Source: an uncultured Eggerthellaceae bacterium
Lineage (GTDB): Bacteria; Actinomycetota; Coriobacteriia; Coriobacteriales; Eggerthellaceae
Assembly: GCA_964518575.1 (NCBI GenBank)
Contig: CAZFGW010000002.1
Coordinates: forward strand, 61,974 to 125,973
DNA length: 64,000 nt
Direction of reading: 5' to 3'
Shown: positions 1 to 64,000 of the stretch, in pieces
Position numbering within the stretch: the stretch's first letter is position 1
How the letters are laid out: each line of letters begins with the position of its first letter
Translations under genes and position numbers: made by a program
The notes under the pieces: generated by a model
Told to the model about the DNA's origin: nothing
What the model saw: only the letters and a program-made list of their open reading frames with translations
The model's database searches: none

Positions 1-1269
1 GTCGAAGAGGTGCGGCAGCACAAGGACGAAGCGCTCCGTGAACTGACGGCGAAATTCGACGGCGTTGAAATCTCGTCGTTCAAGGTCACTGACGAGGAGA
101 TCGCCCGTGCCCTTGAGCGTGTTGATGAGCAGACCTTCGAGGCGCTCAAGCATGCGGCGAAGCAGATCAGGGAGTTCCACGAGCGCCAGCTCACCCAAAG
201 CTGGTTCTTTGCGCGTGAAGACGGGGCGGTCGTGGGTGCGAAGGTCACACCGCTTGATTCCGTGGGTATCTACGTTCCCGGCGGTCGTGCACTCTATCCA
301 TCGAGCGTGCTCATGAATGCGATTCCAGCAAGCGTTGCTGGCGTGAAGCGGATCGCGTGCGTGACGCCGCCGACCAAGGACGGGACGCTTGATCCTGCCA
401 TCCTCGCGGCATGCAAGCTGGGTGGAGTCACTGAAATCTATACCGTGGGCGGAGCGCAGGCGATCGCGGCGCTCGCATACGGCACCCAGACCATTCCTGC
501 GGTCGATAAGATCACGGGACCGGGCAATGCCTATGTTGCTGCAGCGAAGAAGATCGTCTCCGGGGACGTGGGGATCGACATGATCGCCGGTCCGTCTGAG
601 GTATGTGTGGTAGCGGACGCGAGTGCCGATCCAGCCCTCGTGGCGATCGACCTCATGGCGCAGGCAGAGCACGACCCGCTCGCTGCCTGCTATCTCATCT
701 GCCGCTCGAATGAGTATGCGGATGAGGTTGAGCGCGCTATCACAGCGCACCTTGCACGTTCGACGCGCGCTGATATCACGCGCCAGTCGCTCGATGGCAA
801 CGGGCTTATCGTTGTGGTCGAAACGATCGAGCAGGCGATGCAGGCGGTGAATATCATTGCGCCTGAGCATCTTGAGCTGCACATCGACCATGCCATGGAT
901 TACCTGGGACTCATCAACAACGCCGGTGCAATCTTCCTCGGCCCGTGGACACCGGAGGCGGTCGGTGACTACGTTGCCGGACCGAACCATACGCTTCCGA
1001 CAGGCGGCACAGCACGGTTCGCCTCGCCGCTTTCGGTCGATGAGTTCGTAAAGAAAAGCTCCATCATCCAATACAGCTCCGAAGCGCTTCTGCACGACAG
1101 CTCTGCGATTATGCGCATTGCCGATCATGAGGGGCTCTGGGCGCATGCACAGTCGGTCGCGTTGCGCCTTGAAAGCGCGCAGCGGGCATCAGAAGAGCAG
1201 CTTACCTCCGACGCGGGTGCAGCTCGCGCACCGCATTTCGCCACATCATCTGTGAAGACCGAGGCATAA
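1..1269 (+). CDS. hisD: Histidinol dehydrogenase, 5'-truncated by window edge
   Basis: The reading frame is open from position 1. The sequence aligns from roughly residue 40 of HisD. Motifs present: GPSEVCVVAD, QAEHDPLA, APEHLEL, GDYVAGPNHTLPTGG. It is the first gene of a his run. Confidence 0.93.
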   Translation, partial: VEEVRQHKDEALRELTAKFDGVEISSFKVTDEEIARALERVDEQTFEALKHAAKQIREFHERQLTQSWFFAREDGAVVGAKVTPLDSVGIYVPGGRALYPSSVLMNAIPASVAGVKRIACVTPPTKDGTLDPAILAACKLGGVTEIYTVGGAQAIAALAYGTQTIPAVDKITGPGNAYVAAAKKIVSGDVGIDMIAGPSEVCVVADASADPALVAIDLMAQAEHDPLAACYLICRSNEYADEVERAITAHLARSTRADITRQSLDGNGLIVVVETIEQAMQAVNIIAPEHLELHIDHAMDYLGLINNAGAIFLGPWTPEAVGDYVAGPNHTLPTGGTARFASPLSVDEFVKKSSIIQYSSEALLHDSSAIMRIADHEGLWAHAQSVALRLESAQRASEEQLTSDAGAARAPHFATSSVKTEA

Positions 1270-1271
1270 TC

Positions 1272-2360
1272 ATGGATTGTATACGAAGCTCCGCACCCAA
1301 TCTCCAGGACATCGTGCCCTATGATCCCAAGTATCTTCCCGCGGAGGCGTTTCTTTCAGCCAATGAGAATCCGCGTGACATCTCCGCGGATCTGCGGGCG
1401 AAGATCATAGCCGAGCTTGATAAGGTTGCGTTCAATCGCTATCCCGACCCGCTCGCGAATGATTTGCGTGATGCGATCGCGAGCGCGAACGGGCTTGATC
1501 GCGATTACGTGCTCATCGGCAACGGAGGCGATGAGCTTTTGTTCAACACGGCGCTTGCATGGGGTGGTCCGGGGCGCACATTTCTGAACATGCCGCCGAC
1601 GTTTTCGGTCTATGAGGCGAACGCGAAGCTGACAAATACAAAGATCGTCAACATACCGCGCCTTGCCGATCAGGACTTCGCAGTGGATGAGGAGGCAGTG
1701 CTCGCTGCATTGCGCGATCCTGCGCTCAACATTGACTACACCATCATTGCGTCTCCGAACAATCCGACGGGTCTGCGGACGAAGGAGGAATTCCTCCAGG
1801 AGATGCTCGATGCGACCGATGCGCTCGTCATGGTGGACGAGGCGTATTTCGAGTTTTCCCGATCCACCATGCGTCCTGCCTTGGAGCAGCATAAAAATCT
1901 CGTGATCTTGCGCACGTTCTCGAAGGCGTTTTCGCTTGCGGGACTGCGTATCGGGTATATCCTTGCGCACCCGGATGTCATTCGCGAATATATCAAGGTG
2001 CGCCAACCCTATTCCGTCGATGCAGTCAGCCAGACGATCGCGCGGGTGGTGTATGAGAATCGTGCGGAGTTCGAACCGGGCATCAATGCCATCATCGCTG
2101 AGCGCGAACGCCTCATGGATGCGATGCGGGTGATTCCGGGAGTCACGGTTCATCCGAGCGAATCGAACTGGATCCTGTTCAATGTCGACGACGCGCAGGA
2201 CTGCTGGCAGCATCTCTATGAGCATGGCGTCCTCGTGCGCGACCTGAGTGCTGACACGCTGCTTCCGAATATGCTTCGGGTGAGCATCGGGACCGTTGAG
2301 CAGAACGACCAGTTCTTGAGCGCGCTCAAAGAGTATGCGCTGCGAAGGAAGGATGCATAG
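1272..2360 (+). CDS. hisC: Histidinol-phosphate aminotransferase
   Basis: 362-aa ORF starting 2 nt after the hisD stop. Class II aminotransferase motifs SPNNPTG and the PLP-lysine box RTFSKAFSLAGLRIGY are present. Confidence 0.93.
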   Translation: MDCIRSSAPNLQDIVPYDPKYLPAEAFLSANENPRDISADLRAKIIAELDKVAFNRYPDPLANDLRDAIASANGLDRDYVLIGNGGDELLFNTALAWGGPGRTFLNMPPTFSVYEANAKLTNTKIVNIPRLADQDFAVDEEAVLAALRDPALNIDYTIIASPNNPTGLRTKEEFLQEMLDATDALVMVDEAYFEFSRSTMRPALEQHKNLVILRTFSKAFSLAGLRIGYILAHPDVIREYIKVRQPYSVDAVSQTIARVVYENRAEFEPGINAIIAERERLMDAMRVIPGVTVHPSESNWILFNVDDAQDCWQHLYEHGVLVRDLSADTLLPNMLRVSIGTVEQNDQFLSALKEYALRRKDA

Positions 2361-2960
2361 ATGGACGAGCTGAAACGCTGCGCGAGTATTGCGCGCAAAA
2401 CCAATGAGACCGATATCGACCTTACGATAAACCTGGACGGTACGGGACGCGTTGATGCCGATACGCGCATCGGGTTTTTCGATCACATGCTCTCGGCATT
2501 CGCGCATCACGGGCTTTTTGATTTGAGTGTCAAAGCACTAGGGGATATCGAGGTTGATGCGCACCATACCGTGGAGGATGTGGGAATCGTTTTGGGCGAA
2601 GCGGTTGCGCAAGCGCTCGGCGACAAGCGCGGGATCACGCGGTTTTCCAGCAATGCTCTTGTCATGGATGAGGCGCTCGTGCTCTGTGCGATGGATATCT
2701 CCGGACGCGGGCAGCTCTACTGGGACATGGATATCCCTATCGACGCTATTGCCACGTTCGACACACAGCTCGCGAAGGAATTCTTCGTCGCATTCGCCGC
2801 GCATGCGGGGATATCGCTTCACATGCAGGAGCTCGCGGGGGAGAACGCGCATCACTTGATCGAGGCATCATTCAAGTCGTGTGGGCGCGCACTTCGAAGC
2901 GCCGTCGCGATCGATCCGCGCAGCGCCAATGAACTTCCCTCGACAAAGGGTGTTTTGTGA
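2361..2960 (+). CDS. hisB: Imidazoleglycerol-phosphate dehydratase
   Basis: 199-aa ORF that abuts the hisC stop. Motifs HHTVEDVGI and GENAHHLIEASFKS are present. Confidence 0.93.
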   Translation: MDELKRCASIARKTNETDIDLTINLDGTGRVDADTRIGFFDHMLSAFAHHGLFDLSVKALGDIEVDAHHTVEDVGIVLGEAVAQALGDKRGITRFSSNALVMDEALVLCAMDISGRGQLYWDMDIPIDAIATFDTQLAKEFFVAFAAHAGISLHMQELAGENAHHLIEASFKSCGRALRSAVAIDPRSANELPSTKGVL

Positions 2961-3607
2961 GCACGCGACCCAGCATCGCTGTCATCGATTACAAGAAGGG
3001 CAACCTCCGCTCGGTGGAGCGTGGGCTTATCCGTGCGGGAGCTGATGCATTCATCACCGATGCACCGCGGGATATCCTGCGCGCTGATGCTGTGGTGCTG
3101 CCCGGCGTAGGTGCTTTTACCGACGCGATGGATACCATGGATGAACTCGGGCAGACCGAAGCAGTGCGCGCTGCCATAGCGCAGGGATCTGCCTTTTTGG
3201 GAATCTGCCTTGGGATGCATCTGATGTTTGAAGGGGGCACCGAGCACGCGCACGATGGCGGCATTACCGATGGCATCGGTATCATCGATGGCATTGTCGA
3301 TGATATGCCGCGCACCTCATCTACGGGAGATGTGTATAAGATTCCACATGTGGGCTGGAACACCGTTGAGGTTGCGCACCCCGATGTGCTTTTCGACGGA
3401 ATTGAAGATGGATCGTATTTCTATTTCACTCATAGCTTCAAGGCACCTGATTCCGCTTTCACCATAGGCACAACGACCCATTCCGTAACATTTCCCTCGG
3501 TCGTGCGCAAAGATCGCGCGTTCGGTGTACAGTTTCATCCAGAGAAAAGCTCCGATGTCGGGGCGCTTCTTCTTGAGAACTTCGTTCGACTCGTATCGGA
3601 AGACTAG
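2957..3607 (+). CDS. hisH: Imidazole glycerol phosphate synthase, glutamine amidotransferase subunit
   Basis: 216-aa ORF with a GTG start overlapping the hisB stop (GTGA). GATase motifs GICLGMH, PHVGWN and GVQFHPEKS are present. Confidence 0.93.
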   Translation: MSTRPSIAVIDYKKGNLRSVERGLIRAGADAFITDAPRDILRADAVVLPGVGAFTDAMDTMDELGQTEAVRAAIAQGSAFLGICLGMHLMFEGGTEHAHDGGITDGIGIIDGIVDDMPRTSSTGDVYKIPHVGWNTVEVAHPDVLFDGIEDGSYFYFTHSFKAPDSAFTIGTTTHSVTFPSVVRKDRAFGVQFHPEKSSDVGALLLENFVRLVSED

Positions 3608-3619
3608 AAGGGATCTGCC

Positions 3620-4420
3620 ATGTATTTTCTTCCCGCGATAGATATTCTTGACGGCAAGGTCGTGAGGCTTATGGAGGGTGACTACGCGAAGGTCACGCTC
3701 TATCACGAAGACCCCTCCTATCAGGCGCAGCTGTTCGAAGAGGACGGCGCTGAGTGGATTCATGTGGTCGATCTTGACGGCGCGCGTGACGGTGCGCCCA
3801 CGAACGTCAAAGCCATCAAAGACATCTTAAGACTCACTGATTTGCATGTTGAGGTTGGGGGAGGACTGCGGACGCTCGATGCGCTGCGCAGCCTTGCGGA
3901 TGCGGGCGTGACGCGCATGGTTTTGGGAACGGCGCTTGTGAAAGACCCTGACTTTGCACAGGCGGCGCGCGAGGAATTCGGACCGGACATGATCGCCTGC
4001 GGCATCGACGCGAAGGGCGAAGATGTGAAGGTTGAGGGCTGGGTCTCCGGCGCGGGTGTGAATGCGCTGTCGCTTGCCACGCGCATGGGTGGATGCGGAT
4101 TCGAGCATCTTATCTATACCGATATCGCACGCGATGGCATGAGAACAGGTATCGCGGCGGCGGCATATGTGGAAATGGCGTCGGCGTTCGGCAACCCCGT
4201 GATCGCAAGCGGAGGTATTGCCACGCTCGATGACATCGCGGAGCTCGCAAAAGTCTCCGATGCCATCGAGGGCGTGATTGCGGGACGGGCGCTCTATGAA
4301 GGCGCGTTCACGGTCGGGGAGGCGGTCTCGCTCTGTGCCGATACGACGCGCATCCTGCCGACGTTCGCGCAGGATCTGGAAAAGCCGCTCACGATGGATG
4401 ATTTGACCGATGCTCGCTAA
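3620..4420 (+). CDS. hisA: ProFAR isomerase (HisA; a PriA-type bifunctional enzyme cannot be excluded by eye)
   Basis: 266-aa ORF with motifs [26 protein letters not shown] and ASGGI. Its position between hisH and hisF supports the call. Confidence 0.9.
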
Positions 4421-5174
4421 ACGTGTCATACCCTGCATGGACGTTGATTCGGGACGGGTGGTCAAGGGCGTCAATTTCGTCAACCTGCGCGATGCGGGCG
4501 ACCCGATCGAGCTTGCTGCCCGCTATGACGAACAGCGCGCGGATGAAGTGATCTTTCTCGACATCACGGCAACCTCCGATGATCGCACAACGACGGTCGA
4601 TCTCGCCAGCCGTGCGAGCGAACAGCTGCATCTGCCCTATACGGTGGGCGGCGGGTTCCGCAGCGTGGCGGACATCCGCACGATGATCAGCGCTGGTGCC
4701 GACAAGGTCTCCATCAACTCGGCAGCCGTTAAGGACCCCAAGCTCATCACGATTGCTGCGCATGCGTTCGGAACGCAGGCGATCATCGTTGCAATCGATG
4801 CGAAAAGCGTCGCGGGTAACCCCAATGCGTGGGAGGTATACACTGCGGGCGGGCGCCATGCAACGGGCATCGATGCGGTAGCGTGGGCTCGACAGGCGGC
4901 GAAGTGCGGGGCGGGGGAGATTCTGCTCACCAGTATGGACCGGGATGGTTCGCGCGAAGGATTCGATTGCGCACTTACCCGCGCGGTTGCGCGTGCGGTC
5001 GACATTCCTGTGATCGCCAGCGGAGGTGTCGGCTCGATCGAGCATTTCAGTGAGGGCATCCTTGAGGGAGAGGCGGATGCGGTGCTCGCCGCGAGCGTCT
5101 TTCATTTTGGCGAAATGACCATTCGCCAGGTCAAAGAGAGCATGGCAAGTTACGGCATCCCCGTTCGCCTGTAA
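4410..5174 (+). CDS. hisF: Imidazole glycerol phosphate synthase, cyclase subunit
   Basis: 254-aa ORF with motifs [31 protein letters not shown] and ASGG. It overlaps hisA by 11 nt. Confidence 0.95.
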
Positions 5175-5201
5175 GAGCGTACGGCGAAGACAAGGTGGGG
5201 C

Positions 5202-5525
5202 ATGATGGTCGATATGAGCGAATTGCAATTCGATGAGCGCGGACTGATTCCCTGTATCGTGCAGGATGCGAACACGAACGAAGTGCTCATGATGGCATGG
5301 ATGAATGAGGAGTCCTTAAGACTTACCGAACAGATAGGGGAGACGGTGTTTTGGTCGCGGAGCCGCAAGGAGATCTGGCATAAAGGTCTGACCAGCGGCA
5401 ACACCCAAAAGCTTGTATCTCTCACGTATGATTGCGACGCGGATACATTGCTCGCGCGGGTCATACCAGCAGGACCTGCATGTCATACGGGTAACCGTTC
5501 TTGTTTCTTTAAGCAACTGATCTGA
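5202..5525 (+). CDS. hisI: Phosphoribosyl-AMP cyclohydrolase (no fused HisE domain)
   Basis: 107-aa ORF with motifs [20 protein letters not shown] and [10 protein letters not shown]. The exact start could be 5202, 5205 or 5214. Confidence 0.9.
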
Positions 5526-5606
5526 TACCCTGCGCGGAAGGTACGCGCGCTTCTCCTACGATGGGTCTATCGAAAAACCGTCCCGAACGAGACAGGGAGG
5601 ACTGCG

Positions 5607-6584
5607 ATGCCAACATCGAAGAGGAACATCTCACATGGCGAGATCGCCACATGCGTCAATGAAGCTTATGAGGCGCTCAAAGGGGTGAAGGGTGGACACA
5701 ACGCCAATTACATTCCCTATCTTGCGAATGTTGATCCGAATCTTTTCGCCATTAGCGTGTGCCTGCCCGACGGCAGTTGCATCTCGGTGGGGGATTGCGA
5801 CTACACCTTCGGCATCGAATCCATTTCGAAGGTTGCCACGGCGTTGCTCGTGATGCAGCAATCGGGTGCTGATTGCGTGCTGAACAAGATCGGTGCGAAT
5901 GCAACGGGGCTTTCGTTCAACTCCATCCTTGCCATCCTTCTGGAGGATCATGCACCCTCGACGCCACTCGTGAATGCGGGCGCCATTGCAGCATGCTCGC
6001 TTGTGGACCCCAAGGGTAACAAGGAGGCGAAGTGGAAGGCGATTACCGACAACCTCGAAGCGCTCTGTGCCTCAAAACTTACGCTGATCGATGAGCTCTA
6101 TGCTTCGGAGTCGAGCACGGATTTCAACAACCGCTCCATCGCGTGGCTTTTGAAGAACTATGGGCGCATGTACGACGATCCCGAGATGTCGCTCGACCTC
6201 TATACGCGGCAATGCTCGCTCGGGGTTACGCCGCGCGCGCTTTCGATCATGGCAGCCACCATTGCCAACGACGGCTTTAATCCCGTTACGAACAAGCAGG
6301 TATTCGATGAGAAATATGCATCGAAGATCACCTCGCTGATCACTACGGTGGGGCTCTATCAGAAAACGGGCGACTGGCTCTACGAGTCAGGCATTCCGGC
6401 GAAATCGGGTGTCGGCGGAGGAATCGTCGGGGTCATGCCGGGTATGTTCGGCATCGCGGCGTTTTCGCCTCCGCTCGATGAAGCGGGCAATTCGTACAAA
6501 GCGCAACTCGCGATCAAATACATCATGGAGAAACTCGACCTGAACATCTTCTCTGCAAGCAGACTGTGCATCGTGGAGGACTGA
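5607..6584 (+). CDS. glsA: Glutaminase A
   Basis: 325-aa ORF with the Ser-x-x-Lys box GIESISKV and motifs NAGAI and PAKSGVGGGI. Confidence 0.9.
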   Translation: MPTSKRNISHGEIATCVNEAYEALKGVKGGHNANYIPYLANVDPNLFAISVCLPDGSCISVGDCDYTFGIESISKVATALLVMQQSGADCVLNKIGANATGLSFNSILAILLEDHAPSTPLVNAGAIAACSLVDPKGNKEAKWKAITDNLEALCASKLTLIDELYASESSTDFNNRSIAWLLKNYGRMYDDPEMSLDLYTRQCSLGVTPRALSIMAATIANDGFNPVTNKQVFDEKYASKITSLITTVGLYQKTGDWLYESGIPAKSGVGGGIVGVMPGMFGIAAFSPPLDEAGNSYKAQLAIKYIMEKLDLNIFSASRLCIVED

Positions 6585-6604
6585 TCAGCGGCTGGTAGCA
6601 TCCA

Positions 6605-7099
6605 TCAGGAATCGAGACGGGCATCCTCCCGACGTTTGCGTCGCTCGAGGATGCGCACCATACGTTCTTTCGCATACACCCAGGTTTGCACGGCAGCGGT
6701 AACGATGCAGATACCGATGGCGATGCCTGCAATAAGCTGCAAGGTGGGGATGGCTTGTGCACTCATATCTACCCAATCGGCGTTCACGGCGGCGGACATG
6801 GTGTAGAAAAGTCCGCGTCCCGGTACAAGGGGGATGATGGCGATGATGAAGAACGTCGCAGTGGGTACGTGGTAGCGTTTCGCCGCCAATTCGGCATAGA
6901 TTGCTGCGAAGATGCTCGCGATCATGCTGGGTATGAACAAGCTTTTGAGCATGGCGTTGAGAGCCCAGTAGATGACCCATGTGACAAGACCGCCAAGCGA
7001 AGCGGGCAGGATGTAGCGGGGGCTCACGTTGAAGAAGAGAGAGAATCCCACGGCGCCAACGAATGCCATTGCAAGTTGCATGAGCGCGAAGGAGTCCAT
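6605..7099 (-). CDS. Threonine/serine exporter family protein, small (YjjB-like) subunit
   Basis: 164-aa all-transmembrane ORF whose start directly abuts the stop of 7100..7948. The pair resembles a split ThrE exporter. Confidence 0.72.
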   Translation of the reverse strand: MDSFALMQLAMAFVGAVGFSLFFNVSPRYILPASLGGLVTWVIYWALNAMLKSLFIPSMIASIFAAIYAELAAKRYHVPTATFFIIAIIPLVPGRGLFYTMSAAVNADWVDMSAQAIPTLQLIAGIAIGICIVTAAVQTWVYAKERMVRILERRKRREDARLDS

Positions 7100-7948
7100 C
7101 TACATCAGAGCTCCTGCAAGCCACATTGCGCCCATGAATCCGAGCGCGAGCGAAGTTGCCCAAAGAAGGCTTTCGACGAAACGCATCAAGCCTGAAAGCG
7201 TATCGCCTGATAGCATATCGCGCGTGGCGTTGGTCATAGCGACGCCGGGAATGAGAAGCATGATGTCGCCGATCATGACCATGTCCGACGAAATGCTGGG
7301 GATGACATGCGAAAGCGCGATGATGGCAAGACCCACGATAAATGAGCTCCCGAAGTTGAAGATCATCGTGTTGGGCGTCCATGGTTTGAAGTGTTTAATG
7401 GCGAAGCAGAGCACGATGGCGAACAGTGCAGACACGAAGCTATCCAGAACCGAGCCGCCGAAAAAGAGTGCGAAACCGCCTGCAGAAAGCACGCCTCCCA
7501 CATAGAGTGCCCATGAAGGCAACGGCTTTGTGATGATGATCTCAAGTTTGATGCGGATCTCTTTCGGTCCCAAATGCTCATGCCGGCATTCGCGACACAG
7601 ACGGGAAAGCGCTTCGAGATTACCGAAGTTGATACCGCCATCGCCGAAGACGCGGCGGGTCAAAGTATATTCGCGCCCGTTCGAGAGCGTCATCGTGGCA
7701 ACAATGGCGGAAGTGATGACGAATACATTCATCTTATAGGCGCCATACGAGCGCCCGGTCTTCACGAGTACTTCCTCAATGTAGTGCACATCCGCGCCGC
7801 ATTTGAGCATCGCCTCTCCGATATCCAAGAGGCAAGGGAACACATCAATGGCGAGCACTTCCTCTTCCGAGGGAGCGGGCAAGAGGCGCGCAACGTTGTT
7901 CTCATTCAGAAGCGCTTCAAGTGCTGAATATGATCCTGTGGCTTCCAC
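7100..7948 (-). CDS. Threonine/serine exporter family protein, large (YjjP-like) subunit
   Basis: 282-aa ORF with a soluble N-terminal part followed by about 5 TM segments. It is directly followed by the small subunit. Confidence 0.72.
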   Translation of the reverse strand: MEATGSYSALEALLNENNVARLLPAPSEEEVLAIDVFPCLLDIGEAMLKCGADVHYIEEVLVKTGRSYGAYKMNVFVITSAIVATMTLSNGREYTLTRRVFGDGGINFGNLEALSRLCRECRHEHLGPKEIRIKLEIIITKPLPSWALYVGGVLSAGGFALFFGGSVLDSFVSALFAIVLCFAIKHFKPWTPNTMIFNFGSSFIVGLAIIALSHVIPSISSDMVMIGDIMLLIPGVAMTNATRDMLSGDTLSGLMRFVESLLWATSLALGFMGAMWLAGALM

Positions 7949-8092
7949 GGTGGGCTCGTGTCGTCTTTCTTCTTGAGGGGTCTTTGAATATTCTCATTGC
8001 TTTTCGCATAAAAAGCTAGCATATTATCCGTATTGGTGCGGTAACAAGGTATCATTGCACTGCGTTCGTTAATTTTCGAGAAAGGTCGGATC

Positions 8093-8893
8093 ATGGGTTT
8101 TTTGAGTGGTAAAACAGCGTTGATCACCGGCGCGGGTATGGCGAAACTCAAAGACGGTTCGCCGGGCGCTATCGGCTATGGCATTGCCATCGCGTATGCG
8201 AAAGAGGGCGCGAACCTCGTGATTACGGGACGCAACGTCAAAAAGCTCACCGATGCGCAAGAGGAGCTTGAGAGCACCTACGGGATCAAGGTCCTTCCCG
8301 TTGCCGCTGACGTATCAGCTGGTGCCGACAACAAAGCGGTCGTGCAAAACGTGGTCGATAAGGCGATCGAGCAGTTCGGACGCATTGATGTTCTTGTCAA
8401 CAATGCACAGGCGTCAGCGTCGGGTGTTTCGATTGCAGATCACACGACCGACCAGTTCGATCTGGCGATTTATTCCGGTTTGTATGCAACGTTCTATTAC
8501 ATGCAAGCGTGCTATCCCTATCTGAAAGAGACCAAGGGTTCGGTTATCAATTTCGCATCGGGTGCAGGTCTGTTCGGAAATTACGGACAGGTCGCATATG
8601 CGGCGGCGAAAGAGGGAATCCGCGGTATGTCGCGCGTTGCCGCGACCGAGTGGGGTCCCGACGGCATCAACGTGAATGTGGTATGTCCGCTCGCGTGGAC
8701 TGCAGCGCTCGAGAACTTCAAGGATCAGTATCCTGAGGCATTCGAGGCGAACGTGCATATGCCCCCGATGGGACATTATGGCGATGTCGAAGCAGAGATC
8801 GGACGCGTCGTCGTTCAGTTGGCGAATCCCGATTTCAAGTTCATGAGTGGCGAGACGTTGACGCTCGAAGGCGGCATGGGCCAGCGTCCTTAA
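8093..8893 (+). CDS. SDR-family oxidoreductase
   Basis: 266-aa ORF with Gly-rich dinucleotide motif TGAGMA...GAIGYGIA, an NNAQ box and catalytic YAAAKEG (YxxxK). Confidence 0.85.
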   Translation: MGFLSGKTALITGAGMAKLKDGSPGAIGYGIAIAYAKEGANLVITGRNVKKLTDAQEELESTYGIKVLPVAADVSAGADNKAVVQNVVDKAIEQFGRIDVLVNNAQASASGVSIADHTTDQFDLAIYSGLYATFYYMQACYPYLKETKGSVINFASGAGLFGNYGQVAYAAAKEGIRGMSRVAATEWGPDGINVNVVCPLAWTAALENFKDQYPEAFEANVHMPPMGHYGDVEAEIGRVVVQLANPDFKFMSGETLTLEGGMGQRP

Positions 8894-8944
8894 TGTATCT
8901 TCTTCGCATACATGGTATGCAACGAAAATCGATCATGTTACGGT

Positions 8945-8974
8945 GGCGGGCGAGATTCATCTCGCCCGCCAATG
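8945..8974 (+). repeat. Palindromic repeat, copy 1
   Basis: Perfect 11-bp stem GGCGGGCGAGA / TCTCGCCCGCC with TTCA loop (8945-8970), followed by CCAATG-type tail (CGCCCGCCAATG). It lies about 50 nt after the SDR stop. Confidence 0.85.
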
Positions 8975-9048
8975 GTTCATCCATCGGCTCTGGAGATACC
9001 GATGACCGGTTCTGGTTGGGACGATTCATTAATCACAAAAATCGTTCT

Positions 9049-9086
9049 GGTGGACGTTGGGGCGAGATTCATCTCGCCCGCCAATG
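9049..9086 (+). repeat. Palindromic repeat, copy 2
   Basis: GGTGGACGTTGGGGCGAGATTCATCTCGCCCGCCAATG. The stem is 8 bp (9060-9079). The core and tail match copy 1 and the 5' flank matches copy 5. Confidence 0.85.
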
Positions 9087-9170
9087 CAACGACCCCAATC
9101 ATGAAACATCGGGCAACCGCGTTACACCAACGGTGATCCCCAAACGCAACAATCCCAACAACGCATCATC

Positions 9171-9204
9171 GCGGACGAGATAAATCTCGTCCCTACGTCT
9201 ATAC
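9171..9204 (-). repeat. Palindromic repeat, copy 3 (inverted orientation, diverged)
   Basis: The reverse complement reads ATAGACGTAGGGACGAGATTTATCTCGTCCGC. The stem is 8 bp (9173-9192) with a TAAA loop. The flank ATAGACGT matches copy 4. Confidence 0.75.
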
Positions 9205-9330
9205 CCAATTGTTTTGCAATTGAATCTCCGTTGGTCACGTATGGTTCAGTCCCTACGTCTATGCCCAACCGTTTTTGCATTTGAATCATTATTGATTGTG
9301 TATGGGTCGGTCTCAACATCTATTACCAAC
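9189..9330. repeat. Tandem direct repeat, ~60-bp unit, about 2.5 copies
   Basis: Units 9189-9248 and 9249-9309 both start GTCCCTACGTCTAT(A/G)CCCAA..GTTTTGCA..TTGAATC and end TATGG.TC. A degenerate third unit starts at 9310 (GTCTCAACATCTATTACCAAC). Confidence 0.7.
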
Positions 9331-9350
9331 GATTGCCCTGGAAATGACAA

Positions 9351-9372
9351 CGGGCGTGAACCCTCACGCCCG
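9351..9372 (-). terminator. GC-rich hairpin downstream of the minus-strand gene ending at 9429
   Basis: 9-bp stem CGGGCGTGA / TCACGCCCG with a 4-nt loop. The tail CGCCCGCCAAT is shared with repeat copies 1 and 2. On the minus strand it is followed by the moderately T-rich TTGTCATTTCC. Confidence 0.45.
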
Positions 9373-9428
9373 CCAATCTGTTCCTCTTCGGATATGCGAT
9401 CGAACCGTATTCAATCGCCGTTTGCCCG

Positions 9429-10214
9429 TTACGCCTTATTCTCGTCCTTCGGCTCTGCGCTCTCGTCTGCGGGCATGGGCACCTGCACGATGGGATCCTG
9501 CGCCGACGCTTCTGCGGGCGCTATCTCGGGAACCGCGGGCGCAGGTTCAGGTGCGGTCACTGGCGTTTGCGCTGCCGGCTCAAGCGCAGGTGCGGGCGCA
9601 GGCTCGGGAGCGGGTGCGGCAACCGGCGCAACTGGCGCAACTGGCGCAGGTGCAGGCACAGGAGCAGGTGCGGGTGCCACTGGCGGCTGCCATGACATCG
9701 GGGGCATATTCGCCATCTGCTGAGCAACTTGCTTGTCCTTGCTCGCGAATACAGCGGCGATGATGCAGAGCACGGTGGTGATGATGCCGCCGCCCAAAAA
9801 TCCGACGATCGCACCGGCGATATTCCATCCGACGATGGTCCCGTATGCATTGATCTTCTTCACGTTCTTCAGCGTGAAGATTCCTGCGACGAGGGGGATG
9901 ATGCTGGCAATGATGCCACAGACACCCGCGATCCTGACAACAAGAATACCGAACTCGAGCGCTGCTCTATCGGAGCTTGAGAGGTAGCTGTCAGAGTAGT
10001 ATCCGTATGGATAACCATGGTGATAACCATAACCCGACCCGTAACCTTGACTTCCCGAGTATCCTGAGGCTGGCGCATAGGCATCGACCACGCTGCCCGC
10101 GAAATTCATCAGGCAGATCAAAACGATCCACCCCAAAATGGCGAGCGCCGCCAGAATGATAGTTGCGATTCCCAGCCCTTTCAGAGCGTTTGCATGTGAT
10201 TGTGGCATGTTCAT
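9429..10214 (-). CDS. Membrane protein with a Gly/Tyr/Ser-rich loop and a Pro/Ala-repeat C-terminal tail
   Basis: I chose the ATG at 10214, which is preceded by AAGAGGA, over the track start at 10340. About 4 TM segments. The loop reads GYSGSQGYGSGYGYHHGYPYGYY and the tail reads PAPAPVPAPAPVAPVAPVAAPAPEPAPAP. Confidence 0.6.
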   Translation of the reverse strand: MNMPQSHANALKGLGIATIILAALAILGWIVLICLMNFAGSVVDAYAPASGYSGSQGYGSGYGYHHGYPYGYYSDSYLSSSDRAALEFGILVVRIAGVCGIIASIIPLVAGIFTLKNVKKINAYGTIVGWNIAGAIVGFLGGGIITTVLCIIAAVFASKDKQVAQQMANMPPMSWQPPVAPAPAPVPAPAPVAPVAPVAAPAPEPAPAPALEPAAQTPVTAPEPAPAVPEIAPAEASAQDPIVQVPMPADESAEPKDENKA

Positions 10215-10544
10215 ATCCTCTTGTCGTGTTTCATTTTCGCGCCCCGCCAGACCAAGCACGGCGGATGGCGCACTCGTATCGCGCATCCCTGCAGCAAAGA
10301 TGTGGCAGAACCGGATTCGAGCGTTGCCATAGTAGCGCATCTAACTGGCTTCTAACAACTGTTCATCAGAATCAATACCAAGGCGTTTGATGAGCGTTAT
10401 CGTCGCTATCATGAAACGACAAGAATGTATGCAAGGCGCTGTGTCCATGCTGAAAAGCCCCTCATCGCGCGCGGTTCGTAATGAATCCCGGGGAGAGCAT
10501 CAGCAACGCACAAGAGCGGTTCTTGATGAAGGTGGGGGATCAAG

Positions 10545-12197
10545 GTGGCAACGTTTCAAGAATTTCTCAAGATTGCCCAACTGACCATTGCGGATAAAAC
10601 GTCCGGCAAACGGATGCATGAGATTGCGCATGTGTTGCGCACCTATAAGGTCACCCAGGGTATGACGCCGCAAAAGGCGGTCCAGATCCTTGAGGCGCTT
10701 GGTCCAACCTACGTGAAGATCGGTCAGATGGCATCCACCCGATCCGACATGCTCCCGAAGGAGTATTGCGAAGCGTTCGAGCGGCTGCATGCTGACGTGT
10801 CTCCGCTGTCGTATGAGGAAGTGCTCGCGTGCATCGATCAAGCGTACGGTGCAAGCTGGGACACGGTATTCCTCGCCATCGATCCTACGCCACTCGGCTC
10901 AGCCTCCATTGCGCAGGTGCACAAGGCGGTGCTTTTAGATGGCAGTGTGGTGGCGGTGAAGGTTCGGCGTCCGCATATCGTCGAGGAGATGGCGGAGGAT
11001 ATCACGATGATGCGCCATCTGCTTGCCACCGCCGAATTCGTCACGACCGAGCATGAAAATGTTCTGCTCAATTTCGAGAATCTGCTCGATGAGCTCGAAC
11101 GCACCACGGACACCGAGCTTGATTTCAATATCGAGCTCAACAATCTCATCCGCTTCCATGCGGAAATCGCGCGGGAGCAGGGTGTCACGTCGCCGATCCC
11201 GTATCCGAAGGTTTCCAATGCGTCCGTGCTCGTGATGGAATATGTCGAAGGGGTGCAGGTGGATGATGTTACCGCTCTCGAGGCTCATGGCGCCCGCCCC
11301 GAGAAAATCGCGTTTCGCATCACGCAAAGCTATATCTCACAAGTGCTCGAAAGCGGGTTTTTCCACGCGGATCCGCATCCGGGAAACATCCTTGTCAACG
11401 GAAATGAGATCATTTGGATCGACCTCGGAATGACGGGCTCGCTTTCTGCAAGCGAGCGCGAACTCGTGGGGCGCATGTTCGATGCTGTGTTCACCAACAA
11501 TGCCTACGAACTCATGCAAGCGGTCATCAGCATCTCGAAGGTAAAAGGTCCGCTTTCTACCGGCATATTGCTCCAGAAGCTCTCAATTCTGCTCAACAAA
11601 TATGCAACCGCCGAACTTGATGATCTTGATCTAGGAGAGATCTTGGGTGAGGTGGTCGAGATCATGCGCGAGCAGAATCTCATCATGTCTTCCTCGGTGA
11701 CCATGCTCGTCAGAGGACTCGTCACTCTTGAGGGCGTCATCCAGAAACTCGCGCCCAGCCTGAACATCCTGCAGGTCGTGCGGGTCTATGTGATGAAGCA
11801 CGCCCTTGACCCCAAGCATATCGAATCGGAAGCGGTGAAACTGATGGGTGAGGGGAAGTCCTCAGTTGAGGCGCTTGCCAAGATACCCGCGCAGATGTCG
11901 AACACGATCGACATGCTGAACAAGGGAGAGATCAGCATCAAGGGCGACATCAGCGTGCCCGAGAATATGCTTGCAACCATCTATGCCTCCGTGGGGCGCC
12001 TCTCGCTCGCATTGATATCGGTTGGACTGTTTTTAGGTTCGTCGCTTCTGTGTACAACCGATATGGAGCCGAGATTTCTCGAAGTTCCCGTTCTTGGCGT
12101 ACTTGGGTACATCGGCGCGTTTATACTAGGGGTGTACGTGATCGTTCAAACATTCAGGTCAAGACACCAGATGAAGAATCATCAGAAGCTTGACTGA
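10545..12197 (+). CDS. ABC1/UbiB-family atypical kinase with C-terminal TM segments
   Basis: 550-aa ORF with a GTG start after GGTGGGGGA. Motifs: [28 protein letters not shown] and IDLGM. Two C-terminal TM helices. Confidence 0.85.
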
Positions 12198-12211
12198 AGA
12201 AAGCAGATGCA

Positions 12212-13054
12212 ATGTTCACCATAGGATGCCACCTTTCCTGCGCGAAGGGGTATGCGCAGATGGCGAAAGACGCCCAGTCTATCGGTGCGAATACCTTCCA
12301 GTTCTTCACGCGCAATCCGCGTGGTGGTAAGGCGAAAGATATCTCGGCAGCCGATATTGCCGAGTTCGAAACCGTGTGCGCTGATGCAGGGATCGAAACG
12401 ATCCTGGCGCATGCTCCCTATACGCTCAATCCCTGCGCACTCAAACCTGATGTCGCTGATTTCGCCCGTGAAGTCATGGCGGACGACCTTGTGCGGATGG
12501 AGGCAACGCCGGGGCAGTTTTACAACATGCATCCAGGGTCGCACGTGAAGCAAGGCGCTGACGTCGGTATCGAAAAGATCGCTCAAACGCTCAACGAGGT
12601 GATGCAGCCCGCGCAGACAACGACGGTGCTTTTGGAGACCATGGCGGGGAAGGGAACGGAAGTCGGGCGCACGTTCGATGAGATCGCACGTATCATTGAG
12701 CGCGTGGATCTTGCTGATCATGTGGGCGTATGTTTGGATACCTGCCACGTCTGGGACGGCGGCTATGACATTGTCGATGATCTCGACGGGGTCCTTGATG
12801 AGTTCGATGCGGTCATCGGACTTGAGCGACTCAAGGCAATCCATTTGAACGACTCGAAGAACGATCGTGCCTCCCACAAGGATCGCCATGCTGCGATCGG
12901 TGAAGGATGCATCACTGCGAACGCCCTTATTCGCCTGACCGCCCATCCGCGTCTGCGGCATCTTCCCTTCTTTTTGGAAACGCCGCAGGATGATCTTGCG
13001 GGGTGGGGTGCCGAGATCGCGCTCATACGAGAAGAGCGCGAAGCATATCTTTGA
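12212..13054 (+). CDS. nfo: Endonuclease IV (AP endonuclease)
   Basis: 280-aa ORF with metal-ligand motifs HAPYTLN, HPGSH, ETMAGKG, CLDTCH, HLNDSK and DRHAAIGEG. Confidence 0.9.
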
Positions 13055-13089
13055 TCTAATAACACGGTGATACAAAAAAAGGAGAGCGC

Positions 13090-14520
13090 ATGGCTGAGAT
13101 CCGATGCCCGCATTGCAAACAAGTATTCCAGGTCGATGACGCTGGCTATGCCAGTTTGGTACAGCAGGTGCGCGATGCGGAATTCGACAAAGCGCTCGCG
13201 GATGCCCTCAGTATGCGCACGGAACTGATCGAGAAGGACGCTCAGAAAAGCCTGCTCGAAAAAGACGGGCGCATCGAGTTGCTCCTTAAAGACATCGAGC
13301 AGATGAAAAAGGATGCCCAAGCATCCGTGAGCGCTTTGCAGGAGCGCTACGAGAGCAAGATCACGCTTTTGGAAACGAGCCTCAAAGACGAGCGGGAAAA
13401 AGCTGAGGCTGACCGGGATGCGGCAATCGCGAAAAGCCAGAGCGACCTCAAAGACGAACTGCATGAGAAGGAGCGCACTATCGCTTCGCTCACCGAACGT
13501 CTATCCCAAACTGAGCAGCGCCTTGAGCAAGATGTCGAACTGGCGGTCTCGAAGGTCAAACAGGAGCAATCGGAACAGCACCATGCGCTCGTGCGTGAAC
13601 TGGATGCGGCGAAGCGGACGCTTGAGCAGGAGAAAGTCCAGCATGAAGTTGAGACCGAACGCTTGCGGGCGCATCATAAGGAGGAAATGGAAATCCGCCT
13701 GCGCAGCAAGGATGAGATGATCAAGGAGCGCGAGCGCACGATCGAGGATTTGCGCGATATGAAGCAGCGCCTCACGGTAAAGATGCTCGGCGAGAGCCTT
13801 GAGCAGCACTGCGAGAACGCCTTCAACAAGATGCGCTCATCGGCGTTTCGCAATGCTGAGTTCAAAAAGGACAGCGATGTCATCGACGGTACGAAGGGCG
13901 ACTACATCTATCGCGAAAAGACCGCGGAGGGTGCTGAGCTCATCTCGATCATGTTCGAAATGAAAACGGAATCGGACACGTCGACCCACCGGAAGAAAAA
14001 CGAGGATCACCTGAAGAAACTCGATGCCGATAGGCGTAAGAAGGGTTGCGAATATGCGGTGCTCGTGAGTACGCTCGAGGCGGAAAGCGAGTACTACAAC
14101 GAGGGCATCGTCGATGTCTCGCACCTCTACGAGAAGATGTATGTGATCCGACCCCAGTTCTTCATCCCGATGATCACGCTTTTGCGCAACGCCGCCGAAT
14201 CCGCCGCATCGTACAAAAACGAGCTTGAATTGGTTCGCCGGCAGAACATCGATGTTACGCACTTCGAGGAAGCGCTTGAGGACTTCAAGGGGAAGTTCGG
14301 AAAGAATTACCGCCTCGCCAGTGAGCGGTTCCAAAAAGCCATCGAGGAAATCGACAAGACGATCGAGCACCTGAACAAGGTGAAGGAGGGGCTGCTCGGA
14401 AGCGAGCGGAATCTCCGCCTTGCAAACGACAAAGCAGAGGCGCTCACCGTAAAAAAGCTCACGCGCGGAAATCCGACGATGAAAGCCGCATTCGATGAAC
14501 TCGAAAAAGATGATGAGTGA
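13090..14520 (+). CDS. DUF2130-like protein: N-terminal CxxC knuckle, long coiled coil, C-terminal PD-(D/E)xK-like region
   Basis: 476-aa ORF. N-terminus is [13 protein letters not shown]. It has E/K/R/L-rich heptad-like sequence for about 250 aa. The C-terminal region contains GDYIY...ISIMFEMK (D...ExK). Confidence 0.7.
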
Positions 14521-14564
14521 CTGTGATACATTCAATGCATACTATTCTTTTGAGATAAGGATCT

Positions 14565-15503
14565 ATGATGTTCGGAGATAACCTCGATCGGATCGTCAAA
14601 GCCATAGAGAAGAACTACGAGGCGGACGAGATCTTCTTTACCAAACCCGGGTTGCGCTTCCCTTCAAGGAGTGTCATCAAAGACATGCTGAAGAAGCTCC
14701 GGCGGGTCGTTTTCCCGGGTTACTTCGGGGAAGAGGCGCTCTCAGCCAAAACAAGCCCCGAGTATTTCATTGGGGAGCTGCTCATCCAGATCGAGCGTGA
14801 TCTTCGTCAGCAGATCATCATCGCGCTTACTTACACCGACGATGAAGCCGATCGCACGATCGATATCGGGTCATGCGGCGAATGCGCGTCATCGAAGATC
14901 ATCAAGCGCGCGGCGGAAGCGTGCACGGTGTTTTTCGATGAGCTGCCCGGCGTCCAGAAGATCTTGCTGACCGACGTGCAGGCCATCTTCGATGGCGACC
15001 CGGCGGCGGCATCGAAAGAAGATATCATCTTCTCCTATCCGGGACTGTATGCCATTTATGTCTATCGGATGGCGCATATCCTTGAGAAGCTTGAGATTCC
15101 CATCATTCCCCGTATCATGACCGAGCTTGCCCATGCAGGCACGGGAATCGATATCGGCGCGGGAGCAACGATTGGCGATTACTTCTGCATCGACCACGGA
15201 ACGGGTGTCGTGATCGGCGAGACCACCATCATCGGAAGCCATGTCAAGATCTATCAGGGTGTCACGCTGGGCGCACTGTCCACAAGGGGTGGTCAACGTC
15301 TTGCAGGCGTGAAGCGCCATCCCACCATCGAAGACAACGTCACCATCTATTCGAACGCATCGGTTCTTGGCGGTGATACGGTGATCGGTGCGGGTTCGGT
15401 GATCGCGGGCTCAGCCTTCGTGACCTCAAGCGTGCCGCCGAATTCGCGTGTATCGCTGACCGATCAGAAGGTTACGGTACGTCAGCCGAACGAGAAGGAC
15501 TGA
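14565..15503 (+). CDS. cysE: Serine O-acetyltransferase (long form)
   Basis: 312-aa ORF with left-handed beta-helix hexapeptide repeats GIDIGAGATIGDYFCIDHGTGVVIGETTIIGSHVKIYQGVTLG. Confidence 0.82.
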   Translation: MMFGDNLDRIVKAIEKNYEADEIFFTKPGLRFPSRSVIKDMLKKLRRVVFPGYFGEEALSAKTSPEYFIGELLIQIERDLRQQIIIALTYTDDEADRTIDIGSCGECASSKIIKRAAEACTVFFDELPGVQKILLTDVQAIFDGDPAAASKEDIIFSYPGLYAIYVYRMAHILEKLEIPIIPRIMTELAHAGTGIDIGAGATIGDYFCIDHGTGVVIGETTIIGSHVKIYQGVTLGALSTRGGQRLAGVKRHPTIEDNVTIYSNASVLGGDTVIGAGSVIAGSAFVTSSVPPNSRVSLTDQKVTVRQPNEKD

Positions 15504-15531
15504 CCAGCTGCGTTGGGAAGAGGCGCTTTTT

Positions 15532-16416
15532 CTACCAACTGATGAGTTCGTACCCGTCGTCGGTAACCACGACTTGCACTTCCCACTGAGCGGTGGGCTT
15601 GCGGTCTTTCGTGCGCACCGTCCAGCCGTTCGGATCGCTCATATCAATCTTCGCTTTACCCATATTGATCATGGGCTCGATGGTGAACATGAGACCGGGA
15701 GCAAGGATAGTGCCGGTGCCCGGCTTGGTGACGAAGCTGACGAAGGGATCTTCGTGGAACTCAAGCCCAATGCCATGCCCGCCGAATTCCTTCACGACGC
15801 TGTATCCGTGATCTTCCGCATATGCTTTGACCACCGCGCCGACATCGCCGAGATGACCCCAGGGCTTCACTTCATCAAGGGCAAGTCTGATCGCCTCTTT
15901 GGTGACGATGACAAGCTTCTCAACCTCAGGGTCAACCTCGCCGATCATGAACATGCGTGATGAGTCGGAGAAATATCCATCGAGGATGGTCGAGCAATCG
16001 ACGTTCACGATATCGCCCTCTTTGAGGATATCTTCCTCGCTGGGAATGCCATGGCAGATGACTTCGTTAATGGAGGTGCAAACGCTTTTCGGGTACCCCT
16101 CATAGCCGAGCGTTGCAGGAATAGCACCATGCGAGATGGTGTACTCATGAACCCAGTTATCGATATCTTGCGTGCTGACACCGGGACCGATCAGCGATGC
16201 GACATGATCCAAAACGCCTACATTGACTTCAGCGCTTTTCTTGATGGCTGCAATCTCGGCAGGCGTTTTCAAAAGGCTTCGAGGCGGAACATATTCTCCC
16301 GCCTCGAAGCATTGTTGTAAGCGCATGTCGGTATCAAGATGGCACTTCTTGTATTTTTTCTTGCTTCCGCACCAGCATTCGTCATTGCGACCGATTTCCG
16401 GTAATCCGTCGTACAT
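15532..16416 (-). CDS. map: Type I methionine aminopeptidase with an N-terminal SEC-C zinc motif
   Basis: 294-aa ORF with CWCGSKKKYKKCH at the N-terminus. Metal ligand context DIVNVD, GHGIG, FHE and the QWE region are present. Confidence 0.92.
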   Translation of the reverse strand: MYDGLPEIGRNDECWCGSKKKYKKCHLDTDMRLQQCFEAGEYVPPRSLLKTPAEIAAIKKSAEVNVGVLDHVASLIGPGVSTQDIDNWVHEYTISHGAIPATLGYEGYPKSVCTSINEVICHGIPSEEDILKEGDIVNVDCSTILDGYFSDSSRMFMIGEVDPEVEKLVIVTKEAIRLALDEVKPWGHLGDVGAVVKAYAEDHGYSVVKEFGGHGIGLEFHEDPFVSFVTKPGTGTILAPGLMFTIEPMINMGKAKIDMSDPNGWTVRTKDRKPTAQWEVQVVVTDDGYELISW

Positions 16417-16433
16417 GTTCCACCTTCGCCTGT

Positions 16434-16988
16434 CTAGAAGTAATCGAGCTCCTTGGGAGCGGTAACGCTATAGACAGACATAGTAACACCGCGCATGATC
16501 AAGAAGATGGCTAAATACAGCGCGAAGAAGGCGGGTGACACGACGAACAGGATGCCGCAGATAAGCGAGATGATCCCGTTGAGCAGCATGAGCCACCAAT
16601 ATGAGGTGTATTTCTTCATGCCGATCGACCCGATGATGGCGAAGGCGCCGTAGGCGATGACGAAGCATCCGACGAATAGCGTGATGACGCCGGCGGCGAC
16701 CACAGGATGGATCAGGAACATTGCGCCCAGCAGTAGATCCAAGATGCCGGTTAGAAGCGTCCAGCCTGCGCCGTCGGTGCCGCGCACATTCCACCACATA
16801 ACGAAGTCGAAGATGCCGGCGAAGATGAGGAAGACGCCCGCAATGGTTGCCAGCATGACAAGGGAGAGCCCCGGCCAGAAGAGCACGACGATGCCCGCCA
16901 ATGCCACAAGGATGCCGATGACCACGCCGCCCCATGCGATCGATGAGCCGGAGTTTGTGTTATGGGTTTGCATAACATGAGTATTCAT
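16434..16988 (-). CDS. HdeD/DUF308-like integral membrane protein
   Basis: 184-aa ORF with about six evenly spaced TM helices with Gly/Ile/Phe-rich repeats. Confidence 0.65.
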   Translation of the reverse strand: MNTHVMQTHNTNSGSSIAWGGVVIGILVALAGIVVLFWPGLSLVMLATIAGVFLIFAGIFDFVMWWNVRGTDGAGWTLLTGILDLLLGAMFLIHPVVAAGVITLFVGCFVIAYGAFAIIGSIGMKKYTSYWWLMLLNGIISLICGILFVVSPAFFALYLAIFLIMRGVTMSVYSVTAPKELDYF

Positions 16989-17177
16989 GTGATACCTCCT
17001 TTACCCGTTCGTTCATTGCCCTTATTGTCCTCTTCGGAAAATGATGGCGAAGGTGAGGGAGGGGACTGTTTCTCAGAGGGGTTCACCCTGTAAAGAAACC
17101 GTGGGAAACGGGTATGCCCGCAACGCGCAATGAACTATGCATGGATGGTTGATATACCAAGAGGAATGATAGCTGGG

Positions 17178-17210
17178 CATAGACGTTGGGGCGAGATTCA
17201 TCTCGCTCGC
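17178..17210 (+). repeat. Palindromic repeat, copy 4
   Basis: CATAGACGTTGGGGCGAGATTCATCTCGCTCGC. The stem spans 17189-17208 (7 Watson-Crick pairs plus 1 G-U). It lies 37 nt beyond the stop (17247) of the minus-strand gene. Confidence 0.8.
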
Positions 17211-17246
17211 TGTGTCAAAATGCTATCAACGGCTATGTTGCTCGAA

Positions 17247-18671
17247 CTAAGCCCAATTGAAATTGATGACCAGGGGCGCTTCAGGAAGATTACCAGTTGC
17301 GCTGATGGCTCCTTTTGCAAGGATATGTTGTCCATAAATAAAGCCACCCGTTCCGGTCAATTCGAAATACGTCGTGATATAAACGCGGTTATCGAATTCG
17401 ACTCGGATGACATCGTCGGTGCGCAAAAGGACGCGCCCGTCGGATTGGATCTGCACGGTACCCGGTACCTCAACGAGGTCTCCTGAGTAACACACGAGCA
17501 GCATGGTCGGCTGCAGGTTCGTTGTGCCGCCGCCCGATGAGCCGCCTGATCCGTTATTGCCGCCGTTGTTCGCGTCCGGATTCTCGGTGGGTTTCTGCTC
17601 TGCAGGCGGCGTTTGGTTGTTGTCGAGTCCTTCGATCGAGGCGATGGTGACGACCCATCCCCGCTCGCCATTCCATGAAACGGTTGTTTTCACGGTGCAG
17701 GTTTTGGTTTGCCCATCGATGTCTTTGGTCAGGGTGAAGTTAGCGGTGCCTCCCTCGGTGGTGAGCGACGCCTCGGGTGTGATCTGGCATCCCTCGAATT
17801 GCGTTGCCAGATTCGGATCCTTGGACTTGAGGATGGCGGGGAAGTTGCTCACAATCTCATCGATATCGGCAGGAACCTTCGGTTTCGCATTGAGCGTTCC
17901 CTCGCGGACGGTACCGCGCATCCAGCTCGAGGAGTCCTCGTTGTATTGCATACGCATGCTTAGCGGCACCTGCACCGAGAGCGCATCGTTCTCATAGGTG
18001 GCGTTCGCGAGACCTTCGCAATAGAACGTTTCCCCTTCAGAGGTCACATTACCCGCACGATAATCACTGATCTTCGGACCGGTGAGGTTTTCCGTATCGA
18101 TGTACTTGAAGGTCGAAAGATCGGGAGCGTCCACCTCGGCGCCCTCATAGGCGGTCTCAACCTGCGAAGCACTGGGGGCTTCAGGGGCAGGTTCTTCCTG
18201 ATCGAACAGATGGAAATAGAAGATGGCGAACGTTGCCGCTAAGGTAAGCAGTGCGACAACGCAAAGGATGATGCCGAGGATCAAAAGCTTGCTCTTGGGG
18301 CGCTTCTCTTCTTGACGCGGCGTAGGTGATGAGGGTGTTGCGATTGGCATGCTCACGGGAGTAGGCGCAACGTAGGGCGTGGGTGGTTGTTGAGCATATG
18401 TGGGAACGGCAGGGGGCTGCACAAGCGGAGTCGGGATCTGCTGTGTGGGCACGGGCGCAGGTACGCTCGGCTCGACCGGGGCTTGCTGCGCCGTGGGCGC
18501 GCTTCCCGACCGAGGAACCGTCGTGATGATAGGCACAGGAATCACCTGTGCGTCAGATGCAATTCCGCCCGTGGATGAAGGGGAGTTTCCCTTCGAAGTG
18601 TTAGCACTTGATTGATCATCAAATGACGGAATTGAAATATCGTTATGTGTTAGCGAATGATCCTCGCTCAC
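17247..18671 (-). CDS. Hypothetical single-pass membrane protein with a Pro-rich N-terminal region and a large extracytoplasmic domain
   Basis: 474-aa ORF. It has a Pro/Thr/Val-rich cytoplasmic part, one TM (LLILGIILCVVALLTLAATFAIFYF), and a Gly/Asn/Ser linker before the C-terminal domain. I did not recognise any family. Confidence 0.55.
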   Translation of the reverse strand: MSEDHSLTHNDISIPSFDDQSSANTSKGNSPSSTGGIASDAQVIPVPIITTVPRSGSAPTAQQAPVEPSVPAPVPTQQIPTPLVQPPAVPTYAQQPPTPYVAPTPVSMPIATPSSPTPRQEEKRPKSKLLILGIILCVVALLTLAATFAIFYFHLFDQEEPAPEAPSASQVETAYEGAEVDAPDLSTFKYIDTENLTGPKISDYRAGNVTSEGETFYCEGLANATYENDALSVQVPLSMRMQYNEDSSSWMRGTVREGTLNAKPKVPADIDEIVSNFPAILKSKDPNLATQFEGCQITPEASLTTEGGTANFTLTKDIDGQTKTCTVKTTVSWNGERGWVVTIASIEGLDNNQTPPAEQKPTENPDANNGGNNGSGGSSGGGTTNLQPTMLLVCYSGDLVEVPGTVQIQSDGRVLLRTDDVIRVEFDNRVYITTYFELTGTGGFIYGQHILAKGAISATGNLPEAPLVINFNWA

Positions 18672-18817
18672 AGGCTATAGTCCTTTTACTGCTCGGTTGT
18701 CGTTTTTGTGCTGCGTTCCCATTTGCGCAGTGCTTAATAACCCAGTAAAACTATACTATAAATACACAATAATTTCACTTACAAAAAGCGCTGAATGAGA
18801 AGGTAAGAGCGGCGATT

Positions 18818-20563
18818 ATGGCACCAAGTGAACACGAACGGGACAATCAATTGAGCGATCAACCTCGATCGCACGGCGGTGTGCACTCGCGTGAAGCCGA
18901 CCTTCGGGAGAGAACTACGGATAAGCGCGAAGCGCTCGTGAGAAGAAAATACTCGTCTGCCGGGCAAAAGAAACAAAGAAAATCCTTCAATCACGCTGCC
19001 GATCCCGTGCCTGAGAAACCTCATAAGCAGAATTTCATCGCGAAGCTTGCCAACGACTGGTTTGACCGGGTCATGGGAGCGATGAAGGGCGACGGACTGT
19101 CAGCGGCAGAAGCGCATTATGCACCCCATCGGACCACGCGCGACTTCCTCTGGAATACGGCGGGTGCGGCGCTGTGGGCATTCGTTTTCCCGATCGTCAC
19201 CATGGTTTCCACACAGATTGTCGGGGTGGAGGAAGCGGGACGCATCTCCATGGCGTTCGTGATCGGGCTTTTGCTGATGTTCCTCGGTAACTTCGGCGTG
19301 AGAACCTATCAGGTGTCCGACGTGAATGAAGAGCATTCGTTTTTGGATTACCAGGCGAACCGCTGGGTCACTTGCCTCTTGATGCTGGTCGCTGGATGGC
19401 TCTATTGCGCCCTGCGCGGATATGATTCGCAGATGTTCAACATCACGATGGCGGTCGTTGCCTATAAATTCGTCGATGCGCTCGCCGATGTGTATGAGGG
19501 GCGGCTCCAACAACAGGACAAGCTCTATCTTGCCGGAATCTCCCAATCCATCCGTTCCGCACTTGCGCTCGTGGTGTTCTCTGTGGTCCTCTTCGTGACC
19601 CGCGACGCCCAAATCGCTTGTTTCGCCATGTTCATCGCTGCGCTTGCTACGTTTATTGTGATCACCTGGCCGCTTACGCTTCTTGAGACGAAAAAGACGA
19701 CCAAGTTCAGCTTCCCCAGCTTTATGAAGCTTTTCAAAATGGCGGCGCCACTGTTCATCGCCATCTTCTTCTTCAATGTGATTGAGAATATGCCGAAGTT
19801 CATCATGGAAGGCGAGCTGCCCTACGACAACCAGCTGTATTACAACGCACTGTATTTCCCCGCGCAGATGATCCTGATCGTGGCGCAGCTCGTGTACAAA
19901 CCGCTTTTGGTGCGTATGGCGGGCGTGTGGCAGGATACGAGCAAGCGGCGCAGGTTCGACCTGATCATGGTGGGCATCCTGCTCGTTATTGTTGTGATCA
20001 CTGCTATCGTGTGGGCTATTATGGCGTGGATCGGCATTCCGGTGCTCAATTTCCTCTACGGCGTCGATTTCGCACCGTATCGCGGGCTGCTTTATCTCAT
20101 GCTCATCACAGGTGGCATCACCGCGGCTATCGATTTCCTCTACCAGTTGATCACCATCATGCGCCGGCAGAAGGACGTCACGGTTCTGTTCGTCATGACA
20201 TTCATCTTTTCGCTCTTCATACCGTTTTTGTTGATCAGTTACGCTCAGCTCGAAGGAGCAGTGCTCAGCTATGTGATCATCGAGGCAATTCTGTTCATCC
20301 TTCTTGCGTGGGACTACTTCAAGATCAGGCGCGATTTGTCGAAGGCGCATGCGCGGGTTGATGAGGAAGAGGAGCCTGAGCTCGCTCGACCCAGCTTTGC
20401 TGCCTTGATCGACCCTGCTGATCCGGAGATGTCCGAAGTCGAGACGGTTGATGAGGAGGAACAGCAACCGCGCAAACTTCGCCCGAGTGAGATCCGGGCG
20501 CGTCGCGAACATCGCGAGGAAGTGATGCGGCGGCGGACCAGGAAAGACCGGCATAAGGAGTAA
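18818..20563 (+). CDS. MOP-superfamily (Wzx/MurJ-like) flippase-like membrane protein with charged N- and C-terminal extensions
   Basis: 581-aa ORF with about 12-14 TM segments. The N-terminal pattern is RDFLWNTAGAALWAF...VGVEEAGRISMAF. The start codon is uncertain. Confidence 0.5.
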   Translation: MAPSEHERDNQLSDQPRSHGGVHSREADLRERTTDKREALVRRKYSSAGQKKQRKSFNHAADPVPEKPHKQNFIAKLANDWFDRVMGAMKGDGLSAAEAHYAPHRTTRDFLWNTAGAALWAFVFPIVTMVSTQIVGVEEAGRISMAFVIGLLLMFLGNFGVRTYQVSDVNEEHSFLDYQANRWVTCLLMLVAGWLYCALRGYDSQMFNITMAVVAYKFVDALADVYEGRLQQQDKLYLAGISQSIRSALALVVFSVVLFVTRDAQIACFAMFIAALATFIVITWPLTLLETKKTTKFSFPSFMKLFKMAAPLFIAIFFFNVIENMPKFIMEGELPYDNQLYYNALYFPAQMILIVAQLVYKPLLVRMAGVWQDTSKRRRFDLIMVGILLVIVVITAIVWAIMAWIGIPVLNFLYGVDFAPYRGLLYLMLITGGITAAIDFLYQLITIMRRQKDVTVLFVMTFIFSLFIPFLLISYAQLEGAVLSYVIIEAILFILLAWDYFKIRRDLSKAHARVDEEEEPELARPSFAALIDPADPEMSEVETVDEEEQQPRKLRPSEIRARREHREEVMRRRTRKDRHKE

Positions 20564-20661
20564 GTGCGCTCTTTCGCGATGTACGTCCGTACGGAACGCG
20601 CATGATTGTGGGGGGATGTACGGGACGGAATCTGTGCTCGGTCGCCTTTTTGAACGAATGG

Positions 20662-21405
20662 TCAGCAGAACAAGAACATCTGCGAAAAGTACGAACAGCA
20701 TGAGGGACCGAGGCAAATACAGCAGCAGAGCCAATTCGGATCCAGCACACCTGAAGAGAACCCGTGCTGTTTGGTTTGTTCCTGATATACCTCGGCGCGC
20801 CTGTTGAACTGGGTCTGCGCGCGCAGGTAGTCCTGATTGTTGGGGTCCATCTGGCGGGCGCGGCGGATGTTGTCATGTGCCGCCACCGTGTTGCCCACGC
20901 CGTTGTTCGCGATTGCGAAGAGGTAGTGCCAACGGGCATTATGTCGATTTTCAGGAATGCTTGTAAGCACGTTGATCGCCTGCTGGTATGCCCGTGCATT
21001 GATACATGAAATGGCGCGCAGCACCTCTTGGCTATCGGATACGGATGCCTCGGGATGGATGGCATCGTGTACGTTCCATCCTCCGTTGAAGAAGTCATCG
21101 AAATCGATCGTGGTCCACACATATGGTCCGCTCCCACCTGACGCTCCGGTATGAGGATTGCCGTAGCCCGTCGTGGTGAAGGGGCTTTGCTGGGCGCGTT
21201 TGCGCGCATCCGCCGCGCGGTATTTCTCGGGATTCATGATGCGGTCATACGCTTCATTGATCTCGTTCATGCGCTCGGCCGCATGTTCGTCATCCGGATT
21301 GAGGTCGGGATGGTTTTCGCGCGCCTTCTTGCGATAAGCCTTCTTCACCTCATCCGACGAAGCGTCTTTAGAGACACCAAGTATGTCGTAGGGGCTCTTA
21401 TTCAT
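20662..21405 (-). CDS. J-domain protein with a TPR-like middle region and a C-terminal cysteine string
   Basis: 247-aa ORF. J domain: YDILGV...KKAYRKKARENHPD. The last 22 aa, LCCCICLGPSCCSYFSQMFLFC, contain 7 Cys. The start overlaps the upstream gene stop (ATGA). Confidence 0.8.
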   Translation of the reverse strand: MNKSPYDILGVSKDASSDEVKKAYRKKARENHPDLNPDDEHAAERMNEINEAYDRIMNPEKYRAADARKRAQQSPFTTTGYGNPHTGASGGSGPYVWTTIDFDDFFNGGWNVHDAIHPEASVSDSQEVLRAISCINARAYQQAINVLTSIPENRHNARWHYLFAIANNGVGNTVAAHDNIRRARQMDPNNQDYLRAQTQFNRRAEVYQEQTKQHGFSSGVLDPNWLCCCICLGPSCCSYFSQMFLFC

Positions 21406-22250
21406 AGATGCGACCTTGTCGTGTCCGTCTCCGTTTTCTTCTTTGCCTGTTCACGCCGCGAGAGGTATTTCTGCCAAATGCCCGCGTAGATGACGCTTCT
21501 TAAGAGATGGAGATCCTGCTCTAGGGGAAGTTTCTCGAACGCTTGCGCGACATGTCCGGCAATTTCTTCAAGCGTGATCTGCATCTCATCCGGTGAAGCG
21601 TCTATCTTAACAAAGGGATTGTATGAGCCGCTTGCCCGATCGTCGTCGAGGTCGATCGCGGCGTCCATCAGATAGATCAGCCGCCCGGTATGGTAGCCGA
21701 ACGCATCCAGATACGATGCCCACGGACTCTGCTCGAAGGCGAAGATCAAAGCCATGAGACGCCCGAAGGTGTTCGCGGTGGCGTCGGGAGAAGAGGAAGG
21801 GTCAGCTTCAAGGGCGCGGATGGTGCCGAGGTGCTCTTCGATTGCATTGCACAGAACCGGTTTGCGCTCCTTTGCTGCTTCATACGCTCGGTGAAGCCCT
21901 CGTTGCGCGATGCGCGGTGCAAGCGTATGGTCATCATGGATGTCGTCGAGGCATTTGTGGTACGCCAAAGCGACGCAGAGGTCGGCCGCATCGTAGGAGT
22001 ACGGCGTAGTCGTATAGGGGACACGCTTTGTCGGATGTGCAAGACAACGGGCGCATCCCGTGGTCTCGTCTGGCTCGGTAAGCGAACTCATCAGAAGAAT
22101 GAAGAAGGTGAGATCATAGTTGAGCGTCATGCGGGGAATTTGTCCATAACGGGTTTTTAGAGCATGGCACAGTCCGCAATAGAGGCTTTGGTAGCGCGCC
22201 TGTTCCTTATCGCTTATCTGCGCGAGGCTTGCAAGAGCTATTCCGAACAT
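21402..22250 (-). CDS. DUF5685-like protein (CxxC...CxxC plus two Asp-rich motifs)
   Basis: 282-aa ORF with CGLC (aa 24-27), CARC (aa 66-69), LDDIHDD (aa 101-107) and IDLDDDRASGSYNPF (aa 199-213). It is translationally coupled to the J-protein gene. Confidence 0.62.
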   Translation of the reverse strand: MFGIALASLAQISDKEQARYQSLYCGLCHALKTRYGQIPRMTLNYDLTFFILLMSSLTEPDETTGCARCLAHPTKRVPYTTTPYSYDAADLCVALAYHKCLDDIHDDHTLAPRIAQRGLHRAYEAAKERKPVLCNAIEEHLGTIRALEADPSSSPDATANTFGRLMALIFAFEQSPWASYLDAFGYHTGRLIYLMDAAIDLDDDRASGSYNPFVKIDASPDEMQITLEEIAGHVAQAFEKLPLEQDLHLLRSVIYAGIWQKYLSRREQAKKKTETDTTRSHL

Positions 22251-22652
22251 CTGCTCACCTGTCTTTTAAGCTCAGATTGTCCCATCCAATCATGGTTCCG
22301 TTAGTGCGATCAAGGCGGGGAGGAGACAGAGGCAATGTTGCCATTTGCTTTCCTGCTCGCCATCGCATGGGCACAACTGTATCTTATGCATATCTGTCCT
22401 CTGCGTCACGTCGCTGGGCGTTTCCGGTTTGGCGAATTTCTTGATCACGAAATTCGGTCAGGCGACCTTTATTGGTTGTGGTGACCCCCGTGAACGTATC
22501 CGGTCCCGCCGCTGGTTCAGGGAACGATTTTGAAAACGATGGGCATGCGCGCCGATTGCGGGTAATTCGTGAGGTATGTTCTCAATATGATGAAATGATG
22601 CATAAAATGGTATAGCCTTTACACGGAAAAATATGGAGGGAAGGAACGCGAA

Positions 22653-23588
22653 ATGGCAGAGGCGCATCCCGCGAACACAACGGAAAAGGTTGTGCAGGTA
22701 CACGTAGAAGATCCGCAGGAGGCATCGAGGATACCCGGCACTTCGGTTGCGGTGATGATATTCATTTTGCTCGTGGCATTCGCGTGCACCGGTTTCTCCA
22801 TCATGTTCAATATCCTTGACGCGAAAAAGGCGCCAGCGATTCCTGAAAAGACCGAGTCGACTGATTTCATCGTGGTCGCTACGCTGCCCGAAGGGGTGGC
22901 GGCGCGCGTCAATACCGTTGATATTCCCGAGTCCACCATTACCGCCTATATTGAGAAGATGCGCCATGCAATGGATCTCGAAGACGATGAGGCGTGGTCG
23001 GAGTGGCTCATGGAGCAGGACTATTCGATGGATAGCCTGCGCGATACCATCATTTTGTATTACATCAACCTTGAGATCGTCGATCAGGCGGCAGCCATTT
23101 TGGATATCACGGTCACTGAGGATGATATCCAAAAACAGCTCGACGCCTATGTTGAGAAAATGGGCGGCTGGGACAATGTGAACGCCGACCTTGCAGCTGA
23201 CGGGCGTGATTTCGATCATCTGCATCGTTGGGCGAAAAGCGCCGCTCAGCAGGAAGCTATCAAGATGAAGCTCAATGGCGCAAATATCACCGGTCCGGAA
23301 TTCGACGAGGTGGTGCTCGTGAGCATTAAGAAGTCCTTCCCGGAGTTTGCCGATGCCGAGTCGCTCGATGACATCGATCCCGCCGTGGTCGAAGAGTCGC
23401 GTACCTACATCATCGAACTCACCAACGCCCAGGCATTCAATGAGTTCATCAGCAAGTTCCAGGACGAGTCTGTGATCGAGCGGTCGAAGCGCCCCTCGGA
23501 TCTCTCATACGAGTCTGATGTCGATATGCGTCGTTTCCTCAAGACGTTCGAGGATATCTTCGCCCAGAACATGGAGAAGGATTCGTAG
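22653..23588 (+). CDS. Membrane-anchored SurA-N/PrsA-like chaperone-like protein (no PPIase domain seen)
   Basis: 311-aa ORF with RBS GGAGGGAAGGA. One N-terminal TM segment, then an acidic helical domain. The family call is tentative. Confidence 0.45.
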   Translation: MAEAHPANTTEKVVQVHVEDPQEASRIPGTSVAVMIFILLVAFACTGFSIMFNILDAKKAPAIPEKTESTDFIVVATLPEGVAARVNTVDIPESTITAYIEKMRHAMDLEDDEAWSEWLMEQDYSMDSLRDTIILYYINLEIVDQAAAILDITVTEDDIQKQLDAYVEKMGGWDNVNADLAADGRDFDHLHRWAKSAAQQEAIKMKLNGANITGPEFDEVVLVSIKKSFPEFADAESLDDIDPAVVEESRTYIIELTNAQAFNEFISKFQDESVIERSKRPSDLSYESDVDMRRFLKTFEDIFAQNMEKDS

Positions 23589-23615
23589 GTTCATAATCGG
23601 GAAAACGAATCAGGT

Positions 23616-23651
23616 GGATGTTGGGGCGAGATTCATCTCGCCCCAACATCC
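23616..23651 (+). repeat. Palindromic repeat, copy 5 (longest, perfect 16-bp stem); likely terminator or 3' stabiliser
   Basis: GGATGTTGGGGCGAGA-TTCA-TCTCGCCCCAACATCC. It lies 28 nt after the stop at 23588. Confidence 0.85.
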
Positions 23652-23797
23652 ATACCTAACCTTTTCCATATCTGAATCATCTTCGACCACGATTGTTTCG
23701 TCGCGATATCTCCCCCCAACCACCTCATACACATGTATCGGGGCAACGCATGGGGGTCGCGGCTGAAACAAATGTGATACATCTCACGCTTGGCATA

Positions 23798-23825
23798 TTG
23801 ACATGCTCGTCGCGCGCGATAGAAT
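23798..23825 (+). promoter_or_regulatory. Sigma-70-like promoter upstream of htpG
   Basis: TTGACA (23798-23803), a 16-nt spacer, then TAGAAT (23820-23825). Confidence 0.6.
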
Positions 23826-23830
23826 GCGCA

Positions 23831-23857
23831 TTAGCACTCAAAGACCGAGACTGCTAA
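23831..23857 (+). promoter_or_regulatory. CIRCE operator (HrcA binding site)
   Basis: TTAGCACTC-N9-GACTGCTAA versus the consensus TTAGCACTC-N9-GAGTGCTAA, one mismatch. It starts 6 nt after the -10 box. Confidence 0.8.
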
Positions 23858-23867
23858 TTTTCTGTGA

Positions 23868-23890
23868 CGCCTTCGGGAAGGCGCTTTTTT
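23868..23890 (+). terminator. Terminator-like hairpin inside the htpG leader
   Basis: CGCCTT-CGGG-AAGGCG followed by C and TTTTTT. It is located between CIRCE and the htpG start codon. Confidence 0.45.
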
Positions 23891-23951
23891 ATGAGCGCAT
23901 GACCCCGAATCCATGAAAATCCAGTCTCGCAGCGAAGACGAAAGGGACGAT

Positions 23952-25946
23952 ATGCGAAAGTTCAAAACAGAGAGCAAAAAGCTGTTGGATCTGATGATCA
24001 ACTCGATCTACACGAACCGTGAGATCTTTCTGCGTGAGTTGATATCGAACGCATCGGATGCGGTAGACAAGCTGTATTTCCGAAGCCTCGTGGACGAGAG
24101 CGTGCAGATCAATCGCGCAGATTTGCGTATCAGCGTTGCCTTCGACGAAGAGGCGCGCACGATCACCGTTTCCGACAACGGTATCGGAATGAGCAAGGAT
24201 GACCTTGACAAGAATCTGGGTACGATCGCCCATTCCGATTCATTCGAATTCAAGGCGGACCAGCAGGCGAAATCCGCTCTTGACAAGCCTGGTCTGGACG
24301 ACGTGGATGTTGACGCTCCTTTGGCAGCGGATGTTGATATCATCGGTCAATTCGGCGTCGGCTTCTATTCCGCATTCATGGTGGGCGACCACGTTACCGT
24401 TGTCTCGCGTGCCTATGGCGCGGACGAGGCATGGAAATGGGAGTCGGACGGCATCGACGGCTATGAGATCAAAGAGGCATCGCGCGACGATCACGGAACG
24501 GATGTCATCGTGCACCTCAAGCCGGACACCGCCGATGAGGACTACAGCCACTATGCCACCGAGCAGGGGCTGACCGAGCTCATCAAGCGCTACAGCAATT
24601 ATGTTCGCTATCCCATCCAGATGGAAGTCGTCAAAAGCCGCATGAAGCCGAAGCCGGAGGATGCGGGCGACGACTACAAACCCGAGTTCGAGAACTACAC
24701 GGAGATCGAAACGATCAATTCGATGATCCCCATCTGGAAGCGCAAGAAAAGCGAGGTCTCCGAGGAGGAGTACAACGAGTTTTATAAGACTGACTTCCAC
24801 GATTTCGACGATCCGCTGCGTACGATCAGTCTGCATGCGGAAGGCGCGCTCACCTATGATGCGCTCATGTTCATCCCGAAACATGCGCCCTACGATATGT
24901 GGTCGAAGGATTACAAGAAGGGGCTCGCGCTCTACAGCTCGGGCGTTCTTATCATGGATAAGTGCGAAGAGCTCGTTGCGGATTACTTTAACTTCATGCG
25001 CGGCGTGGTTGATTCCGCCGACCTCACGCTGAACATCTCGCGCGAGACCTTGCAGCACAACGGTCAGCTGCGCGCGATCGCACGACGCCTGGAGAAGAAG
25101 ATAAAAAGCGAGCTCGCTTCATTGCGCGACAACGACCGTGAGGCGTATGAGGCGTTCTTCAAGGAATTCGGACGCACGCTCAAATACGGCATCTACTCGA
25201 CCTATGGCATGGCGCGCGACGTGCTGGGCGACCTGCTTCTGTTCTACTCGGCGAAAGAGAAGAAGATGATTACGCTTGACGAGTACATCGCTGCTGCGCC
25301 CGAGGATGCCGAAGCCATCTATTTCGCGGCGGGAGACTCATATGAGCGCCTTGCCGCTATGCCGATCGTGACCACGGTCCTCGCGAAAGGCTACGACGTG
25401 CTTTTGTGCAATGAGAACGTGGACGAGTTCTGCATGCTCGCGCTCGGGAATTACACGAGCTCAACGGGCGATGATGACGAAGGCACCTCCAAGACGTGGA
25501 CCATCAAGAACGTCGGCAGTGAGGACTTGGGACTTACGACCGAGGAGGAGAAGGAGCAGGCGGATAAGGCGACCGAAGAGAACGCCGGTCTGTTCGAGAT
25601 CATGAAGGATTGCTTGGCGAACAAGGTCAAGAAGGTGGTCGTCTCGACGCGTCTGACCGATGCACCGGTCGTTTTGACAACCGAAGGTGCCGTTTCGCTC
25701 AAGATGGCTCATCTGCTCAAGGAGCAACCGGGTGACGACGAGGGGCTTCCTGAAGCTCAGATCGTTATGGAAGTGAACATCAAGCACCCGGTGTTCGAGG
25801 TGCTGAAGCAGGCGTACAAAGACGGGTCATCGCAGCGCGTGGAGGACTACACCCACATCCTCTTCGATCAGGCATTGCTCGTCGAAGGGCTGCCGATCGA
25901 CGATCCGCTCGGCTTCTCTGAACGCATCACGAAGCTCATGCATTGA
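23952..25946 (+). CDS. htpG: Hsp90-family chaperone HtpG
   Basis: I chose the ATG at 23952 after AAAGGGA; the track start 23913 adds 13 aa. Motifs present: FLRELISNASDAVDK, GQFGVGFYS. Confidence 0.93.
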   Translation: MRKFKTESKKLLDLMINSIYTNREIFLRELISNASDAVDKLYFRSLVDESVQINRADLRISVAFDEEARTITVSDNGIGMSKDDLDKNLGTIAHSDSFEFKADQQAKSALDKPGLDDVDVDAPLAADVDIIGQFGVGFYSAFMVGDHVTVVSRAYGADEAWKWESDGIDGYEIKEASRDDHGTDVIVHLKPDTADEDYSHYATEQGLTELIKRYSNYVRYPIQMEVVKSRMKPKPEDAGDDYKPEFENYTEIETINSMIPIWKRKKSEVSEEEYNEFYKTDFHDFDDPLRTISLHAEGALTYDALMFIPKHAPYDMWSKDYKKGLALYSSGVLIMDKCEELVADYFNFMRGVVDSADLTLNISRETLQHNGQLRAIARRLEKKIKSELASLRDNDREAYEAFFKEFGRTLKYGIYSTYGMARDVLGDLLLFYSAKEKKMITLDEYIAAAPEDAEAIYFAAGDSYERLAAMPIVTTVLAKGYDVLLCNENVDEFCMLALGNYTSSTGDDDEGTSKTWTIKNVGSEDLGLTTEEEKEQADKATEENAGLFEIMKDCLANKVKKVVVSTRLTDAPVVLTTEGAVSLKMAHLLKEQPGDDEGLPEAQIVMEVNIKHPVFEVLKQAYKDGSSQRVEDYTHILFDQALLVEGLPIDDPLGFSERITKLMH

Positions 25947-25983
25947 TAGTCTTTCGCAAGAGCTCATACAGCAATCGGGTCGG

Positions 25984-26011
25984 GGGCGCTCCACACGGGG
26001 CGCCCTTTTTT
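25984..26011 (+). terminator. Rho-independent terminator after htpG
   Basis: GGGCGC...GCGCCC stem followed by TTTTTT. It lies 38 nt after the stop. Confidence 0.75.
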
Positions 26012-26082
26012 GTGCCAGTCAAGCGGGCGGAAGCACGCAAGCGCAGCTGAGCGCGCACGATCGTGCAACTGCGCAGGCAACC

Positions 26083-26973
26083 CTACGCTTCGGTGACTTC
26101 CTCGGCGGTATCGATATGCCCGCGCGGGTCCAAAAGACCGTTCGGCATCACACGCACTTCAGAGTATTTCATCTGTTCGAGCGCATCGGCGCATCGCCAG
26201 GGTGGGGTGTTGCCGTCGAAGGGCGCGCAGTAGTTCGCCGCCTCGATAAGCGTGATGTTGTGGTGCAAATCCGCCATGGTGTCGACATCGGGAATCGGGG
26301 GTAGAAGTATTGCCGCGAGATGCGCCGCCTTCGCCTTCCTGATATATGCGGGCAAAACGGTGAGCCCTGTTTCATTGTAGTAGATACCTGTGTGGTCGAA
26401 TGCGGTCTCCTTGTTCCAGCCAATCATGCTGACACCCATCTCTTGGTCGGGCGCGAGCACGATGCCGGGCTCTTCGCGCTCATCAAGGTCATGGAGCGCC
26501 TCAAAGCCGCGCACGATATCGTATACGCTGAGCGCGGGCATATCGGCGCCCAGCGAGAGAATGGCATCAGCCCCTCTTGCCCAGGCGTCGTTGAAGGCTT
26601 GGTTGTAGTGCGCATCGAAGCTCTCGCCCTCATCGAAGGCGAATGTGATGGGGCGCGGCCACGTTCCTGACACGGCGTAGAGCTCTTCCATCTTCGCCAT
26701 GTTCTCAAAAGGCGTGGTGGAGATGACAAGCTCGTAGGTGTCGTGAACCTCTTGTGCGCGCTTATCAGAAGCATCCCGCTGCGCATCCTTTTCCTCGAGC
26801 AGGTCGAATGCCGCCATGCAGATCTCGGTGACGTCGAAGAGCATGCAGTGGTACAGCGCACTTGCGACTTCGGGGGCGAAAATGCCGTCTTTGAGCGTGG
26901 TGAGCCGCGTCTTCACCAGCCCCGCTTCGGGCAGCTTACTGAAAAGCAGCAAGACGTTTTTCCTTTCACGCAT
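26083..26973 (-). CDS. DUF2064-like nucleotidyl/glycosyl-transferase-fold protein
   Basis: 296-aa ORF. The N-terminus VLLLFSKLPEAGLVKTRL is typical of that family (from memory). It is divergent from the activase cluster. Confidence 0.6.
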   Translation of the reverse strand: MRERKNVLLLFSKLPEAGLVKTRLTTLKDGIFAPEVASALYHCMLFDVTEICMAAFDLLEEKDAQRDASDKRAQEVHDTYELVISTTPFENMAKMEELYAVSGTWPRPITFAFDEGESFDAHYNQAFNDAWARGADAILSLGADMPALSVYDIVRGFEALHDLDEREEPGIVLAPDQEMGVSMIGWNKETAFDHTGIYYNETGLTVLPAYIRKAKAAHLAAILLPPIPDVDTMADLHHNITLIEAANYCAPFDGNTPPWRCADALEQMKYSEVRVMPNGLLDPRGHIDTAEEVTEA

Positions 26974-27153
26974 AATGCGCTCCTTTGCTGGCGTTCTCGC
27001 ACAGAATCGGTTTCATTTTTTGACTATACTAGCAGCTTTGAAGCATGCATCGCGCTACCGAGATGAGTAACGTCGGCAAAACAAGCGCGGCGCTCCCACG
27101 TGCGTATGCCAAGTGCATGCAATGATGAAATACCTGCAGAGAGGAGGGGGATC

Positions 27154-28161
27154 GTGTCGGGCAGTGAACTGAAAGAAACGAAAAGCATCGGTATCCCCCG
27201 AGCGCTTCTATATTACATGTATGGGGTGCTGTGGAAGGAATTCTTTCATGAGCTCGGATTCGACGTGGTCGTAAGTCCGAAAACCGATCAGGCGATCTTT
27301 GATGCCGGTGAGGCACGGTCGGTGGACGAATGCTGTCTCGCTTCGAAGATCTTCCTCGGTCACGTCGATTGGCTCGTTGGCCGGTGCGACACGATCTTCA
27401 TCCCGGGATATGCCAGCTGCGATGCGCGTGCGGGCTTCTGCACGAAATACCAATCGCTGTTCGATCTGGCGCGCAACACCTTTCGAAACGAGGATGTCCA
27501 TTTCTGCTCGATGCTCATCGAGCATGCGACGAAGAAGAATAAAGCACGCGCAGCCTATATCGACCTTGCCGAGCGGCTCGGTGTGAGCGCCCGCAAGGCG
27601 GTACGCGCCATGAAACGAGCGGAAAAGCGCTACCTCGAGTTCAACGCGAAAAAGGCGAAGACGCAAGCCGAGTCGTTCAAGCTGCTCGAAAAGTACCGCA
27701 AGGTGCTCAAATACGATACGAGTGGCTCAGAGGCTGTGCCCTTCGCCATCCTTGTGGTCGCGCATCCCTATATCGGTCATGACGAATTCATCTCCGGTGA
27801 TGTCATCCGTGCCATCCAGGACAACGGAGGGGTTGTGATCTTCGCCGACGAAAGCGACGCCGCCCAATCATACAAGCGCTCGTTCGCCTTCTCCGAAACG
27901 CTGCCCTGGCTCATCAACCGGGAGCTTGTCGGATCGCTGCTCATGAACCATGAGCGCATCGATGGAGTGGTTATCATCTCTGCATTTCCATGCGGACCGG
28001 ATTCAATGTTCTCCGAAGCGCTTCTGCGCAACATCAAGGGAACGCCGATGCTCAATCTCCTCATCGATGGCATGAGCGGCAGTGCGGGCATGCAAACCCG
28101 CGTTGAGAGTTTCATGGATATCCTTCGCTACCACGGGAAAGGGGGATATCTGCATGGCTGA
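27154..28161 (+). CDS. Acyl-CoA dehydratase activase-related protein (DUF2229-like, first half)
   Basis: The GTG at 27154 follows GAGGAGGGGG. Conserved-looking Cys contexts ECCLASK, FCTKY and FPCGPDS are present. Confidence 0.65.
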   Translation: MSGSELKETKSIGIPRALLYYMYGVLWKEFFHELGFDVVVSPKTDQAIFDAGEARSVDECCLASKIFLGHVDWLVGRCDTIFIPGYASCDARAGFCTKYQSLFDLARNTFRNEDVHFCSMLIEHATKKNKARAAYIDLAERLGVSARKAVRAMKRAEKRYLEFNAKKAKTQAESFKLLEKYRKVLKYDTSGSEAVPFAILVVAHPYIGHDEFISGDVIRAIQDNGGVVIFADESDAAQSYKRSFAFSETLPWLINRELVGSLLMNHERIDGVVIISAFPCGPDSMFSEALLRNIKGTPMLNLLIDGMSGSAGMQTRVESFMDILRYHGKGGYLHG

Positions 28162-29371
28162 TCGAACGAAAACTGACCTTAATCCTGCGATATTTCCGAT
28201 GCCGGATGAAACGCACACGAAAGTGGTGCATGATGCACACACGCCCAAGGGGGTCATCCCTTTTCCGCGCCCACTGAAGAAACTCAAGCGTGACCGGCAC
28301 AAATCAACGAAGGTGGCGGTCTTTCGGTACGCCTATTATGATCCCGCGTTCAAGTTCTTCGTCGAGCAGGTTCTGGATTGCGAATACGTGACGCTTCCCA
28401 AACCGACCAAGCGGACGATGGAGCTTGGCATCCGCAACTCCGCCGATGATGTATGCACGCCGTTCAAGCATATGATGGGAGACTGGATTGAGGCGCTCGA
28501 GCTGGGAGCTGACATCCTTGTGCAGGTGGGCGGACCATGCCGGCTCGGCTATTATGGCGAAATGCAGGAAGCCATCCTCAAAGACCTGGGGTACGACTTT
28601 ATCATGCTCAATTTCTCGCATGGGATCGAGCAGGGATACTTCGGCTGGGGCAAAGAGGTCATCAAGCTCGTGAATCCCGATATCGACATCCCTAAAGGCA
28701 TCAAACAGCTGCTCGCCTGCGGTTTCATGTTGGAAAAGCTTGACGAGGCGCGCGATTTTTATATGGCGAATGGCGGTTTCCAAGCCGAGGCAGGAGCCTA
28801 TCAGCGCACGTGGAGTGCGTTTTCCGACGCGCTGCGGGCGTCGACGTCAAAAAAGGAGATCGAGGATGCCTTCGGAACCTTTATGGACGCTTTCCGCGCC
28901 ATCCCCATCGACAAGCCGTCCTCGCCGCTGCGCATCGGGATCGTCGGCGAACTCTATACCGCGATCGATGAGAACTCCAATTTGGGGCTTGATGAGAAGC
29001 TCATGAACATGGGGGTTGAGGTGCATCGCATGCTCAACTTCTCCAACCGCTATACCCGCTACAACGAGCCCAATCTGCGGCGCGGGGTCAGTGAATACGT
29101 GACCTACGATATGGGACCGACCTCAACGCTCACGATAGCGGCGGCGAAGAAGTATGCCGAGCTTGGTTTCGACGGGATCATCCACGCGAAATGCGCGGGT
29201 TGTACGCCTGAGATCGATTGCATTCCCGTTTTGCGGCGGGTGAGCGAGGACTACAAGATCCCCATCCTTTATCTGACCTACGATACCGAAACGAGCGATA
29301 CCGGTCTCATGACGAGGCTTGAGGCTTTCTATGACATGTTGGATATGCAGCACAAAAGAGGTGAGCGATAG
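28154..29371 (+). CDS. 2-hydroxyacyl-CoA dehydratase-like / DUF2229-like protein (second half)
   Basis: The ATG at 28154 follows AAAGGGGGA and overlaps the upstream stop (ATGGCTGA). Cys contexts DVCTPFK, GGPCRLG and KCAGCTPE are present. Confidence 0.65.
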   Translation: MADRTKTDLNPAIFPMPDETHTKVVHDAHTPKGVIPFPRPLKKLKRDRHKSTKVAVFRYAYYDPAFKFFVEQVLDCEYVTLPKPTKRTMELGIRNSADDVCTPFKHMMGDWIEALELGADILVQVGGPCRLGYYGEMQEAILKDLGYDFIMLNFSHGIEQGYFGWGKEVIKLVNPDIDIPKGIKQLLACGFMLEKLDEARDFYMANGGFQAEAGAYQRTWSAFSDALRASTSKKEIEDAFGTFMDAFRAIPIDKPSSPLRIGIVGELYTAIDENSNLGLDEKLMNMGVEVHRMLNFSNRYTRYNEPNLRRGVSEYVTYDMGPTSTLTIAAAKKYAELGFDGIIHAKCAGCTPEIDCIPVLRRVSEDYKIPILYLTYDTETSDTGLMTRLEAFYDMLDMQHKRGER

Positions 29372-30358
29372 ATGTCTGCGACAGATGCCTATATGGGAAT
29401 TGATATCGGTTCCATTTCGACCAAGGGCGTGGTGATCGATCCCGCGGGAAATATGATCGCGCGATCCTATCTGTGGACAGAGGGGAATCCGGCACATGCT
29501 GCCAAGCGCGTCACGGCAGAGCTTGCCGCCCAGCTTGCGGATGATGTGCGCGTGCGGGGCGTGGGCACAACGGGCTCGGCACGGCGGCTCGTGGGTGCGA
29601 TGATGGGAGCGAGCGTTATCAAAAACGAGATCACTGCCCATGCGGTCGGCACAACATATCTCCATCCCGACGTGCGCACCATCCTTGAGATCGGCGGTCA
29701 GGACTCCAAGATCATCTGCGTCGATGGTGGCATTGCAACCGACTACGCGATGAACACCCTCTGCGCTGCGGGGACGGGGTCGTTTCTCTCAAGTCAGGCG
29801 GCGCGCCTTGGCGTTGCGGTGGAGGAGTTCGGCTCGATCGCGCTGACCTCGAAAAGGCCTGCCAATATAGCCGCACGCTGCACCGTTTTCGCGGAATCCG
29901 ACCTGGTGCACAAGATACAGGTCGGCTATGCGCGCGAGGACATCATCGCGGGGCTGTGCCATGCGGTCGCTTCGAACTACATCAACAACGTCGGCAAGGG
30001 CAAGAAGATCATTGCCCCGGTGGTTTTTCAAGGCGGCGTGTCGAAGAACATCGGCGTTGTGGCGGCGTTCAAGGAGATTCTCGGCATGGATGTGCTGGTC
30101 GATCCCGACGGTCATCTCATGGGTGCATTCGGCGTTGCGCTGTTGGCGAAGGACGCGGGTCCGATCAAGGCAGGAGAGCCAGGACCGTTTGAAAGCGGCG
30201 CCTTCGATTTCGACGTCGTCGATACCTTCGAATTCGTAACCCGCGAGGTTGAGTGCGGCAAATGTGCGAATCATTGCGAGATCATCTGCGTGATGCGTGA
30301 CAAAGAGCTGATAGATTCGTGGGGTAACCGTTGTGAGCGCGGTCAGATGATCAAATAA
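29372..30358 (+). CDS. BcrA/HgdC-type ATPase (CoA-enzyme activase) with a Cys-rich C-terminal extension
   Basis: ASKHA motif MGIDIGSISTKGVVID. Cluster-bridging Cys contexts NTLCAAGTGSF and ARCTVFAESD. C-terminal ECGKCANHCEIICV...NRCERG. Confidence 0.8.
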   Translation: MSATDAYMGIDIGSISTKGVVIDPAGNMIARSYLWTEGNPAHAAKRVTAELAAQLADDVRVRGVGTTGSARRLVGAMMGASVIKNEITAHAVGTTYLHPDVRTILEIGGQDSKIICVDGGIATDYAMNTLCAAGTGSFLSSQAARLGVAVEEFGSIALTSKRPANIAARCTVFAESDLVHKIQVGYAREDIIAGLCHAVASNYINNVGKGKKIIAPVVFQGGVSKNIGVVAAFKEILGMDVLVDPDGHLMGAFGVALLAKDAGPIKAGEPGPFESGAFDFDVVDTFEFVTREVECGKCANHCEIICVMRDKELIDSWGNRCERGQMIK

Positions 30359-30443
30359 TGGTATACTCGATTTCGCTTTATTACAGTAGAGTAGAAAAGT
30401 GGCTGCGCCTGACATCGGCGTTGCTCAAATGGGAGGGAAACGA

Positions 30444-31307
30444 ATGAAGAAAACGTTTGTAAAGGTCGTTGCGTTCGCTGCAACGGCGGCACTTGCACTC
30501 GGTCTGCTCGCTGGCTGTGCGAGCGGTGGCTCGTCAAGCAGTGCGGCATCGTCGAGCGCAAGCTCGAGTGCTCAGGCGCAGGCTGATACCTCAGCGGACA
30601 TCGAGGCGCTCATCGTCGGATTCGACAACAGCTATCCGCCGTATGGCTACATCGGTGCAGACGGCGAATATACTGGCTTCGATCTTGACCTTGCGGCAGA
30701 GGTCGCGGCGCGCAACAACTGGGATCTCCAGCTTGAAGCGATCGACTGGGATGCAAAGGATGCTCTGCTCGGTCAGGGAACCGTGAATTGCATTTGGAAC
30801 GGATTCACCATGGAGGGACGCGAGGATGGCTATACGTTCTCAGAGCCCTACATGCTCAACCAGCAGGTCATTGTCACCAAGGCTGATTCCGGCATCAACT
30901 CTGAGGCTGATCTTGCTGGCAAGGCAGTGATCACCCAGATCGATTCCGCAGCGCTTGAGGTGCTCGAGGGCGACAAGCAGGATCTGACTTCCACCTTCCG
31001 CCTGCTCGATACGATCAGTGACTACAACAATGCGTTCATGCAGCTCGAAGCAGGCACCGTCGATGCCGTTGCGTGCGACCTGTCCATCGCGGCATATCAG
31101 ATGGCAGCGAAGCCGGGCGTATATGTCCAGCTTCCCGAGCCGCTGAGCTCTGAGCACTATGCAGTCGGTTTCGCAAAGGGTTCTGACGCGCTTGCTCAGG
31201 TCGTGAGCGATACCCTGAAGCAGATGTATCAGGATGGCACGATCGAAACGCTTTGCCAGAAGTACGCTGATCAGGGTCTTGATTTCAACAACTGGATCCT
31301 GAAATAA
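30444..31307 (+). CDS. Amino-acid ABC transporter substrate-binding lipoprotein
   Basis: The ATG at 30444 follows GGGAGGG. Lipobox LLAGCAS. Family-3 SBP pattern with a Ser-rich linker. Confidence 0.85.
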   Translation: MKKTFVKVVAFAATAALALGLLAGCASGGSSSSAASSSASSSAQAQADTSADIEALIVGFDNSYPPYGYIGADGEYTGFDLDLAAEVAARNNWDLQLEAIDWDAKDALLGQGTVNCIWNGFTMEGREDGYTFSEPYMLNQQVIVTKADSGINSEADLAGKAVITQIDSAALEVLEGDKQDLTSTFRLLDTISDYNNAFMQLEAGTVDAVACDLSIAAYQMAAKPGVYVQLPEPLSSEHYAVGFAKGSDALAQVVSDTLKQMYQDGTIETLCQKYADQGLDFNNWILK

Positions 31308-31326
31308 CAACGAAGATTTGTGCATG

Positions 31327-31354
31327 CAAGGGCTGCTTTCACGAGCAGCCCTTG
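31327..31354 (+). other. Intercistronic 10-bp hairpin between the SBP and permease genes
   Basis: CAAGGGCTGC-N8-GCAGCCCTTG with no T tract. A position after an SBP gene is typical of mRNA-stabilising or partial-termination elements. Confidence 0.5.
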
Positions 31355-31387
31355 TGCATGGATAACACTTGATCAGGAGATGACTAC

Positions 31388-32041
31388 GTGGAATTCTCGA
31401 TAATGCTCGGGCTTTTAGGAGAAGGTCTCATGCTCACGGTGCAGATCTTCTTCGTGACGCTCATAGGAGCGCTGCCCCTTGGCGTTTTCGTTGCGCTTGC
31501 GCGCATGAGTCGATTCAAGGTCATCTCTGCTATCGCGCGGTTCTACATCTCCATTCTGCGCGGAACGCCCTTGATGCTTCAGCTCATGGCTATCATGTTC
31601 GGTCCGTATTACCTTTTCGGTTTCCAGATGGGCTCCGACTGGAAATATTGGGCATGCGATATCGGCTTCATCTTGAATTACGCGGCGTACTTCGGCGAAA
31701 TCTACCGTTCGGGCATTCAGTCGATCCCGCAGGGGCAGTACGAAGCGGCAGCGGTGTTGGGCTATACCCGTGCGCAGACATTCATGAAGATCATTCTTCC
31801 CCAGGTGATGAAGCGCATCATGCCCGCGATGGGCAATGAGATCATCACGCTGGTGAAAGACACGTCGCTCGCATTTGTGCTGGGCATCGGTGAGATGTTC
31901 TCTCAGGCACGAGCGCTTGCGGCACGCGAGGTGAGCATGATTCCCTATGCGCTTGCGGCGTTGATCTACTGGGGCTTCTGCCTCATCATCGAGTTCATAT
32001 TGAATCGCGTTGAGAAGAAGATGGATTTCTACCATGACTGA
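31388..32041 (+). CDS. Amino-acid ABC transporter permease
   Basis: 217-aa ORF with a GTG start after AGGAGA. EAA-loop EAAAVLGYTRAQTFMKIILPQ. Confidence 0.88.
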   Translation: MEFSIMLGLLGEGLMLTVQIFFVTLIGALPLGVFVALARMSRFKVISAIARFYISILRGTPLMLQLMAIMFGPYYLFGFQMGSDWKYWACDIGFILNYAAYFGEIYRSGIQSIPQGQYEAAAVLGYTRAQTFMKIILPQVMKRIMPAMGNEIITLVKDTSLAFVLGIGEMFSQARALAAREVSMIPYALAALIYWGFCLIIEFILNRVEKKMDFYHD

Positions 32042-32804
32042 TGCGGTCGTCGAACTAAATAATGCCGAGAAAAGTTTCGGCAGCAATATGGTGCTCAAGG
32101 ACATCTCGCTTACCGTGAACGAGGGCGATGTGCTTGCGATCATCGGTCCGTCAGGCGGTGGAAAGTCAACGCTCCTTCGCTGCCTTACGCTGCTTGAGAC
32201 GCTTGATAAGGGCTGTCTTCGTTATGGCGATCTCCAAGTGGTCTCTACTGACAAGGGTGGGCGCGCCGTCTATGGTGGCAAGGACGTCATCAAAGAAGCA
32301 AAGACGCGGTTCGGGCTTGTCTTTCAGGATTTCAATCTTTTTCCGCACTACACCGTTTTGAAAAACGTCTCCGATCCGCTCATCAGCGTTGAGAAGATGC
32401 CGAAGGACGAGGCTGAAAACAAGGCACGGGAGATTTTGGCGAAGATGGGGCTTTCGGACAAGTGCGCGATGGTGCCCTGCGAACTTTCCGGGGGGCAGCA
32501 GCAGCGGGTTGCTATTGCTCGGGCGCTCGCCATGAATCCAGATGTACTCTTCTTCGATGAGCCTACAAGTGCGCTCGATCCGGAGTTGACACGCGAGGTG
32601 CTCAAGGTTATTCGCGAACTTGCTGCGGAACACATGACCATGGTGATCGTGACCCATGAGATGACATTCGCGCGCGATGTGGCTGATAAGCTCATCTTCA
32701 TGGATGGAGGATGCGTAGTCGAAAGCGGTTCGGCAACGGAGGTTATCAACCATCCCCAACATGCGCGCACGCAGGCATTCCTCTCGGGCTACGAGGGCAT
32801 TTAG
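32034..32804 (+). CDS. Amino-acid ABC transporter ATP-binding protein
   Basis: The ATG at 32034 overlaps the permease stop. Walker A GPSGGGKST, signature LSGGQQQRVAIARAL, Walker B VLFFDEPTSALD. Confidence 0.92.
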   Translation: MTDAVVELNNAEKSFGSNMVLKDISLTVNEGDVLAIIGPSGGGKSTLLRCLTLLETLDKGCLRYGDLQVVSTDKGGRAVYGGKDVIKEAKTRFGLVFQDFNLFPHYTVLKNVSDPLISVEKMPKDEAENKAREILAKMGLSDKCAMVPCELSGGQQQRVAIARALAMNPDVLFFDEPTSALDPELTREVLKVIRELAAEHMTMVIVTHEMTFARDVADKLIFMDGGCVVESGSATEVINHPQHARTQAFLSGYEGI

Positions 32805-32949
32805 CCGCTTCTTTTCCTTCATCTACATCACGCGCGGTACACCATCTGGTGTATTTCTTTAATCCGATGATGACAAAAGCGCATCGTCGTGCGGTGCGTC
32901 CATTTCTGCATGGTAAAGTCTGCCCATGCACTCAGAAAGGAGTTCAAGA

Positions 32950-34566
32950 ATGGACGGACAGAACATGAATCCTTCGGGAAATCCTCAGTCCTCTTCACAG
33001 CCGATCCCACCTGATCAGGGAGGAACGTACCCCTATGCTTCTCCGTATGCTTCCTCTCCTGATGCTGGGCAAAGCTCAAGCGAGCGTCCAGCTTCCACCT
33101 ATGATTCGGTCTACGGAGTAGGCGCGCCTCGGACGTCTGCCTACCAGGGGTCAACGCAAGGGGGCGGCAGCGCGTTCGCACATGCTCCGCAATCCACCCC
33201 GCAACCGGACTATGCCACAGCGTTTCACGCAGCAACCGATCAAGCGTCTTTTGCTGGCGCGCAAGCAGCCACGCCGCCCAAGCATCAGAAGGGTGTGTCG
33301 GGCGCGAAGGTGTTCTTGCTCGCTTTCGCGGGTGCCTTGGTCGCGGCGGTGCTCGCCATCGGTGTCGGCAATGCATTTGGATTGTTCGGCAAGGGCAGTG
33401 CTGCTTCAAATATCCAGCTCGGCGCTGCGCATTCCTCTGCGATCGAAGCCGTTGAGGCGGAGCAGACCCTCGCGGAGGCAGTCGCGGATAAATGCCTTCC
33501 TTCGGTTGTGTCGATCACGGTCTACTCAACCTCTACTGGTTCGAGCAATCCGTTCTATGACTATTTCTATGGCGGAAATTCTGGTCAAAGCGGGCAGGAG
33601 CTCGAAAGCGGCTTGGGCTCGGGTGTGATCCTGACCGAAGACGGGTACATCATCACGAACAACCATGTTGTTTCGGGAGGTACGCGCTTTGAGGTCATGA
33701 TCGATGGCGAAACCTACGAGGCTGACCTTGTTGGCACGGATGCCAGCTCTGACGTTGCGGTCATCAAGGCGAAAGACGCCTCCGGGCTCAAAGCGATCGA
33801 GATCGCTGACTCCGACAACATCAAGATTGGCGAATGGGTCATGTCGATCGGCTCGCCTTTCGGACTAGAGCAGTCGGTGGCAACGGGCATCGTATCTGCG
33901 ACGAGCCGCTCCCAGATCATGGACAGTTCAAGCTCGAACATGTTCGATCAGTCATCGTCAAGTCCTGTTATCTATCCTAACTTGATCCAAACGGATGCTG
34001 CTATCAATCCGGGCAACTCCGGTGGTGCGCTCGTAAACGCTAACGGTGAGCTCATCGGGATCAATACCTTGATCACCAGCTACTCGGGCAATTACTCCGG
34101 TGTCGGATTCGCCATCCCTTCGAACTACGCGATCGGACTTGCCCAAGACATCATCGCGGGTAAAGAGCCCACCCACGCACAGCTGGGCGTATCCCTCTCA
34201 ACGGTGAACGATCAGATGGCATCGCGCTACGGATTCGCTGTGAAAAGCGGTGCATACGTCTCAAACGTGAGCCCCGGCAGCGGTGCTGAGAGCGCGGGCA
34301 TCAAAGTGGGCGACATCATCACGGGCTTCGATGGGAAGCAGGTAAGTTCGGCGTCCGACCTCATGATGGATGTGCGCACGAAGTCGCCCGGAGACAAGGT
34401 GACCGTCACGATCAATCGCGATGGACAAACCCAGGATGTCGAGGTGACACTCGGTACCGCACAGGCTGCAACGGAGGCTCCCACGCAGCAGAATAGCGGT
34501 CAGCCGAAATACGATCTGCTTGATCTGTTCGGAAATAATTCGTCAAAAGGAGATTCGCAAAGCTAA
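32950..34566 (+). CDS. htrA: HtrA/DegP-family serine protease with one PDZ domain and a disordered N-terminal region
   Basis: The ATG at 32950 follows AAAGGAG. Triad contexts TNNHVV, DVAVIK and GNSGGAL. PDZ motif AGIKVGDIITGFDG. One TM segment. Confidence 0.88.
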   Translation: MDGQNMNPSGNPQSSSQPIPPDQGGTYPYASPYASSPDAGQSSSERPASTYDSVYGVGAPRTSAYQGSTQGGGSAFAHAPQSTPQPDYATAFHAATDQASFAGAQAATPPKHQKGVSGAKVFLLAFAGALVAAVLAIGVGNAFGLFGKGSAASNIQLGAAHSSAIEAVEAEQTLAEAVADKCLPSVVSITVYSTSTGSSNPFYDYFYGGNSGQSGQELESGLGSGVILTEDGYIITNNHVVSGGTRFEVMIDGETYEADLVGTDASSDVAVIKAKDASGLKAIEIADSDNIKIGEWVMSIGSPFGLEQSVATGIVSATSRSQIMDSSSSNMFDQSSSSPVIYPNLIQTDAAINPGNSGGALVNANGELIGINTLITSYSGNYSGVGFAIPSNYAIGLAQDIIAGKEPTHAQLGVSLSTVNDQMASRYGFAVKSGAYVSNVSPGSGAESAGIKVGDIITGFDGKQVSSASDLMMDVRTKSPGDKVTVTINRDGQTQDVEVTLGTAQAATEAPTQQNSGQPKYDLLDLFGNNSSKGDSQS

Positions 34567-34701
34567 CGAAAGCGCGTACAAATAAGCGCACGCTGAAGCC
34601 CTTCCGATCTTGGTCGCACTTTTGACCCGCTACCGTCTATCTCGTCAGGTTATTCGGTTAATATATTCAGTGCGAACAATCACATATCGGAAGGGCTTTT
34701 C

Positions 34702-35430
34702 ATGTCAAAAGGCTATAAGTACGATCGCGTTTTATTGAAGCTGTCAGGCGAAGCGCTGGCAGGGGATCTGGGATATGGTATCGACCCGAAAGTCGTCGAT
34801 GATCTGGCGGATGAGATTGCCGAGATCGTGCACGACGGCATAGAGCTCGCGATCGTTGTCGGCGGCGGCAACATCTTCCGGGGTCTCTCGGGCTCTGCAG
34901 AGGGTATGGATCGGGCGCAGGCTGACTATATCGGTATGCTCGCTACGGTCATGAATGCCCTCGCGCTCCAAGATGCGTTCGAGCGACACGGAATCTTCTC
35001 GCGCGTGCAAAGCGCCATCAACATGCAAGAAGTAAGCGAGCCCTATATTCGCCGCCGGGCGATCAGGCATCTCGAAAAGGGGCGCGTGGTCATTTTGGCG
35101 GCAGGCACGGGCAATCCCTACTTCACTACCGATACGACAGCCGCTCTGCGCGCCTGTGAGCTCGACGCGAACTGCCTCATGAAGGCAACGAAGGTTGACG
35201 GCATCTATGACGCGGACCCGAAGGCGCATCCCGATGCGAAGCGGTTCGACTCGATCGCCTATATGGACGTGCTCAATCGGGGGTTGCATGTGATGGATGC
35301 AACGGCAACTTCCCTTTGCATGGACAACGATATTCCCATGATCGTGTTCGACCTTACGAAACGGGGCAATATCAAAGCGGCGCTTAAGGGCAAGAAAGTT
35401 GGAACGACCGTGTATTCTGATCAGAAGTGA
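34702..35430 (+). CDS. pyrH: UMP kinase
   Basis: 242-aa ORF with motifs [10 protein letters not shown] and [10 protein letters not shown]. Confidence 0.95.
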
Positions 35431-35471
35431 TCTCGAAGAACGAAGGTAACCTTATGGCGATGGGGGAGAAA

Positions 35472-36035
35472 ATGGCTGACGTTGAGGAAATCTTGCTATC
35501 AACTGAGGAGCGGATGGAGCGTTCGATCACCGCGCTTCATGAGAACTTCGGCAGTGTGCGAACGGGTCGCGCGAATGCGATGGTGCTCGATCGTATCATG
35601 GTCGACTACTACGGCACGCAAACGCCCATCAATCAGATGGCGGGCATCAAATCGCCCGATGCGCATCTTTTGGTCATCGAACCGTGGGATAAGTCCTCGC
35701 TGAAGAGCATTGAGCAAGCCATTCTCGAGAGCGATCTTGGCGTTACGCCGAACAGTGACGGTATGGTGATCCGCCTGCCGTTTCCGAGCCTTACCGAAGA
35801 GCGCCGGCGCGAATTAGTGAAGGTCTGCAGGAACTACGCTGAGGAGTGCAAGGTCTCTATTCGCAATGCACGGCGTTCCGCGAACGAAGCAATCGAGAAG
35901 GCTCAGAAAAACGAGGGTCTTCCCGAAGATGAGGCGCGCCGGGTTGAGGGGGAGATTCAAAAGCTCACTGATACCTATGTTGCGCAAGCTGATGAAGCTT
36001 TGAAGAAAAAAGAAGCCGAGGTCATGGAAGTGTGA
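35472..36035 (+). CDS. frr: Ribosome recycling factor
   Basis: The ATG at 35472 follows GGGGGAGAA, giving 187 aa. The Frr pattern is present: MERSITALHENFGSVRTGRAN, VIEPWD. Confidence 0.92.
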   Translation: MADVEEILLSTEERMERSITALHENFGSVRTGRANAMVLDRIMVDYYGTQTPINQMAGIKSPDAHLLVIEPWDKSSLKSIEQAILESDLGVTPNSDGMVIRLPFPSLTEERRRELVKVCRNYAEECKVSIRNARRSANEAIEKAQKNEGLPEDEARRVEGEIQKLTDTYVAQADEALKKKEAEVMEV

Positions 36036-36099
36036 TCTTTTTGCATGCCCTGCGTGTGTTCACGCATCGGCGCGCATCGTCAGGAGACGTGATACCTCT

Positions 36100-36885
36100 T
36101 TGATGAACCAAACGATCGACTACATATTCCCGCATCCGCCGGAAGGCTTGGATCCGTACGCGCTCGATACCCAAAACATCCCCCAGCACGTCGCCGTGAT
36201 CATGGATGGGAATGGGCGCTGGGCGAAAAAGCGTATGCTCAACCGGCTGAAAGGTCACAGTGCAGGTATTGAAGCTGTGCGTGAGACCATTCGTGCGGCG
36301 TCCGATCTGGGGGTTCGCTATCTGACGATCTATTCGTTCTCTACGGAGAATTGGAAGCGCCCTGCAGACGAGGTCGATGGGCTCATGGACCTGTTTGCGC
36401 GCACAATGCTCGCGGAGGTTGATGGGCTGCATGAGGAGCATGTCCGCGTGGTGACCATCGGGGACTGCTCGGCTCTTCCCGAGACCACGGCGCAGGCATT
36501 TGAAGATGCTTTAGCGAAAACGCGCGACAACACCGGTATGACACTTGTGGTCGCTCTGAACTACGGTGGCCGTGCTGAGATTCTCCGCGCCGCTCAGAGG
36601 TGCTCTGAAATCGTGCAGGCGCAGCGTGAAGAGGGTCATGATGCGCCCGTCATTGATGAGAAGCTGTTCGTCTCCGAGCTCTATACGGCAGACATCCCTG
36701 ATCCGGAGTTGATCATTCGTACCAGCGGCGAGATGCGGCTCTCGAATTTCCTCCTTTGGCAAGCAGCCTATGCCGAATTCGTGTCGAGCGAAGTGCTTTG
36801 GCCCGACTTCAATCGCTACACCTTCCTTGAGTGTCTGCTCGAATACCAGTCGCGCAGCCGCCGGTTCGGAGGGGTTGTTTCATGA
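36100..36885 (+). CDS. uppS: Undecaprenyl-diphosphate synthase (cis-prenyltransferase)
   Basis: Motifs HVAVIMDGNGRWA and IRTSGEMRLSNFLLWQAAYAEF. The start is TTG 36100 or ATG 36103. Confidence 0.93.
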   Translation: MMNQTIDYIFPHPPEGLDPYALDTQNIPQHVAVIMDGNGRWAKKRMLNRLKGHSAGIEAVRETIRAASDLGVRYLTIYSFSTENWKRPADEVDGLMDLFARTMLAEVDGLHEEHVRVVTIGDCSALPETTAQAFEDALAKTRDNTGMTLVVALNYGGRAEILRAAQRCSEIVQAQREEGHDAPVIDEKLFVSELYTADIPDPELIIRTSGEMRLSNFLLWQAAYAEFVSSEVLWPDFNRYTFLECLLEYQSRSRRFGGVVS

Positions 36886-38150
36886 GCGGCGGAAAGACGG
36901 GTGACTTTTACCAGAATGCCTTCGATGAGAGGAGAGGCGTGTCCGTATCTGAGGATGCGCACGATGTTCTTGGAGAAGAGGCAAGTCAGCACGGAGGGCT
37001 GACTGATAAACAAATAGCCGCGCGTAAACGTCTTCATCAGCAGACATTGATTTATATCGAAGAGGATAAGGCGCGCAAGGTCGAGGCTGCACTCATTGAA
37101 AAGGAGCGCAAGCAAGCCGAGGAATCAAGGAGCGAGCTCGACGAGCAAGGCAATGACGTTCCTCCTATTGTCTATCGTCCCGAGGATGCACCCGAAGGAC
37201 CGCCGTGGCGCTACGATCTTTCTGCTGATGATCTTGCACGCAAAGCGCGTAAACGTGCGGAGCGCGTGGAGAAGAAGCAGAAGATCAAGAGCAAGGCTTT
37301 GGACAAAGCGCCGAAGAAGTTGAAGAATGCGTCTGACTTGCAAGTACGCTTCCGCACCGCGCTCGTGTATACGCTTGTCACGATCGTGTGTGTGCTCGCG
37401 GGTGACATTCCGCTGTTGTTGTATTTGATGGTCGTCGCAGGCATTTGCGCAGGCGAGTTTTTCTATATGCTTCGCTCTGATGCGAAGTTGCCGAATGAGA
37501 TGCTCGGCATTACGGGCGCGGTCTTATATATTCCCGCTACCTACCTCTGGGGTTTGACCGGCGCGATGATCGTGTCGATCCTGCTTCTGCTGGCACTCTT
37601 GGTCTGGTATGTTTTCTGGCTCAAGGCGCGCATCCAAGATGTCGGCGTCAGTTTCTTTGGAGCTGCCTATACGGGATTGTTGCTCTGCGGGCTTGTTATT
37701 ATCCGGCAGGCGGTCGACGGAATATGGGGCGGTGTTGCCCTGTTCTTGCTGTTCTTGAGCGTTTGGACCAACGATGCCTTCGCCTACTTCTTCGGCAGCC
37801 ATTTCGGCAAGCATAAGATGGCTCCGCGCACGAGCCCGAAGAAGAGCTGGGAAGGAATGATCGCGGGGCTCGTCGGATCGGCTCTCGTCTGGGTGGTTCT
37901 TTCGTTCGTCCCCGGTATATCGCTCTCCATCCCGCTTGCAATTCTGTTCGGTATCATCTCGGGTCTCATGGAGGTTTTGGGAGACCTTGTTGAAAGCCGG
38001 ATCAAGCGCAATTCTGGATTCAAGGATTCGGGAACGATCATGCCCGGACACGGCGGATTGCTCGACCGGTGCGACTCGCTGTTCTTGGCGTCGGTCACTT
38101 CCGCCATCTTGCTTTTGTTGGGAGGATGCATTCCCTATGCCTTGTTCTGA
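36882..38150 (+). CDS. cdsA: Phosphatidate cytidylyltransferase with a ~150-aa charged N-terminal extension
   Basis: The ATG at 36882 overlaps the uppS stop (ATGA). CDS signature ESRIKRNSGFKDSGTIMPGHGGLLDRCDS. Confidence 0.9.
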   Translation: MSGGKTGDFYQNAFDERRGVSVSEDAHDVLGEEASQHGGLTDKQIAARKRLHQQTLIYIEEDKARKVEAALIEKERKQAEESRSELDEQGNDVPPIVYRPEDAPEGPPWRYDLSADDLARKARKRAERVEKKQKIKSKALDKAPKKLKNASDLQVRFRTALVYTLVTIVCVLAGDIPLLLYLMVVAGICAGEFFYMLRSDAKLPNEMLGITGAVLYIPATYLWGLTGAMIVSILLLLALLVWYVFWLKARIQDVGVSFFGAAYTGLLLCGLVIIRQAVDGIWGGVALFLLFLSVWTNDAFAYFFGSHFGKHKMAPRTSPKKSWEGMIAGLVGSALVWVVLSFVPGISLSIPLAILFGIISGLMEVLGDLVESRIKRNSGFKDSGTIMPGHGGLLDRCDSLFLASVTSAILLLLGGCIPYALF

Positions 38151-39264
38151 TCTATCGACAATTGAAAATCCCGCAGCGAAAAAGCGGATCGCCATTTTAG
38201 GGTCCACAGGATCGATCGGCACGCAGACGCTCGATGTTGCTCGCGCACATCCCGATAAGCTGAATGTTGTCGGTCTTGCGTGCGCGACTCAGGTCGATCT
38301 CATGAAAGAGCAAGCACGCGAGTTCGATAATGTGGTGCTCGCGGTTGGCGAAGAGGAAGCGATCGGGCTTGCCCTGCGCGATGATGTCGATCTCGTCGTG
38401 AATGCGATGGTGGGCGCTGCTGGTCTGCGCGCGAGCTATTACACGCTGCTCTCGGGCAAAACGCTCGCGCTTGCGAACAAGGAATCGCTCGTAGTAGGTG
38501 GAGATCTGCTCATGCCTCTGGCGCGCAAAGCGAACAATCTCGTGCCCATCGACTCCGAGCATGGAGCCATCTTCCAGTGCTTGATCGGCGAGAATCCCCG
38601 TGAGGTTGCACGTCTTTGGGTCACCGCTTCCGGGGGACCTTTCAGACACAAAACGCGCGACGAGCTCAAAGATGTGACGGCACAGGATGCGCTCAAGCAC
38701 CCGACGTGGAACATGGGCGCGAAAATCACCATTGATTCCTCAACGCTTATGAATAAAGGTCTTGAGGTGATCGAGGCGCACCATTTGTTCGATATGCCTT
38801 ACGATCGCATCGAGGTTCTCGTGCAACCCCAGAGCGCGATCCATTCGATGGTCGAGTTCATTGACGGTTCGGTGAAAGCGCACTTGGGCACGACCGATAT
38901 GCGTATCCCGATCCAATTCGCACTGAGCTACCCTGAGCGCTGGGACGCTCCCGTCACGCCGCTTGATTTCAAAACGCTCGGTTCGCTCGAGTTCGGCACG
39001 CCCGATCTCGAGACGTTCAAGTGCTTGGCGCTCGCCATCCGTGCGGGACGTACGGGCGGCACGTTGCCCTGCGTTATGAATGCTGCCAATGAAGTGGCAG
39101 TCGCGTCGTTCCTTGCTGGTGAATGCGGATTCTTGGATATTGCCGATTGCGTGGAACATGTCATGGAGGCGCATTCCACGCAACCAGTTTCAAGCATTGA
39201 GCAGCTCATGGACATCGATGCTGATGCCCGGCTCCAGGCTGCTCAGTTCCTCGCACGCATCTAA
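38137..39264 (+). CDS. dxr: 1-deoxy-D-xylulose 5-phosphate reductoisomerase
   Basis: The ATG at 38137 lies 10 nt after GGAGGA. Motifs ILGSTGSIGTQTLDV, LANKESLV, DSEHGAIFQC and NKGLEVIEAHHLF. Confidence 0.93.
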   Translation: MPCSDLSTIENPAAKKRIAILGSTGSIGTQTLDVARAHPDKLNVVGLACATQVDLMKEQAREFDNVVLAVGEEEAIGLALRDDVDLVVNAMVGAAGLRASYYTLLSGKTLALANKESLVVGGDLLMPLARKANNLVPIDSEHGAIFQCLIGENPREVARLWVTASGGPFRHKTRDELKDVTAQDALKHPTWNMGAKITIDSSTLMNKGLEVIEAHHLFDMPYDRIEVLVQPQSAIHSMVEFIDGSVKAHLGTTDMRIPIQFALSYPERWDAPVTPLDFKTLGSLEFGTPDLETFKCLALAIRAGRTGGTLPCVMNAANEVAVASFLAGECGFLDIADCVEHVMEAHSTQPVSSIEQLMDIDADARLQAAQFLARI

Positions 39265-41958
39265 GTTCGCATCCAAGCACGCGTCTTTGCTCGGTGCCGC
39301 TCCGATGGCTCGCTGCGCCTCGGAATCTACGGCATCCGGATTGGTGGGAATGTCACCTCCTTTCTCGACGGTCTCAGTCGGTGCAGTGTCGCCTGCCTTA
39401 TCAGCAGGAGCCGTTGGCGCGGTCGTATCGGTCGTTTCGGGTGATCCCGTTACTCCTGTCTCTTTCATCTGCGCATTCTTCGCTGAAGAAGCAAGGCGTG
39501 CGTCTTGTTCAGATGGCACGTTCAGATCGCTTTCGCGCGTATTGGCATCCTCGGTAAAAGGCGAGCGCACCGAAGGGCATCCTGTAGAGAAGCCCTCGGA
39601 ATCGGTAACCGCGCCCACTTCCCATGCGCGAAGGTCGGCAACAAGGTTTGAGCACATGCCGAACATCTGGTGCATGTTGGTGACCTGCGTGGTGTTCCAG
39701 TCCTCGATTCCGTCGATAGCGCCCAAGGCAATACACCCGTTGAACGCGTAGGCGCAACTGCTCAGATGTTCGGTGTGCCAAGCACGGGTATCGAGGTGAG
39801 CGAGACGCGAACAGTTGTTGAACAGCATCGCGATACTTATGCACGATGTGCCTACGAAGGTATCGGGCAGTGCAAGGTGTTCAAGGGATACACAGTCGCT
39901 GAATACCGACTGGAGCGAGGTGACCTTTCCGGTATCCCACGACGCAAGGTCGAGTGCGGAAAGCGAGCTGCATCCAGCAAACATGCTCTCCATCGTACTG
40001 ACCGCTGATGTATCAAGCATAGACACATTGATGTCCACAAGTACAGCGCAGTCTTTGAAGGCAGACGCCATTGAGGTGACCTGAGCGGTGGTAAAGGAAT
40101 GGATATCGATGCTTCGTATATGGGTGCACCCTGAGAAAAGATGCGACATATCGCTCACCGTTGTCGTATCGAGTGCGCTCAGATCAGCGGTTTCAAGATT
40201 GCTTGCATCAGCGAAGAAGTTGCGCAGCGTTCGTGTCGTTATGGGAAGGTCGACGTTTTCGGACACGACTGCGCGAAGTGCGCCCACATACGGCTTCCAG
40301 GGCAACGCACCTTGAGCGAAGTCAGCAGTGTTTCCCTCCATACCGACGAAGGTATGGGAAAGGAGACGCTCTCCGTGAGCATCAGGTACTTCTCCACGCC
40401 CGAAGGCAAGGATGTACCCTGCTTCCTCCGATCCGTAGAGCGCAGCATAGGCACGGCTTTCGCTTAAGCAAGTCCAGCGAACCACCTTGGTACCCGTTTG
40501 ATAGAGCTCCCTCGTTTTGTCCGTTGCACTACGTGGATCGAATCCGTGCCCACCTCCGTCCATGTACCAAAGTCCATCAGAGCCTACCACGGAGGTAGGA
40601 GCGGGAAAGAGGGTGAGGGTGGACGCGTAGAACGTCGATGGAATAATGATCTCGGTAAGGGCGCTACACCCCGTGAGCGCATTCGCATCATAGATCGTAT
40701 CGGGGATGTTCCACGAGCTGAAATCGATGCGCTCCAAAGAAGAGCAACCGCTCCAAGCCCTCCACGTCGTATCGAAGGACGCTCCGAGCTGCCAGCTGCC
40801 CATTCCCTTGATTTCTCTCAAGCGTGAGCAGCCATCGAACAATTGCTGTATGGAGGTCAGCTTGGGAAGAACCCAGCCCGTTACATCGATCGAGTGCAGG
40901 TGGGAGCATCCGGCGAACGAGGATGTCATCAACGTGAAGCGCGCAGTGTTCCATCCCGTAAGATCAAGGTGTTCCACGAGCTCATTGCCGCGAATGATGC
41001 CGCTTATCTGCGTGCAGGAGGACATGTCCCAGTTTTCTATGAATGAAAGCCCCTCCAAGCAATAGCAGCTCTCAAAGGTGTTCACGAATGTCTCGACGTT
41101 TGAAGTGTTCCACGAAGAGCAATCTCCGATCGATCGCAGTTCATAGGCATTGCTGAACGCTCGGTTGAAGTTCTTAACCCGCGAGACATTCCAGCCGGAT
41201 AAATCTCCCACTGAGCACAAAGAAGTGCATCCGCTGAAAAGGTTCGCCATGTTCTCGACCGAAGCGACATTCCACGAGGAAAGGTCACCTCGGGTAAGCT
41301 GCGAGCAGGAACTGAACATGCCTTGCAATGTGATCGCACTGCTCATGTCCCAAGGCGCAAGCGGAGAGATGTCAGTGATGCTGCCATTCGAGAACATCGA
41401 GCTGAAGTCCGTGCACGCGCTTACATCCCATGACGTAAGCTCTTTGATGTCGCCGTTTATACCGCTTAAGGCGAACGCCGAGCACATGCTTGTCGTTCTC
41501 GATGTGTCAAGCAGCGCGAGGTCATAGCGAGTGCAATGATTCAAGGAGGCGAACCAGAAGTCGAGAACCGGCGGCGAGATCGGGTCTATGACTTTGACCG
41601 CCGTGATATTGTTGGCATGAAAGCGCCAGGGAATGTCGGTTGTCCGCTTGAACCGTTTTTGATCGAGAGCGGTATATCCTTGCGTGAGCGTTGCATTCTC
41701 ATAAGCGTCGGGGATCTCGTCTCCCGCCCCGAAGACCAGCGTTTTTCCGCCATAGACTGCGGCGTAGATGGGCTTGTTCTCATCGAGCGCGGCAAGATCG
41801 AAATCATTCGAAATCATATGCTCGGCGGTCAACCAGGCGAATGCCTTTTGAGCACCCAAGCTTGCACCGATAATAACAAGCATGAGAAAAACGATGAGCA
41901 CGCTTAGTCGCACCCGCCTTCGTTTCGACAACGTCTGTTCTGCCATGAAAGTGTTCAT
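39190..41958 (-). CDS. BspA-type (DUF285-like) leucine-rich-repeat secreted protein with a TasA-like N-terminal signal
   Basis: 922-aa ORF. It has two blocks of ~25-aa repeats of the form W(D/N)(V/T)S.V.(N/D)M..MF..C..L. The N-terminus is KRRRVRLSVLIVFLMLVIIGASLGAQKAFAWLTAEH. The C-tail is Thr/Pro/Ala/Asp-rich and I saw no anchor motif. Confidence 0.75.
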   Translation of the reverse strand: MNTFMAEQTLSKRRRVRLSVLIVFLMLVIIGASLGAQKAFAWLTAEHMISNDFDLAALDENKPIYAAVYGGKTLVFGAGDEIPDAYENATLTQGYTALDQKRFKRTTDIPWRFHANNITAVKVIDPISPPVLDFWFASLNHCTRYDLALLDTSRTTSMCSAFALSGINGDIKELTSWDVSACTDFSSMFSNGSITDISPLAPWDMSSAITLQGMFSSCSQLTRGDLSSWNVASVENMANLFSGCTSLCSVGDLSGWNVSRVKNFNRAFSNAYELRSIGDCSSWNTSNVETFVNTFESCYCLEGLSFIENWDMSSCTQISGIIRGNELVEHLDLTGWNTARFTLMTSSFAGCSHLHSIDVTGWVLPKLTSIQQLFDGCSRLREIKGMGSWQLGASFDTTWRAWSGCSSLERIDFSSWNIPDTIYDANALTGCSALTEIIIPSTFYASTLTLFPAPTSVVGSDGLWYMDGGGHGFDPRSATDKTRELYQTGTKVVRWTCLSESRAYAALYGSEEAGYILAFGRGEVPDAHGERLLSHTFVGMEGNTADFAQGALPWKPYVGALRAVVSENVDLPITTRTLRNFFADASNLETADLSALDTTTVSDMSHLFSGCTHIRSIDIHSFTTAQVTSMASAFKDCAVLVDINVSMLDTSAVSTMESMFAGCSSLSALDLASWDTGKVTSLQSVFSDCVSLEHLALPDTFVGTSCISIAMLFNNCSRLAHLDTRAWHTEHLSSCAYAFNGCIALGAIDGIEDWNTTQVTNMHQMFGMCSNLVADLRAWEVGAVTDSEGFSTGCPSVRSPFTEDANTRESDLNVPSEQDARLASSAKNAQMKETGVTGSPETTDTTAPTAPADKAGDTAPTETVEKGGDIPTNPDAVDSEAQRAIGAAPSKDACLDANLDACEELSSLEPGISIDVHELLNA

Positions 41959-41961
41959 GCA

Positions 41962-42615
41962 CTACGAGCTCACGCTTGCCGCCGCGGTGATGGCAGCCTT
42001 CTGTCCGAGATATGCGTCGATTGCGCTCATCGCGTTGGCGAAGCCCTCTGATTGGATTGCAAAGGCATTGACGTCAATGCTCGTCGCGGAAACACCGATG
42101 TTCTGTATCAGATTCGCCAGCGTCACCGAATCGAAGAGCGGGGGCGTGACGGCATTCGGCGCGAGGAGCTCGTCATAGACGTAGGTGTACGTTCTGAATC
42201 CATCCTTCAAGGTTGCATCTCCTTTGGCATGCCATCCGGTATTTACCGTATATGAGAACAGATCGGCATTTTCACCGTGTGTCAGCGAGCCTTCCGCATT
42301 GAGGGCATCTCCGGTGAACACGGGCACTTTTACGGTCGCAGCAACGTAGGCGCCAAGACTTCCCGTATTGCGCACGAGCGGGTCTTTGGCAACGGTTTGA
42401 GCGGGTGCAAGACCTTTGGCGGCGTTCGCTTCGAACGAGGGCTCCGAAAGCTCGATGGACAGATCGGTGTTCAAGGTGAACGGGTTGCTCAAAAAGGCGT
42501 CATCGGTGAGATAGGCGAGCGCGCTTGAAATGCTGAGCGTGCAGGCAAGAGCTCCGCACGCGATCGCGGTCGGGACTTTCCAGGACGGTTTATGAGCTAG
42601 AGGGTTTTCTTGCAT
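41962..42615 (-). CDS. TasA/camelysin-like secreted protein with a SipW-cognate-type signal peptide
   Basis: The ATG at 42615 follows AAGGAG, giving 217 aa. The signal ends SSALAYLTDDAFLSNPFTLNTDLSIEL; compare B. subtilis TasA ...GGGTWAAFND...GTLDL. KDPLVRNTGSLGAYV motif present. Confidence 0.7.
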   Translation of the reverse strand: MQENPLAHKPSWKVPTAIACGALACTLSISSALAYLTDDAFLSNPFTLNTDLSIELSEPSFEANAAKGLAPAQTVAKDPLVRNTGSLGAYVAATVKVPVFTGDALNAEGSLTHGENADLFSYTVNTGWHAKGDATLKDGFRTYTYVYDELLAPNAVTPPLFDSVTLANLIQNIGVSATSIDVNAFAIQSEGFANAMSAIDAYLGQKAAITAAASVSS

Positions 42616-43151
42616 GGTTCTCCTTTCGAAGGGATGTTCATAGTGATGAGGTCCTCTGTTGCGCGAGCGCGAGAGGTGATGACGACCGGGATGAGGAGAA
42701 GGGAAAGCAGACCAAGGAACACGAATCGGTATCGCTCGATCCACATGAGGATGAATCCGAGATTCGGAAGTGTTAACACCGCCTTTCCTTTCACAGCGTC
42801 GTACGGTACGGGAAGGGGATCGGCTTCGCTATTCGCATCTCCTTTCGTCTCGAGCAAAGCACGATCGGTATCATTCCCAACAACCCGGTGGGTCACGATA
42901 TGGGTGTCAAGTGCGTTGCTTTCAAAAGCAACGATGTCGTTTTCGCTGAGATCCCCACCGCTTGTGCGTGCGTCAACGTAGACGAGCGATCCAACGGGAA
43001 CCGCGGGGGTCATCGAGCCCGTGAGAACGGCGTAGGGCATGATGTGGAATATGCCGGGCACGACCGTTGTTGCAAGCGCGAACACAAGCGGCAGGGCAAC
43101 GCAACCAATAAGGCAAAAGAGGACTTTGCGAAGGCGGGTCATGGTAGTCAC
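42597..43151 (-). CDS. sipW: Signal peptidase I, SipW (archaeal/ER, S26B) type
   Basis: 184-aa ORF with Ser box LTGSMTP, His box VTHRVV, the TKGDAN motif and a C-terminal TM. The GTG start overlaps the adhesin stop (GTGA). Confidence 0.8.
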   Translation of the reverse strand: MTTMTRLRKVLFCLIGCVALPLVFALATTVVPGIFHIMPYAVLTGSMTPAVPVGSLVYVDARTSGGDLSENDIVAFESNALDTHIVTHRVVGNDTDRALLETKGDANSEADPLPVPYDAVKGKAVLTLPNLGFILMWIERYRFVFLGLLSLLLIPVVITSRARATEDLITMNIPSKGEPCKKTL

Positions 43152-46100
43152 GGACGCATCCTTCCCGATGTCCTGACCGGTTTTCTCGCACAGCTGCGCT
43201 GGGTTTTCCTTGCCATGCGGCTAAAGAAGAGGGAACATGCGAGCGCGAGCGCGGTCGAGAGTGCGAGGATTGCACCGAGCAGATATGAATCGCCCGTCTG
43301 TGGGAGTGAGCTCAACGTTTTGGGAGTGCGCGACGCATCATCGTTAGGCGTCGGGCGTGTAAACACGGATTGCTCCGCGCTCTCGGCGTCCTCATGTGCG
43401 GCAATCTCTTCATCACCAAGGAAGAGCTTCTCGAAAACCACGAAGTGCTCGTCACTGAGGTCATCTCCCGTTACCGCGAAAGGTATGTCGAGGGTGCCAT
43501 TTGCGCTCTCGGGCGTGAACGAGACTGTTGTGGTGAGAGGATTACCCTCTTCATCAAGATAGGGCGTTGCCTGCGCCGTCTTTGATCCCTCTGTCGGGGC
43601 GAGCGTCATGAGTGTTCCTTGCATGGTGTAGGTGCGCCCTGCTTGAACGTTGGCATACTCAACAGTGTCGACGATATCGACCTTCTTGATCGTTGACGTC
43701 GGTTGTTGCGGTGCTATGTGGTCGGCACTCTCGGCGATGTGGGCGTGCGTTTTAAGGGTAGGTGCTGCGATGCGCACCGTTTGAGCTGCGTTGTTGGGGT
43801 CGGAGTGCTCGAGATGGATTTGCCCGTCGCTGAGAAGCGTTTCGAACACCACGATCTGGCTTTCAGGCTCAAGCTGCGTTGAGTCGAAGTCAAATGCAAC
43901 GGAGGTGATACCGGAGGCGTTTTTCGCTGTGAAGGTCTGCGAAGCAGTAATGGGCGTTCCCGTTTCGTCTAACAAACTTGTTGTTGTTTCGTCGTGCGGG
44001 TTTTTGAGCGCGAGCGACCCGGAAACGGTATATTCCCTGCCTGGTTCGAGATTGCAATAGGAGATAGTGTCGATCAGGTGCGTCTCGGGAGATGCAACAA
44101 TCTCCTTATCGTTGGTGATGGCGCTTGCCGCATAGGTCTCGATGAGGGGCGCATTCACGAAAAGCGTCTGATCGGGGTCAGATAGGTCTTCGTGGGTTGC
44201 AACAACCTCACCCGTTGTCTCGTCGATGAGTCTTTCAAATACGACGATCTTTTGCCCGGCGAGTGAGCGCGTATCGAGGGTGAACGCCATATCAACGTAG
44301 CCGCTTGCTTGCTCGCAGGAAAACGTTTTCGACACCGTTGCCCCAGGTATATCCGTCAAAGGCTGTCCGTCCCCAAAGCGGTAGAGCGTACCTGTGAGCA
44401 CATAGGTCTTACCCTGCGTGAGACCGCTATATTCGACGCGGTCGAGAAGGCTTGCCGTACTTGATGCGGAGAGATACTTGCTCGCATCCTGAGCGTTTTT
44501 GGCAGAGGTATGCAGTGATGGCGTCGGCTTCAGCCGATCGATGACCGTGCCAGCAAAGATGTTGTATGCATCGCGGTTGACCTTGATGTCATCGAGTGTG
44601 ATGAGTTCGAGATCGTGGTTTTTGGTACAGGGGAGTTCTTCGATATGATAGGTGTCAAAGGGAAGCGCTCCCACGGTATCGTTTGGCTGTGTGATGCCGT
44701 TTTCCGCTTTTCCGAACCATACGCCTGCATGCTCGTCGAGCAGCTCCTCGTCAACGGTTCCATCTGCTTTGAGCGCGCGATCATTGGCATTGGTGGATGC
44801 CGTGTGGGGATGCCACGCTGCTGAGGTATCGAATTTCCCCATCTCGCCCGATAAAACGACATGCTGCTCGCCCGTGGTCTTCGAGGTAATGAGGAAGGGG
44901 ATGCCCTCCATGCGTTCTTGGTTCGTTTCTCTGACCTTGATGAATGAGAAGTCGCCGCGCTTCACGCGATTCTGCGCAGCGTTTTGCTGGGTAAAGGGCA
45001 CGATCTTGCCGTTCTCGGTGATGTCGAAGACGCGCTCTGCGGTATCGGTGAGCAGATACCCATCTCCTGCGGCAACTTCGCGAAGAAGATAGCTTCCATA
45101 GGGAAGAAGATCATCGGTGCTCATCGCGCAGCCGTCCTGCACGCAGATCGTGGCGACGACGGCGTCCGTTGGATAGAAAATGCCGCCAACGCAAACGGGG
45201 TGAGCGGAGCGATTGACGATCTCGAACGTTGTTCCGTCCAGCGTAGCAGCTCCGAGCGGATGAGGCAGGAGGCTTTCCGCGTCAAGCTTATCAATCCGCA
45301 CGCCGCCACGGATGGCATGATTGGAAACTTGAGGAGCGGCAAACGAATGGATCGATTCCGCGGTGCCTTCCGGCTCGATCTTCTTCAAAATGACAGTGGG
45401 GTCGAGAAGATAGCCACAGGGCGGCTTCGTTTCCTGAATACTCACGGTACCGAGCGGCATGCAGGGCGCTCCCGTGCTATCCAAATACAGCTCGTCTCCG
45501 CCGATGAGGTGGTCGTCGTCAAGAAGAATCGCTCCGGCATCATCCGTTTTGAAGTGCCAGGTTCGCGTCGGCGTGTGGTTTCCAAGCGCCTCGGCTCCGC
45601 CGTCCAGATAGGCATCGTAGTGCTCGATCTTGAACTCCGCACCCGAAAGGAGAGCGTTGCCTTGAGGGGCGCTTGTTGCTGATTGCGCATCCAGCTTGTT
45701 GAGGAGAAGGTCGATGCGTGCACTTTGCGGAGTATCGGTGACCGAAAGCGCGCTTGTGTTGCCCGCCGTGACATCCACGCGATGGATGCGCTCGTCAACT
45801 GCGAAGCCGCGCCCGATCACCGAGCCGACATTCTCCTTGAGGTAATACGTACCCGGCTGCAGATCGGGGGACGTGCCGTGCCCGTTCGCGTCAAGGGTGA
45901 TGGTTGAAAGATACTCGGTGCAGGCAGGATTGGTGAAGATGTCGTAAGCGATTCCCTCCATGGTATAGAGGTGGTTGCCCTCTGAAAGCGCAGGGTTGCC
46001 CGACTGTTTTGTCAGATCGATCTTACCTTTCGCCTTGATGGCGAATTTGTAGACGCCCACGCCCGGTTGGTTCGCAACGGCGGGACCGACGAAGCCGAGT

Positions 46101-47632
46101 ACGATATAGGGCGTGGGATCAGCGGTGTTGAGATCGAGAACGCGGAGCTTCATCGTGCCTTCGGTGGGATCCGGTCCGGTGGGTAGGGCATTGGTCGTAT
46201 GACAACATTGCAGACCGAAGTGAGCATTGCCATATCCACTGTCCCAGTTGCAATTGATCGGCCACCGCTCCGAGTGCCAATACTGACCATTGCTCACATG
46301 CTCCCCGAACCAGAAGACATAGTTGAAGTAATTACGCGATGCCTGAGAGCCATTCGGGGTGACCGTGAAGTTCGAAACCGCTCCTTCGGCAACACCGTTC
46401 CAGGTAGCGTTGTTGTTCCATGCGATGTACTCGTAGAGGCTGTCGGGATCGTTGACCCATGAGTAGCAATACGCTCCGCTTGCGATGCATGCCTGCCACC
46501 CGAAATCGCCTTCGCTCACATTTGGCCACCAGTAGTTGAAGTCGGTGTAGATATCGAAGGTCTGCCCGATCTTGAGCGCACTGAGATCGAGTTTGTCGAA
46601 GACGACCTCGGGCACGAAGGAGAGTGCTTGCGAGGGCATATCGCCCGCAGCGGGTGTCGTGAAGTACTCAAGCAGATGGGGTGCGTCGATACTGATATCG
46701 ACCGAGGTAAGCGTGAGGGGAGCATAGAAAAGCTCAAGGCAGCCCGTACGCGCGTCATACGCGGCATTGTTTCCTTCGATAAGGTCGATCTTTGAATCGC
46801 TGCCGTTGATCCTGACACTAAGGTCATTAAGCGAGATGAAATGGCTGTATTTAGGCTGGGTGAGGGGAATGCTGAGCGATATATCGAACGTCGACGCTCT
46901 GATCGAATGCGGCTGTTCCGTTTGCACACGGGGGTCATGGCACTCGATGCTGATGTCGACATCGCACGTGCTCTTCCCTCGCACATCGCTCAGGGCGAGC
47001 ATCTGTGCTTGAAGGGCAAACGCAATCTCTTCGCCATCGCGTTCGTAGAGCTCTTTTGGCACATAGATGATGCCGCGATCCTTGTCCATATAGGGTCCAT
47101 CCACGACATTGCCTGAGTTGTCGAGGGTGGTGAAGGCGACGTCGGTGATCGTGGTGATCCCCTTGATGGTGGAAGGGCTTGCATACGCGATGAGATAGGA
47201 AGACGCTTCACCCGGATCCAGAAGATCAGCCGTTAGGTCGAACTGCCCTGCGATCGCCTCCATCCAGCCGCTGTCGAAAAACAGGCTCTCGAAGGTCGTA
47301 TCTGTGCCTTTGAGCGCGCGGTCGACCAGCGTGAGCTTGAGATACAAGGTATGACCCGTATCGCGGAACTTTTCGCGCTGAAACCCGAGCGCGCTTATGA
47401 GTGGGTCGAGGAGATTCTCGTTCGCTGCAAGCGCGTCTTTGGCATCCCCGTCAAGATTATCGCGAAGGTAATCGTTGCGCTGCTCATACACGGGCGGCGC
47501 GATATCGAGCTCTTCGGCGTATGCCGTTGAAGCTCGGGGAACGAGGGGGATTGAGAGCGACAAGGCGCAGATGAGCAGGATGCAGATGAGATGCTGGATC
47601 GCCTCAGTGCGCCCTCTTGCCGTGGTTCTCAT
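43148..47632 (-). CDS. LPXTG-anchored giant adhesin: novel N-terminal domain, Cna-B/SpaA-like Ig domains, three VaFE/Thr-Gln ester-bond repeats
   Basis: The ATG at 47632 follows AAGGAG, giving 1494 aa. Signal peptide ...TAYA-EE. Three ~125-aa repeats at 43358-44530 contain (I/V)VVFE(R/T/K)L and H.D..(D/N/S)..Q. LPQTG lies at 43292-43306, followed by a TM and a basic tail. Confidence 0.8.
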   Translation of the reverse strand: MRTTARGRTEAIQHLICILLICALSLSIPLVPRASTAYAEELDIAPPVYEQRNDYLRDNLDGDAKDALAANENLLDPLISALGFQREKFRDTGHTLYLKLTLVDRALKGTDTTFESLFFDSGWMEAIAGQFDLTADLLDPGEASSYLIAYASPSTIKGITTITDVAFTTLDNSGNVVDGPYMDKDRGIIYVPKELYERDGEEIAFALQAQMLALSDVRGKSTCDVDISIECHDPRVQTEQPHSIRASTFDISLSIPLTQPKYSHFISLNDLSVRINGSDSKIDLIEGNNAAYDARTGCLELFYAPLTLTSVDISIDAPHLLEYFTTPAAGDMPSQALSFVPEVVFDKLDLSALKIGQTFDIYTDFNYWWPNVSEGDFGWQACIASGAYCYSWVNDPDSLYEYIAWNNNATWNGVAEGAVSNFTVTPNGSQASRNYFNYVFWFGEHVSNGQYWHSERWPINCNWDSGYGNAHFGLQCCHTTNALPTGPDPTEGTMKLRVLDLNTADPTPYIVLGFVGPAVANQPGVGVYKFAIKAKGKIDLTKQSGNPALSEGNHLYTMEGIAYDIFTNPACTEYLSTITLDANGHGTSPDLQPGTYYLKENVGSVIGRGFAVDERIHRVDVTAGNTSALSVTDTPQSARIDLLLNKLDAQSATSAPQGNALLSGAEFKIEHYDAYLDGGAEALGNHTPTRTWHFKTDDAGAILLDDDHLIGGDELYLDSTGAPCMPLGTVSIQETKPPCGYLLDPTVILKKIEPEGTAESIHSFAAPQVSNHAIRGGVRIDKLDAESLLPHPLGAATLDGTTFEIVNRSAHPVCVGGIFYPTDAVVATICVQDGCAMSTDDLLPYGSYLLREVAAGDGYLLTDTAERVFDITENGKIVPFTQQNAAQNRVKRGDFSFIKVRETNQERMEGIPFLITSKTTGEQHVVLSGEMGKFDTSAAWHPHTASTNANDRALKADGTVDEELLDEHAGVWFGKAENGITQPNDTVGALPFDTYHIEELPCTKNHDLELITLDDIKVNRDAYNIFAGTVIDRLKPTPSLHTSAKNAQDASKYLSASSTASLLDRVEYSGLTQGKTYVLTGTLYRFGDGQPLTDIPGATVSKTFSCEQASGYVDMAFTLDTRSLAGQKIVVFERLIDETTGEVVATHEDLSDPDQTLFVNAPLIETYAASAITNDKEIVASPETHLIDTISYCNLEPGREYTVSGSLALKNPHDETTTSLLDETGTPITASQTFTAKNASGITSVAFDFDSTQLEPESQIVVFETLLSDGQIHLEHSDPNNAAQTVRIAAPTLKTHAHIAESADHIAPQQPTSTIKKVDIVDTVEYANVQAGRTYTMQGTLMTLAPTEGSKTAQATPYLDEEGNPLTTTVSFTPESANGTLDIPFAVTGDDLSDEHFVVFEKLFLGDEEIAAHEDAESAEQSVFTRPTPNDDASRTPKTLSSLPQTGDSYLLGAILALSTALALACSLFFSRMARKTQRSCARKPVRTSGRMRP

Positions 47633-47915
47633 GAATTGCTCCTTTCCGCGAGGTTCTCGCTGCCATGGATGAAACAGGTGGTAAGGCACAACCTTAGAGA
47701 CGCCATCTGGCGGAATGTTTGCGCGCATCTTGCGTCCGCGCTGCAAAAATCAAAGGGATAACAGGTGTGTTCTTTGTAAAAATCAACGGTTTTCGAAGCG
47801 AAACGCACCGATCTCTATAGAAAACCTTGCAGATTTCTGATAATCTCTGCGAAAAATCGAACACGGGTATGCGCGCGGGTGGAGAGGCGCGCAAAAACGT
47901 ATAAGGATCTGAGCC

Positions 47916-49076
47916 ATGAACATCATCTTTATCATCTTTTGCGCGGTGATCGTGATAGGGTTTATCGTTCTCATCCATGAGGGCGGGCACTATCTTGCGG
48001 CGCGCGCGTTTAAGGTACGGGTCACCGAGTTCATGCTCGGTTTGCCCGGACCCAGTATCGGGTTTACGAAAGGTGGGACGCGTTTCGGTATTACTGCTGT
48101 TCCGCTCGGTGGCTATGCCAAGGTGTGCGGCATGGAAACCGGACCGATGAGTCCGCACTTAAAGCCGGTTCTTGCTTGCGTATATAAGCGTGGGACGGTG
48201 CTTATGGAAGAGGTTGCCGCCGCGTGTGGTATCACCGACGAAGAGGCGTACGATGCGCTTGAAGAGCTGGTTGAATGGGGCTCGATCGATGGTCCCACCC
48301 GGGCGGACAAACATAATACCTATCGCACACCGGCGCGCGCCATGACTGCGCAAAGCGTTGATAAAAGTGTTCGCGAGAGCGCGGGCGAAACCTCCCAAAC
48401 CGCCGAGACCGCCCAAACCTCACAAACTGCGCTTGCCTCGCCGCATAAGGCGCGTGCAGGAGAGCCCCTTTCCATCGCGGATATCGATGCGTTTTTCGCA
48501 AGCGAATATGCAGTTCAGTATCGAAGCTTGCCATTTTGGAAGCGCAGCGTGATTCTGCTTGCCGGAATTGCTGTGAACCTTCTGTTCGCGATCATCGCAT
48601 TCGTGCTCGTCTACTCCGTGATCGGCATTGACATTGTCCATCCTCAAACGGGCGAGATGGCACACATGACGCTCAATCCTATTCAGTCCATACAGGCGGG
48701 ATTCGGTGCCATCGTGATGACATTCGAGTCCATCCTCGGATTGTTCAATCCCGAGACCGCCGCGCAGACGGTATCGAATTCGACGAGTATCGTCGGAATC
48801 GCAGTGATGTCGGCTGATTTCTTCGCACGCGGAGTGGCGGACGCACTGTTCTTCATGGCGATCGTGTCGATTTCCATCGGATTGATGAATCTTTTGCCGA
48901 TTCCGCCGCTCGATGGAGGTCGGTTCGTGGTTGAGATCATCCAGAAGGTCTCGCGACGCGACGTTCCCATGAAGGCGCTCGGGTATATCTCCTTTGCGGG
49001 GATGGCGCTGTTTTTGTGCTTCTTCGTGTTCATGTTGAATCAGGATATTCAGCGCTACATCTTCGGAAACTGGTAG
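47916..49076 (+). CDS. rseP: Site-2 (M50/RseP-family) intramembrane metalloprotease, apparently PDZ-less with a large insertion
   Basis: 386-aa ORF with HEGGHYLAAR (HExxH), PLGGYAKV and NLLPIPPLDGG motifs. Confidence 0.85.
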   Translation: MNIIFIIFCAVIVIGFIVLIHEGGHYLAARAFKVRVTEFMLGLPGPSIGFTKGGTRFGITAVPLGGYAKVCGMETGPMSPHLKPVLACVYKRGTVLMEEVAAACGITDEEAYDALEELVEWGSIDGPTRADKHNTYRTPARAMTAQSVDKSVRESAGETSQTAETAQTSQTALASPHKARAGEPLSIADIDAFFASEYAVQYRSLPFWKRSVILLAGIAVNLLFAIIAFVLVYSVIGIDIVHPQTGEMAHMTLNPIQSIQAGFGAIVMTFESILGLFNPETAAQTVSNSTSIVGIAVMSADFFARGVADALFFMAIVSISIGLMNLLPIPPLDGGRFVVEIIQKVSRRDVPMKALGYISFAGMALFLCFFVFMLNQDIQRYIFGNW

Positions 49077-49241
49077 TCGCTCATACACGGGCAGGATGGG
49101 TTTCGCGTAATCCTTACCCGCAATAAAGCCGCCCTCATACGATAAGATATCAGGAAAAGCGATGAAGTGATGCTATTCGCGTCCTGAAGGGAGGGTGCGT
49201 GGGGCGCCTTTTCGAAGGGGAAGTACGATCCACGCAAGCGT

Positions 49242-50339
49242 ATGGTCGATCAATCTTGTGAAGCAATGAATACTACTGCGGGTACGCCGCATGAGCGCAC
49301 TGATCGCGTTATGGTGGGGTCTGTTGCTCTGGGCGGCGGCGCACCGGTGGCGGTGCAGTCGATGCTCTGTGCGCTCACCGATGACGCGGGAGCGAACATC
49401 GAACAGGTGAACCGTCTCTGTGATGCGGGCTGCGAGATCGTGCGCATGGCTATCCCTGACCGGGAGACACTGCCGACCTTTGCTGAGGTATGCAAGAAAA
49501 GCCCTATTCCGGTCGTTGCCGATATCCACTTCGATGCGAGCATTGCCATCGAAGCAGCCTGGTCGGGTGCGGCGAAACTCAGGATCAACCCGGGCAACAT
49601 CGGTGGTCTTGAGAAAACGCGCATGGTGATCGATGCGGCGAGGGGAGCGGGCATTCCCATCCGTATCGGGGTGAACGCAGGCTCGCTCGACAAGGATCTC
49701 AGTGAGCGAAGCGATTTGACCCTGCCACAAAAACTTGCGCGTTCAGCCTGCGACTACGTTGCCTTCTTTGAAAATGAAAACGATTTCCACCAGATCGTCG
49801 TCTCCGCGAAAGCGCATAACGTGAACGCCACGATCGAGACGTATCGGCTGCTCGCCCAGATGATTCCCCGCATTCCGTTGCATATCGGCGTTACTGAGGC
49901 GGGAACAGCGATGCAGGGTATGGTGAAATCCTCTGCGGGACTTGGCATCCTTCTTGCCGAGGGAATCGGTGATACCCTGCGCATCTCGCTCACCGATGAT
50001 CCGGTTTTAGAAGTGCGCGCTGCGTGGGCGCTTCTGAATGCACTCGATCTGCGGCAGCGAACCCCCGAAATCATCAGCTGTCCCACGTGCGGCAGATGTG
50101 AGGTTGATCTCATTCCGATCGCTCAACGGGTCGAGCGTGAGCTTGCACAGGTATGTAAACCGCTCAAAGTTGCGGTGATGGGATGTGTGGTCAATGGACC
50201 GGGCGAAGCGAAGGACGCCGATGTCGGGGTAGCCTGCGGGCGCGGACAGGGCGCGATCTTCAGGAATGGTAAAATCATTCGGAAAGTCAGCGAGGACGAG
50301 ATCGTCCCGGCGCTTCTCGAGGAGCTGCAAACGCTCTAG
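49242..50339 (+). CDS. ispG: HMBPP synthase (IspG/GcpE)
   Basis: 365-aa ORF with motifs GGGAPVAVQSM, RINPGNIG, GVNAGSL, CPTCGRC and GCVVNGPGE. Confidence 0.93.
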   Translation: MVDQSCEAMNTTAGTPHERTDRVMVGSVALGGGAPVAVQSMLCALTDDAGANIEQVNRLCDAGCEIVRMAIPDRETLPTFAEVCKKSPIPVVADIHFDASIAIEAAWSGAAKLRINPGNIGGLEKTRMVIDAARGAGIPIRIGVNAGSLDKDLSERSDLTLPQKLARSACDYVAFFENENDFHQIVVSAKAHNVNATIETYRLLAQMIPRIPLHIGVTEAGTAMQGMVKSSAGLGILLAEGIGDTLRISLTDDPVLEVRAAWALLNALDLRQRTPEIISCPTCGRCEVDLIPIAQRVERELAQVCKPLKVAVMGCVVNGPGEAKDADVGVACGRGQGAIFRNGKIIRKVSEDEIVPALLEELQTL

Positions 50340-50393
50340 TCGGGGCGCAGCAGTGTTGGAATCACCACACGATCACAAGGAAAAAGGATTGAT

Positions 50394-52151
50394 ATGGCTG
50401 AGATACTCAAGATGAGCAAACTCTATACTCCTACGTTGCGGGAGGATCCAGCGGATGCGGATATCGCAAGCCACCGGCTTTTGCTGCGCGCGGGCATGAT
50501 CAGGAAAACGGCAAGCGGCGTCTACACCTTCCTTCCGCTGGGATATAAGGTACTCGCGAAGGTGGAGAACATCATCCGGGAAGAAATGGACGCCATCGGA
50601 GCGCTCGAGATCATGATGCCAGCGCTGCAGCCGGCGGAGCTGTGGTTGGAGAGCGGGCGATGGGATGATTACGGTCCTGAGCTGATGCGGATGACCGATC
50701 GCCATGATCATGGATTCTGCCTTGGACCCACTCATGAGGAGCTGATCACTGATCTCGTGCGTGATGAGGTGCGCAGCTACAAGCAGCTCCCGCTTTCCCT
50801 GTATCAGATCCAGGTGAAATTCCGCGATGAGATCCGTCCGCGGTTCGGGCTTCTGCGCTCGCGCGAATTCATCATGAAGGATGCCTACTCGTTCCATGAT
50901 TCGCAGGAGTCGCTGCAGGAGACGTATGACGCGATGAGCGAGGCATATGCGCGCATTTGCGATCGCTGCGCTCTTGAATGGCGTGCGGTCGAAGCCGACT
51001 CCGGACAGATCGGCGGCAAGGTCACGACCGAGTTCATGGCGCTTGCTGATTCGGGCGAAGCGGAGCTCGTTTACTGCGATTGCGGCTATGCGGCGGATAC
51101 GGAAGCGGGGGAGTGCATCGCCCATCCTACCGTCTATGAACGCCCCGCGCTCGAGAAGATCTCCACGCCGGATATCCATACGATCGACGAGTTGGCAGCA
51201 TTTTTGGACATACCTGCCTCCTCTACGGTGAAAGCGCTCTCGGGCAAAGATGCCGATGATGAGCTCTACGTGCTCTTCATCCCGGGCGATCATGAGCTCA
51301 ACGAGATCAAAGCGTTGCGTGCCGTGCCTGACTTCACGCTGCTCACCGATGAGGAAATGGTCTCGTTCGGGCTGCACAAAGGCTCGATGGGACCAGTCGG
51401 CCTGCCGGAGGGAGCACATATTGTCGCCGATGTTTCCTTGAAGCAAATACCCCAGTGGGTCGTGGGCGCGAATGAGGAGGGCTACCATCTCGTGGGCGCA
51501 GCACCCGGCGTTGATTTCGAGGTTGAGACGTGGGCAGATCTTTGTGTGGTCAAGCCGTCCGACTCATGTCCTTCATGTCGTTGTGCACTCAAGGGGGCGC
51601 GCGGCATCGAGGTCAGCCAGGTCTTCCAGCTGGGCGATAAATACTCGAAGAGCATGAATGCAACCTATCTCGATAAAGACGGAAAAGAGCAGCCGTTCAT
51701 CATGGGATGTTACGGCGTGGGTGTCACGAGAACGCTTGCTGCCATCGTCGAACAGCATAACGATGAAGCGGGTATCAAGTGGCCTGCCTCCGTGGCACCG
51801 GCGCATGTGTGTGTGATTCCGCTCGTGGCCGGTGATGATGAGGTCGAACCCGTTGCGAACGAGATTGCTACCGGTATTTCAAATCTTGGGTTTGAAGTGG
51901 TTATCGATGACCGCGATGAGCGCGCGGGCGTGAAATTCGCCGATGCTGAGCTGATCGGCTGGCCGTTGCAGATCATCGTGGGCAAGCGGGGGCTTGCCGA
52001 GGGGAAGGTGGAGATTCGCCGTCGGCTCACGGGCGAGAAAAAGGATTTTTCGATCGAAGCGCTGCCGGAGCTGTTTGCATTCGCAAATCGCAGCATGAGG
52101 AACATGAACAAGGACGGCGTCTTGATCTTCAAGAGTCTGTTCGCCTCGTAG
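50394..52151 (+). CDS. proS: Prolyl-tRNA synthetase (bacterial type with an editing insertion)
   Basis: 585-aa ORF with class II motifs FRDEIRPRFGLLRSREFIMKDAYSF and GCYGVGVTR. Confidence 0.95.
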   Translation: MAEILKMSKLYTPTLREDPADADIASHRLLLRAGMIRKTASGVYTFLPLGYKVLAKVENIIREEMDAIGALEIMMPALQPAELWLESGRWDDYGPELMRMTDRHDHGFCLGPTHEELITDLVRDEVRSYKQLPLSLYQIQVKFRDEIRPRFGLLRSREFIMKDAYSFHDSQESLQETYDAMSEAYARICDRCALEWRAVEADSGQIGGKVTTEFMALADSGEAELVYCDCGYAADTEAGECIAHPTVYERPALEKISTPDIHTIDELAAFLDIPASSTVKALSGKDADDELYVLFIPGDHELNEIKALRAVPDFTLLTDEEMVSFGLHKGSMGPVGLPEGAHIVADVSLKQIPQWVVGANEEGYHLVGAAPGVDFEVETWADLCVVKPSDSCPSCRCALKGARGIEVSQVFQLGDKYSKSMNATYLDKDGKEQPFIMGCYGVGVTRTLAAIVEQHNDEAGIKWPASVAPAHVCVIPLVAGDDEVEPVANEIATGISNLGFEVVIDDRDERAGVKFADAELIGWPLQIIVGKRGLAEGKVEIRRRLTGEKKDFSIEALPELFAFANRSMRNMNKDGVLIFKSLFAS

Positions 52152-52212
52152 CCAAGAGCAACGCCATTCATAAGGCGGTTCGGTACAAGCTTCGCCACAG
52201 TTGTGTAACAGT

Positions 52213-52244
52213 CAGGGAAGTCCGTCGGGGCTTCCCTGTTCTTT
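52213..52244 (+). terminator. Rho-independent terminator after proS
   Basis: CAGGGAAG-N10-CTTCCCTG followed by TTCTTT. Confidence 0.7.
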
Positions 52245-52292
52245 GAGGCACTATAGGTTTATCGGACAAAAGTGCAATCAAGGAGGTATCGC

Positions 52293-52631
52293 ATGACTGA
52301 CGTCACAGATCCTTTCAAAAATGTATTTCTAGCAGGTATTGGTGCGCTTGCGATCGGTGCGGAGAAATCCCAGGAGATCCTCGATCAGCTCATTCAAAAG
52401 GGGCAGATCACCGTCGATCAGGGCAAAGAGATTGCGTCCGAACTGCAAAGCGACGCCACCGCGAAAACCGCTGAGCTGCGTGATCAGATCATCCAGGCTC
52501 AAATGAAAACGATGAGCAAGGCTGAGCGTGACGCATTCTCAGCAAAGGTTGCGGAAATGGCGGCAACGGTCGATGGTGATGATGCACTCGAAGATCAAGA
52601 GGAAGCAGAAGTTGCACACGATCTGAAGTGA
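52293..52631 (+). CDS. Phasin-like small coiled-coil protein
   Basis: The ATG at 52293 follows AAGGAGG, giving 112 aa. It is helical and acidic. The family call is from memory only. Confidence 0.5.
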   Translation: MTDVTDPFKNVFLAGIGALAIGAEKSQEILDQLIQKGQITVDQGKEIASELQSDATAKTAELRDQIIQAQMKTMSKAERDAFSAKVAEMAATVDGDDALEDQEEAEVAHDLK

Positions 52632-52682
52632 CCAACTGAGGCAACCGTGCGCGGTCATACCCGCGCACCCGTTCGGTTATGG

Positions 52683-52750
52683 ACTTGGAGCTTCCTTTTC
52701 CTGATACTATGCTTACTCAGGAAAAGGAAAGAGGCTCCAAGTTCTTTTTT
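52683..52750 (+). terminator. Strong rho-independent terminator
   Basis: 22 paired bases (9 + 13 bp, with a 4-nt bulge): ACTTGGAGC/TTCCTTTTCCTGA ... TCAGGAAAAGGAA/GCTCCAAGT, followed by TCTTTTTT. Confidence 0.85.
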
Positions 52751-52824
52751 ATGCCTGCATGCTTGTATGCATTCGTGGGCTTGAAGGGTTTGGACGGCTG
52801 ATCATTACAGAAATGCGAGCAGGT

Positions 52825-53616
52825 ATGAGCGATCTAATTCTAGGGAAGCGGTCGGTGATCGAGGCGCTCAAGGCGAAGATGCCCATTGAGGGTATTTTCT
52901 TTGCTGATAATCTCGAGCGCGATTCGCTCGTCAAAGACATCATGCGCAAGGCGAAGCAACAGGACGTCGCCATCAAAGAGGTATCTCGCAAGCGTCTTGC
53001 CGATATGGTCGCATCCCTTGAGCGTCGCGGACAATCACGGGGTTTCGATGAGGTAACGCAGGGCGTTGTCGCGCAGGCGAAACCCTATGCATATGTGCCG
53101 CTTGGAGAGCTGATCGATCGCTCTGCTGCCTATGCGCACGACCATGACGGACGCGCGCTCATCGTGGTTTGCGACCATCTCACGGATGCGGGTAACCTCG
53201 GTGCCATCGCACGCTCGGCGGAGTCGGTCGGTGCATCGGGGTTGGTGATTCCCAACAAACGATCCGCGCATGTCACGCAAGCAACCTATCGCTCCTCGGC
53301 GGGCGCCATCTCGCATATCGGCATCGCTCAGGTGGCAAATATCTCAGCAGTGCTCAATAAGCTCAAAGATGAAGGTTTCTGGGTGATCGGTGCGAACGAG
53401 CACGCACGGGATACGGTCTGGCAGTCCAATCTCGAAGGGAAGATCGTGCTCGTCGTAGGCAATGAACAGCGCGGTATCTCTCCGCTCGTGCAAGAACAGT
53501 GCGATATTCTCTGCGCCCTTCCGCAGGAGGGTAAAATCTCCTCGCTCAATGCCGCACAGGCATCGACGGTGTTCATGTATGAATGGCTCAGGCAAAACTA
53601 TGGCACGCTCGCATAA
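52825..53616 (+). CDS. rlmB: TrmH/SpoU-family 23S rRNA 2'-O-methyltransferase (RlmB-like)
   Basis: N-terminus LILGKRSVIEALKA and SpoU motifs NLGAIARSAE, VVGNEQRGIS and SLNAAQA. The start is 52813 or 52825; the track start 52759 sits right at the terminator. Confidence 0.78.
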   Translation: MSDLILGKRSVIEALKAKMPIEGIFFADNLERDSLVKDIMRKAKQQDVAIKEVSRKRLADMVASLERRGQSRGFDEVTQGVVAQAKPYAYVPLGELIDRSAAYAHDHDGRALIVVCDHLTDAGNLGAIARSAESVGASGLVIPNKRSAHVTQATYRSSAGAISHIGIAQVANISAVLNKLKDEGFWVIGANEHARDTVWQSNLEGKIVLVVGNEQRGISPLVQEQCDILCALPQEGKISSLNAAQASTVFMYEWLRQNYGTLA

Positions 53617-54136
53617 GAAACTCTTCATTGTCGATGGCTACAATGTGCTGCGGTCGGGCAGCCGCTATGCACGTATCGTTCTGCCCGATTACACGGATGA
53701 TACGTTCAATGTGGCACGCGAGCGCCTGATCAATGATGTGATCAGCTTCAGCGGCAACGCAATGGACGCGATCATCGTCTTCGATGGCGCTGATAACCCC
53801 TGCTCATCGGGAAAAGAACAGGTAGCGGGCGGGGTGCGCATCGTATTCTCCGAGGCGGGTTCTCCCGCTGACAAACTCATCGAACGGATCGCGCATGATG
53901 CGCGCGACGAGGGGAGAGCCGTGCTTGTGGTGACGAGCGACGCCACCATTCAAGACACGGTATTCGGCGGCGGAGTCGATCGGATGAGCGCCGAGGGGTT
54001 TTGCCAGGAAATGTCACGGTACTTCGAAGAAGTGCATGAGGATGCAAAGCCCGAAGTGGCAACGAAGATGACTCTTGCTGATCGTCTTTCACCAGATATG
54101 GTGCAGGCGCTCAAACATATGCGCGATGGAAACTAA
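53600..54136 (+). CDS. yacP: NYN/PIN-like YacP (Rae1-like) ribonuclease
   Basis: The ATG at 53600 overlaps the rlmB end. Motifs LFIVDGYNVL and VVTSD. The rlmB-yacP order matches B. subtilis yacO-yacP. Confidence 0.78.
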   Translation: MARSHKKLFIVDGYNVLRSGSRYARIVLPDYTDDTFNVARERLINDVISFSGNAMDAIIVFDGADNPCSSGKEQVAGGVRIVFSEAGSPADKLIERIAHDARDEGRAVLVVTSDATIQDTVFGGGVDRMSAEGFCQEMSRYFEEVHEDAKPEVATKMTLADRLSPDMVQALKHMRDGN

Positions 54137-54151
54137 AGAAGAAATTGTTCG

Positions 54152-54844
54152 CTACGCCTTGAAGCGATAGCCGTAACCACGAACCGTTTCCACGAGGGAT
54201 GTGTCATACCCGGCAGCAGCGATCTTGTCACGCAGACGCTTGATGTGCGTATCGACCGTTTTCGTCTCGGTGAGATATTCCCAGCCCCACGCATCGCGGA
54301 GCAGATCTTCGCGGCTGACGACCTTGCCGGCATTCTTCATCAAGGATGCCAACAGTTCGAATTCACGGGGCGTCAGATCGATCTCGCCGTTATCGCCTGA
54401 AGCGGTATGTGCGTCTTCATCAAGGGTGATGCCGTTGACGGTAACCACGTTGTGGACATCTCCCACATTGCCCGCTCCCCGGCGCAGCAAAGCACGCACG
54501 CGCGCGATGAGCTCGCGGACGCCGAAGGGCTTGGAGAGGTAGTCATCGCCACCGATCTCGAGCCCGACTACTTTGTCGAGTTCGGTATCGCGGGCAGAGA
54601 GGAAAAGCACGGGTGAGGATGTGTTCGTGCGCAATCTGCGGCACAGTTCGTATCCGTCCATGCCGGGAAGCATGATGTCCAAGATGAACAGGTCGTAATC
54701 GTTCTGAGCCGCGAGATTCAAAGCCTCTTCGCCGCTTTGAACGATATCAGCGTTGTAGCCTTCCTTTTTCAGTGCATAGCCGACAAAGTCAGTGATCGTG
54801 GATTCGTCATCGACAACCAGGATGCGTGTTGATAGTTCTGTCAT
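54152..54844 (-). CDS. OmpR/PhoB-family response regulator (no cognate kinase gene nearby)
   Basis: 230-aa ORF with receiver motifs ILVVDDE, ILDIMLPGMDG and SKPF. Winged-helix C-terminus LTPREFELL...GYGYRF. Confidence 0.9.
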   Translation of the reverse strand: MTELSTRILVVDDESTITDFVGYALKKEGYNADIVQSGEEALNLAAQNDYDLFILDIMLPGMDGYELCRRLRTNTSSPVLFLSARDTELDKVVGLEIGGDDYLSKPFGVRELIARVRALLRRGAGNVGDVHNVVTVNGITLDEDAHTASGDNGEIDLTPREFELLASLMKNAGKVVSREDLLRDAWGWEYLTETKTVDTHIKRLRDKIAAAGYDTSLVETVRGYGYRFKA

Positions 54845-54958
54845 TCGTCTATGCCTTCCTCGTTTGCTACGGACTTCCCTTAAAAGTGCCTAACAATGAT
54901 TGGTATACTTCGAATATGTTTATTATCCGCTAAAACTTGAAAGTTAGCCGCACAAATT

Positions 54959-55804
54959 ATGTTATTTGCCGTAGATATTGGTAACACGCAAACGGTTTTG
55001 GGCATTTTCGAGCAGGATGGGAGCGATTCGCCGCGCATCTCGTGGCGTATTGCTACGAACAAGACCGACACCGCAGACGATATCGCTTCAAAACTTCTCC
55101 CCCTCATTGATGCAGCGCATGTTGAAACGGGCGCGGTTGCCGCGGCGGTAATGGCGTCGGTCGTGCCGTCGCTCACGCATGCATGGCGTGCTGCCATCAA
55201 TGCCTTGTTCTCGGTCGATGTCATGATGTGCACGGCCCAGTCGTGTTTGGAAGCGGGGCTATTCGAGGCGGATTACCCCAATCCCTCAGAGATCGGTTCT
55301 GACCGGGTGGCAGATGCGGTTGCGGTGAAAGCGCTCTATGGATACCCGGCGATCGTTGTCGACTTCGGCACAGCAACCAACATGGAGGTCATCGACGAGA
55401 GCGGCAAGTTCGTGGGTGGCGTGATCGCACCGGGATTGCAAACAGGTGCGGATGCATTGTTCACGAACGCATCCGGGCTTGCCTCGATGGAGATGGTCGT
55501 TCCGCCTTCAGTGATCGGCAAGAATACGGCTCAAGCGCTTCAGGCGGGAATCATCCTTGGCGAAGCGGCGCGCGTGGATGGTTTGATCGATCGGATTTTC
55601 GAAGCTTTGGGATTGCCAAGCGATGGCCAAGGTTGTACGGTGGTTGCAACAGGCGGATTGGCGAAATCGGTCGCTGCTTGGTCACGGCATATCATGGAAG
55701 TTGCGCCGGATTTGACGCTTTTTGGACTCGTCTTGCTCGCGCGGACGAGCGGCTCTCAGGAAAGGAGCACTCATGGCGATCTGCACGCCGAAGGAAGTCA
55801 CTGA
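54959..55804 (+). CDS. coaX: Type III pantothenate kinase
   Basis: 281-aa ORF with motifs LFAVDIGNTQTV, GSDR and VVDFGTATN. Confidence 0.88.
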   Translation: MLFAVDIGNTQTVLGIFEQDGSDSPRISWRIATNKTDTADDIASKLLPLIDAAHVETGAVAAAVMASVVPSLTHAWRAAINALFSVDVMMCTAQSCLEAGLFEADYPNPSEIGSDRVADAVAVKALYGYPAIVVDFGTATNMEVIDESGKFVGGVIAPGLQTGADALFTNASGLASMEMVVPPSVIGKNTAQALQAGIILGEAARVDGLIDRIFEALGLPSDGQGCTVVATGGLAKSVAAWSRHIMEVAPDLTLFGLVLLARTSGSQERSTHGDLHAEGSH

Positions 55805-56609
55805 CAACTATATCGCAGGCGCTGTTGCAAAAGCTGAAAGCCCTGCGTGGCGGCTTTTCGTATTGGCGATATTCGCGGGTATGTTGGTGGCGTTGGGTGC
55901 GGTCGCGTCCTCCACGGCGGCGCAGGGAACCACGGATACCGGTCTTGCTCGTTTCATCACTGGAGCTATCTTTCCCATCGGTCTTATCATGATCGTACCG
56001 CTCGGAGCCGAGCTTTTTACGGGCAATGCGCTCATGGTCACGGCAGCCATCTCGAAGGAGATCACGTGGGCACGGCTTGCGCGCAACTGGCTAATCGTCT
56101 ACCTCGGGAACTTTGCGGGCTCTGTCTTTGTTGCGGTGTGTATGGCATGGTTTGGGCAACTTGATATCGGCGGCGGGACGCTTGCGGTCTATACGGCGAA
56201 AGTGGCGGCGGCGAAAAGCAGCCTGCCTTGGGTGAATGCATTCGTGTTGGGGATTTTCTGCAACCTCATGGTGTGTATCGCTATCTATTTGGGTAATACC
56301 GCCCATGATACCGCCGGTAAAATCCTCGGCATCTTCTTTCCTATTTTCGGATTCGTGATCGCGGGGTTCGAGCACTGTGTTGCCAATATGTACTACATCC
56401 CTGCAGGTATCTTCGCGGCGATGGACCCAACGTATGCGGGTCTTATCGCAGATACGGGCATCAATCTTTCCGTGCTGAATTTCCCAACTTTCATCTGCGC
56501 GAATCTGATTCCGGTCACGCTAGGCAATATCATCGGTGGTGTGAGCGTGGGACTGATCATGTACGCCGCCCATGCCACCCACAAAAAATGCGCGGATGAA
56601 AATGCATGA
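55773..56609 (+). CDS. Formate/nitrite transporter (FNT) family channel
   Basis: The ATG at 55773 follows AAAGGAG and overlaps the coaX end by 32 nt. FNT pattern LGAELFTGN ... GFEHCVANMYY. Confidence 0.85.
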   Translation: MAICTPKEVTDNYIAGAVAKAESPAWRLFVLAIFAGMLVALGAVASSTAAQGTTDTGLARFITGAIFPIGLIMIVPLGAELFTGNALMVTAAISKEITWARLARNWLIVYLGNFAGSVFVAVCMAWFGQLDIGGGTLAVYTAKVAAAKSSLPWVNAFVLGIFCNLMVCIAIYLGNTAHDTAGKILGIFFPIFGFVIAGFEHCVANMYYIPAGIFAAMDPTYAGLIADTGINLSVLNFPTFICANLIPVTLGNIIGGVSVGLIMYAAHATHKKCADENA

Positions 56610-57139
56610 GGAAGGCACCTGCCTTGATGACGTTTTGTTCTGCCGGTGCTCATGAGACGCATGCGCGCGCCTCTGCGCTTGCGTCGTTGGTGCGTGCGGG
56701 GGATGTGATTACGCTCAAAGGCGGTCTTGGTGCAGGGAAGACCAATTTCGTTCAAGGCGTCGCACGCGGACTAGGGATTGAGGGCGCGCTCGCAAGTCCG
56801 ACGTTCAATCTGGTCAATATCTATAATGAGGCGCAACCCCCGCTCTATCATTTCGATTTGTATCGGCTTGACGATCCGTCCGAGCTTGAGGATATCGATT
56901 TTTTCGCCCTGACTGAACCTGAGAGCGAGGGCGTGTCATTCATCGAATGGCCCGACCAATTCGAAGCGGAACTGCCCGATGATCGCCTTTGTATCACTAT
57001 TGAGAAAAACGCCGCTGATGACGAGGCGCGTCAGTTTGCCGTGAGTGCCACTGCCTCGCGCTCGCAAGAGCTTTTGGATGCGTGGGCAGACGCGCTCGGC
57101 TTATCAGGCGCTTCCTCGAATGGCGTTTGCGAAGGATAA
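56606..57139 (+). CDS. tsaE: t6A37 biosynthesis ATPase TsaE
   Basis: 177-aa ORF with motifs GGLGAGKTNFVQG and SPTFNLVNIY...HFDLYR. The start overlaps the FNT stop (ATGA). Confidence 0.88.
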   Translation: MRKAPALMTFCSAGAHETHARASALASLVRAGDVITLKGGLGAGKTNFVQGVARGLGIEGALASPTFNLVNIYNEAQPPLYHFDLYRLDDPSELEDIDFFALTEPESEGVSFIEWPDQFEAELPDDRLCITIEKNAADDEARQFAVSATASRSQELLDAWADALGLSGASSNGVCEG

Positions 57140-57143
57140 GGGC

Positions 57144-59564
57144 ATGGCGGATACCTACGTTCTCGCATTCGATACCTCCAATGAGGTCATCGCGATCGGT
57201 TTGGGGAAGATCAGTGCCGGTGCGCGCTCAATCGAGCTCGTGGCATCAATCGAAAAAGAGGCGCGGCGCGCGTCCAATACGATGCTTCTGCCGCTTATCG
57301 ATACTTTGCTCGAAGAAGCAGGGGTGGCAAAAGATCAGCTTGCGTGTATCGGTGTGGGGCGGGGTCCCGGTTCGTTCACGGGTGTGCGAATTGCGCTTGC
57401 CACGGCGAAGGGCATCGCATTTGCGCGCGGGATAGCGCTCGTTGGCATCTCAACGCAGGAGGCAATTGCGTGGGGCGCGTGGGAGAGCGGTGTGCGCGGG
57501 CGGCTGTTTGTCGTAAGCGACGCGATGCGCAAGGAGCTCTATCCCGCCTATTTTCTACTCGACGAAAAAGGGGTGTGTCGCTTGAGCGCCGATCGCGTTG
57601 TCAAGGCAGCCGCCTTTATTGATGAGCTCGACACGAGTGCCCGCTCAGTGACGGGGGACGCGCTTGCGAAATATCGCGAAGACTTCCCGCCTGACACGAC
57701 GATTCTTGATAAAGACCTGTGGACGCCCTCGGGGCAGGGACTTTTGCATGCGCTTTCTCACGCATGGCATGATGAGGGCATCGACATTCTTGATGCGCAT
57801 GCGCACGACCCGGCGCTGCTGCTTCCCATTTACACGCGCCTTTCTGATGCGGAAGAGCATGAGCGCGAGCGCTTGAAATTGACTGAGTCCCGCAATTTGA
57901 AATGCGGTGTGCAGGACTGTCCGCTGCCGGTCTCTCCCGGCACCATCGCTTATCGTCCGCTCGATGCGAACCATGTTGCGGACGTCGCGGCGCTCGAAGC
58001 ATCGCTGATGGGAAGCGATGCCTGGCGCGAGAGCATGGTTGCTGATGAGCTTGCGCGTACGGACCGGACGTGGTGGATGGCGCTTGATGAGAGCGGGCTT
58101 GTGGGCTATGCGGGCGGGCTTGTGGTCGATGGCGATATGCAGGTTTTGAAAGTGGCGGTTGCGCGCGGGCATCAGCGTCGCGGCATTGCGCAGGCATTGC
58201 TCGCGAAGATCGCCGAGGATGCGATGAATCTCGCAGCAACAACATGCTCGCTTGAGGTGCGCGCATCGAACACGGCAGCGCAAGCGCTCTATGAGGCGTG
58301 CGGTCTTGAACGTATTGGGTATCGCCGGAGGTATTACTCCGATGGCGAGGACGCTCTCATCATGAAAGGTGATATTGCAACTCTCGTGAAGGGATGCACT
58401 CATGTCGCTTATGAAGTTGCGGGCATTTCTGTCGCGTCCCGTCATGCAGACGGTGCTCCCAACACAGTCCTTGCCGATAACCCCGATAACCCGCAAAACC
58501 CTTCTGCTCCCATTCACCCGCTCATCCTTGCTATCGAAAGCTCCTGCGACGAAACAGCTGCCTCTATCATCGATGGCTCGGGCAGGATCTTAAGCGATGT
58601 CGTGGCATCGCAGATTGACTTCCATGCCCGCTTTGGCGGTGTAGTACCGGAGATTGCATCACGCAAACATATCGAAGCGATCTGCGGGGTGTGCTCGATC
58701 GCTCTTGAAGAGGCGAGCGCTGCTCTTGCGGAAGGCTCAGCGCTTACCATGGCTGACCTCGATGGCGTTGCGGCAACCTATGCGCCGGGGCTCGTCGGCG
58801 CGCTCGTGGTGGGCGTTGCTTTCGCGAAGGGAGCGTCTTGGGCGCGCAGTATTCCCTTCATCGGCGTAAACCATATGGAAGGACATCTCTACGCGAACAA
58901 GCTGGATGCCACATCGGCAGTTCCATTTGAGCCTCCCGCGATTGTGTCGTTGGTATCGGGTGGCAACACGATGCTCGTCCATATGAAGGATTGGCAGGAC
59001 TACGAGGTGCTCGGTCAGACGATCGATGACGCGGTGGGGGAGGCATTCGACAAGGTTGCGAAAGCGCTCGGACTCCCGTATCCCGGCGGTCCGGTTATTT
59101 CCGAACTTGCGAAAGAGGGAAACAGCGACGCGGTGGCGTTCCCGCGCGCGCTCATGCACTCGGGCGATTATCGGTTCTCACTCTCAGGCTTGAAGACAGC
59201 GGTGATCAATCACATTCAAAAGCTCCGCGATGCGGGTGAGGAGCTACCCTTACCCGATATCTGTGCGAGCTTCCAGCAGGCGGTCATCGATGTGCAGGTT
59301 GCGAAGGTGCGCCGCGCGATCGAAGCATGTTCGGTGCGTACGTTTTGTTTGGGTGGAGGCGTTGCGGCGAATCCGGCGTTGCGCGCTGCCTATCAGCAGA
59401 TGTGTGCAGAGCTCGATTGTCGTCTGGTCATGCCGCCGATGAGCACATGTGGCGATAATGCTGCGATGATCGCGCTCGTGGCGCTCGATCGGTATCGGCA
59501 GGGACGGTTCTTCGGCTTGGATGCCGATGCGCTTGCGCATGCCGACATCAGCGAACGCTATTAG
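57144..59564 (+). CDS. tsaB/rimI/tsaD: Triple fusion TsaB - RimI-like GNAT acetyltransferase - TsaD
   Basis: The ATG at 57144 follows GAAGGA, giving 806 aa. TsaB region: VLAFDTSNEV...GVGRGPGSFTGVRI. GNAT region: VAVARGHQRRGIAQALL. TsaD region: ILAIESSCDETAASI...GVNHMEGH...GGVAAN. Confidence 0.85.
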   Translation: MADTYVLAFDTSNEVIAIGLGKISAGARSIELVASIEKEARRASNTMLLPLIDTLLEEAGVAKDQLACIGVGRGPGSFTGVRIALATAKGIAFARGIALVGISTQEAIAWGAWESGVRGRLFVVSDAMRKELYPAYFLLDEKGVCRLSADRVVKAAAFIDELDTSARSVTGDALAKYREDFPPDTTILDKDLWTPSGQGLLHALSHAWHDEGIDILDAHAHDPALLLPIYTRLSDAEEHERERLKLTESRNLKCGVQDCPLPVSPGTIAYRPLDANHVADVAALEASLMGSDAWRESMVADELARTDRTWWMALDESGLVGYAGGLVVDGDMQVLKVAVARGHQRRGIAQALLAKIAEDAMNLAATTCSLEVRASNTAAQALYEACGLERIGYRRRYYSDGEDALIMKGDIATLVKGCTHVAYEVAGISVASRHADGAPNTVLADNPDNPQNPSAPIHPLILAIESSCDETAASIIDGSGRILSDVVASQIDFHARFGGVVPEIASRKHIEAICGVCSIALEEASAALAEGSALTMADLDGVAATYAPGLVGALVVGVAFAKGASWARSIPFIGVNHMEGHLYANKLDATSAVPFEPPAIVSLVSGGNTMLVHMKDWQDYEVLGQTIDDAVGEAFDKVAKALGLPYPGGPVISELAKEGNSDAVAFPRALMHSGDYRFSLSGLKTAVINHIQKLRDAGEELPLPDICASFQQAVIDVQVAKVRRAIEACSVRTFCLGGGVAANPALRAAYQQMCAELDCRLVMPPMSTCGDNAAMIALVALDRYRQGRFFGLDADALAHADISERY

Positions 59565-60511
59565 TCTTCTGGCTTCTGTCCGCTCGTTTCGGTGCGGCTC
59601 CAAAGTCGCACTTCGGGCTCAAGCGAAACACCGCTCACCTCTGCCACTTTTGCCTGGACAGCGGAGATCACCTGAAGGACATCGCGCGCGCTTGCGCGAT
59701 CGAGATTCACTACAAATCCCGCATGCTTTTCAGAAACTTGCGCGTCTCCGATACGGAAGCCCTGCATGCCGCTTTCTTGGATCAGCTGCCCCGCAAAGTG
59801 CCCCTCGGGGCGTTTGAATGTCGATCCAGCCGAAGCGAGCTCGAGAGGTTGTTTGGTTTCGCGCTGTATGCGCAGATCCTCCATCGTGCGCGTGATCTGG
59901 GCAGGATCGCTCGGGCTTAGATGCAGCTCGGCGCCTAAGATGATCATCCCTTCATGCATCATCTTGCTCGCGCGATATCCCCACTGGGCATCGGTACCGG
60001 CAAGGTCGACGATATGACCTGCCTGGTCGAGGCATCTCACACGCGTGCAAACATCGCTGAACTGTCCGCCGTATGCACCCGCATTCATGTAGGCAGCCCC
60101 GCCGATCGTGCCGGGAATGCCACTGGCGAACTCATAACCGGAAAGCCCGCGGGCGAGGGCATGGATGGCGACATCGCTGTTGAGCGCGCCTGCTTGAACG
60201 TAAAACGCCGTCTCGTCGATATCCTCGATCGCGGAAAAGCGCTGCGCGAGTTTGATGACAACGCCATCGAGCCCTTCATCGGCAACAAGGATATTTGATC
60301 CGGCGCCGATAACGCGCAAGGTGAGGTGTTCGCTTTGGCAGAGTGATTGTATGCGTGCGATCTGATCTTCGCTCTCAGGCTCGACAAGCCAATCCGCCGG
60401 ACCGCCTATCTTGAAAGTGGTGTGTTTGCGTAGAGGCTCAAGGGCGAAAACCTGCGCGCCGCCAGCTATATCGATAAGGGCGTCACTGATCTTTGAAGCA
60501 AGGTCGGTCAT
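59561..60511 (-). CDS. murB: UDP-N-acetylenolpyruvoylglucosamine reductase
   Basis: 316-aa ORF with FAD-binding motifs TTFKIGGPA and VIGAGSNILV, plus GSTFKRP. Its stop overlaps the tsaD stop (TTAG). Confidence 0.92.
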   Translation of the reverse strand: MTDLASKISDALIDIAGGAQVFALEPLRKHTTFKIGGPADWLVEPESEDQIARIQSLCQSEHLTLRVIGAGSNILVADEGLDGVVIKLAQRFSAIEDIDETAFYVQAGALNSDVAIHALARGLSGYEFASGIPGTIGGAAYMNAGAYGGQFSDVCTRVRCLDQAGHIVDLAGTDAQWGYRASKMMHEGMIILGAELHLSPSDPAQITRTMEDLRIQRETKQPLELASAGSTFKRPEGHFAGQLIQESGMQGFRIGDAQVSEKHAGFVVNLDRASARDVLQVISAVQAKVAEVSGVSLEPEVRLWSRTETSGQKPED

Positions 60512-60520
60512 GGAGCCACC

Positions 60521-61897
60521 TCACGATTGCTTGAACTGGTCATATGCGGCGTCATCTTTGGGATAGACAGCCAGTGCGACGAAGAAGGAGATGGCAATGA
60601 GCACCATAACGCCGACAAGTGAGACGGCGAAAGAGAAGTAATCTGAGAAGAACCCCCAGAACATGCTCGAAACGCCGATCGCGACATCCAAGCCGAGCTG
60701 ATACAGTGCATTGGCTGCACCCCAGCGCGCCGGCGGACTCATCTTCACCGCCATCGATTGGTTCACTGGCATGCCGATTCCCATGGTGACGCCGAAGGGA
60801 ACTCCGGCGAAATAGAACAGCCAATCGATATACATCGTCTCTTGAAGGAAGAAGCAGATGAGCATGATGAGGTAGGTCAGGATACCCGCACCAGCGGCGA
60901 TGCCCATGAGCTTGATCGGTGCGGTGTTATCCATGAAACGCCCCGACGTGAGGCGAATCGTGATCATGGAAAGGGAAAGCACGACGAAATAGATCCCCGG
61001 CGAGGCGACGCCGATCGTGGTGCCATAAAGTCCCATGAAGTTCAAGCTGAAACCGAACGCGGTTGACATGAACGCGATCGTGATAGCGGCGGGTAGTGCG
61101 TGGATCTCAAAGATCCGATTCACCAGTTTTTTCCACCGTGGCTCACTGTCTTCGCGGGCTTTCTCGGCTGCCTCGATTGCTTGTTCACGTATGGATGGCT
61201 CAGGCTCGCGCTGTCCACCCTCCTTTCGGTCTACCTTACCTGCTTCCCAGCGCATCCGATAGACCGAGGTCGCGGGAAGTTTCGTCGGGTTTTTCTCGTA
61301 GCGACACAAGAGTGCGAATACCGTTGAGGCAACGGCGAACGCGGCGCATCCGATGAAGAGATTTGTCGGCGGTGTTGAAGAGGCAAGCGCGATGGCAATG
61401 GTGGGACCAACGCCCATAGAGATGGCTTGCCCGAGCCCATAGTAGGAAATACCTTCGCCAAGCCTTGATTCGGGAAGAACATCAGCTGCTGCCGTGCTTG
61501 CCGCGGTTCCTACGAGCGCAAACCCGATTCCTTGTAAGATGCGCCAGAAGATAAAGACGATGCCGTCATAGATGAAGAGGGGACCGAAAGTGCCGGCGAG
61601 TAGAAACAGATCGCCGATGATCATGATGAATTGCCGCCCTTTTGCATCAATGCAGGGACCAGAAGCAACACGCGCGACTGCGGCAGCGAGGAAGTAGGCG
61701 GTTGCCGAGATGCCGACGATCGTCGAGGTGCCTCCGATGCGATCGACAAAAACGGAGTAGCCTGCGCTCATACCCTGTCCGACGAGGAAGCAGCAAAGAA
61801 CGCAGATGATGATAATGATGAAGATCGGTGTCCAAAGACGCTCGCGGACGGGTGTTTTGGTAACCGAAGATGACTCCTCTTCGGCATGGTCGGTCAT
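60521..61897 (-). CDS. MFS transporter
   Basis: The ATG at 61897 follows GGGAG and overlaps the menG stop (ATGA). About 12 TM segments with a charged central loop. Confidence 0.8.
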   Translation of the reverse strand: MTDHAEEESSSVTKTPVRERLWTPIFIIIIICVLCCFLVGQGMSAGYSVFVDRIGGTSTIVGISATAYFLAAAVARVASGPCIDAKGRQFIMIIGDLFLLAGTFGPLFIYDGIVFIFWRILQGIGFALVGTAASTAAADVLPESRLGEGISYYGLGQAISMGVGPTIAIALASSTPPTNLFIGCAAFAVASTVFALLCRYEKNPTKLPATSVYRMRWEAGKVDRKEGGQREPEPSIREQAIEAAEKAREDSEPRWKKLVNRIFEIHALPAAITIAFMSTAFGFSLNFMGLYGTTIGVASPGIYFVVLSLSMITIRLTSGRFMDNTAPIKLMGIAAGAGILTYLIMLICFFLQETMYIDWLFYFAGVPFGVTMGIGMPVNQSMAVKMSPPARWGAANALYQLGLDVAIGVSSMFWGFFSDYFSFAVSLVGVMVLIAISFFVALAVYPKDDAAYDQFKQS

Positions 61898-62646
61898 GAA
61901 AGAACTCCCTTGAAAGCACTGTGTATGCATGCGATGCCTCCCGTGCAGTTCTCCCATGAGACATCTTTAAAGCCGGTGTCTTCCATCAGATCAGCAACGC
62001 CTTGCTGATCGGGGAATGCTTTGATGGAGTTCGCGAGATAGACGAAATCCTTGGTATTGCCTGCGATGAGCCGTCCCCACATCGGTATCATCCGATCGAG
62101 ATAGAAGCGGTACAGGGCATTCCAGGCTTTATTCGAAGGGGTGGAGAAATCAAGGCAGATCAGCTGTCCGCCCGGCTTCAGCACGCGCAGGATCTCTGAA
62201 AGTGCGCGCTCGCGCTCAGGCATGTTGCGCAGTCCGTATGCCATCGTGACGGCATCGAACGAGTTGTTGTCGAAGGGAAGCTTCTGCGCATCGGCGACCT
62301 GGAAATCCATCTGCGTCGTTCCGCCCTTGCCCTCATGGTAGTGGCTCTGGGCGATCTCGAGCATTTCCGGTACGAGATCGGTGCAGAGGATATGCGCCGG
62401 GTGTTTCATCTTCGCGATCGTGAAGGAGACATCGCCCGTGCCACCTGCGATATCGAGCACCCGATGATGAGGTTCGATGTGTGCGAGCGCGGCCATCTTG
62501 CCAAGCCAGCGCTTATAGGCACCGAAACTGGAAATTGCATTGAAGCGCTCGTATTTCTTCGCGATTCCCGAGAAGATTTGATAGACCCGCGCTGTTGAGA
62601 TTTCCGCGGGCGCGCACGTTCCGGTTGCTGTATCGATGCTCGTCAT
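61894..62646 (-). CDS. menG: Demethylmenaquinone/ubiquinone C-methyltransferase (UbiE/MenG)
   Basis: 250-aa ORF with SAM motif VLDIAGGTGD and a conserved FGLRN-like AYGLRNMP box. Confidence 0.88.
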   Translation of the reverse strand: MTSIDTATGTCAPAEISTARVYQIFSGIAKKYERFNAISSFGAYKRWLGKMAALAHIEPHHRVLDIAGGTGDVSFTIAKMKHPAHILCTDLVPEMLEIAQSHYHEGKGGTTQMDFQVADAQKLPFDNNSFDAVTMAYGLRNMPERERALSEILRVLKPGGQLICLDFSTPSNKAWNALYRFYLDRMIPMWGRLIAGNTKDFVYLANSIKAFPDQQGVADLMEDTGFKDVSWENCTGGIACIHSAFKGVLS

Positions 62647-62828
62647 ATCATCGATTATAGTCCACCGCTCCTACCCCCGTTGGCTTTTGTCCGTGGTATT
62701 CGGCATGAGGATGCTCGCCGCGCGTTCCCTTGACCCGAGCTTCAGCGCTCAAGCGGCATGGTTCTCTGATAGAATTTACGTTCATTGATTTTGACGACGA
62801 TCCCTCAAAGACGCGTAAGCGAGGCGAC

Positions 62829-64000
62829 ATGCTCTTAAGTGCAAAATTCATATTCCCTATCACGTCCGATCCTATCTCGAACGGTGCCGTGCTCGTGAAA
62901 GACGGACTGATCGCCGACATTGGAGATAAAGATGCGCTCGCGCACCGATATCCCGATGAGGAGATGATGGATTTCGGCATGGCGGCGCTCATGCCGGGCT
63001 TCGTCGATCTGCATACCCGCCTTGAGAAATCGGTGCTTCGCGGTATGGTCGCCGATCTTCCTTATGCGAAGTGGATTCTTGCAGTCATCGAGAAAAGCTC
63101 TAAGCTCGAGCTGTCCGATTGGTATGATTCCGCCGTGCTTGGAGGGCTCAATGCCATTGCCTCAGGCATCACGACCGTGTGTGATATCTCTTCAACAGGT
63201 GCGGTCCTCAAGGCAACACAGGCGCTCGGGTTGCGCAGCGTTATCTATCGCGAAGTTGCGGCGATGGATAAGATGCGCATCAAATATGCGATGCATCTCG
63301 CCGAACGCGACATCCATGAATGGATGGAAAAGTCGGACAGCACCAGAACGACAATCGGTGTTGCGCCTGCTGCCATCTACGCGAACCATCCTGAAGTGTT
63401 CAAGGCTACAACGGCGCTTGCCATCAAAGAAGACATCCCGATTGCAATGAGGCTTGCGGGCTCGCGCGAGGAGTACTATTTCGTGAAACGCGGTTCGTCC
63501 ATGTTCGCGGTCGACAATATGGACATCGAAACGCGTGGCTACGTTGAGATTCCGCCCTGGTTGCCCTTTGGCGTCACGCCTATTCGCTATGCCCTGAATT
63601 GGGGTGCGTTCGATGCACCGAACGTGCTTGTCGTCCATGCGGTCCATCTCGATGATGACGACGTGCGCAAGCTCAAGGAGAAGGACGTGGCCATCTGCAC
63701 CACCCCGCGTGCGAACGCACAGCTCGGTATGGGTGTGGCGCCTTTGAGCGAGTTCCTGCAGGCGGGGCTGCGCGTGGGTCTCGGCACCGATTCGCCAGCG
63801 GCAACGGAATCGACCGACATGCTGACCGAGATGCGCACCGGTCTTTTGGTCCACCGCGCTCATGATACACGGCGCTTCCTCGATTCAAAGACGATACTCG
63901 AGCTTGCTACCATCGGCGGCGCCCGCGCGCTCAAGATGGACGACAAGATCGGTTCTCTGGAGTTGGGCAAGCATGCCGATCTGGTGGCGATCGATCTGTC
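62829..64000 (+). CDS. Amidohydrolase-superfamily protein (TRZ/ATZ-like deaminase), 3'-truncated by window edge
   Basis: The frame is open from ATG 62829 to the window end. It is absent from the ORF track, presumably because no stop is reached. Motifs PGFVDLHTRL, VHAVHL, GLGTDSPA and GKHADLVAIDL. Confidence 0.8.
   Translation, partial: MLLSAKFIFPITSDPISNGAVLVKDGLIADIGDKDALAHRYPDEEMMDFGMAALMPGFVDLHTRLEKSVLRGMVADLPYAKWILAVIEKSSKLELSDWYDSAVLGGLNAIASGITTVCDISSTGAVLKATQALGLRSVIYREVAAMDKMRIKYAMHLAERDIHEWMEKSDSTRTTIGVAPAAIYANHPEVFKATTALAIKEDIPIAMRLAGSREEYYFVKRGSSMFAVDNMDIETRGYVEIPPWLPFGVTPIRYALNWGAFDAPNVLVVHAVHLDDDDVRKLKEKDVAICTTPRANAQLGMGVAPLSEFLQAGLRVGLGTDSPAATESTDMLTEMRTGLLVHRAHDTRRFLDSKTILELATIGGARALKMDDKIGSLELGKHADLVAIDL

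Follow-up and report, generated by a model that had tools for sequence, protein, structure and literature searches.

The 8.65-kb interval between dxr and rseP in this Eggerthellaceae genome is occupied by four tightly chained minus-strand surface-protein genes (39190-47632), which constitute an old, vertically inherited operon of one Eggerthellaceae clade and not a recent genomic island. We believe, with reasonable though far from complete confidence, that this operon directs the formation of a SipW-dependent fibre of the TasA/BsaA type, along with an adhesin that is anchored by sortase. All positions given below refer to the 64-kb stretch of DNA that was analysed (the window).

Organization of the locus

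Four open reading frames are present on the minus strand between dxr and rseP (39190-41958, 41962-42744, 42597-43151 and 43148-47746). The true start codons of the fibre subunit and adhesin genes are ATG 42615 and ATG 47632, each with AAGGAG just 5' of it. The three gene junctions can be read directly in the sequence, and consist of a GTGA overlap between the adhesin and sipW genes (43148-43151), a 19-nt overlap between sipW and the subunit gene (42597-42615) and a 3-nt gap between the subunit and PARCEL genes (41959-41961). A second possible start for sipW is an ATG located 9 nt downstream of the GTGA overlap. The first-pass annotation had described these genes and junctions as one coupled surface-protein operon that runs antisense to its core-gene flanks, and this description is borne out. 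Its assignments for the flanking genes also hold, given that family models identify Dxr, the M50/RseP protease, IspG and ProS, while pyrH, frr, uppS and cdsA are identified through L081, a contig 97-99% identical to the window. The RseP-type protease matches TIGR00054 (E=2.7e-36), although its 125 bits fall under the cut-off of 147.55.

Table 1. Features of the dxr-rseP interval and its borders, with the evidence for each.
Feature	Position	Strand	Evidence
dxr, left flank	38137..39264	+	TIGR00243 430 bits, above cut-off; 375-aa gene called in L081
Convergent 3' overlap of dxr (+) and PARCEL gene (-), 75 nt	39190..39264		ORF coordinates; L081 likewise
PARCEL/DUF285 + BspA-type LRR repeat protein, 922 aa	39190..41958	-	DUF285 E=2.7e-73; LRR_5 E=1.8e-13; TIGR02167 E=1.4e-45
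PARCEL N-terminal segment mimicking subunit signal and donor strand, A39-F53 AFAWLTAEHMISNDF	41800..41844	-	Shared motif, profile matches
Divergent BsaA/TasA-family fibre subunit, 217 aa	41962..42615	-	TIGR04090 E=8e-8, 32 bits
Putative SipW cleavage region and donor strand of fibre subunit, A32-T47 ALAYLTDDAFLSNPFT	42475..42522	-	TIGR04088 over residues 18-47
SipW-type (archaeal/ER-type, Ser-His) signal peptidase I, 184 aa	42597..43151	-	TIGR02228 69.9 bits, cut-off 51.85
LPXTG-anchored fibrillar adhesin, 1494 aa	43148..47632	-	Pfam TQ E=2.6e-78; SpaA E=3.7e-20; NCBIfam VaFE_rpt E=1e-80
Divergent intergenic region, adhesin start to rseP start	47633..47915		283 nt, sequence read
rseP-type M50 site-2 protease, right flank	47916..49076	+	Peptidase_M50 E=4.6e-45

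The convergent overlap of dxr with the PARCEL gene, a point absent from the first-pass annotation, is reduced to 12 nt in L083 and does not occur in L089, L094 or L096. At the other end of the operon, the divergent intergenic region presumably carries the operon promoter as well as a promoter for rseP. An ATTATC element (GATAAT on the rseP strand) is invariant in an alignment of this region from five lineages, and TTCACA lies 17 nt upstream of it in L089. A promoter scan of the same region called no consensus promoter.

Age of the gene cluster

The same four genes are found in the same order in five other lineages (L083, L089/L091, L094, L096 and L097). The cluster is placed between rseP and dxr in all of these except L097, whose contig ends before dxr and leaves only the rseP side visible. 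On the two flanks that were compared, no relatives closer than these lineages were found (ProS 79-80%, Dxr 69%). Two of them, L083 and L089, could be included in a tree, where they form a monophyletic group with the window at 97% bootstrap support. Their junctions are conserved too, with sipW/subunit overlaps of 19-49 nt and adhesin/sipW overlaps that are mostly 4 nt. In a sister clade, the site holds just one gene, which encodes an LPXTG adhesin. Whether the adhesin came first, or all four genes did and some were then lost, turns on nodes with 69% bootstrap support.

It was originally proposed that the segment is an accessory island of unexplained arrival, which on a recent time-scale would mean that some unknown mechanism inserted four foreign genes in this genome. 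The interruption of the gene order is genuine, in that little or nothing separates dxr from rseP in 50/50 Collinsella-type loci (L031-L080) and in 11 loci of Eggerthellaceae. A recent arrival would also be compatible with the unrelated inserts that occupy the same junction in L023 and L027, and with the codon likelihoods of the PARCEL and subunit genes, which lie toward the bottom of the range seen in the window (z ~ -2.0 and -1.75). However, this reading is contradicted by the presence of the cluster in five lineages at genus-level divergence, with the shared site demonstrated for four of these, by the well-supported clade described above and by native codon use. GC3 and codon likelihood fall inside the window's own range, and island GC3 follows host GC3 in the four lineages compared. 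Moreover, island divergence scales with core divergence (27-59% identity to the window for island proteins, 62-86% for core proteins), and the genes are under purifying selection (dN/dS 0.13-0.23 against the same-species contig L081). As had been noted, there are no hallmarks of mobility: no tRNA was found in the whole window and no meaningful repeats flank the cluster, and there is no room for an integrase because the four open reading frames and the 283-nt intergenic stretch take up the whole interval. We thus regard a recent insertion as extremely improbable. An insertion between dxr and rseP did take place, but in the distant past. The first-pass annotation had reasoned that an ancestral arrangement should be evident if all relatives, including distant ones, carried the four genes with native codon usage, and this is true of the nearest relatives but not of the more distant ones.

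Proteins encoded by the operon

The signal peptidase has a C-terminal membrane span, and its S46-M47, H88-R89 and TKGDAN segments are invariant in six orthologues. The adjacent subunit is a divergent member of its family and scores under the curated cut-offs of three models (TIGR04090, 32 vs 60 bits; PF12389, 16.9 vs 22.5; TIGR04088, 17.8 vs 19), with a match to Pfam Peptidase_M73 at E=0.006. Nevertheless, 15/15 members of the subunit family match TIGR04090, versus 1/15 that touch the TasA model. An AF2 model of the subunit has a confident beta-sandwich core (residues 50-215) preceded by a disordered N-terminus (residues 1-46) in which the strand is free. Foldseek against the PDB returned generic beta-sandwich matches only (best E=4e-3, TM <=0.4) and did not retrieve TasA, and a profile search of PDB sequences gave zero matches.

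Residues N44, E58 and K77 of the subunit are invariant in 15 homologues with identity as low as 33%. BsaA of Clostridium perfringens forms an Asn-Lys isopeptide bond and carries a strand, V33-x-N35-x-F37, along with E56 and K74 (PMC11580942); L42-x-N44-x-F46 of the subunit has the same pattern as this donor strand. Because the Asn-to-Glu spacing is 14 residues in the subunit and 21 in BsaA, the equivalence of the two triads is a pattern match and not a structural alignment.

The PARCEL protein is composed of two repeat modules (PF03382, 243.8 bits; TIGR02167, 152.4 bits) and an acidic, low-complexity C-terminal tail. Neither it nor its orthologues have an LPXTG or membrane anchor at the C-terminus. 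Its N-terminus resembles that of the subunit (hhalign probability 90%, E=1.5e-6), and the only two motifs of the type A[YF]AW[LF]TD....[ST]N in the window are in these two proteins. The motif recurs in the DUF285 partners of seven lineages, which an hmmsearch with the subunit-family profile matches at their N-termini only. This common motif could be a SipW recognition signal alone.

The adhesin begins with an ordinary AxA signal peptide, which is followed by an uncharacterised head of ~500 aa, a stalk of two SpaA domains and three Thr-Gln ester (VaFE) repeats, and a C-terminal LPQTGD sequence with a membrane span and basic tail. LPQTGD is kept in the orthologues, which align end-to-end at 41-43% identity (L083, L089, L094, L096 and L097). 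A search of representatives gave a 1494-aa protein (P0016) as the best match, with 100% identity over the 530-aa query and the same start Met. Orthology of the head (residues 36-530) is confined to the four-gene clade, and adhesin-only relatives share only the stalk. No canonical thioester domain was detected in the adhesin by Pfam or NCBIfam, and the [YFL]C-hydrophobic-hydrophilic and TQxx-hydrophobic-W motifs are absent from it. In the head family, just one Cys and one Gln are invariant, and they are 46 residues apart.

Proposed mechanism and alternatives

We propose that the dedicated Ser-His signal peptidase cuts special signal peptides off both the subunit and the PARCEL protein. By donor-strand exchange, the freed N-terminal strand of the subunit (...L-S-N44-P-F...) would enter the beta-sandwich of the following subunit, and the N44/E58/K77 triad may then lock this contact through an Asn-Lys isopeptide bond, as in BsaA. 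The PARCEL protein would bring the same donor strand (...I-S-N51-D-F...) but neither an acceptor core nor an anchor, and might dock in one subunit to act as an initiator or cap in the manner of TapA, thereby showing its repeat domain on the fibre. TapA is an earlier example of an accessory protein whose sole contribution is a strand (PMC10151520). The LPQTG adhesin would form a second, sortase-anchored surface structure whose gene would have a promoter region in common with those of the fibre.

It is appropriate to ask whether the four proteins act together at all. They might be co-regulated but functionally separate, with SipW merely processing two exports that have unusual signal peptides, the TasA-like protein working by itself in a matrix or camelysin-like role, the PARCEL protein being released or loosely held and the motif serving as a recognition element. 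Indeed, TIGR04088, by definition a model of signal peptides, already covers the common motif, no structural support for docking came from the Foldseek comparison with the PDB, and C. perfringens BsaA paralogues that lack the triad are reported to make no long polymers. However, the donor strand of TasA, TapA and BsaA is formed by the residues directly behind the SipW cleavage site (PMC11580942, PMC10151520), and the Asn with its hydrophobic neighbours is kept in 6/7 PARCEL partners that are otherwise 24-31% identical (L095 has Asp in its place). Furthermore, a large anchorless repeat protein would need some way to be retained, and two unrelated settings, L092 (28% GC) and L095, again combine a TasA-like gene with one for a DUF285 protein. 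We therefore consider functional separation unlikely, although it deserves more weight than either of the other alternatives.

A closer association can also be imagined, in which the PARCEL protein is the tip, the TasA-like protein the shaft and the adhesin the base of a wall-anchored pilus, with the base accepting the donor strand of the last subunit. The adhesin is the first gene of the operon in every lineage, its head is orthologous solely inside the four-gene clade, and L095 encodes a small LPKTG protein between its subunit and DUF285 genes. Yet profile comparisons of the head with the subunit family are negative (hhalign 4.6% and 3.9%), and the L095 LPKTG protein likewise has no similarity to that family. 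The head family is found on 138 cluster representatives, with SpaA and/or TQ stalk domains in 5/5 of those scanned against Pfam, BsaA polymers are reported to be membrane-anchored and not wall-anchored, and the predicted structure of the head reaches a pLDDT of only 32. Such a pilus is decidedly improbable, and we saw no physical tie between adhesin and fibre. A separate fibre that displays the PARCEL protein is the arrangement we favour.

Comparison with known systems

The adhesin shares its signal peptide, N-terminal head, SpaA and Thr-Gln ester stalk and LPXTG sequence with TIE-type fibrillar adhesins (C. perfringens CpTIE; VaFE repeat proteins, NF033903), but differs from them in having no canonical thioester domain. 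The Cys-Gln gap in solved class II thioester domains is roughly 170-200 residues, which is far from the spacing in the head family. The repeat body of the PARCEL protein strongly matches PARCEL/DUF285 proteins such as Mycoplasma lipoproteins and those of Listeria and Lactococcus (PF03382, TIGR02167). Known surface proteins of this kind are lipoproteins or have their own anchor, whereas the protein described here has a SipW-type signal, a donor-strand N-terminus and no anchor.

In the tapA-sipW-tasA operon of Bacillus subtilis, SipW processes a fibre subunit and an accessory protein, as is proposed here. TapA functions as the donor of an N-terminal strand to TasA (PMC10151520), and the PARCEL protein similarly has a subunit-like N-terminus on an unrelated body, in which no resemblance to the TapA sequence was noticed. 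However, the gene order here is adhesin-sipW-subunit-accessory, TasA is without the Asn/Glu/Lys triad and the peptidase falls short of the B. subtilis SipW equivalog model (NF046067, 68 bits against a cut-off of 190).

The sipW-bsaA-bsaB-bsaC operon of C. perfringens (TIGR04090) is described in Kivimaki 2025 (PMC11580942) and in Obana 2020 as cited therein. Both operons place a dedicated SipW beside a small, TasA-like subunit of beta-sandwich type that has a SipW-type signal, a hydrophobic-x-Asn-x-hydrophobic donor strand and a conserved Asn/Glu/Lys set, and in both there is a large exported partner that is not a TasA protein. Operon neighbours reported for the BsaA/TasA family also include LPxTG, SpaA and signal-peptidase genes. 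The differences are that the host is an actinobacterium (Coriobacteriia), while the triad is reported mainly in Clostridia, Coprobacillaceae, Enterococcaceae and Thermococcus, and that the subunit scores under the curated TIGR04090 cut-off. The partner is also of another type, a PARCEL/DUF285-LRR protein with its own putative donor strand, where C. perfringens has BsaC, a von Willebrand A protein. Finally, there is one subunit gene with no BsaB-like paralogue, genes for type IV pili were not noticed in the vicinity, and the operon is headed by a Thr-Gln ester LPXTG adhesin.

Organization of the dxr-rseP interval

The interval between dxr and rseP is filled by the ORFs of four minus-strand genes alone, and every junction between them can be read directly, as the first-pass annotation had described. 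The same is true of the chaining that it proposed. Specifically, the TGA stop codon of the adhesin gene overlaps the GTG start codon of the peptidase gene at 43148-43151 (an alternative ATG start lies 9 nt downstream), the TAG of the peptidase gene falls 19 nt within the subunit gene, and 3 nt separate the subunit gene from the gene for the PARCEL/DUF285 protein. The subunit gene starts at ATG 42615 with a strong AAGGAG in front, and for the adhesin ATG 47632, likewise preceded by AAGGAG, is the most likely start. The top match in a HMMER representatives search, a 1494-aa protein, is identical across the 530-residue query from residue 1. Among the flanking genes, the identities of ispG and proS are backed by family models, and those of pyrH, frr, uppS and cdsA are backed via L081, a contig 97-99% identical to the window.

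Coordinates of the dxr-rseP interval and of the adhesin head within it
Feature	Position	Strand	Remark
dxr	38137-39264	+	family model Dxr
Gene 4, PARCEL/DUF285 repeat protein	39190-41958	-	
Gene 3, small subunit protein	41962-42615	-	
Gene 2, SipW/archaeal-type signal peptidase	42597-43151	-	
Gene 1, wall-anchored fibrillar adhesin	43148-47632	-	
Adhesin head, residues 36-530	46042-47527	-	Cys476 at 46205-46207, Gln522 at 46067-46069
rseP, M50 protease gene	47916-49076	+	family model

The PARCEL gene and dxr converge, and their 3′ ends overlap by 75 nt (39190-39264) with no terminator between the two. The final 25 codons of the PARCEL gene are thus antisense to dxr, a detail missing from the first-pass annotation. 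This overlap measures 12 nt in the related lineage L083 and is absent from lineages L089, L094 and L096; because its length differs among lineages, the tail of the PARCEL gene seen here is lineage-specific. Scans of the window for promoters and terminators gave counts that were not above those from shuffled sequence. The divergent intergenic region between the adhesin gene and rseP is 283 nt long, and within it (47790-47860), as in L083, L089, L094 and L096, there is a conserved ATTATC, which reads GATAAT on the rseP strand. A TTCACA lies 17 nt upstream of this element in L089, and the spacer in the window carries a 10-nt deletion. From its sequence, the element looks like an rseP promoter that was created or retained after the operon parted rseP from dxr. 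An exact-sequence look-up of the window's RseP returned no record. Beyond the core genes, an HtrA-like Trypsin-PDZ protease gene (32926-34566) lies upstream of pyrH, a placement conserved in L081 and L083. Downstream of proS there is a small phasin-like gene (52272-52631), whose position is conserved in L083 and L094.

An inherited operon at a variable junction

An antisense block of genes without housekeeping roles inside a conserved gene order might suggest a newly acquired island, but by itself this arrangement is no evidence of recent transfer. To place the junction among relatives, species-representative genomes were scanned with Dxr, which gave 80 loci onto which the window proteins were mapped. 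The best Dxr match is only 67% identical, and thus the species of the window is not among these loci. Adjacency of dxr and rseP, or a separation of at most about 0.5 kb, was found at all 50 Collinsella-type loci and at 11 Eggerthellaceae loci. A single large LPXTG adhesin gene occupies the junction at 8 loci, two Adlercreutzia species among them, and at seven of these it is antisense, as in the window. Synteny stops after dxr at a further 6 loci. The dxr-rseP junction is a recurrent site of surface-protein genes in Eggerthellaceae.

Individual loci show how varied this site can be (L004, L008, L010, L014-L018, L023 and L027), and the heads of the LPXTG adhesins differ between lineages. For example, the adhesin gene of L008 lies on the opposite strand to those of the other adhesin-only loci, that of L010 is followed by a gene for a 255-aa protein that is sortase-like by eye only, and L023 and L027 carry unrelated inserts of about 2 kb.

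Contigs recovered through homologues of the subunit revealed five further lineages in which these four genes recur in unchanged order. The cluster is observed between rseP and dxr in L083, L089/L091, L094 and L096, and from the rseP side only in L097; L081 belongs to the window's own species. On the two flanks compared, the cluster-bearing lineages are those nearest the window (ProS 79-80% identical, Dxr 69%), and their pyrH is 86% identical, a value within the range of the adhesin-only lineages. The proteins of the cluster itself are 27-59% identical to those of the window across lineages. Five upstream core proteins (1331 columns) were used for a neighbour-joining tree, in which the window, L083 and L089 form a clade with 97% bootstrap support that is sister, with 69%, to the adhesin-only clade. 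Within the four-gene clade the adhesins can be aligned over their full length, whereas those of the adhesin-only clade have the stalk alone in common. The adhesin may have come to the site first, or the four genes may have, with loss afterwards.

Since the four-gene cluster is common to five further lineages, an insertion into the older dxr-rseP adjacency must predate their split. The first-pass annotation had read the cluster as an accessory insertion, and one part of that reading holds: a surface-protein operon does interrupt an older dxr-rseP adjacency. The segment is not a recent island, however: the arrangement is ancestral to a clade. The patchiness expected of an accessory segment is not seen, given that the cluster is present in all six contigs or lineages nearest the window and is missing only outside the clade, with the single contig L081 as the within-species sample. 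Composition, likewise proposed as a check, proved native rather than foreign. GC is level throughout at about 55%, and the z-scores of the cluster genes for GC3 (-0.2 to -1.3) and for codon likelihood (+0.1 to -2.0) lie within the values seen for the remaining genes of the window. In four lineages, moreover, the GC3 of the cluster tracks that of the core genes (0.65/0.66, 0.77/0.83, 0.72/0.77 and 0.64/0.67). The absence of any mobility signature was borne out, with no tRNA gene in 64 kb, repeats at chance level only and the whole interval occupied by the four ORFs; a scan of the window against Rfam also gave no matches. Relative to L081, dN/dS of the four genes is 0.13-0.23. The dS values in the same comparison, based on few sites, are 0.03-0.10 for the cluster genes and 0.13-0.21, hence higher, for the flanking core genes.

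The segment is thus inherited in this genome and not newly arrived. Surface-protein genes have occupied the junction from a time before several genera diverged, and its content has been remodelled in place, taking the form of an adhesin only, of an adhesin with a sortase-like gene, or of the four-gene cluster.

A putative fibre subunit and its signal peptidase

The 217-aa subunit matches the BsaA/TasA-type model TIGR04090 at 32 bits (E=8e-8), below the 60-bit cut-off, and PF12389 at 16.9 bits, below the 22.5-bit cut-off. A word-indexed search found only 15 relatives, all of which match TIGR04090 (best E=5.5e-10). Because the match is significant even though it lies under the cut-off, and because every homologue repeats it, we read the subunit as a divergent branch. 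Its AF2 model has pLDDT >90 for 96 residues, with a confidently modelled, strand-rich beta-sandwich core (50-190) and a disordered N-terminus (1-46). A Foldseek search of this model against the PDB returned generic Ig, cohesin and PapD-like sandwiches (E of at least 4e-3) and no TasA entry, and a profile search of the family against PDB sequences gave nothing relevant. On the strength of the TIGR04090 matches and the modelled sandwich, with Foldseek hits that are generic only, we call the protein a divergent BsaA/TasA-family subunit of putative fold. A metagenome scan with the subunit alignment yielded 545 pattern matches, none of which was confirmed.

The SipW-type signal model TIGR04088 scores the subunit at 17.8 bits against a cut-off of 19, and five of the 15 homologues reach E<0.01. 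The sipW gene overlaps the start of the subunit gene in six of six lineages. Its product exceeds the cut-off of TIGR02228 (69.9 against 51.85 bits) and falls below that of NF046067, the B. subtilis SipW equivalog (68 against 190 bits). Six orthologues all keep S46-M47, H88-R89 and T102-K-G-D-A-N107 unchanged, a Ser-His rather than a Ser-Lys arrangement. Judged by these features, the predicted peptidase is an enzyme of the same type as B. subtilis SipW that belongs to a separate orthologous group.

A motif shared with the PARCEL protein

The 922-aa PARCEL/DUF285 protein carries BspA-type LRRs in two modules and an acidic low-complexity tail, and has no anchor. Directly after the hydrophobic signal segment, it shares with the subunit the motif A-[YFW]-[LF]-[TS]-x…[ST]-N-x-hydrophobic, which occurs in no other protein of the window. 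The corresponding segments are ALAYLTDDAFLSNPF in the subunit and AFAWLTAEHMISNDF in the PARCEL protein. In 7 of 7 lineages examined, the DUF285 partner carries the motif, with Asp in place of Asn in L095. The subunit profile matches the PARCEL partners of seven lineages at the N-terminus only (residues 9-82), and hhalign comparison of the PARCEL and subunit profiles gives 90% probability (E=1.5e-6), limited to the first ~60 residues. The PARCEL protein accordingly has the pattern of the TapA-like class, that is, a SipW-type signal and a subunit-like strand, here on a DUF285/LRR body; the TapA family itself is not among its Pfam and NCBIfam matches.

Pairing of a subunit with a DUF285 protein recurs outside the dxr-rseP site in two unrelated settings, L092 and L095. 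In the first (L092:10001-20621, 28% GC), two subunit genes accompany a gene for a 3443-aa SpaA+DUF285 protein. The second (L095:298-5240) has a subunit gene, a gene for a 319-aa LPKTG protein and then the DUF285 gene. By eye the 319-aa protein gave the impression of a TasA-like anchor, which the profiles did not support.

The wall-anchored adhesin

The adhesin begins with an ordinary AxA signal peptide, continues with an uncharacterised head of about 500 residues and a stalk of two SpaA and three Thr-Gln ester (TQ) domains (VaFE_rpt, 268 bits), and ends in LPQTGD, after which come a hydrophobic span and then a basic tail. The head had no Pfam match and no match in a PDB sequence profile search. 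The HMMER representatives search finds it on 138 cluster representatives, and all five relatives scanned against Pfam have SpaA and/or Thr-Gln ester stalk domains. Among 27 diverse members, Cys476 and Gln522 are invariant, His478 is found in 26 and Gly524 in 25. We rejected a canonical thioester domain, since there is no TED/TQXA match and neither the motifs nor the 46-residue Cys-Gln spacing fit, and also, at the sequence level, a TasA-like acceptor (hhalign 4.6% and 3.9%). Single-sequence structure prediction of the head gave no usable model (pLDDT 32). With its Cys476, His478 and Gln522, the head could be a reactive or cross-linked binding domain of a novel kind. The sortase-like active-site motif TLxTC is absent from all reading frames of the window. 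Given its sequence features, we treat the adhesin as a putatively co-expressed, sortase-anchored protein and not as part of the fibre.

A possible route of fibre assembly

Published work on TasA and BsaA describes the residues right after the SipW cut as a strand that is inserted in the next subunit (PMC9674648, PMC10151520, PMC11580942), and TapA acts by strand donation only (PMC10151520). In BsaA, the strand is V33-x-N35-x-F37, and an isopeptide bond joins N35 to K74 with E56 as catalyst (PMC11580942). The subunit described here has L42-x-N44-x-F46 together with E58 and K77, all invariant in the 15 homologues down to 33% identity, and as a comparison of patterns only, the spacing is 19 residues against 18 in BsaA from E to K and 14 against 21 from N to E.

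From the shared motif, the published role of the strand and the conservation of N44, E58 and K77, we infer three steps: maturation, polymerisation and docking. SipW would mature both the subunit and the PARCEL protein. The subunit would then polymerise through donor-strand exchange, perhaps locked covalently. Having a putative donor strand of its own but neither an acceptor fold nor an anchor, the PARCEL protein would finally dock into a single subunit, where it would serve as initiator or cap. The recurrence of subunit-DUF285 pairs in L092 and L095 counts in favour of this scheme. A bolder version, in which a covalently locked heteropolymeric fibre of gut Actinomycetota holds the PARCEL protein by its borrowed donor strand through an intermolecular Asn-Lys isopeptide bond from N51 of the PARCEL protein to K77 of the subunit, seems to us rather unlikely. 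If it were true, exchange and lock would for the first time be seen to deliver a tip adhesin, and for the first time to operate outside Firmicutes and Archaea.

Relation to known systems

Eggerthellaceae are common gut bacteria, and we found little in the literature on their surface attachment; searching full texts for papers that mention both SipW and Eggerthellaceae gave no result. The operon is a testable candidate for an adhesin-bearing fibre in this family, and would carry the SipW/TasA/BsaA principle of assembly over into Actinomycetota. The poorly understood DUF285/PARCEL repeat proteins would in turn gain a specific way of being displayed.

The kind of system is known, because genes of the BsaA family are already reported to share operons, in many cases, with genes for LPxTG and SpaA proteins, signal peptidases and sortases, and heteropolymers are noted as possible (PMC11580942). 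The closest example is sipW-bsaA-bsaB-bsaC of C. perfringens; tapA-sipW-tasA of B. subtilis comes next. Unlike the BsaA systems, the operon described here has its host in Coriobacteriia, outside the groups listed for the triad. It differs from the known systems also in its accessory partner, which is a PARCEL/DUF285 protein with a putative donor strand, and in its stable position between dxr and rseP.

Follow-up and report, generated by a model that had tools for sequence, protein, structure and literature searches.

How could a large LRR protein be exported and held at the cell surface when its gene closes an operon encoding a SipW-type signal peptidase and the protein itself carries no ordinary cell-wall anchor? 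The locus that raises this question lies in a window of 64,000 nucleotides (the whole stretch of DNA analyzed) from an uncultured gut bacterium of the Eggerthellaceae (GCA_964518575.1 CAZFGW010000002.1:61974-125973).

Gene order and products of the sipW operon

The LRR protein, P0001, is a 922-aa DUF285/PARCEL protein encoded by an ORF at 39190..41958 on the minus strand, and it is the product of the operon's last gene, in agreement with the original prediction. The minus-strand gene set is tightly packed, its successive junctions being overlaps of 4 and 19 nt and a gap of 3 nt, and P0001 is encoded two genes downstream of the peptidase in the same operon:

43148..47632/47746, minus strand: LPXTG adhesin, 1494/1532 aa (PF18202, 261 bits; PF17802, 72 bits; NF033903, 268 bits)
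42597..43151, minus strand: SipW-type (archaeal/ER-type) signal peptidase I, 184 aa (TIGR02228, NF046067)
41962..42615, minus strand: P0002, putative BsaA/TasA-like fiber subunit, 217 aa (HMM matches, gene context, AF2)
39190..41958, minus strand: P0001, DUF285/PARCEL LRR protein (ORF, PF03382, TIGR02167, AF2, Foldseek)

At its 3′ end, the last 24 codons and the stop codon of P0001 overlap the convergent dxr gene, which ends at 39264. The signal peptidase carries the catalytic motifs S46 (GSM), H88 (THR), and GDAN, with hydrophobic segments at its termini only, and it scored 69.9 bits against TIGR02228 (cut-off 51.85) and matched the SipW model NF046067 with an E value of 8e-19, below that model's cut-off; the catalytic Ser and His are kept in 15 of 16 relatives. 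It is the single SipW-type signal peptidase of the whole genome, which also encodes one LepB-type enzyme (on contig C9). The upstream adhesin combines SpaA and three TQ-ester/VaFE domains with an ordinary signal of the AYA type and a C-terminus made up, in order, of LPQTGD, a TM segment, and a basic tail. No TasA-like domain was found in its head (hhalign probability 0.2%), and it is regarded here as a co-transcribed neighbor.

P0002 consists of a signal peptide, the sequence YLTDDAFLSNPFTL directly after ALA, and a beta-sandwich core. It scored 19.1-20.2 bits against TIGR04088 (cut-off 19), 31-32 bits against the BsaA family model TIGR04090 (E value of 8e-8, below the cut-off of 60), and 17 bits against PF12389 (below the cut-off of 22.5), and its orthologues matched TIGR04090 and PF12389 at E values below 0.01 in 14 and 11 cases out of 15, respectively. 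In the AF2 model, the core (residues 51-217, pLDDT above 90) ends in a C-terminal helix, and residues 1-50, including the donor strand, are unplaced. TasA was absent from the Foldseek PDB matches of this model, which were generic beta-sandwiches with E values of at least 3.6e-3, and no PDB relative was found with the alignment profile; hence, the TasA/BsaA assignment rests on the HMM matches, most of them below cut-offs, together with the gene context. P0002 is thus placed as a distant relative of TasA/BsaA fiber subunits. Residues N44, E58, and K77 are the same in all 15 sequences aligned, and the E-to-K spacing is 19 in P0002 versus 18 in BsaA, an equivalence drawn from the positions and motif in PMC11580942 rather than from the BsaA sequence.

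P0001 is built of LRR solenoids and lacks a standard anchor

P0001 matched PF03382 (DUF285) over six stretches with 243.8 bits (cut-off 25), the PARCEL repeat model TIGR02167 with 152.4 bits (cut-off 30), and LRR_5 with 50.9 bits. The two blocks of ~25-aa repeats around a non-repeat domain that had been described earlier were recovered at residues ~150-440 and ~575-800 with a period of ~26 aa, and they are separated by a cap and a further N-cap module:

40639..41772, minus strand: LRR module 1, residues ~63-440, N-cap (IYAAVYG..LVFGAGDEIP) and PARCEL/DUF285 repeats, W-D/N-V/T positions every 26-27 residues
40453..40638, minus strand: inter-module non-repeat segment, residues ~441-502, C-cap hairpins (GLWYMDGGG...), from alignment and AF2
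39550..40452, minus strand: LRR module 2, residues ~503-803, second N-cap (AYAALYG..LAFGRGEVP) and PARCEL repeats, from AF2 and LRR_5 and DUF285 matches
39193..39549, minus strand: disordered, acidic C-terminal tail, residues 804-922

The AF2 model consists of LRR solenoids, with the gut-bacterial BspA-type LRR structures 4H09 and 4GT6 as the top Foldseek matches (E values of 3e-6 to 2e-5). Module 2 has pLDDT values mostly above 90, its strands recurring at 26-residue intervals between residues 616 and 749, and in the inter-module segment a helix (475-484) sits between two strands (464-466 and 492-496). The tail, predicted to be disordered and rich in Thr, Pro, Ala, and Asp, indeed has pLDDT values below 50 and an A/D/T/E/S/P-rich composition; the tails of orthologues are acidic but not conserved in sequence.

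The original prediction had noted no LPXTG motif, lipobox, or C-terminal TM segment, and motif scans and Kyte-Doolittle analysis gave the same result. Neither a lipobox nor a match to LP.[TSA][GANS] occurs anywhere in the protein, no C-terminal TM helix is present (maximum Kyte-Doolittle value of 0.38 in the last 150 residues), and the C-terminal combination of LPXTG, hydrophobic stretch, and basic tail is absent from P0001 and seven orthologues. Against the lipoprotein model NF045896, P0001 scored 124 bits, short of the cut-off of 500. The only hydrophobic window of the protein covers residues ~13-41.

The N-terminus of P0001 resembles that of its TasA-like neighbor

Ahead of the LRR modules, three elements were distinguished:

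41836..41958, minus strand: signal peptide, residues 1-41 (only hydrophobic window; AF2 helix at 10-47; A39 and A41 invariant)
41794..41835, minus strand: predicted mature N-terminus W42-L55, AFA followed by WLTAEHMISNDFDL, donor-strand-like with I49-x-N51-x-F53 (in-register alignment; W42 invariant; pLDDT below 50)
41773..41793, minus strand: short variable linker, residues 56-62 (AALDENK/P), from strand to first LRR N-cap (orthologue alignment; low pLDDT)

The signal peptide comprises the n-region KRRRVR, the h-region LSVLIVFLMLVIIGASLG, and the c-region AQKAFA with A39-x-A41, and we infer cleavage after A39-F40-A41. This A-x-A site could also be cut by a LepB-type enzyme. In the AF2 model, residues 43-57 are unplaced (pLDDT below 50) ahead of the well-folded LRR modules, with the strand peptide lying free of the LRR body; the linker that follows is P/E/A-rich in orthologues, where both its length and its sequence vary. 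With a single long hydrophobic helix (13-41; AF2 helix 10-47) and no other anchor, P0001 might instead be a type II membrane protein held by an uncleaved signal anchor, the motif then being a juxtamembrane element, and BsaA oligomers are reported to be membrane tethered before SipW cleavage (PMC11580942). We consider this quite improbable, since the invariant A-x-A directly precedes a conserved aromatic residue, as it does in the cleaved TasA-like partner.

An N-terminal pattern shared by P0001 and the TasA-like protein had been pointed out before, and it holds on closer comparison: residues 35-57 of P0001 read GAQKAFAWLTAEHMISNDFDLAA as written, and among 9116 genome ORFs a relaxed motif regex matched P0001 and the TasA-like ORF only. 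When 11 DUF285 N-termini were aligned with 15 TasA-like proteins by hhalign (probability 94.8%, E value of 4.8e-8), the two sets of N-termini came out as homologous: the 34 aligned columns begin where the h-region ends, span A-x-A, and continue without a register shift over (W/Y)LTDxxxxxNxFxL, and WLTAEHMISNDFDL of P0001 aligned in register with Y35-L48 of P0002, YLTDDAFLSNPFTL. A profile built from the DUF285 N-termini of seven relatives ranked P0001 first among the 9116 ORFs (E value of 9.5e-6) and the TasA-like protein second (E value of 0.006), the next match having an E value of 2; a profile of TasA-like proteins only scored P0001 weakly (3.9-5.7 bits). The SipW-cognate model TIGR04088, suggested earlier as a check, does not detect P0001 even at E values up to 10, with either the N-terminus alone or a six-frame genome search, and it matched one of 11 orthologous N-termini (E value of 0.008).

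The earlier proposal was to be abandoned if the AWLTAE motif proved unconserved among orthologues. In fact, A-x-A-W is invariant in 10 orthologues sharing ~27% identity, where A39, A41, and W42 are among just 20 invariant columns, and the strand pattern is kept across ~18 clusters (50% identity level). Judged from these alignments, the N-terminal motif of P0001 is under selection. The conserved stretch reaches 12-14 residues past the cleavage site and alternates in the manner of a beta-strand (hydrophobic, x, N, x, hydrophobic, x, hydrophobic). About one-third of family members have Ser or Asp in place of the strand Asn.

These data bear on a reading in which P0001 is only a second SipW substrate: the motif would serve as recognition or cleavage context, and the protein would then be released or held non-covalently at the wall, with no strand insertion. 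The motif does span the cleavage site, with its invariant A-x-A, TIGR04088 is defined as a signal-peptide-type model extending into the mature region, and BsaC, the product of the adhesin-type gene that likewise closes the sipW operon of C. perfringens, has been found secreted as a free monomer (PMC11580942). However, signal peptidases read chiefly positions −3 and −1, and this reading leaves the long, strand-like conservation beyond them unaccounted for; moreover, the equivalent residues, the N-terminal stretch past the cleavage site, form the donor strand that links fiber subunits in TasA and BsaA (PMC9674648, PMC11580942). We therefore rate it as rather unlikely. Given that most of the shared motif falls beyond A-x-A, within the mature protein, a fiber-docking donor strand is a likelier role for it than a peptidase signal alone.

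The motif is confined to DUF285 genes of sipW loci

Alignment of the N-termini of SipW-adjacent proteins, as had been suggested, revealed the motif in 10 of 10 DUF285 proteins whose genes neighbor both sipW and a TasA-like gene, where it lines up with the TasA-like N-termini without a register shift, versus none of 31 DUF285 paralogues encoded elsewhere (Fisher p 9e-10). The latter, from 20 loci without sipW and a TasA-like gene, scored at most 2.2 bits, compared with 17-24 bits for the linked proteins. The gene order sipW, TasA-like, DUF285 is kept in at least eight genomes of the same genus and in two metagenome contigs, and all of these syntenic DUF285 proteins (at least 10 loci) carry the motif. 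Among the best 120 DUF285 homologues worldwide, it was present in five and absent from 115. A divergent second lineage has a DUF285 protein starting with AAYLHDSESIDNSFSF; its gene comes three genes (~1.3 kb) downstream of one for SipW, and the same cluster encodes a TasA-like protein, too. Since the motif is conserved, linked to sipW, and in register, a dedicated-peptidase route common to P0001 and the TasA-like protein is the most economical reading of these sequences and is supported by them; the proposal that P0001 may be a second SipW substrate gains accordingly.

In related clusters, a whole TasA-like domain is fused to DUF285 (L028, 719 aa; L032, 1023 aa; L034, 695 aa; L036), which shows that DUF285 heads are mounted on a TasA-like fiber module. 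Such natural fusions favor physical mounting and argue against P0001 being a peptidase substrate only. They also permit a different history, in which P0001 follows ordinary export with LepB-type cleavage and the resemblance is a relic of a TasA-domain::DUF285 fusion that lost its TasA domain; the genome does encode a LepB-type enzyme, and the lack of a match to the curated SipW-signal model fits this history as well. A relic would be expected to decay, yet A-x-A-W is invariant and the strand pattern persists in ~18 clusters, and the motif occurs in DUF285 genes beside sipW only. We thus regard a relic as improbable.

Proposed docking of P0001 onto the fiber

The reading toward which the evidence tips, by analogy with characterized fibers, is that P0001 may be a SipW-processed accessory subunit (TapA- or tip-like) whose free N-terminal strand docks an LRR head onto a BsaA/TasA-type fiber. 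P0001, with its classical n-h-c signal peptide, would be exported by Sec and cut after A39-F40-A41 by the co-encoded SipW-type peptidase, as the shared, conserved, sipW-linked motif suggests, and the P0002 fiber subunit would likewise be cut after A32-L33-A34. The new N-terminus WLTAEHMISNDFDL, with its short flexible linker, would mimic the subunit donor strand YLTDDAFLSNPFTL and enter the acceptor groove of a fiber subunit in the manner of TapA and TasA (PMC10151520, PMC9674648, PMC11580942). Because P0001 brings a strand yet lacks an acceptor domain, it could be placed solely at the groove end of the fiber, as a nucleator, cap, or tip adhesin.

In the BsaA-like subgroup, strand residue N51 might, speculatively, form an isopeptide bond with the invariant subunit residue K77; an Asn-Lys lock between P0001 and P0002 is possible by analogy with BsaA, and such a lock would not be general, given that the strand Asn varies in about one-third of the family. 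Strand docking would stand in for LPXTG, lipid, or a TM segment as the means of retention, and docking via an N-terminal peptide would account for a P0001 without an ordinary cell-wall anchor. A point against the docking model is that it does not account for the passage of a folded LRR protein of ~95 kDa through the wall.

Comparison with known systems

The closest functional parallel is TapA of B. subtilis (tapA-sipW-tasA), a non-fiber accessory protein encoded with SipW and the subunit and itself a second SipW substrate, as proposed for P0001 (PMC10151520, PMC9674648). Donor-strand complementation is essential in that system; the mature N-terminus of TapA reproduces the TasA donor strand (AFHDI versus AFNDI), complements TasA, and starts fibers, much as the P0001 strand would mimic that of P0002, and in both proteins a flexible segment leads from the strand to a folded domain of its own (PMC10151520, PMC9674648). 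The likeness does not extend to homology, as Pfam/NCBIfam scans of P0001 gave DUF285, LRR, and PARCEL only and no TapA relationship. Unlike the small Ig domain of TapA, the P0001 body comprises ~740 residues in two DUF285/PARCEL LRR solenoids, and the order here is sipW, subunit, accessory, in a host of the Coriobacteriia rather than Bacillus and with a subunit nearer to the BsaA branch.

In gene order, the locus resembles sipW-bsaA-bsaB-bsaC of C. perfringens, where a SipW gene and a small BsaA-type subunit are followed by a large adhesion protein encoded last (PMC7395162, PMC11580942), and where a sortase or LPXTG gene lies nearby, as the LPXTG adhesin gene does here (PMC7395162, PMC11580942). 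In BsaA, residues 28-38 make up the donor strand, V33 and F37 lie in the core, and E56 catalyzes the bond joining N35 to K74 (PMC11580942); this V33-x-N35-x-F37 plus E56/K74 lock resembles the L/I-x-N-x-F strand and invariant E58/K77 found here (PMC11580942). BsaC, in contrast, has a vWA domain in place of the LRR repeats of P0001, no donor-strand-like N-terminus is reported for it, and, unlike what is proposed for P0001, it was recovered as a free monomer, dependent on type IV pilins (PMC7395162, PMC11580942).

P0001 belongs to the same repeat family and has the same LRR fold as the BspA/DUF285 surface proteins of Mycoplasma, Listeria, and gut Firmicutes (4H09, 4GT6). Typical members are lipoproteins or combine an ordinary signal peptide with an LPXTG, SLH, or other module that binds the wall, and the TasA-like strand sets P0001 apart from 115 of its 120 best homologues and all 31 unlinked paralogues.

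In AbpX/Tafi loci of the TasA superfamily, a dedicated signal peptidase I and a major donor-strand subunit are accompanied by predicted tip and LPXTG/SLH anchor proteins, which AF3 places in the fiber via donor-strand complementation (bioRxiv 10.64898/2026.01.04.697558). Those tip proteins come from branches with a 10-TM peptidase or from archaea, whereas the peptidase here is of the SipW type in an actinomycetotal genome (Actinomycetota), and the co-assembling minor subunit of the best-described abpX locus is itself AbpX-like, whereas the plug here would be a bare strand of ~14 residues on a DUF285 LRR protein. A SipW route had been considered unusual for an LRR adhesin; it is less unusual than thought, since sipW operons also encode the non-fiber proteins TapA and BsaC and there are predicted tip proteins in TasA-superfamily loci (PMC10151520, PMC11580942, bioRxiv 10.64898/2026.01.04.697558). 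With tip proteins already predicted in TasA-superfamily loci, P0001 would add another variant.

The DUF285 protein is the last product of a compact sipW operon

The original prediction placed a 922-aa ORF at 39190-41958, and this was borne out, on the minus strand. Its product, P0001, is encoded in a tightly packed four-gene minus-strand set, in which neighbouring genes overlap by 4 nt and 19 nt at the first two junctions and are 3 nt apart at the third.

Genes of the operon, in order of transcription
43148..47632/47746, minus strand, LPXTG adhesin with SpaA and three TQ-ester/VaFE domains
42597..43151, minus strand, SipW-type signal peptidase
41962..42615, minus strand, P0002, TasA/BsaA-like protein (putative fibre subunit), 217 aa
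39190..41958, minus strand, P0001, 922 aa

At its longest, the ORF of the LPXTG adhesin (43148-47746) opens with a TTG that lies 38 codons ahead of the probable start at 47632 (MRTTARGRT), as judged by orthologue N-termini, and its head of about 520 aa has no family assignment. The dxr gene is convergent with the P0001 gene and overlaps it by 75 nt (39190-39264), such that the final 24 P0001 codons, together with the stop codon, lie antisense to the dxr 3′ end. No terminator-like site was seen between the two genes, and a promoter/terminator scan of the operon was uninformative, giving counts near those of shuffled sequence. A single SipW-type and a single LepB-type peptidase are encoded in the genome; the SipW enzyme has a Ser (GSM), a His (THR), and a GDAN element, all kept in 15 of 16 relatives.

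P0001 proved to be a DUF285-type LRR protein, as had been proposed, with matches to PF03382 (243.8 bits), the PARCEL-repeat model TIGR02167 (152.4 bits), and LRR_5 (50.9 bits). Its two separated repeat blocks reappeared in the AF2 model as LRR modules at residues ~63-440 and 503-803, with strands at 26-residue spacing and cap elements between the modules, and the expected disordered tail occupied residues 804-922. The structures closest to this model were 4H09 and 4GT6, both gut-bacterial BspA-type LRR proteins. The search for a standard anchor again revealed neither a lipobox nor an LPXTG-like motif, and the sole hydrophobic window was at residues 13-41; AF2 modeled a signal-peptide helix at 10-47, with residues 43-57 unplaced (pLDDT <50).

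P0001 and the TasA-like protein share an N-terminal motif

For the N-terminal pattern said to be common to P0001 and P0002, a relaxed regular expression matched these two alone among the 9116 ORFs of the 1.73-Mb genome. The curated SipW-signal model TIGR04088 scored P0002 at 19.1 to 20.2 bits (cut-off, 19) and did not match P0001, and a profile built from TasA-like proteins only (30 or 22 columns) gave P0001 a weak 3.9 to 5.7 bits in a search of the genome. A homologue search with P0001 residues 28-110 retrieved P0004 alone, a DUF285 protein 99% identical to it. Taken alone, the similarity of P0001 to P0002 is weak, and it is the comparative sequence data that settle the predicted relationship.

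Among 40 relatives searched, the order sipW, TasA-like gene, DUF285 gene was found in at least eight same-genus genomes, and it also occurred on two metagenome contigs. All DUF285 proteins at these loci carry A-[FLIY]-A-W-[LFM]-[TVA]-[DA]-x3-[hydrophobic]-[STV]-N-x-[FLV]-x-[IL] directly after the hydrophobic core, and their TasA-like partners carry A-x-A-Y-L-T-x6-N-x-F-x-L. Conservation of the motif in orthologues had been set as a test of the idea, and A39, A41, and W42 were 3 of only 20 invariant columns in ten full-length orthologues of ~27% identity. When a 22-column profile of the DUF285 N-termini of seven relatives, with P0001 itself left out, was searched against the genome, the top hit was P0001 (E = 9.5e-6) and the next was P0002 (E = 0.006), followed by a third at E = 2. 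The alignment of N-termini of SipW-adjacent proteins that had been suggested gave a profile-profile probability of 94.8% (E = 4.8e-8) for 11 DUF285 against 15 TasA-like sequences, over 34 aligned columns in register through the cleavage site. As judged from these scores, the link between P0001 and the TasA-like proteins is significant only from the DUF285 side and by profile-profile comparison.

P0002 itself scored below the family cut-offs (TIGR04090, 32 bits against 60; PF12389, 17 bits against 22.5), with orthologues matching at E <0.01 in 14 of 15 cases for TIGR04090 and 11 of 15 for PF12389. A search of the PDB with the TasA-like sequence profile found no relative, Foldseek with the P0002 model returned weak sandwiches only and did not retrieve TasA, and a related-loci search with the P0002 sequence alone found no relatives. 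P0002 is predicted to be only a distant TasA/BsaA relative.

The motif is confined to sipW-linked DUF285 proteins

As a control, we used 20 loci of relatives with DUF285 paralogues located away from any sipW or TasA-like gene. None of the 31 unlinked paralogues carried the motif; they had ordinary signal peptides and scored at most 2.2 bits, compared with 17 to 24 bits for the sipW-linked proteins, all ten of which possessed it (10/10 versus 0/31; Fisher p = 9e-10). In a database of 5.8 billion clusters, the motif was present in only 5 of the best 120 DUF285 homologues, namely, three orthologues (P0004, P0071, and P0082), P0012, and P0048. P0012, from a divergent lineage, starts AAYLHDSESIDNSFSF; its gene shares a cluster with a TasA-like gene and with a SipW gene, the latter lying three genes (~1.3 kb) upstream of it. 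P0048 is a TasA-domain::DUF285 fusion. A profile of strand, linker, and N-cap retrieved 68 proteins from 1.84 billion representatives, about 18 of them with this N-terminal strand. The strand-bearing DUF285 family is small and rare.

The window genome represents an uncultured Eggerthellaceae genus, its dxr being 65 to 67% identical to those of Eggerthellaceae MAGs. At 80 dxr loci of named Coriobacteriia, examined for comparison with window positions 38131-48200, the combination of sipW, TasA-like, and DUF285 genes was found in none, whereas seven, including that of Adlercreutzia, had a homologue of the LPXTG TQ-ester adhesin alone beside dxr. Thus, it looks as though this genus gained the three-gene module beside an adhesin gene that was already present.

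Elsewhere in the window genome (G000:C25:10-7026), a DUF285-like ORF of 2338 aa, open at the contig start, showed a weak match to P0001 (E = 3.6e-10), and the TasA-like strand was absent from the part present.

The motif resembles the donor strand of TasA-type fibres

From the A-x-A site, W42 is predicted to be the first mature residue of P0001 and Y35 that of P0002, and thus most of the conserved motif sits in the mature protein. The P0001 strand peptide, WLTAEHMISNDFDL, shows an alternating pattern, I49-x-N51-x-F53-x-L55, equivalent to L42-x-N44-x-F46-x-L48 in P0002, and AF2 left the strand unplaced in both proteins. Between this strand and a conserved LRR N-cap (PYAALYG...LVFGRGDEIP), the DUF285 proteins have a short linker that varies and is rich in Pro, Glu, and Ala.

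This stretch has a known role in the family, and fibres of the TasA/BsaA type are now seen as polymers linked through donor strands. Residues 28-38 of one TasA subunit form the strand donated to the next (PMC9674648), and the mature N-terminus of TapA, AFHDI, copies the AFNDI of TasA and starts filaments by strand complementation, with TapA residues 44-57 being enough in vivo (PMC10151520). The inserting strand of C. perfringens BsaA is again residues 28-38; V33 and F37 lie in the core, and an N35-K74 isopeptide bond forms with E56 as the catalyst (PMC11580942). The alternation seen in P0001 is the same. In P0002, N44, E58, and K77 do not vary among 15 sequences, with an E-to-K spacing of 19 compared with 18 in BsaA (BsaA positions as given in PMC11580942).

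From the sequence and the gene linkage, P0001 would be exported by Sec and cut by SipW at A41|W42. By analogy with TapA and BsaA, the freed strand would then enter the acceptor groove of a BsaA/TasA-like subunit. Because P0001 has no acceptor domain, it could sit at the groove end of the fibre only, as a nucleator, cap, or tip, and this placement would substitute for a conventional anchor. New subunits join at the membrane in the BsaA assembly model (PMC11580942), under which a first-incorporated P0001 would reach the distal tip. We consider it probable that P0001 is at least a substrate of the SipW route, and donor-strand docking on the fibre slightly more likely than not. An isopeptide lock between N51 and K77 is possible but speculative, because about one-third of family members have Ser or Asp in place of the strand Asn. 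The full covalent scheme, in which SipW cleavage, strand entry into the first BsaA-like subunit, and autocatalytic Asn51-Lys77 bonding with Glu58 as the catalyst would mount a "strand-tag" tip adhesin without sortase, appears unlikely.

The LPXTG adhesin was also considered as a part of the fibre, in the role of wall anchor. No TasA-like domain was apparent in its 640-residue head (hhalign probability of 0.2% against the TasA-like alignment), and it possesses an ordinary AYA|EE-type signal peptide in place of a donor-like N-terminus; it was therefore not counted as a fibre component.

DUF285 heads are also fused to whole TasA-like domains

Fusions of a complete TasA-like domain, including a canonical AYLTD strand, to C-terminal DUF285 repeats are encoded in sipW clusters of relatives from the same genus or the same family and on a metagenome contig.

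TasA-domain::DUF285 fusions in related loci
L028:5339-7498, minus strand, 719 aa
L032:6984-10055, minus strand, 1023 aa
L034:5402-7489, minus strand, 695 aa
L036:6001-10011 and 10086-13913, plus strand, two fusions

These fusions in sister clusters indicated that DUF285 heads have repeatedly been joined to the fibre module. The joining would take two forms, by a whole subunit domain or, as proposed for P0001, by the strand alone.

Upstream of the L032 fusion lies a degenerate SipW paralogue (L032:10052-10696, minus strand; G018:C14), in which the catalytic Ser is replaced by Thr (DTM) and the His by Trp (GWR). After it come an intact SipW gene and a TasA-like gene, and the degenerate copy may be an inactive accessory protein. 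A larger cluster from a divergent lineage (L038:1-16515; ENA ERZ28616195) encodes, in order, a SpaA/TQ adhesin, a sortase, a TasA-like protein, SipW, two small secreted proteins, a 1504-aa DUF285 protein with an AY-type strand, and an Flg_new protein. Further minor subunits may be represented by the two small proteins, which have 185 and 248 aa, the former starting FASYTHQYRATNTFEVG.

Relation to known systems

A full-text search found no paper tying DUF285 to SipW or TasA. What is known of fibre cargo and adhesin attachment comes largely from Bacillus TapA and from some computational AbpX/Tafi predictions. For AbpX/Tafi loci of the TasA superfamily, tip proteins, minor subunits, LPXTG or SLH anchors, and co-assembly by donor-strand complementation have been predicted (bioRxiv 10.64898/2026.01.04.697558). 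Tip proteins of TasA-superfamily loci are thus already predicted, and what is new here is that a DUF285 LRR adhesin would carry the strand alone as its plug, that it comes from an uncultured genus of Eggerthellaceae, and that its motif is of a W type missed by TIGR04088, so that annotation pipelines will overlook such substrates.

The locus offers a compact test case, as a peptide of ~14 residues seems to be the sole link of a ~95-kDa LRR adhesin to the fibre, and it suggests a rule for spotting fibre-mounted cargo: a gene beside sipW whose product has a copy of the subunit strand right after an A-x-A site. The reading also offers an explanation for a class of BspA/DUF285 proteins of gut Eggerthellaceae that look "anchorless." If the Asn-Lys lock were true, protein engineering might profit from it as a naturally occurring peptide-tag ligation system, and the proposed strand-tag adhesin would be a natural analogue of SpyTag/SpyCatcher. 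If the covalent reading held, P0001 and the TasA-domain::DUF285 fusions together would make up, in gut Actinomycetota, a modular Gram-positive equivalent of the chaperone-usher tip adhesins. Among known loci, sipW-bsaA-bsaB-bsaC of C. perfringens is the closest; it too ends in a gene for a large protein with an adhesion domain, BsaC (vWA domain). The closest functional analogue of P0001 is TapA.

Follow-up and report, generated by a model that had tools for sequence, protein, structure and literature searches.

A gene cluster on the minus strand of the 64-kb window (the whole stretch of 64,000 nucleotides from an uncultured Eggerthellaceae bacterium that was analysed) encodes a SipW-type signal peptidase and a protein of 217 amino acids, which together represent a known kind of biofilm-fibre system, and a candidate plug-in adhesin, which has not been described previously. 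In the literature, SipW/TasA-type fibres appear chiefly as the homopolymeric scaffolds of Bacillus and Clostridium biofilms. For the cluster described here, we infer a SipW-primed fibre whose subunits are joined by donor strands, locked by isopeptide bonds and capped by a PARCEL adhesin, a model that we regard as evenly balanced between right and wrong. The earlier note on this DNA had recognized a SipW-type peptidase and, as its partner, a TasA/camelysin-like substrate within an adhesin cluster of a high-GC Gram-positive bacterium, and this core reading is borne out by profile scores, hhalign comparisons and the related Eggerthellaceae loci.

Organization of the Gene Cluster

The cassette spans positions 39190-47746 of the minus strand and comprises the genes for an LPXTG adhesin, the SipW-type peptidase, the TasA-like 217-aa protein and a PARCEL protein. 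From the adhesin to the PARCEL gene, successive genes overlap by 4 nt, overlap by 19 nt and are separated by 3 nt, and this spacing points to a single operon. The peptidase and 217-aa ORFs were found on the minus strand where the earlier note had placed them. The pair had been described as sandwiched between a sortase-type giant adhesin and an LRR protein; indeed, it is flanked on the 5' side by an LPQTG-bearing protein (43148-47746, longest ORF 1532 aa) and on the 3' side by a DUF285/LRR protein of 922 aa (39190-41958). The window has a GC content of around 55%. All related loci belong to the Eggerthellaceae, and the four-gene cassette is syntenic between rseP and dxr in the Eggerthellaceae MAGs L001, L002, L003, L005 and L017. 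A promoter and terminator scan of positions 38800-48200 gave counts no higher than in shuffled sequence. In an exact-sequence look-up, the 217-aa protein and P0183 had no database record, and the 99%-identical P0001 returned the same locus.

The window contains one TasA-like gene. Small TasA-like proteins with a TM or LPXTG anchor (A5 family) are present in L006, L007, L015, L016, L020 and L021 and absent from the window; thus, no fibre base or anchor is evident here. Type IV pilus-like genes adjoin sipW in L006 and L007, and no such genes adjoin the operon in the window.

The first gene of the operon encodes a giant LPXTG surface adhesin, in which Pfam and NCBIfam models identify three TQ ester domains (2.6e-78), three SpaA domains (3.7e-20) and VaFE_rpt (268 bits, 1e-80). 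A regex scan revealed an LPQTG sorting motif (43292-43306, minus strand), which is followed by a hydrophobic/TM segment and a basic tail and is the sole LPXTG motif in any long ORF of the window; a sortase TLxTC motif, a sortase gene and a second LPXTG protein were not found within the 64 kb. The true start of the adhesin is probably the ATG at 47632 (MRTTARG), since an orthologue alignment (A4) favours this start together with an ordinary A-x-A signal, TAYA followed by EE. The adhesin was considered as a SipW substrate or as an acceptor base of the fibre, and both roles were rejected: the HMM of the TasA-like family (A3) and the signal model TIGR04088 gave no match, hhalign gave 0.8%, and the signal is of the ordinary AxA type. 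The T-Q-ester adhesin would instead depend on its ordinary signal peptide and on a sortase whose gene lies elsewhere, and would be a co-regulated partner rather than a substrate of SipW. The module had also been called composite and uncharacterised. It is not entirely uncharacterised: operons in which BsaA/TasA-like genes occur together with genes for LPXTG and SpaA proteins, signal peptidases and sortases had already been noted (PMC11580942).

The SipW-Type Signal Peptidase

The peptidase gene (42597-43151, minus strand) encodes a SipW-type (ER/archaeal-type, S26B) signal peptidase I of 184 amino acids. Its start codon is GTG, with an alternative ATG at 43142, and the start overlaps the stop codon of the adhesin gene by 4 nt. 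The proposal that the enzyme is of the archaeal/ER type and not of the LepB type holds: the archaeal/ER-type model TIGR02228 was passed with 69.9 bits (E 2e-19, cut-off 51.85), and the score for the bacterial LepB-type model TIGR02227 was 26.3, under the cut-off of 47. The catalytic boxes are GSMTP with Ser46 (43014-43016), VTHRV with His88 (42888-42890) and KGDAN with Asp105 (42837-42839), and the protein ends in a hydrophobic segment or TM helix (FVFLGLLSLLLIPVVIT). S46-M47, H88-R89 and K103-G104-D105-x-N107 are invariant in eight peptidase orthologues. The Ser-His pair of the SM and HR boxes and the Asp of the GDN box presumably take the place of the Ser-Lys dyad, roles which we adopt from work on B. 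subtilis SipW. Against the Bacillus SipW equivalog NF046067 the peptidase scored 68 bits, under the cut-off of 190; judged by its profiles, it is of the same type as Bacillus SipW, yet it is not an orthologue of it. Because the two genes overlap and the neighbouring product carries the cognate signal motif, the 217-aa precursor is probably cleaved by this peptidase.

A Candidate Fibre Subunit of the TasA/BsaA Superfamily

The 217-aa gene (41962-42615, minus strand) has an ATG start with an upstream RBS (AAAGGAGA) and shares 19 nt with the peptidase gene. Its product is a candidate fibre subunit of the TasA/BsaA superfamily, as judged by profile scores, hhalign and an AF2 model. The N-terminus contains the sequence SISSALA followed by YLTDDAFLSNPFTLNTDLSIEL, and residues 1-34 (42514-42615) form a SipW-type signal peptide with a predicted cut between ALA and YLTD. 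With the SipW-cognate signal model TIGR04088 (cut-off 19), the N-terminal 74 aa scored 19.6 and the full-length protein 17.8; the overlap and the score of the N-terminal part agree with the overlapping ORF with a SipW-type signal that had been reported before. A34 is kept in 89 of 93 relatives and aligns in hhalign with A27 of TasA, the residue before mature TasA, which comprises residues 28-261; the structure 8aur_A likewise begins at residue 28. The AF2 model (pLDDT 90.3) has a signal helix of residues 14-34 ending at A34, a beta-sandwich of residues 54-188 and a C-terminal helix of residues 195-216, and in this monomer residues 35-53 are unstructured ahead of the beta-sandwich, whose pLDDT exceeds 90. 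Residues 35-52 (42460-42513, minus strand; YLTDDAFLSNPFTLNTDL), with Asn44 at 42484-42486, are predicted to be the N-terminal donor strand and are coil in both AF2 monomer models. In hhalign, they pair with residues 28-38/39-47 of TasA, its donor strand (PMC9674648), and N44 and F46 are kept in 92/93 and 81/93 relatives, respectively.

Membership of the superfamily draws on family-level evidence, because the 217-aa protein itself scores under the cut-offs of PF12389 (17.5 bits, cut-off 22.5) and of the BsaA family model TIGR04090 (32.2 bits, cut-off 60), the latter being its best NCBIfam match. Among the 93 relatives, 71 match PF12389 and 81 match TIGR04090 (both at E <= 1e-3), 68 match TIGR04088 and 16 the TasA model. 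In hhalign, the TasA-like family (A3) aligned with TasA at 95% (E 4e-8, 74 columns) and with a 30-sequence TasA/CalY alignment (A7) at 96.5% (E 1e-9, 80 columns). The aligned part covers only the first ~80 residues, from the signal through the donor strand to the first strands, and it is by these N-terminal residues that the 217-aa protein is placed in the TasA/camelysin/BsaA superfamily. The HMM check that the earlier note had proposed thus favours a TasA/camelysin relationship for the family, but not for the single protein, which stays under the cut-offs. In the same way, the likeness to the TasA signal and cleavage region stands for the A34/A27 pair and the first ~80 columns, but the protein is closer to the BsaA type than to TasA. 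An exhaustive profile search with the 217-aa family retrieved 9116 cluster representatives at E <= 1e-3 and 3335 at E <= 1e-10, and the commonest architecture of the family is a short single-domain form.

Foldseek searches against the PDB with two AF2 models (pLDDT 76 and 90) gave no match at E <= 1e-3, and TasA (5of1/8aur) was missing from the top 50 for both models. The best matches were weak and generic, with Ig-like, cohesin, CBM3 and PapD-like folds at TM <= 0.49, and also included the PapGII pilin domain. For this reason, no structural likeness to TasA is claimed, and the structural half of the proposed check gave no support for a TasA-like fold, although the pLDDT-90 model is a confident beta-sandwich. 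PDB sequence searches that started from the 217-aa protein or from profiles A1 and A3 yielded nothing relevant.

A Putative Isopeptide Lock

By its sequence, the 217-aa protein is closest to the BsaA type and carries an N-E-K triad, N44/E58/K77, with the putative catalytic Glu58 encoded at 42442-42444 and the putative acceptor Lys77 at 42385-42387 (minus strand). E58 is kept in all 93 relatives and K77 in 91 of them. In 160 of the 163 best-scoring cluster representatives, the three residues of the triad fall in the aligned columns. The donor-strand context L42-S-N44-P-F46 matches V33-x-N35-x-F37 of BsaA (PMC11580942). Glu and Lys are 19 residues apart here and 18 in BsaA (E56 to K74), and the N-to-E spacing is 14 here and 21 in BsaA. 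The equivalence of N44/E58/K77 with N35/E56/K74 is derived from the published BsaA residue numbers and the motif context and not from a sequence alignment; a homologue search that started from a bona fide TIGR04090 member (L010, 10798-11418) recovered no named BsaA. Mutants of BsaA in N35, E56 and K74 lost polymerisation (PMC11580942). In TasA, the residue equivalent to N44 is Ala37 (hhalign), which fits the absence of an isopeptide bond in TasA. A single published survey put the number of triad-bearing proteins at 'over 100'.

The PARCEL/DUF285 Protein Carries a Donor-Strand-Like N-Terminus

The last gene of the operon (39190-41958, minus strand) encodes a protein of 922 amino acids with PARCEL/DUF285 and BspA-type LRR repeats, which is a candidate fibre-tip adhesin. 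Pfam and NCBIfam identify six DUF285 domains (PF03382, 243.8 bits, 2.7e-73), LRR_5 (50.9 bits, 1.8e-13) and TIGR02167 (152.4 bits, 1.4e-45). Inspection of the C-termini revealed an acidic tail and neither an LPXTG nor a TM anchor. At the N-terminus (41788-41958), residues 1-41 form a TM signal that ends in AQKAFA and are followed by a putative donor-strand mimic (residues 42-57, WLTAEHMISNDFDLAA) with Asn51 at 41806-41808. The register agrees with that of the 217-aa protein: A41 corresponds to A34, W42 to Y35, N51 to N44 and F53 to F46. When 2349 six-frame ORFs were scanned with the regex A[YWF][LFMI][TSVA][DAGSE]x5Nx[FLMVI], only TasA-like proteins and the PARCEL proteins downstream of them matched. 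The in-register motif directly follows the TM segment of the PARCEL proteins in the window and in L002, L003, L005, L006, L007 and L019. Among the PARCEL orthologues, Asn is present at +10 in 7/8, hydrophobic residues occupy +2, +12 and +14, and conservation reaches 12-14 residues past the predicted cut; in the L001 protein, Ser replaces Asn.

Aligned with the TasA-like family in hhalign, eight PARCEL N-termini gave 94.6% (E 7e-8), and a further hhalign comparison gave 93.3%. An HMM of the donor strand only (16 columns) detected the L016 cargo at E 4e-5, the PARCEL N-termini of Eggerthellaceae scored poorly with it (E 2-34), and the window's own PARCEL protein was not listed by an HMM of signal plus strand. 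These results indicate that the hhalign score stems partly from the TM segment and that the motif could reflect recognition by SipW only. The same parts also occur in fused form. Each of the 10 long relatives that were tested is a TasA-like::DUF285/LRR fusion; 51 of the 163 best family matches have at least 330 aa, and 21 of those 51 resemble the PARCEL repeats of the window. In L004 and L020, a TasA-like/PARCEL-type fusion has as its neighbour a short subunit whose donor strand is nearly identical. A different cargo is found in L016, where a DUF6273 protein that passed TIGR04088 (23.8 bits) has the donor strand AYFTDSDSVENRFHV next to a TasA-like protein with AYFTDSASVENWFHV.

The earlier note had stated that the locus lacks a TapA-like gene. 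In line with this, no TapA-related Pfam or NCBIfam annotation was found in the operon, but the PARCEL protein resembles TapA in that a putative donor-strand mimic comes after its SipW-type signal; it is likened to TapA here as a functional analogy only. A literature search for links between SipW and DUF285/PARCEL/BspA proteins or between SipW and Eggerthellaceae found nothing.

Proposed Mechanism of Fibre Assembly

In the proposed model, the peptidase would use its Ser46/His88 dyad to cut the 217-aa protein after Ala34, thereby exposing a new N-terminus that begins with YLTDDAFLSNPF. It would probably also cut the PARCEL protein after Ala41, exposing WLTAEHMISNDF. The beta-sandwich of the 217-aa protein would polymerise head-to-tail by donor-strand exchange, in which the freed N-terminal strand enters the sandwich of the next subunit. 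Each junction would then be locked by a spontaneous intermolecular isopeptide bond between the donor Asn44 and the acceptor Lys77 with Glu58 as the catalyst, as in BsaA. The PARCEL protein has an Asn-bearing donor strand and lacks both an acceptor domain and a cell anchor, and for this reason its strand is proposed to dock at the polymer's free acceptor end and to be locked there, which would place the LRR adhesin at the fibre tip.

It is tempting to go further and to speculate that the signal and the Asn-bearing donor strand together make up a plug-in tag that is both portable and covalent. After cleavage by SipW, proteins with the tag alone would become fixed through an isopeptide bond in the free groove of a TasA/BsaA-type polymer; candidates are the PARCEL/BspA-LRR adhesin of the window and the DUF6273 protein of L016. 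We put this generalization forward tentatively and would sooner doubt than expect it.

Alternatively, the 217-aa protein could form a homopolymeric matrix fibre like BsaA and nothing else, and the PARCEL protein would merely share the SipW-type signal and the peptidase, to be released or held non-covalently. We consider this unlikely, though with a substantial minority chance of being correct. It would agree with the definition of TIGR04088 as a signal-peptide model that reaches past the cleavage site, with the faint donor-only scores of the PARCEL N-termini and the miss of the window's PARCEL protein by the signal-plus-strand HMM, and with C. perfringens, where BsaB and BsaC are encoded in the same operon as BsaA and are not cross-linked to it (PMC11580942). 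However, the conservation of the PARCEL proteins 12-14 residues beyond the predicted cut, with an Asn that lines up with that of the fibre subunit in seven of eight, speaks against it, as do the missing anchors of the PARCEL proteins, the widespread TasA-like::PARCEL/LRR fusions and the near identity of the cargo strand in L016 with that of its TasA-like neighbour.

A further reading takes the 217-aa protein as a non-polymerising adaptor or cap, which receives a single strand (e.g., that of the PARCEL protein) or gives its strand to another surface protein, so that a 1:1 or short complex results instead of a long fibre. C. perfringens BsaB, which forms dimers only, provides a precedent, and the window, with its one TasA-like gene, lacks an anchored base subunit. 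Possession of both a donor strand and the full N-E-K set is, however, a feature of the polymerising BsaA that BsaB lacks, and short proteins with a single domain are the most frequent architecture of the family. We regard an adaptor as quite improbable. The name of the sole Pfam match of the 217-aa protein, PF12389 'Camelysin metallo-endopeptidase' (E 0.0039), would suggest a camelysin-like (Peptidase_M73) cell-surface metalloprotease, a reading that we consider hardly credible and reject because HExxH and conserved histidines are both absent. Other zinc-binding motifs are lacking as well, and the three histidines of the protein (H8, H113 and H129) are unconserved. Moreover, the PF12389 match does not extend beyond the signal peptide and the first strands, and CalY was probably misidentified when it received the M73 label (PMC11580942).

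Comparison with Known Fibre Systems

The closest parallels are found in the sipW-bsaA-bsaB-bsaC operon of C. perfringens (PMC7395162, PMC11580942), where a SipW-type gene also lies directly upstream of a gene for a TasA-superfamily subunit of ~23 kDa, and where SipW is needed for secretion and polymerisation of BsaA (PMC7395162). The BsaA-family model TIGR04090 is the best NCBIfam match of the 217-aa protein, and both subunits have a donor Asn in a V/L-x-N-x-F context and a Glu and Lys 18-19 residues apart. LPXTG, SpaA and sortase genes are located nearby in related loci, and the type IV pilus-like genes that adjoin sipW in L006 and L007 add to the likeness. In contrast to C. perfringens, the host is an Eggerthellaceae actinobacterium, the 217-aa protein scores under the TIGR04090 cut-off, and its N-to-E spacing is shorter (14 vs 21). 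The BsaB and BsaC (VWA) partners are replaced by a PARCEL/LRR protein with a donor-strand mimic, the operon includes an LPXTG T-Q-ester adhesin, and T4P genes do not adjoin it in the window.

The tapA-sipW-tasA operon of B. subtilis (PMC9674648, PMC10151520) shares the dedicated ER-type peptidase with two substrates in the operon (predicted here), the N-terminal donor strand of TasA, whose cleavage site and strand align with those of the 217-aa family (hhalign 95-96.5%), and an accessory protein with a donor-strand-mimic N-terminus; TapA donates its strand to TasA (PMC9674648; PMC10151520). It differs in that no gene of the present operon is annotated as TapA-related, the accessory protein being a 922-aa LRR adhesin, and in its gene order. 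Furthermore, TasA has Ala37 in place of Asn, Glu and Lys are unconserved in the TasA/CalY family, and the domain bodies have no similarity detectable by sequence or Foldseek. With the sipW-tasA-calY genes and CapP of B. cereus (PMC4292775, PMC13082335), the locus would have in common a SipW-dependent and sortase-independent assembly and heteropolymeric TasA-family filaments with an accessory factor, both of which are proposed here. B. cereus, however, uses two full-length paralogous subunits and a chaperone-like protein and has neither a donor-only adhesin cargo nor an N-E-K lock.

Analogies limited to the mechanism exist with archaeal filaments, i.e., the Sulfolobus thread (PMC9715654) and Pyrobaculum AbpA (PMC9245690), which are built by donor-strand complementation and, in the Sulfolobus threads, reinforced by intermolecular isopeptide bonds; hosts and machinery are different. 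The proposed logic also resembles that of chaperone-usher pili (FimH/PapG of type 1 and P pili), in which a donor-strand stalk bears an adhesin at its end by the same strand-groove contact. Unlike in these pili, the adhesin would donate the strand rather than receive it, and the organism is a monoderm with no chaperone or usher in which a covalent lock is proposed.

Biological Implications

If the model holds, the 'exchange-and-lock' chemistry of BsaA would reach the Actinomycetota of the mammalian gut. It would also provide a testable role for anchorless DUF285/PARCEL/BspA-LRR surface proteins, which are very common and poorly understood, and for the frequent fusion of PARCEL/LRR repeats to a TasA-like N-terminal domain. 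Should the plug-in tag be real, Gram-positive gut bacteria (Eggerthellaceae, Lachnospiraceae and others) would possess tipped or decorated adhesive fibres that assemble independently of sortases, and the same parts would occur in fused as well as in split form. A self-ligating donor-strand tag that carries arbitrary passengers onto a fibre would be an analogue of SpyTag-type systems and may thus be of interest for protein engineering.

An operon between rseP and dxr

Four open reading frames on the minus strand follow each other with near-zero spacing: an LPXTG adhesin (43148-47746, 1532 aa), a SipW-type peptidase (42597-43151, 184 aa), a TasA-like protein (41962-42615, 217 aa), which starts with an ATG with AAAGGAGA just before it, and a PARCEL protein (39190-41958, 922 aa). 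The first two junctions are overlaps of 4 and 19 nt and the third is a gap of 3 nt, so the four genes form one operon. It is opposed to plus-strand housekeeping neighbours, with frr, uppS, cdsA and dxr on one side and rseP and ispG on the other; the GC content of the window is ~55%. Close relatives of the locus all belong to uncultured Eggerthellaceae (Coriobacteriia), and many are found in mouse-gut MAG catalogues. Among the related loci used for comparison, L001, L002, L003, L005 and L017 carry the four-gene cassette at the same position in the rseP/dxr interval. Identities across the syntenic cassettes are 41-43% for the adhesin, 25-32% for SipW and 52-61% for the TasA-like protein, and across the syntenic Eggerthellaceae loci (L001-L007) the peptidase (25-32%) is evolving much faster than its presumed TasA-like substrate (52-59%).

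Two convergent genes, dxr (plus strand, to 39264) and the PARCEL gene (minus strand, to 39190), share 75 nt at their 3' ends (39190-39264), and this overlap is also called on L017, a near-identical metagenome contig. Within 36831-39264 (plus strand), the longest reading frames of cdsA (439 aa) and dxr (442 aa) reach well upstream of the starts of their orthologue matches; the gene caller gave 422 and 375 aa on L017. The true starts of both genes are probably internal to these frames.

The signal peptidase and the LPXTG adhesin

The 184-aa protein scored 69.9 bits against TIGR02228 (archaeal/ER-type signal peptidase), above the curated cut-off of 51.85, and reached neither the cut-off of the LepB-type model TIGR02227 nor that of the Bacillus SipW equivalog (68 bits, cut-off 190). 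Eight orthologues all keep the motifs Ser46-Met, His88-Arg and Lys-Gly-Asp105-x-Asn, and hydrophobic segments are present at both the N- and the C-terminus; the earlier note had described the peptidase correctly as archaeal/ER-type rather than LepB-type. The enzyme, which is predicted to be active, is SipW-type but not an orthologue of the Bacillus protein.

The signal peptide of the LPXTG adhesin is of the ordinary AxA kind, and the protein shows no similarity to the TasA-like profile. Its N-terminal ~460 aa (residues ~80-540, window ~46000-47400, minus strand) are conserved in L001, L002, L003 and L005 with the invariant motifs YCYSW..DP.SLYEY, GLQC.H and ANQPGVG.YKF; a Pfam search with this part of the window adhesin gave no match. 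The corresponding region of the same-position adhesins of L004, L015, L016 and L019 contains a Pfam TED_2 thioester domain with AYC..P.K, and the N-terminal part of the window adhesin may be a divergent thioester domain.

Family and fold of the 217-aa protein

On its own, the 217-aa protein matched Pfam and NCBIfam models at sub-threshold level, in a span of residues ~13-95: PF12389 with 17.5 bits (cut-off 22.5), TIGR04090 ('BsaA family SipW-dependent biofilm matrix protein') with 32.2 bits (cut-off 60) and TIGR04088 ('SipW-dependent-type signal peptide') with 17.8 bits, or 19.6 bits when the N-terminal 74 residues were used (cut-off 19). A word-indexed search found only 15 homologues; an exhaustive profile search yielded 9116 cluster representatives at E <= 1e-3, 362 of them also at E <= 1e-30, most matches being full-length. 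Of 93 aligned relatives, 71 match PF12389, 81 TIGR04090, 68 TIGR04088 and 16 the TasA model. Using hhalign, this alignment matched B. subtilis TasA (its sequence checked against 8aur and 5of1) with 95% probability (E 4e-8) and a 30-member TasA/CalY alignment with 96.5% probability (E 1e-9), both matches being limited to ~75-80 columns that cover the signal peptide, the donor strand and the first core strands. AlphaFold2 with a deep alignment (pLDDT 90.3) placed a signal-peptide helix at 14-34, stopping exactly at Ala34, a coil at 35-53, a beta-sandwich at 54-188 and a C-terminal helix at 195-216. Foldseek searches of the PDB with two models gave no match at E <= 1e-3 and TasA outside the top 50, the best matches being generic Ig-like, cohesin, CBM3 and PapD-like sandwiches; sequence-profile searches of the PDB gave no relevant match.

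The SipW/TasA-like pair seen in the earlier note is confirmed by the reading frames, the peptidase type and the SipW-type signal, and is a new member of an already known type of system. The interpretation in the earlier note is supported within limits: for the N-terminal third, profile comparisons back membership in the TasA superfamily, whereas a TasA-like fold of the remainder found no support from Foldseek against the PDB.

A BsaA-type triad

Clostridium perfringens needs SipW to secrete and polymerise BsaA (PMC7395162). In the polymer, an intermolecular isopeptide bond, catalyzed by Glu56, locks the donor-strand residue Asn35 to Lys74; oligomers are lost in N35A, K74A and E56A mutants, and the strand residues V33 and F37 pack into the core of the neighbouring subunit (PMC11580942). 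The predicted mature N-terminus of the 217-aa protein reads Y35-LTDDAFL-S-N44-P-F46, and N44, E58 and K77 are conserved in 92, 93 and 91 of the 93 relatives, respectively, with the whole triad kept in 160 of the best 163 family matches. A proposed equivalence to N35/E56/K74 of BsaA is drawn from the V/L-x-N-x-F context and the E-to-K spacing. This spacing is similar (19 compared to 18 in BsaA), whereas the N-to-E spacing differs (14 compared to 21). The hhalign alignment to TasA places A34 on A27, the residue preceding the mature TasA start, E58 on Glu50, K77 on Lys68 and N44 on Ala37; the latter fits the reported absence of the triad from TasA. Judged by its sequence, the 217-aa protein is predicted to be of the BsaA 'exchange-and-lock' type.

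The PARCEL protein and related fusions

The 922-aa protein contains six DUF285/PARCEL stretches and BspA-type LRRs (Pfam, NCBIfam) and ends in an acidic tail, without LPXTG or TM segment at the C-terminus. Right behind its N-terminal TM segment, AQKAFA followed by WLTAEHMISNDFDL is in register with SSALA followed by YLTDDAFLSNPFTL of the fibre subunit, and both have Asn at mature position 10. The motif with Asn is also found in orthologous or related PARCEL genes of L002, L003, L005, L006, L007 and L019, and L001 has Ser at this position. When the window and 14 loci, with 2349 six-frame ORFs in all, were scanned with a regular expression describing the motif, every match was to a TasA-like protein or to one of these PARCEL proteins. 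Compared profile against profile, eight PARCEL N-termini matched the TasA-like family in register, with 94.6% (E 7e-8) and 93.3% (E 3e-7). An HMM of the 16 mature donor-strand residues alone scored the Eggerthellaceae PARCEL N-termini poorly (E 2-34), and the window's own PARCEL protein was absent among the matches of a signal-plus-strand HMM; part of the profile signal is therefore due to the TM segment.

Domain architectures and gene neighbourhoods lend independent support, beginning with fusions of both modules: 51 of the best 163 family members reach 330 aa or more, all ten long members analyzed with Pfam join a TasA-like domain at the N-terminus to DUF285/LRR_5 repeats, and 21 of the long members have repeats similar to those of the window's PARCEL protein. 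In L004 and L020, the gene for a TasA-like::PARCEL/LRR fusion adjoins one for a short subunit whose donor strand is identical or nearly so. In L016, the N-terminus of a DUF6273 protein (AYFTDSDSVENRFHV), which scores above the TIGR04088 cut-off, is a near-copy of that of the adjoining TasA-like protein.

In L004, L016 and L019, the SipW/TasA-like pair comes after genes for a sortase and a TED-SpaA-TQ LPXTG adhesin; on the short contig L015, a TED-SpaA-TQ adhesin lies upstream of the TasA-like gene, and no sortase or SipW gene was called there. Small proteins of a TasA-like core family are encoded directly after the TasA-like gene in L006 (10691-11539), L007 (10730-11578), L015 (4051-4878), L016 (8831-9451), L020 (6271-7053) and L021 (1022-1612); none was found in the 64-kb window. 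In hhalign, the core of these proteins matches the TasA-like sandwich (89.9%, E 1.8e-6); the donor strand is missing, Arg stands at the Lys77 position, and several possess a C-terminal TM segment or a sorting-like signal (QTGD/KTGD). An anchored base subunit is a candidate role for them. In L006 and L007 (~3200-9100), two Eggerthellaceae MAGs, the SipW/TasA-like/PARCEL genes come immediately after T2SSF, T2SSE/PilT-like ATPase, short pilin-like and transglutaminase-like genes, a parallel to C. perfringens, in which Bsa secretion reportedly depends on type IV pilus genes (PMC11580942). L010 (9412-20247), from a Lachnospiraceae MAG, has three TasA-like paralogues in tandem behind SipW, the last of which carries a near-threshold LPXTG anchor, and then a 2458-aa protein uniting six SpaA domains, Flg_new and DUF285 repeats; thus, paralogous subunits and PARCEL repeats co-occur in Clostridia, too.

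Proposed assembly

Beyond gene content, motifs and homology, we infer the following course. SipW would cleave both precursors, the 217-aa protein and the PARCEL protein. The 217-aa subunits would then polymerise through donor-strand exchange, as demonstrated for TasA (PMC9674648), and an Asn44-Lys77 isopeptide bond would lock the junctions as in BsaA. The PARCEL protein, with a donor strand and no acceptor domain, would fill the terminal free groove and act as a tip adhesin. A comparable case is TapA, which complements TasA through an N-terminus that mimics the TasA donor strand (PMC9674648, PMC10151520). The LPXTG adhesin is treated as a co-expressed, sortase-anchored partner.

Alternatively, the donor-strand-like motif of the PARCEL protein might serve SipW recognition only; this is considered rather unlikely. 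It is still less probable that the 217-aa protein, with its conserved triad, is a non-polymerising adaptor like BsaB. A metalloprotease has next to no probability and was rejected, because the protein has neither HExxH nor a conserved His. Neighbourhoods in which BsaA/TasA-like genes stand beside genes for LPXTG and SpaA proteins, signal peptidases and sortases were reported earlier in a study that does not mention Actinomycetota, DUF285, LRR or BspA proteins (PMC11580942), and a literature search found no link of SipW to Eggerthellaceae or to DUF285/PARCEL/BspA proteins. A PARCEL adhesin tagged with a donor strand, the wide distribution of TasA-like::PARCEL fusions and the occurrence in Eggerthellaceae together make this system a new variation on the known type that is worth testing.
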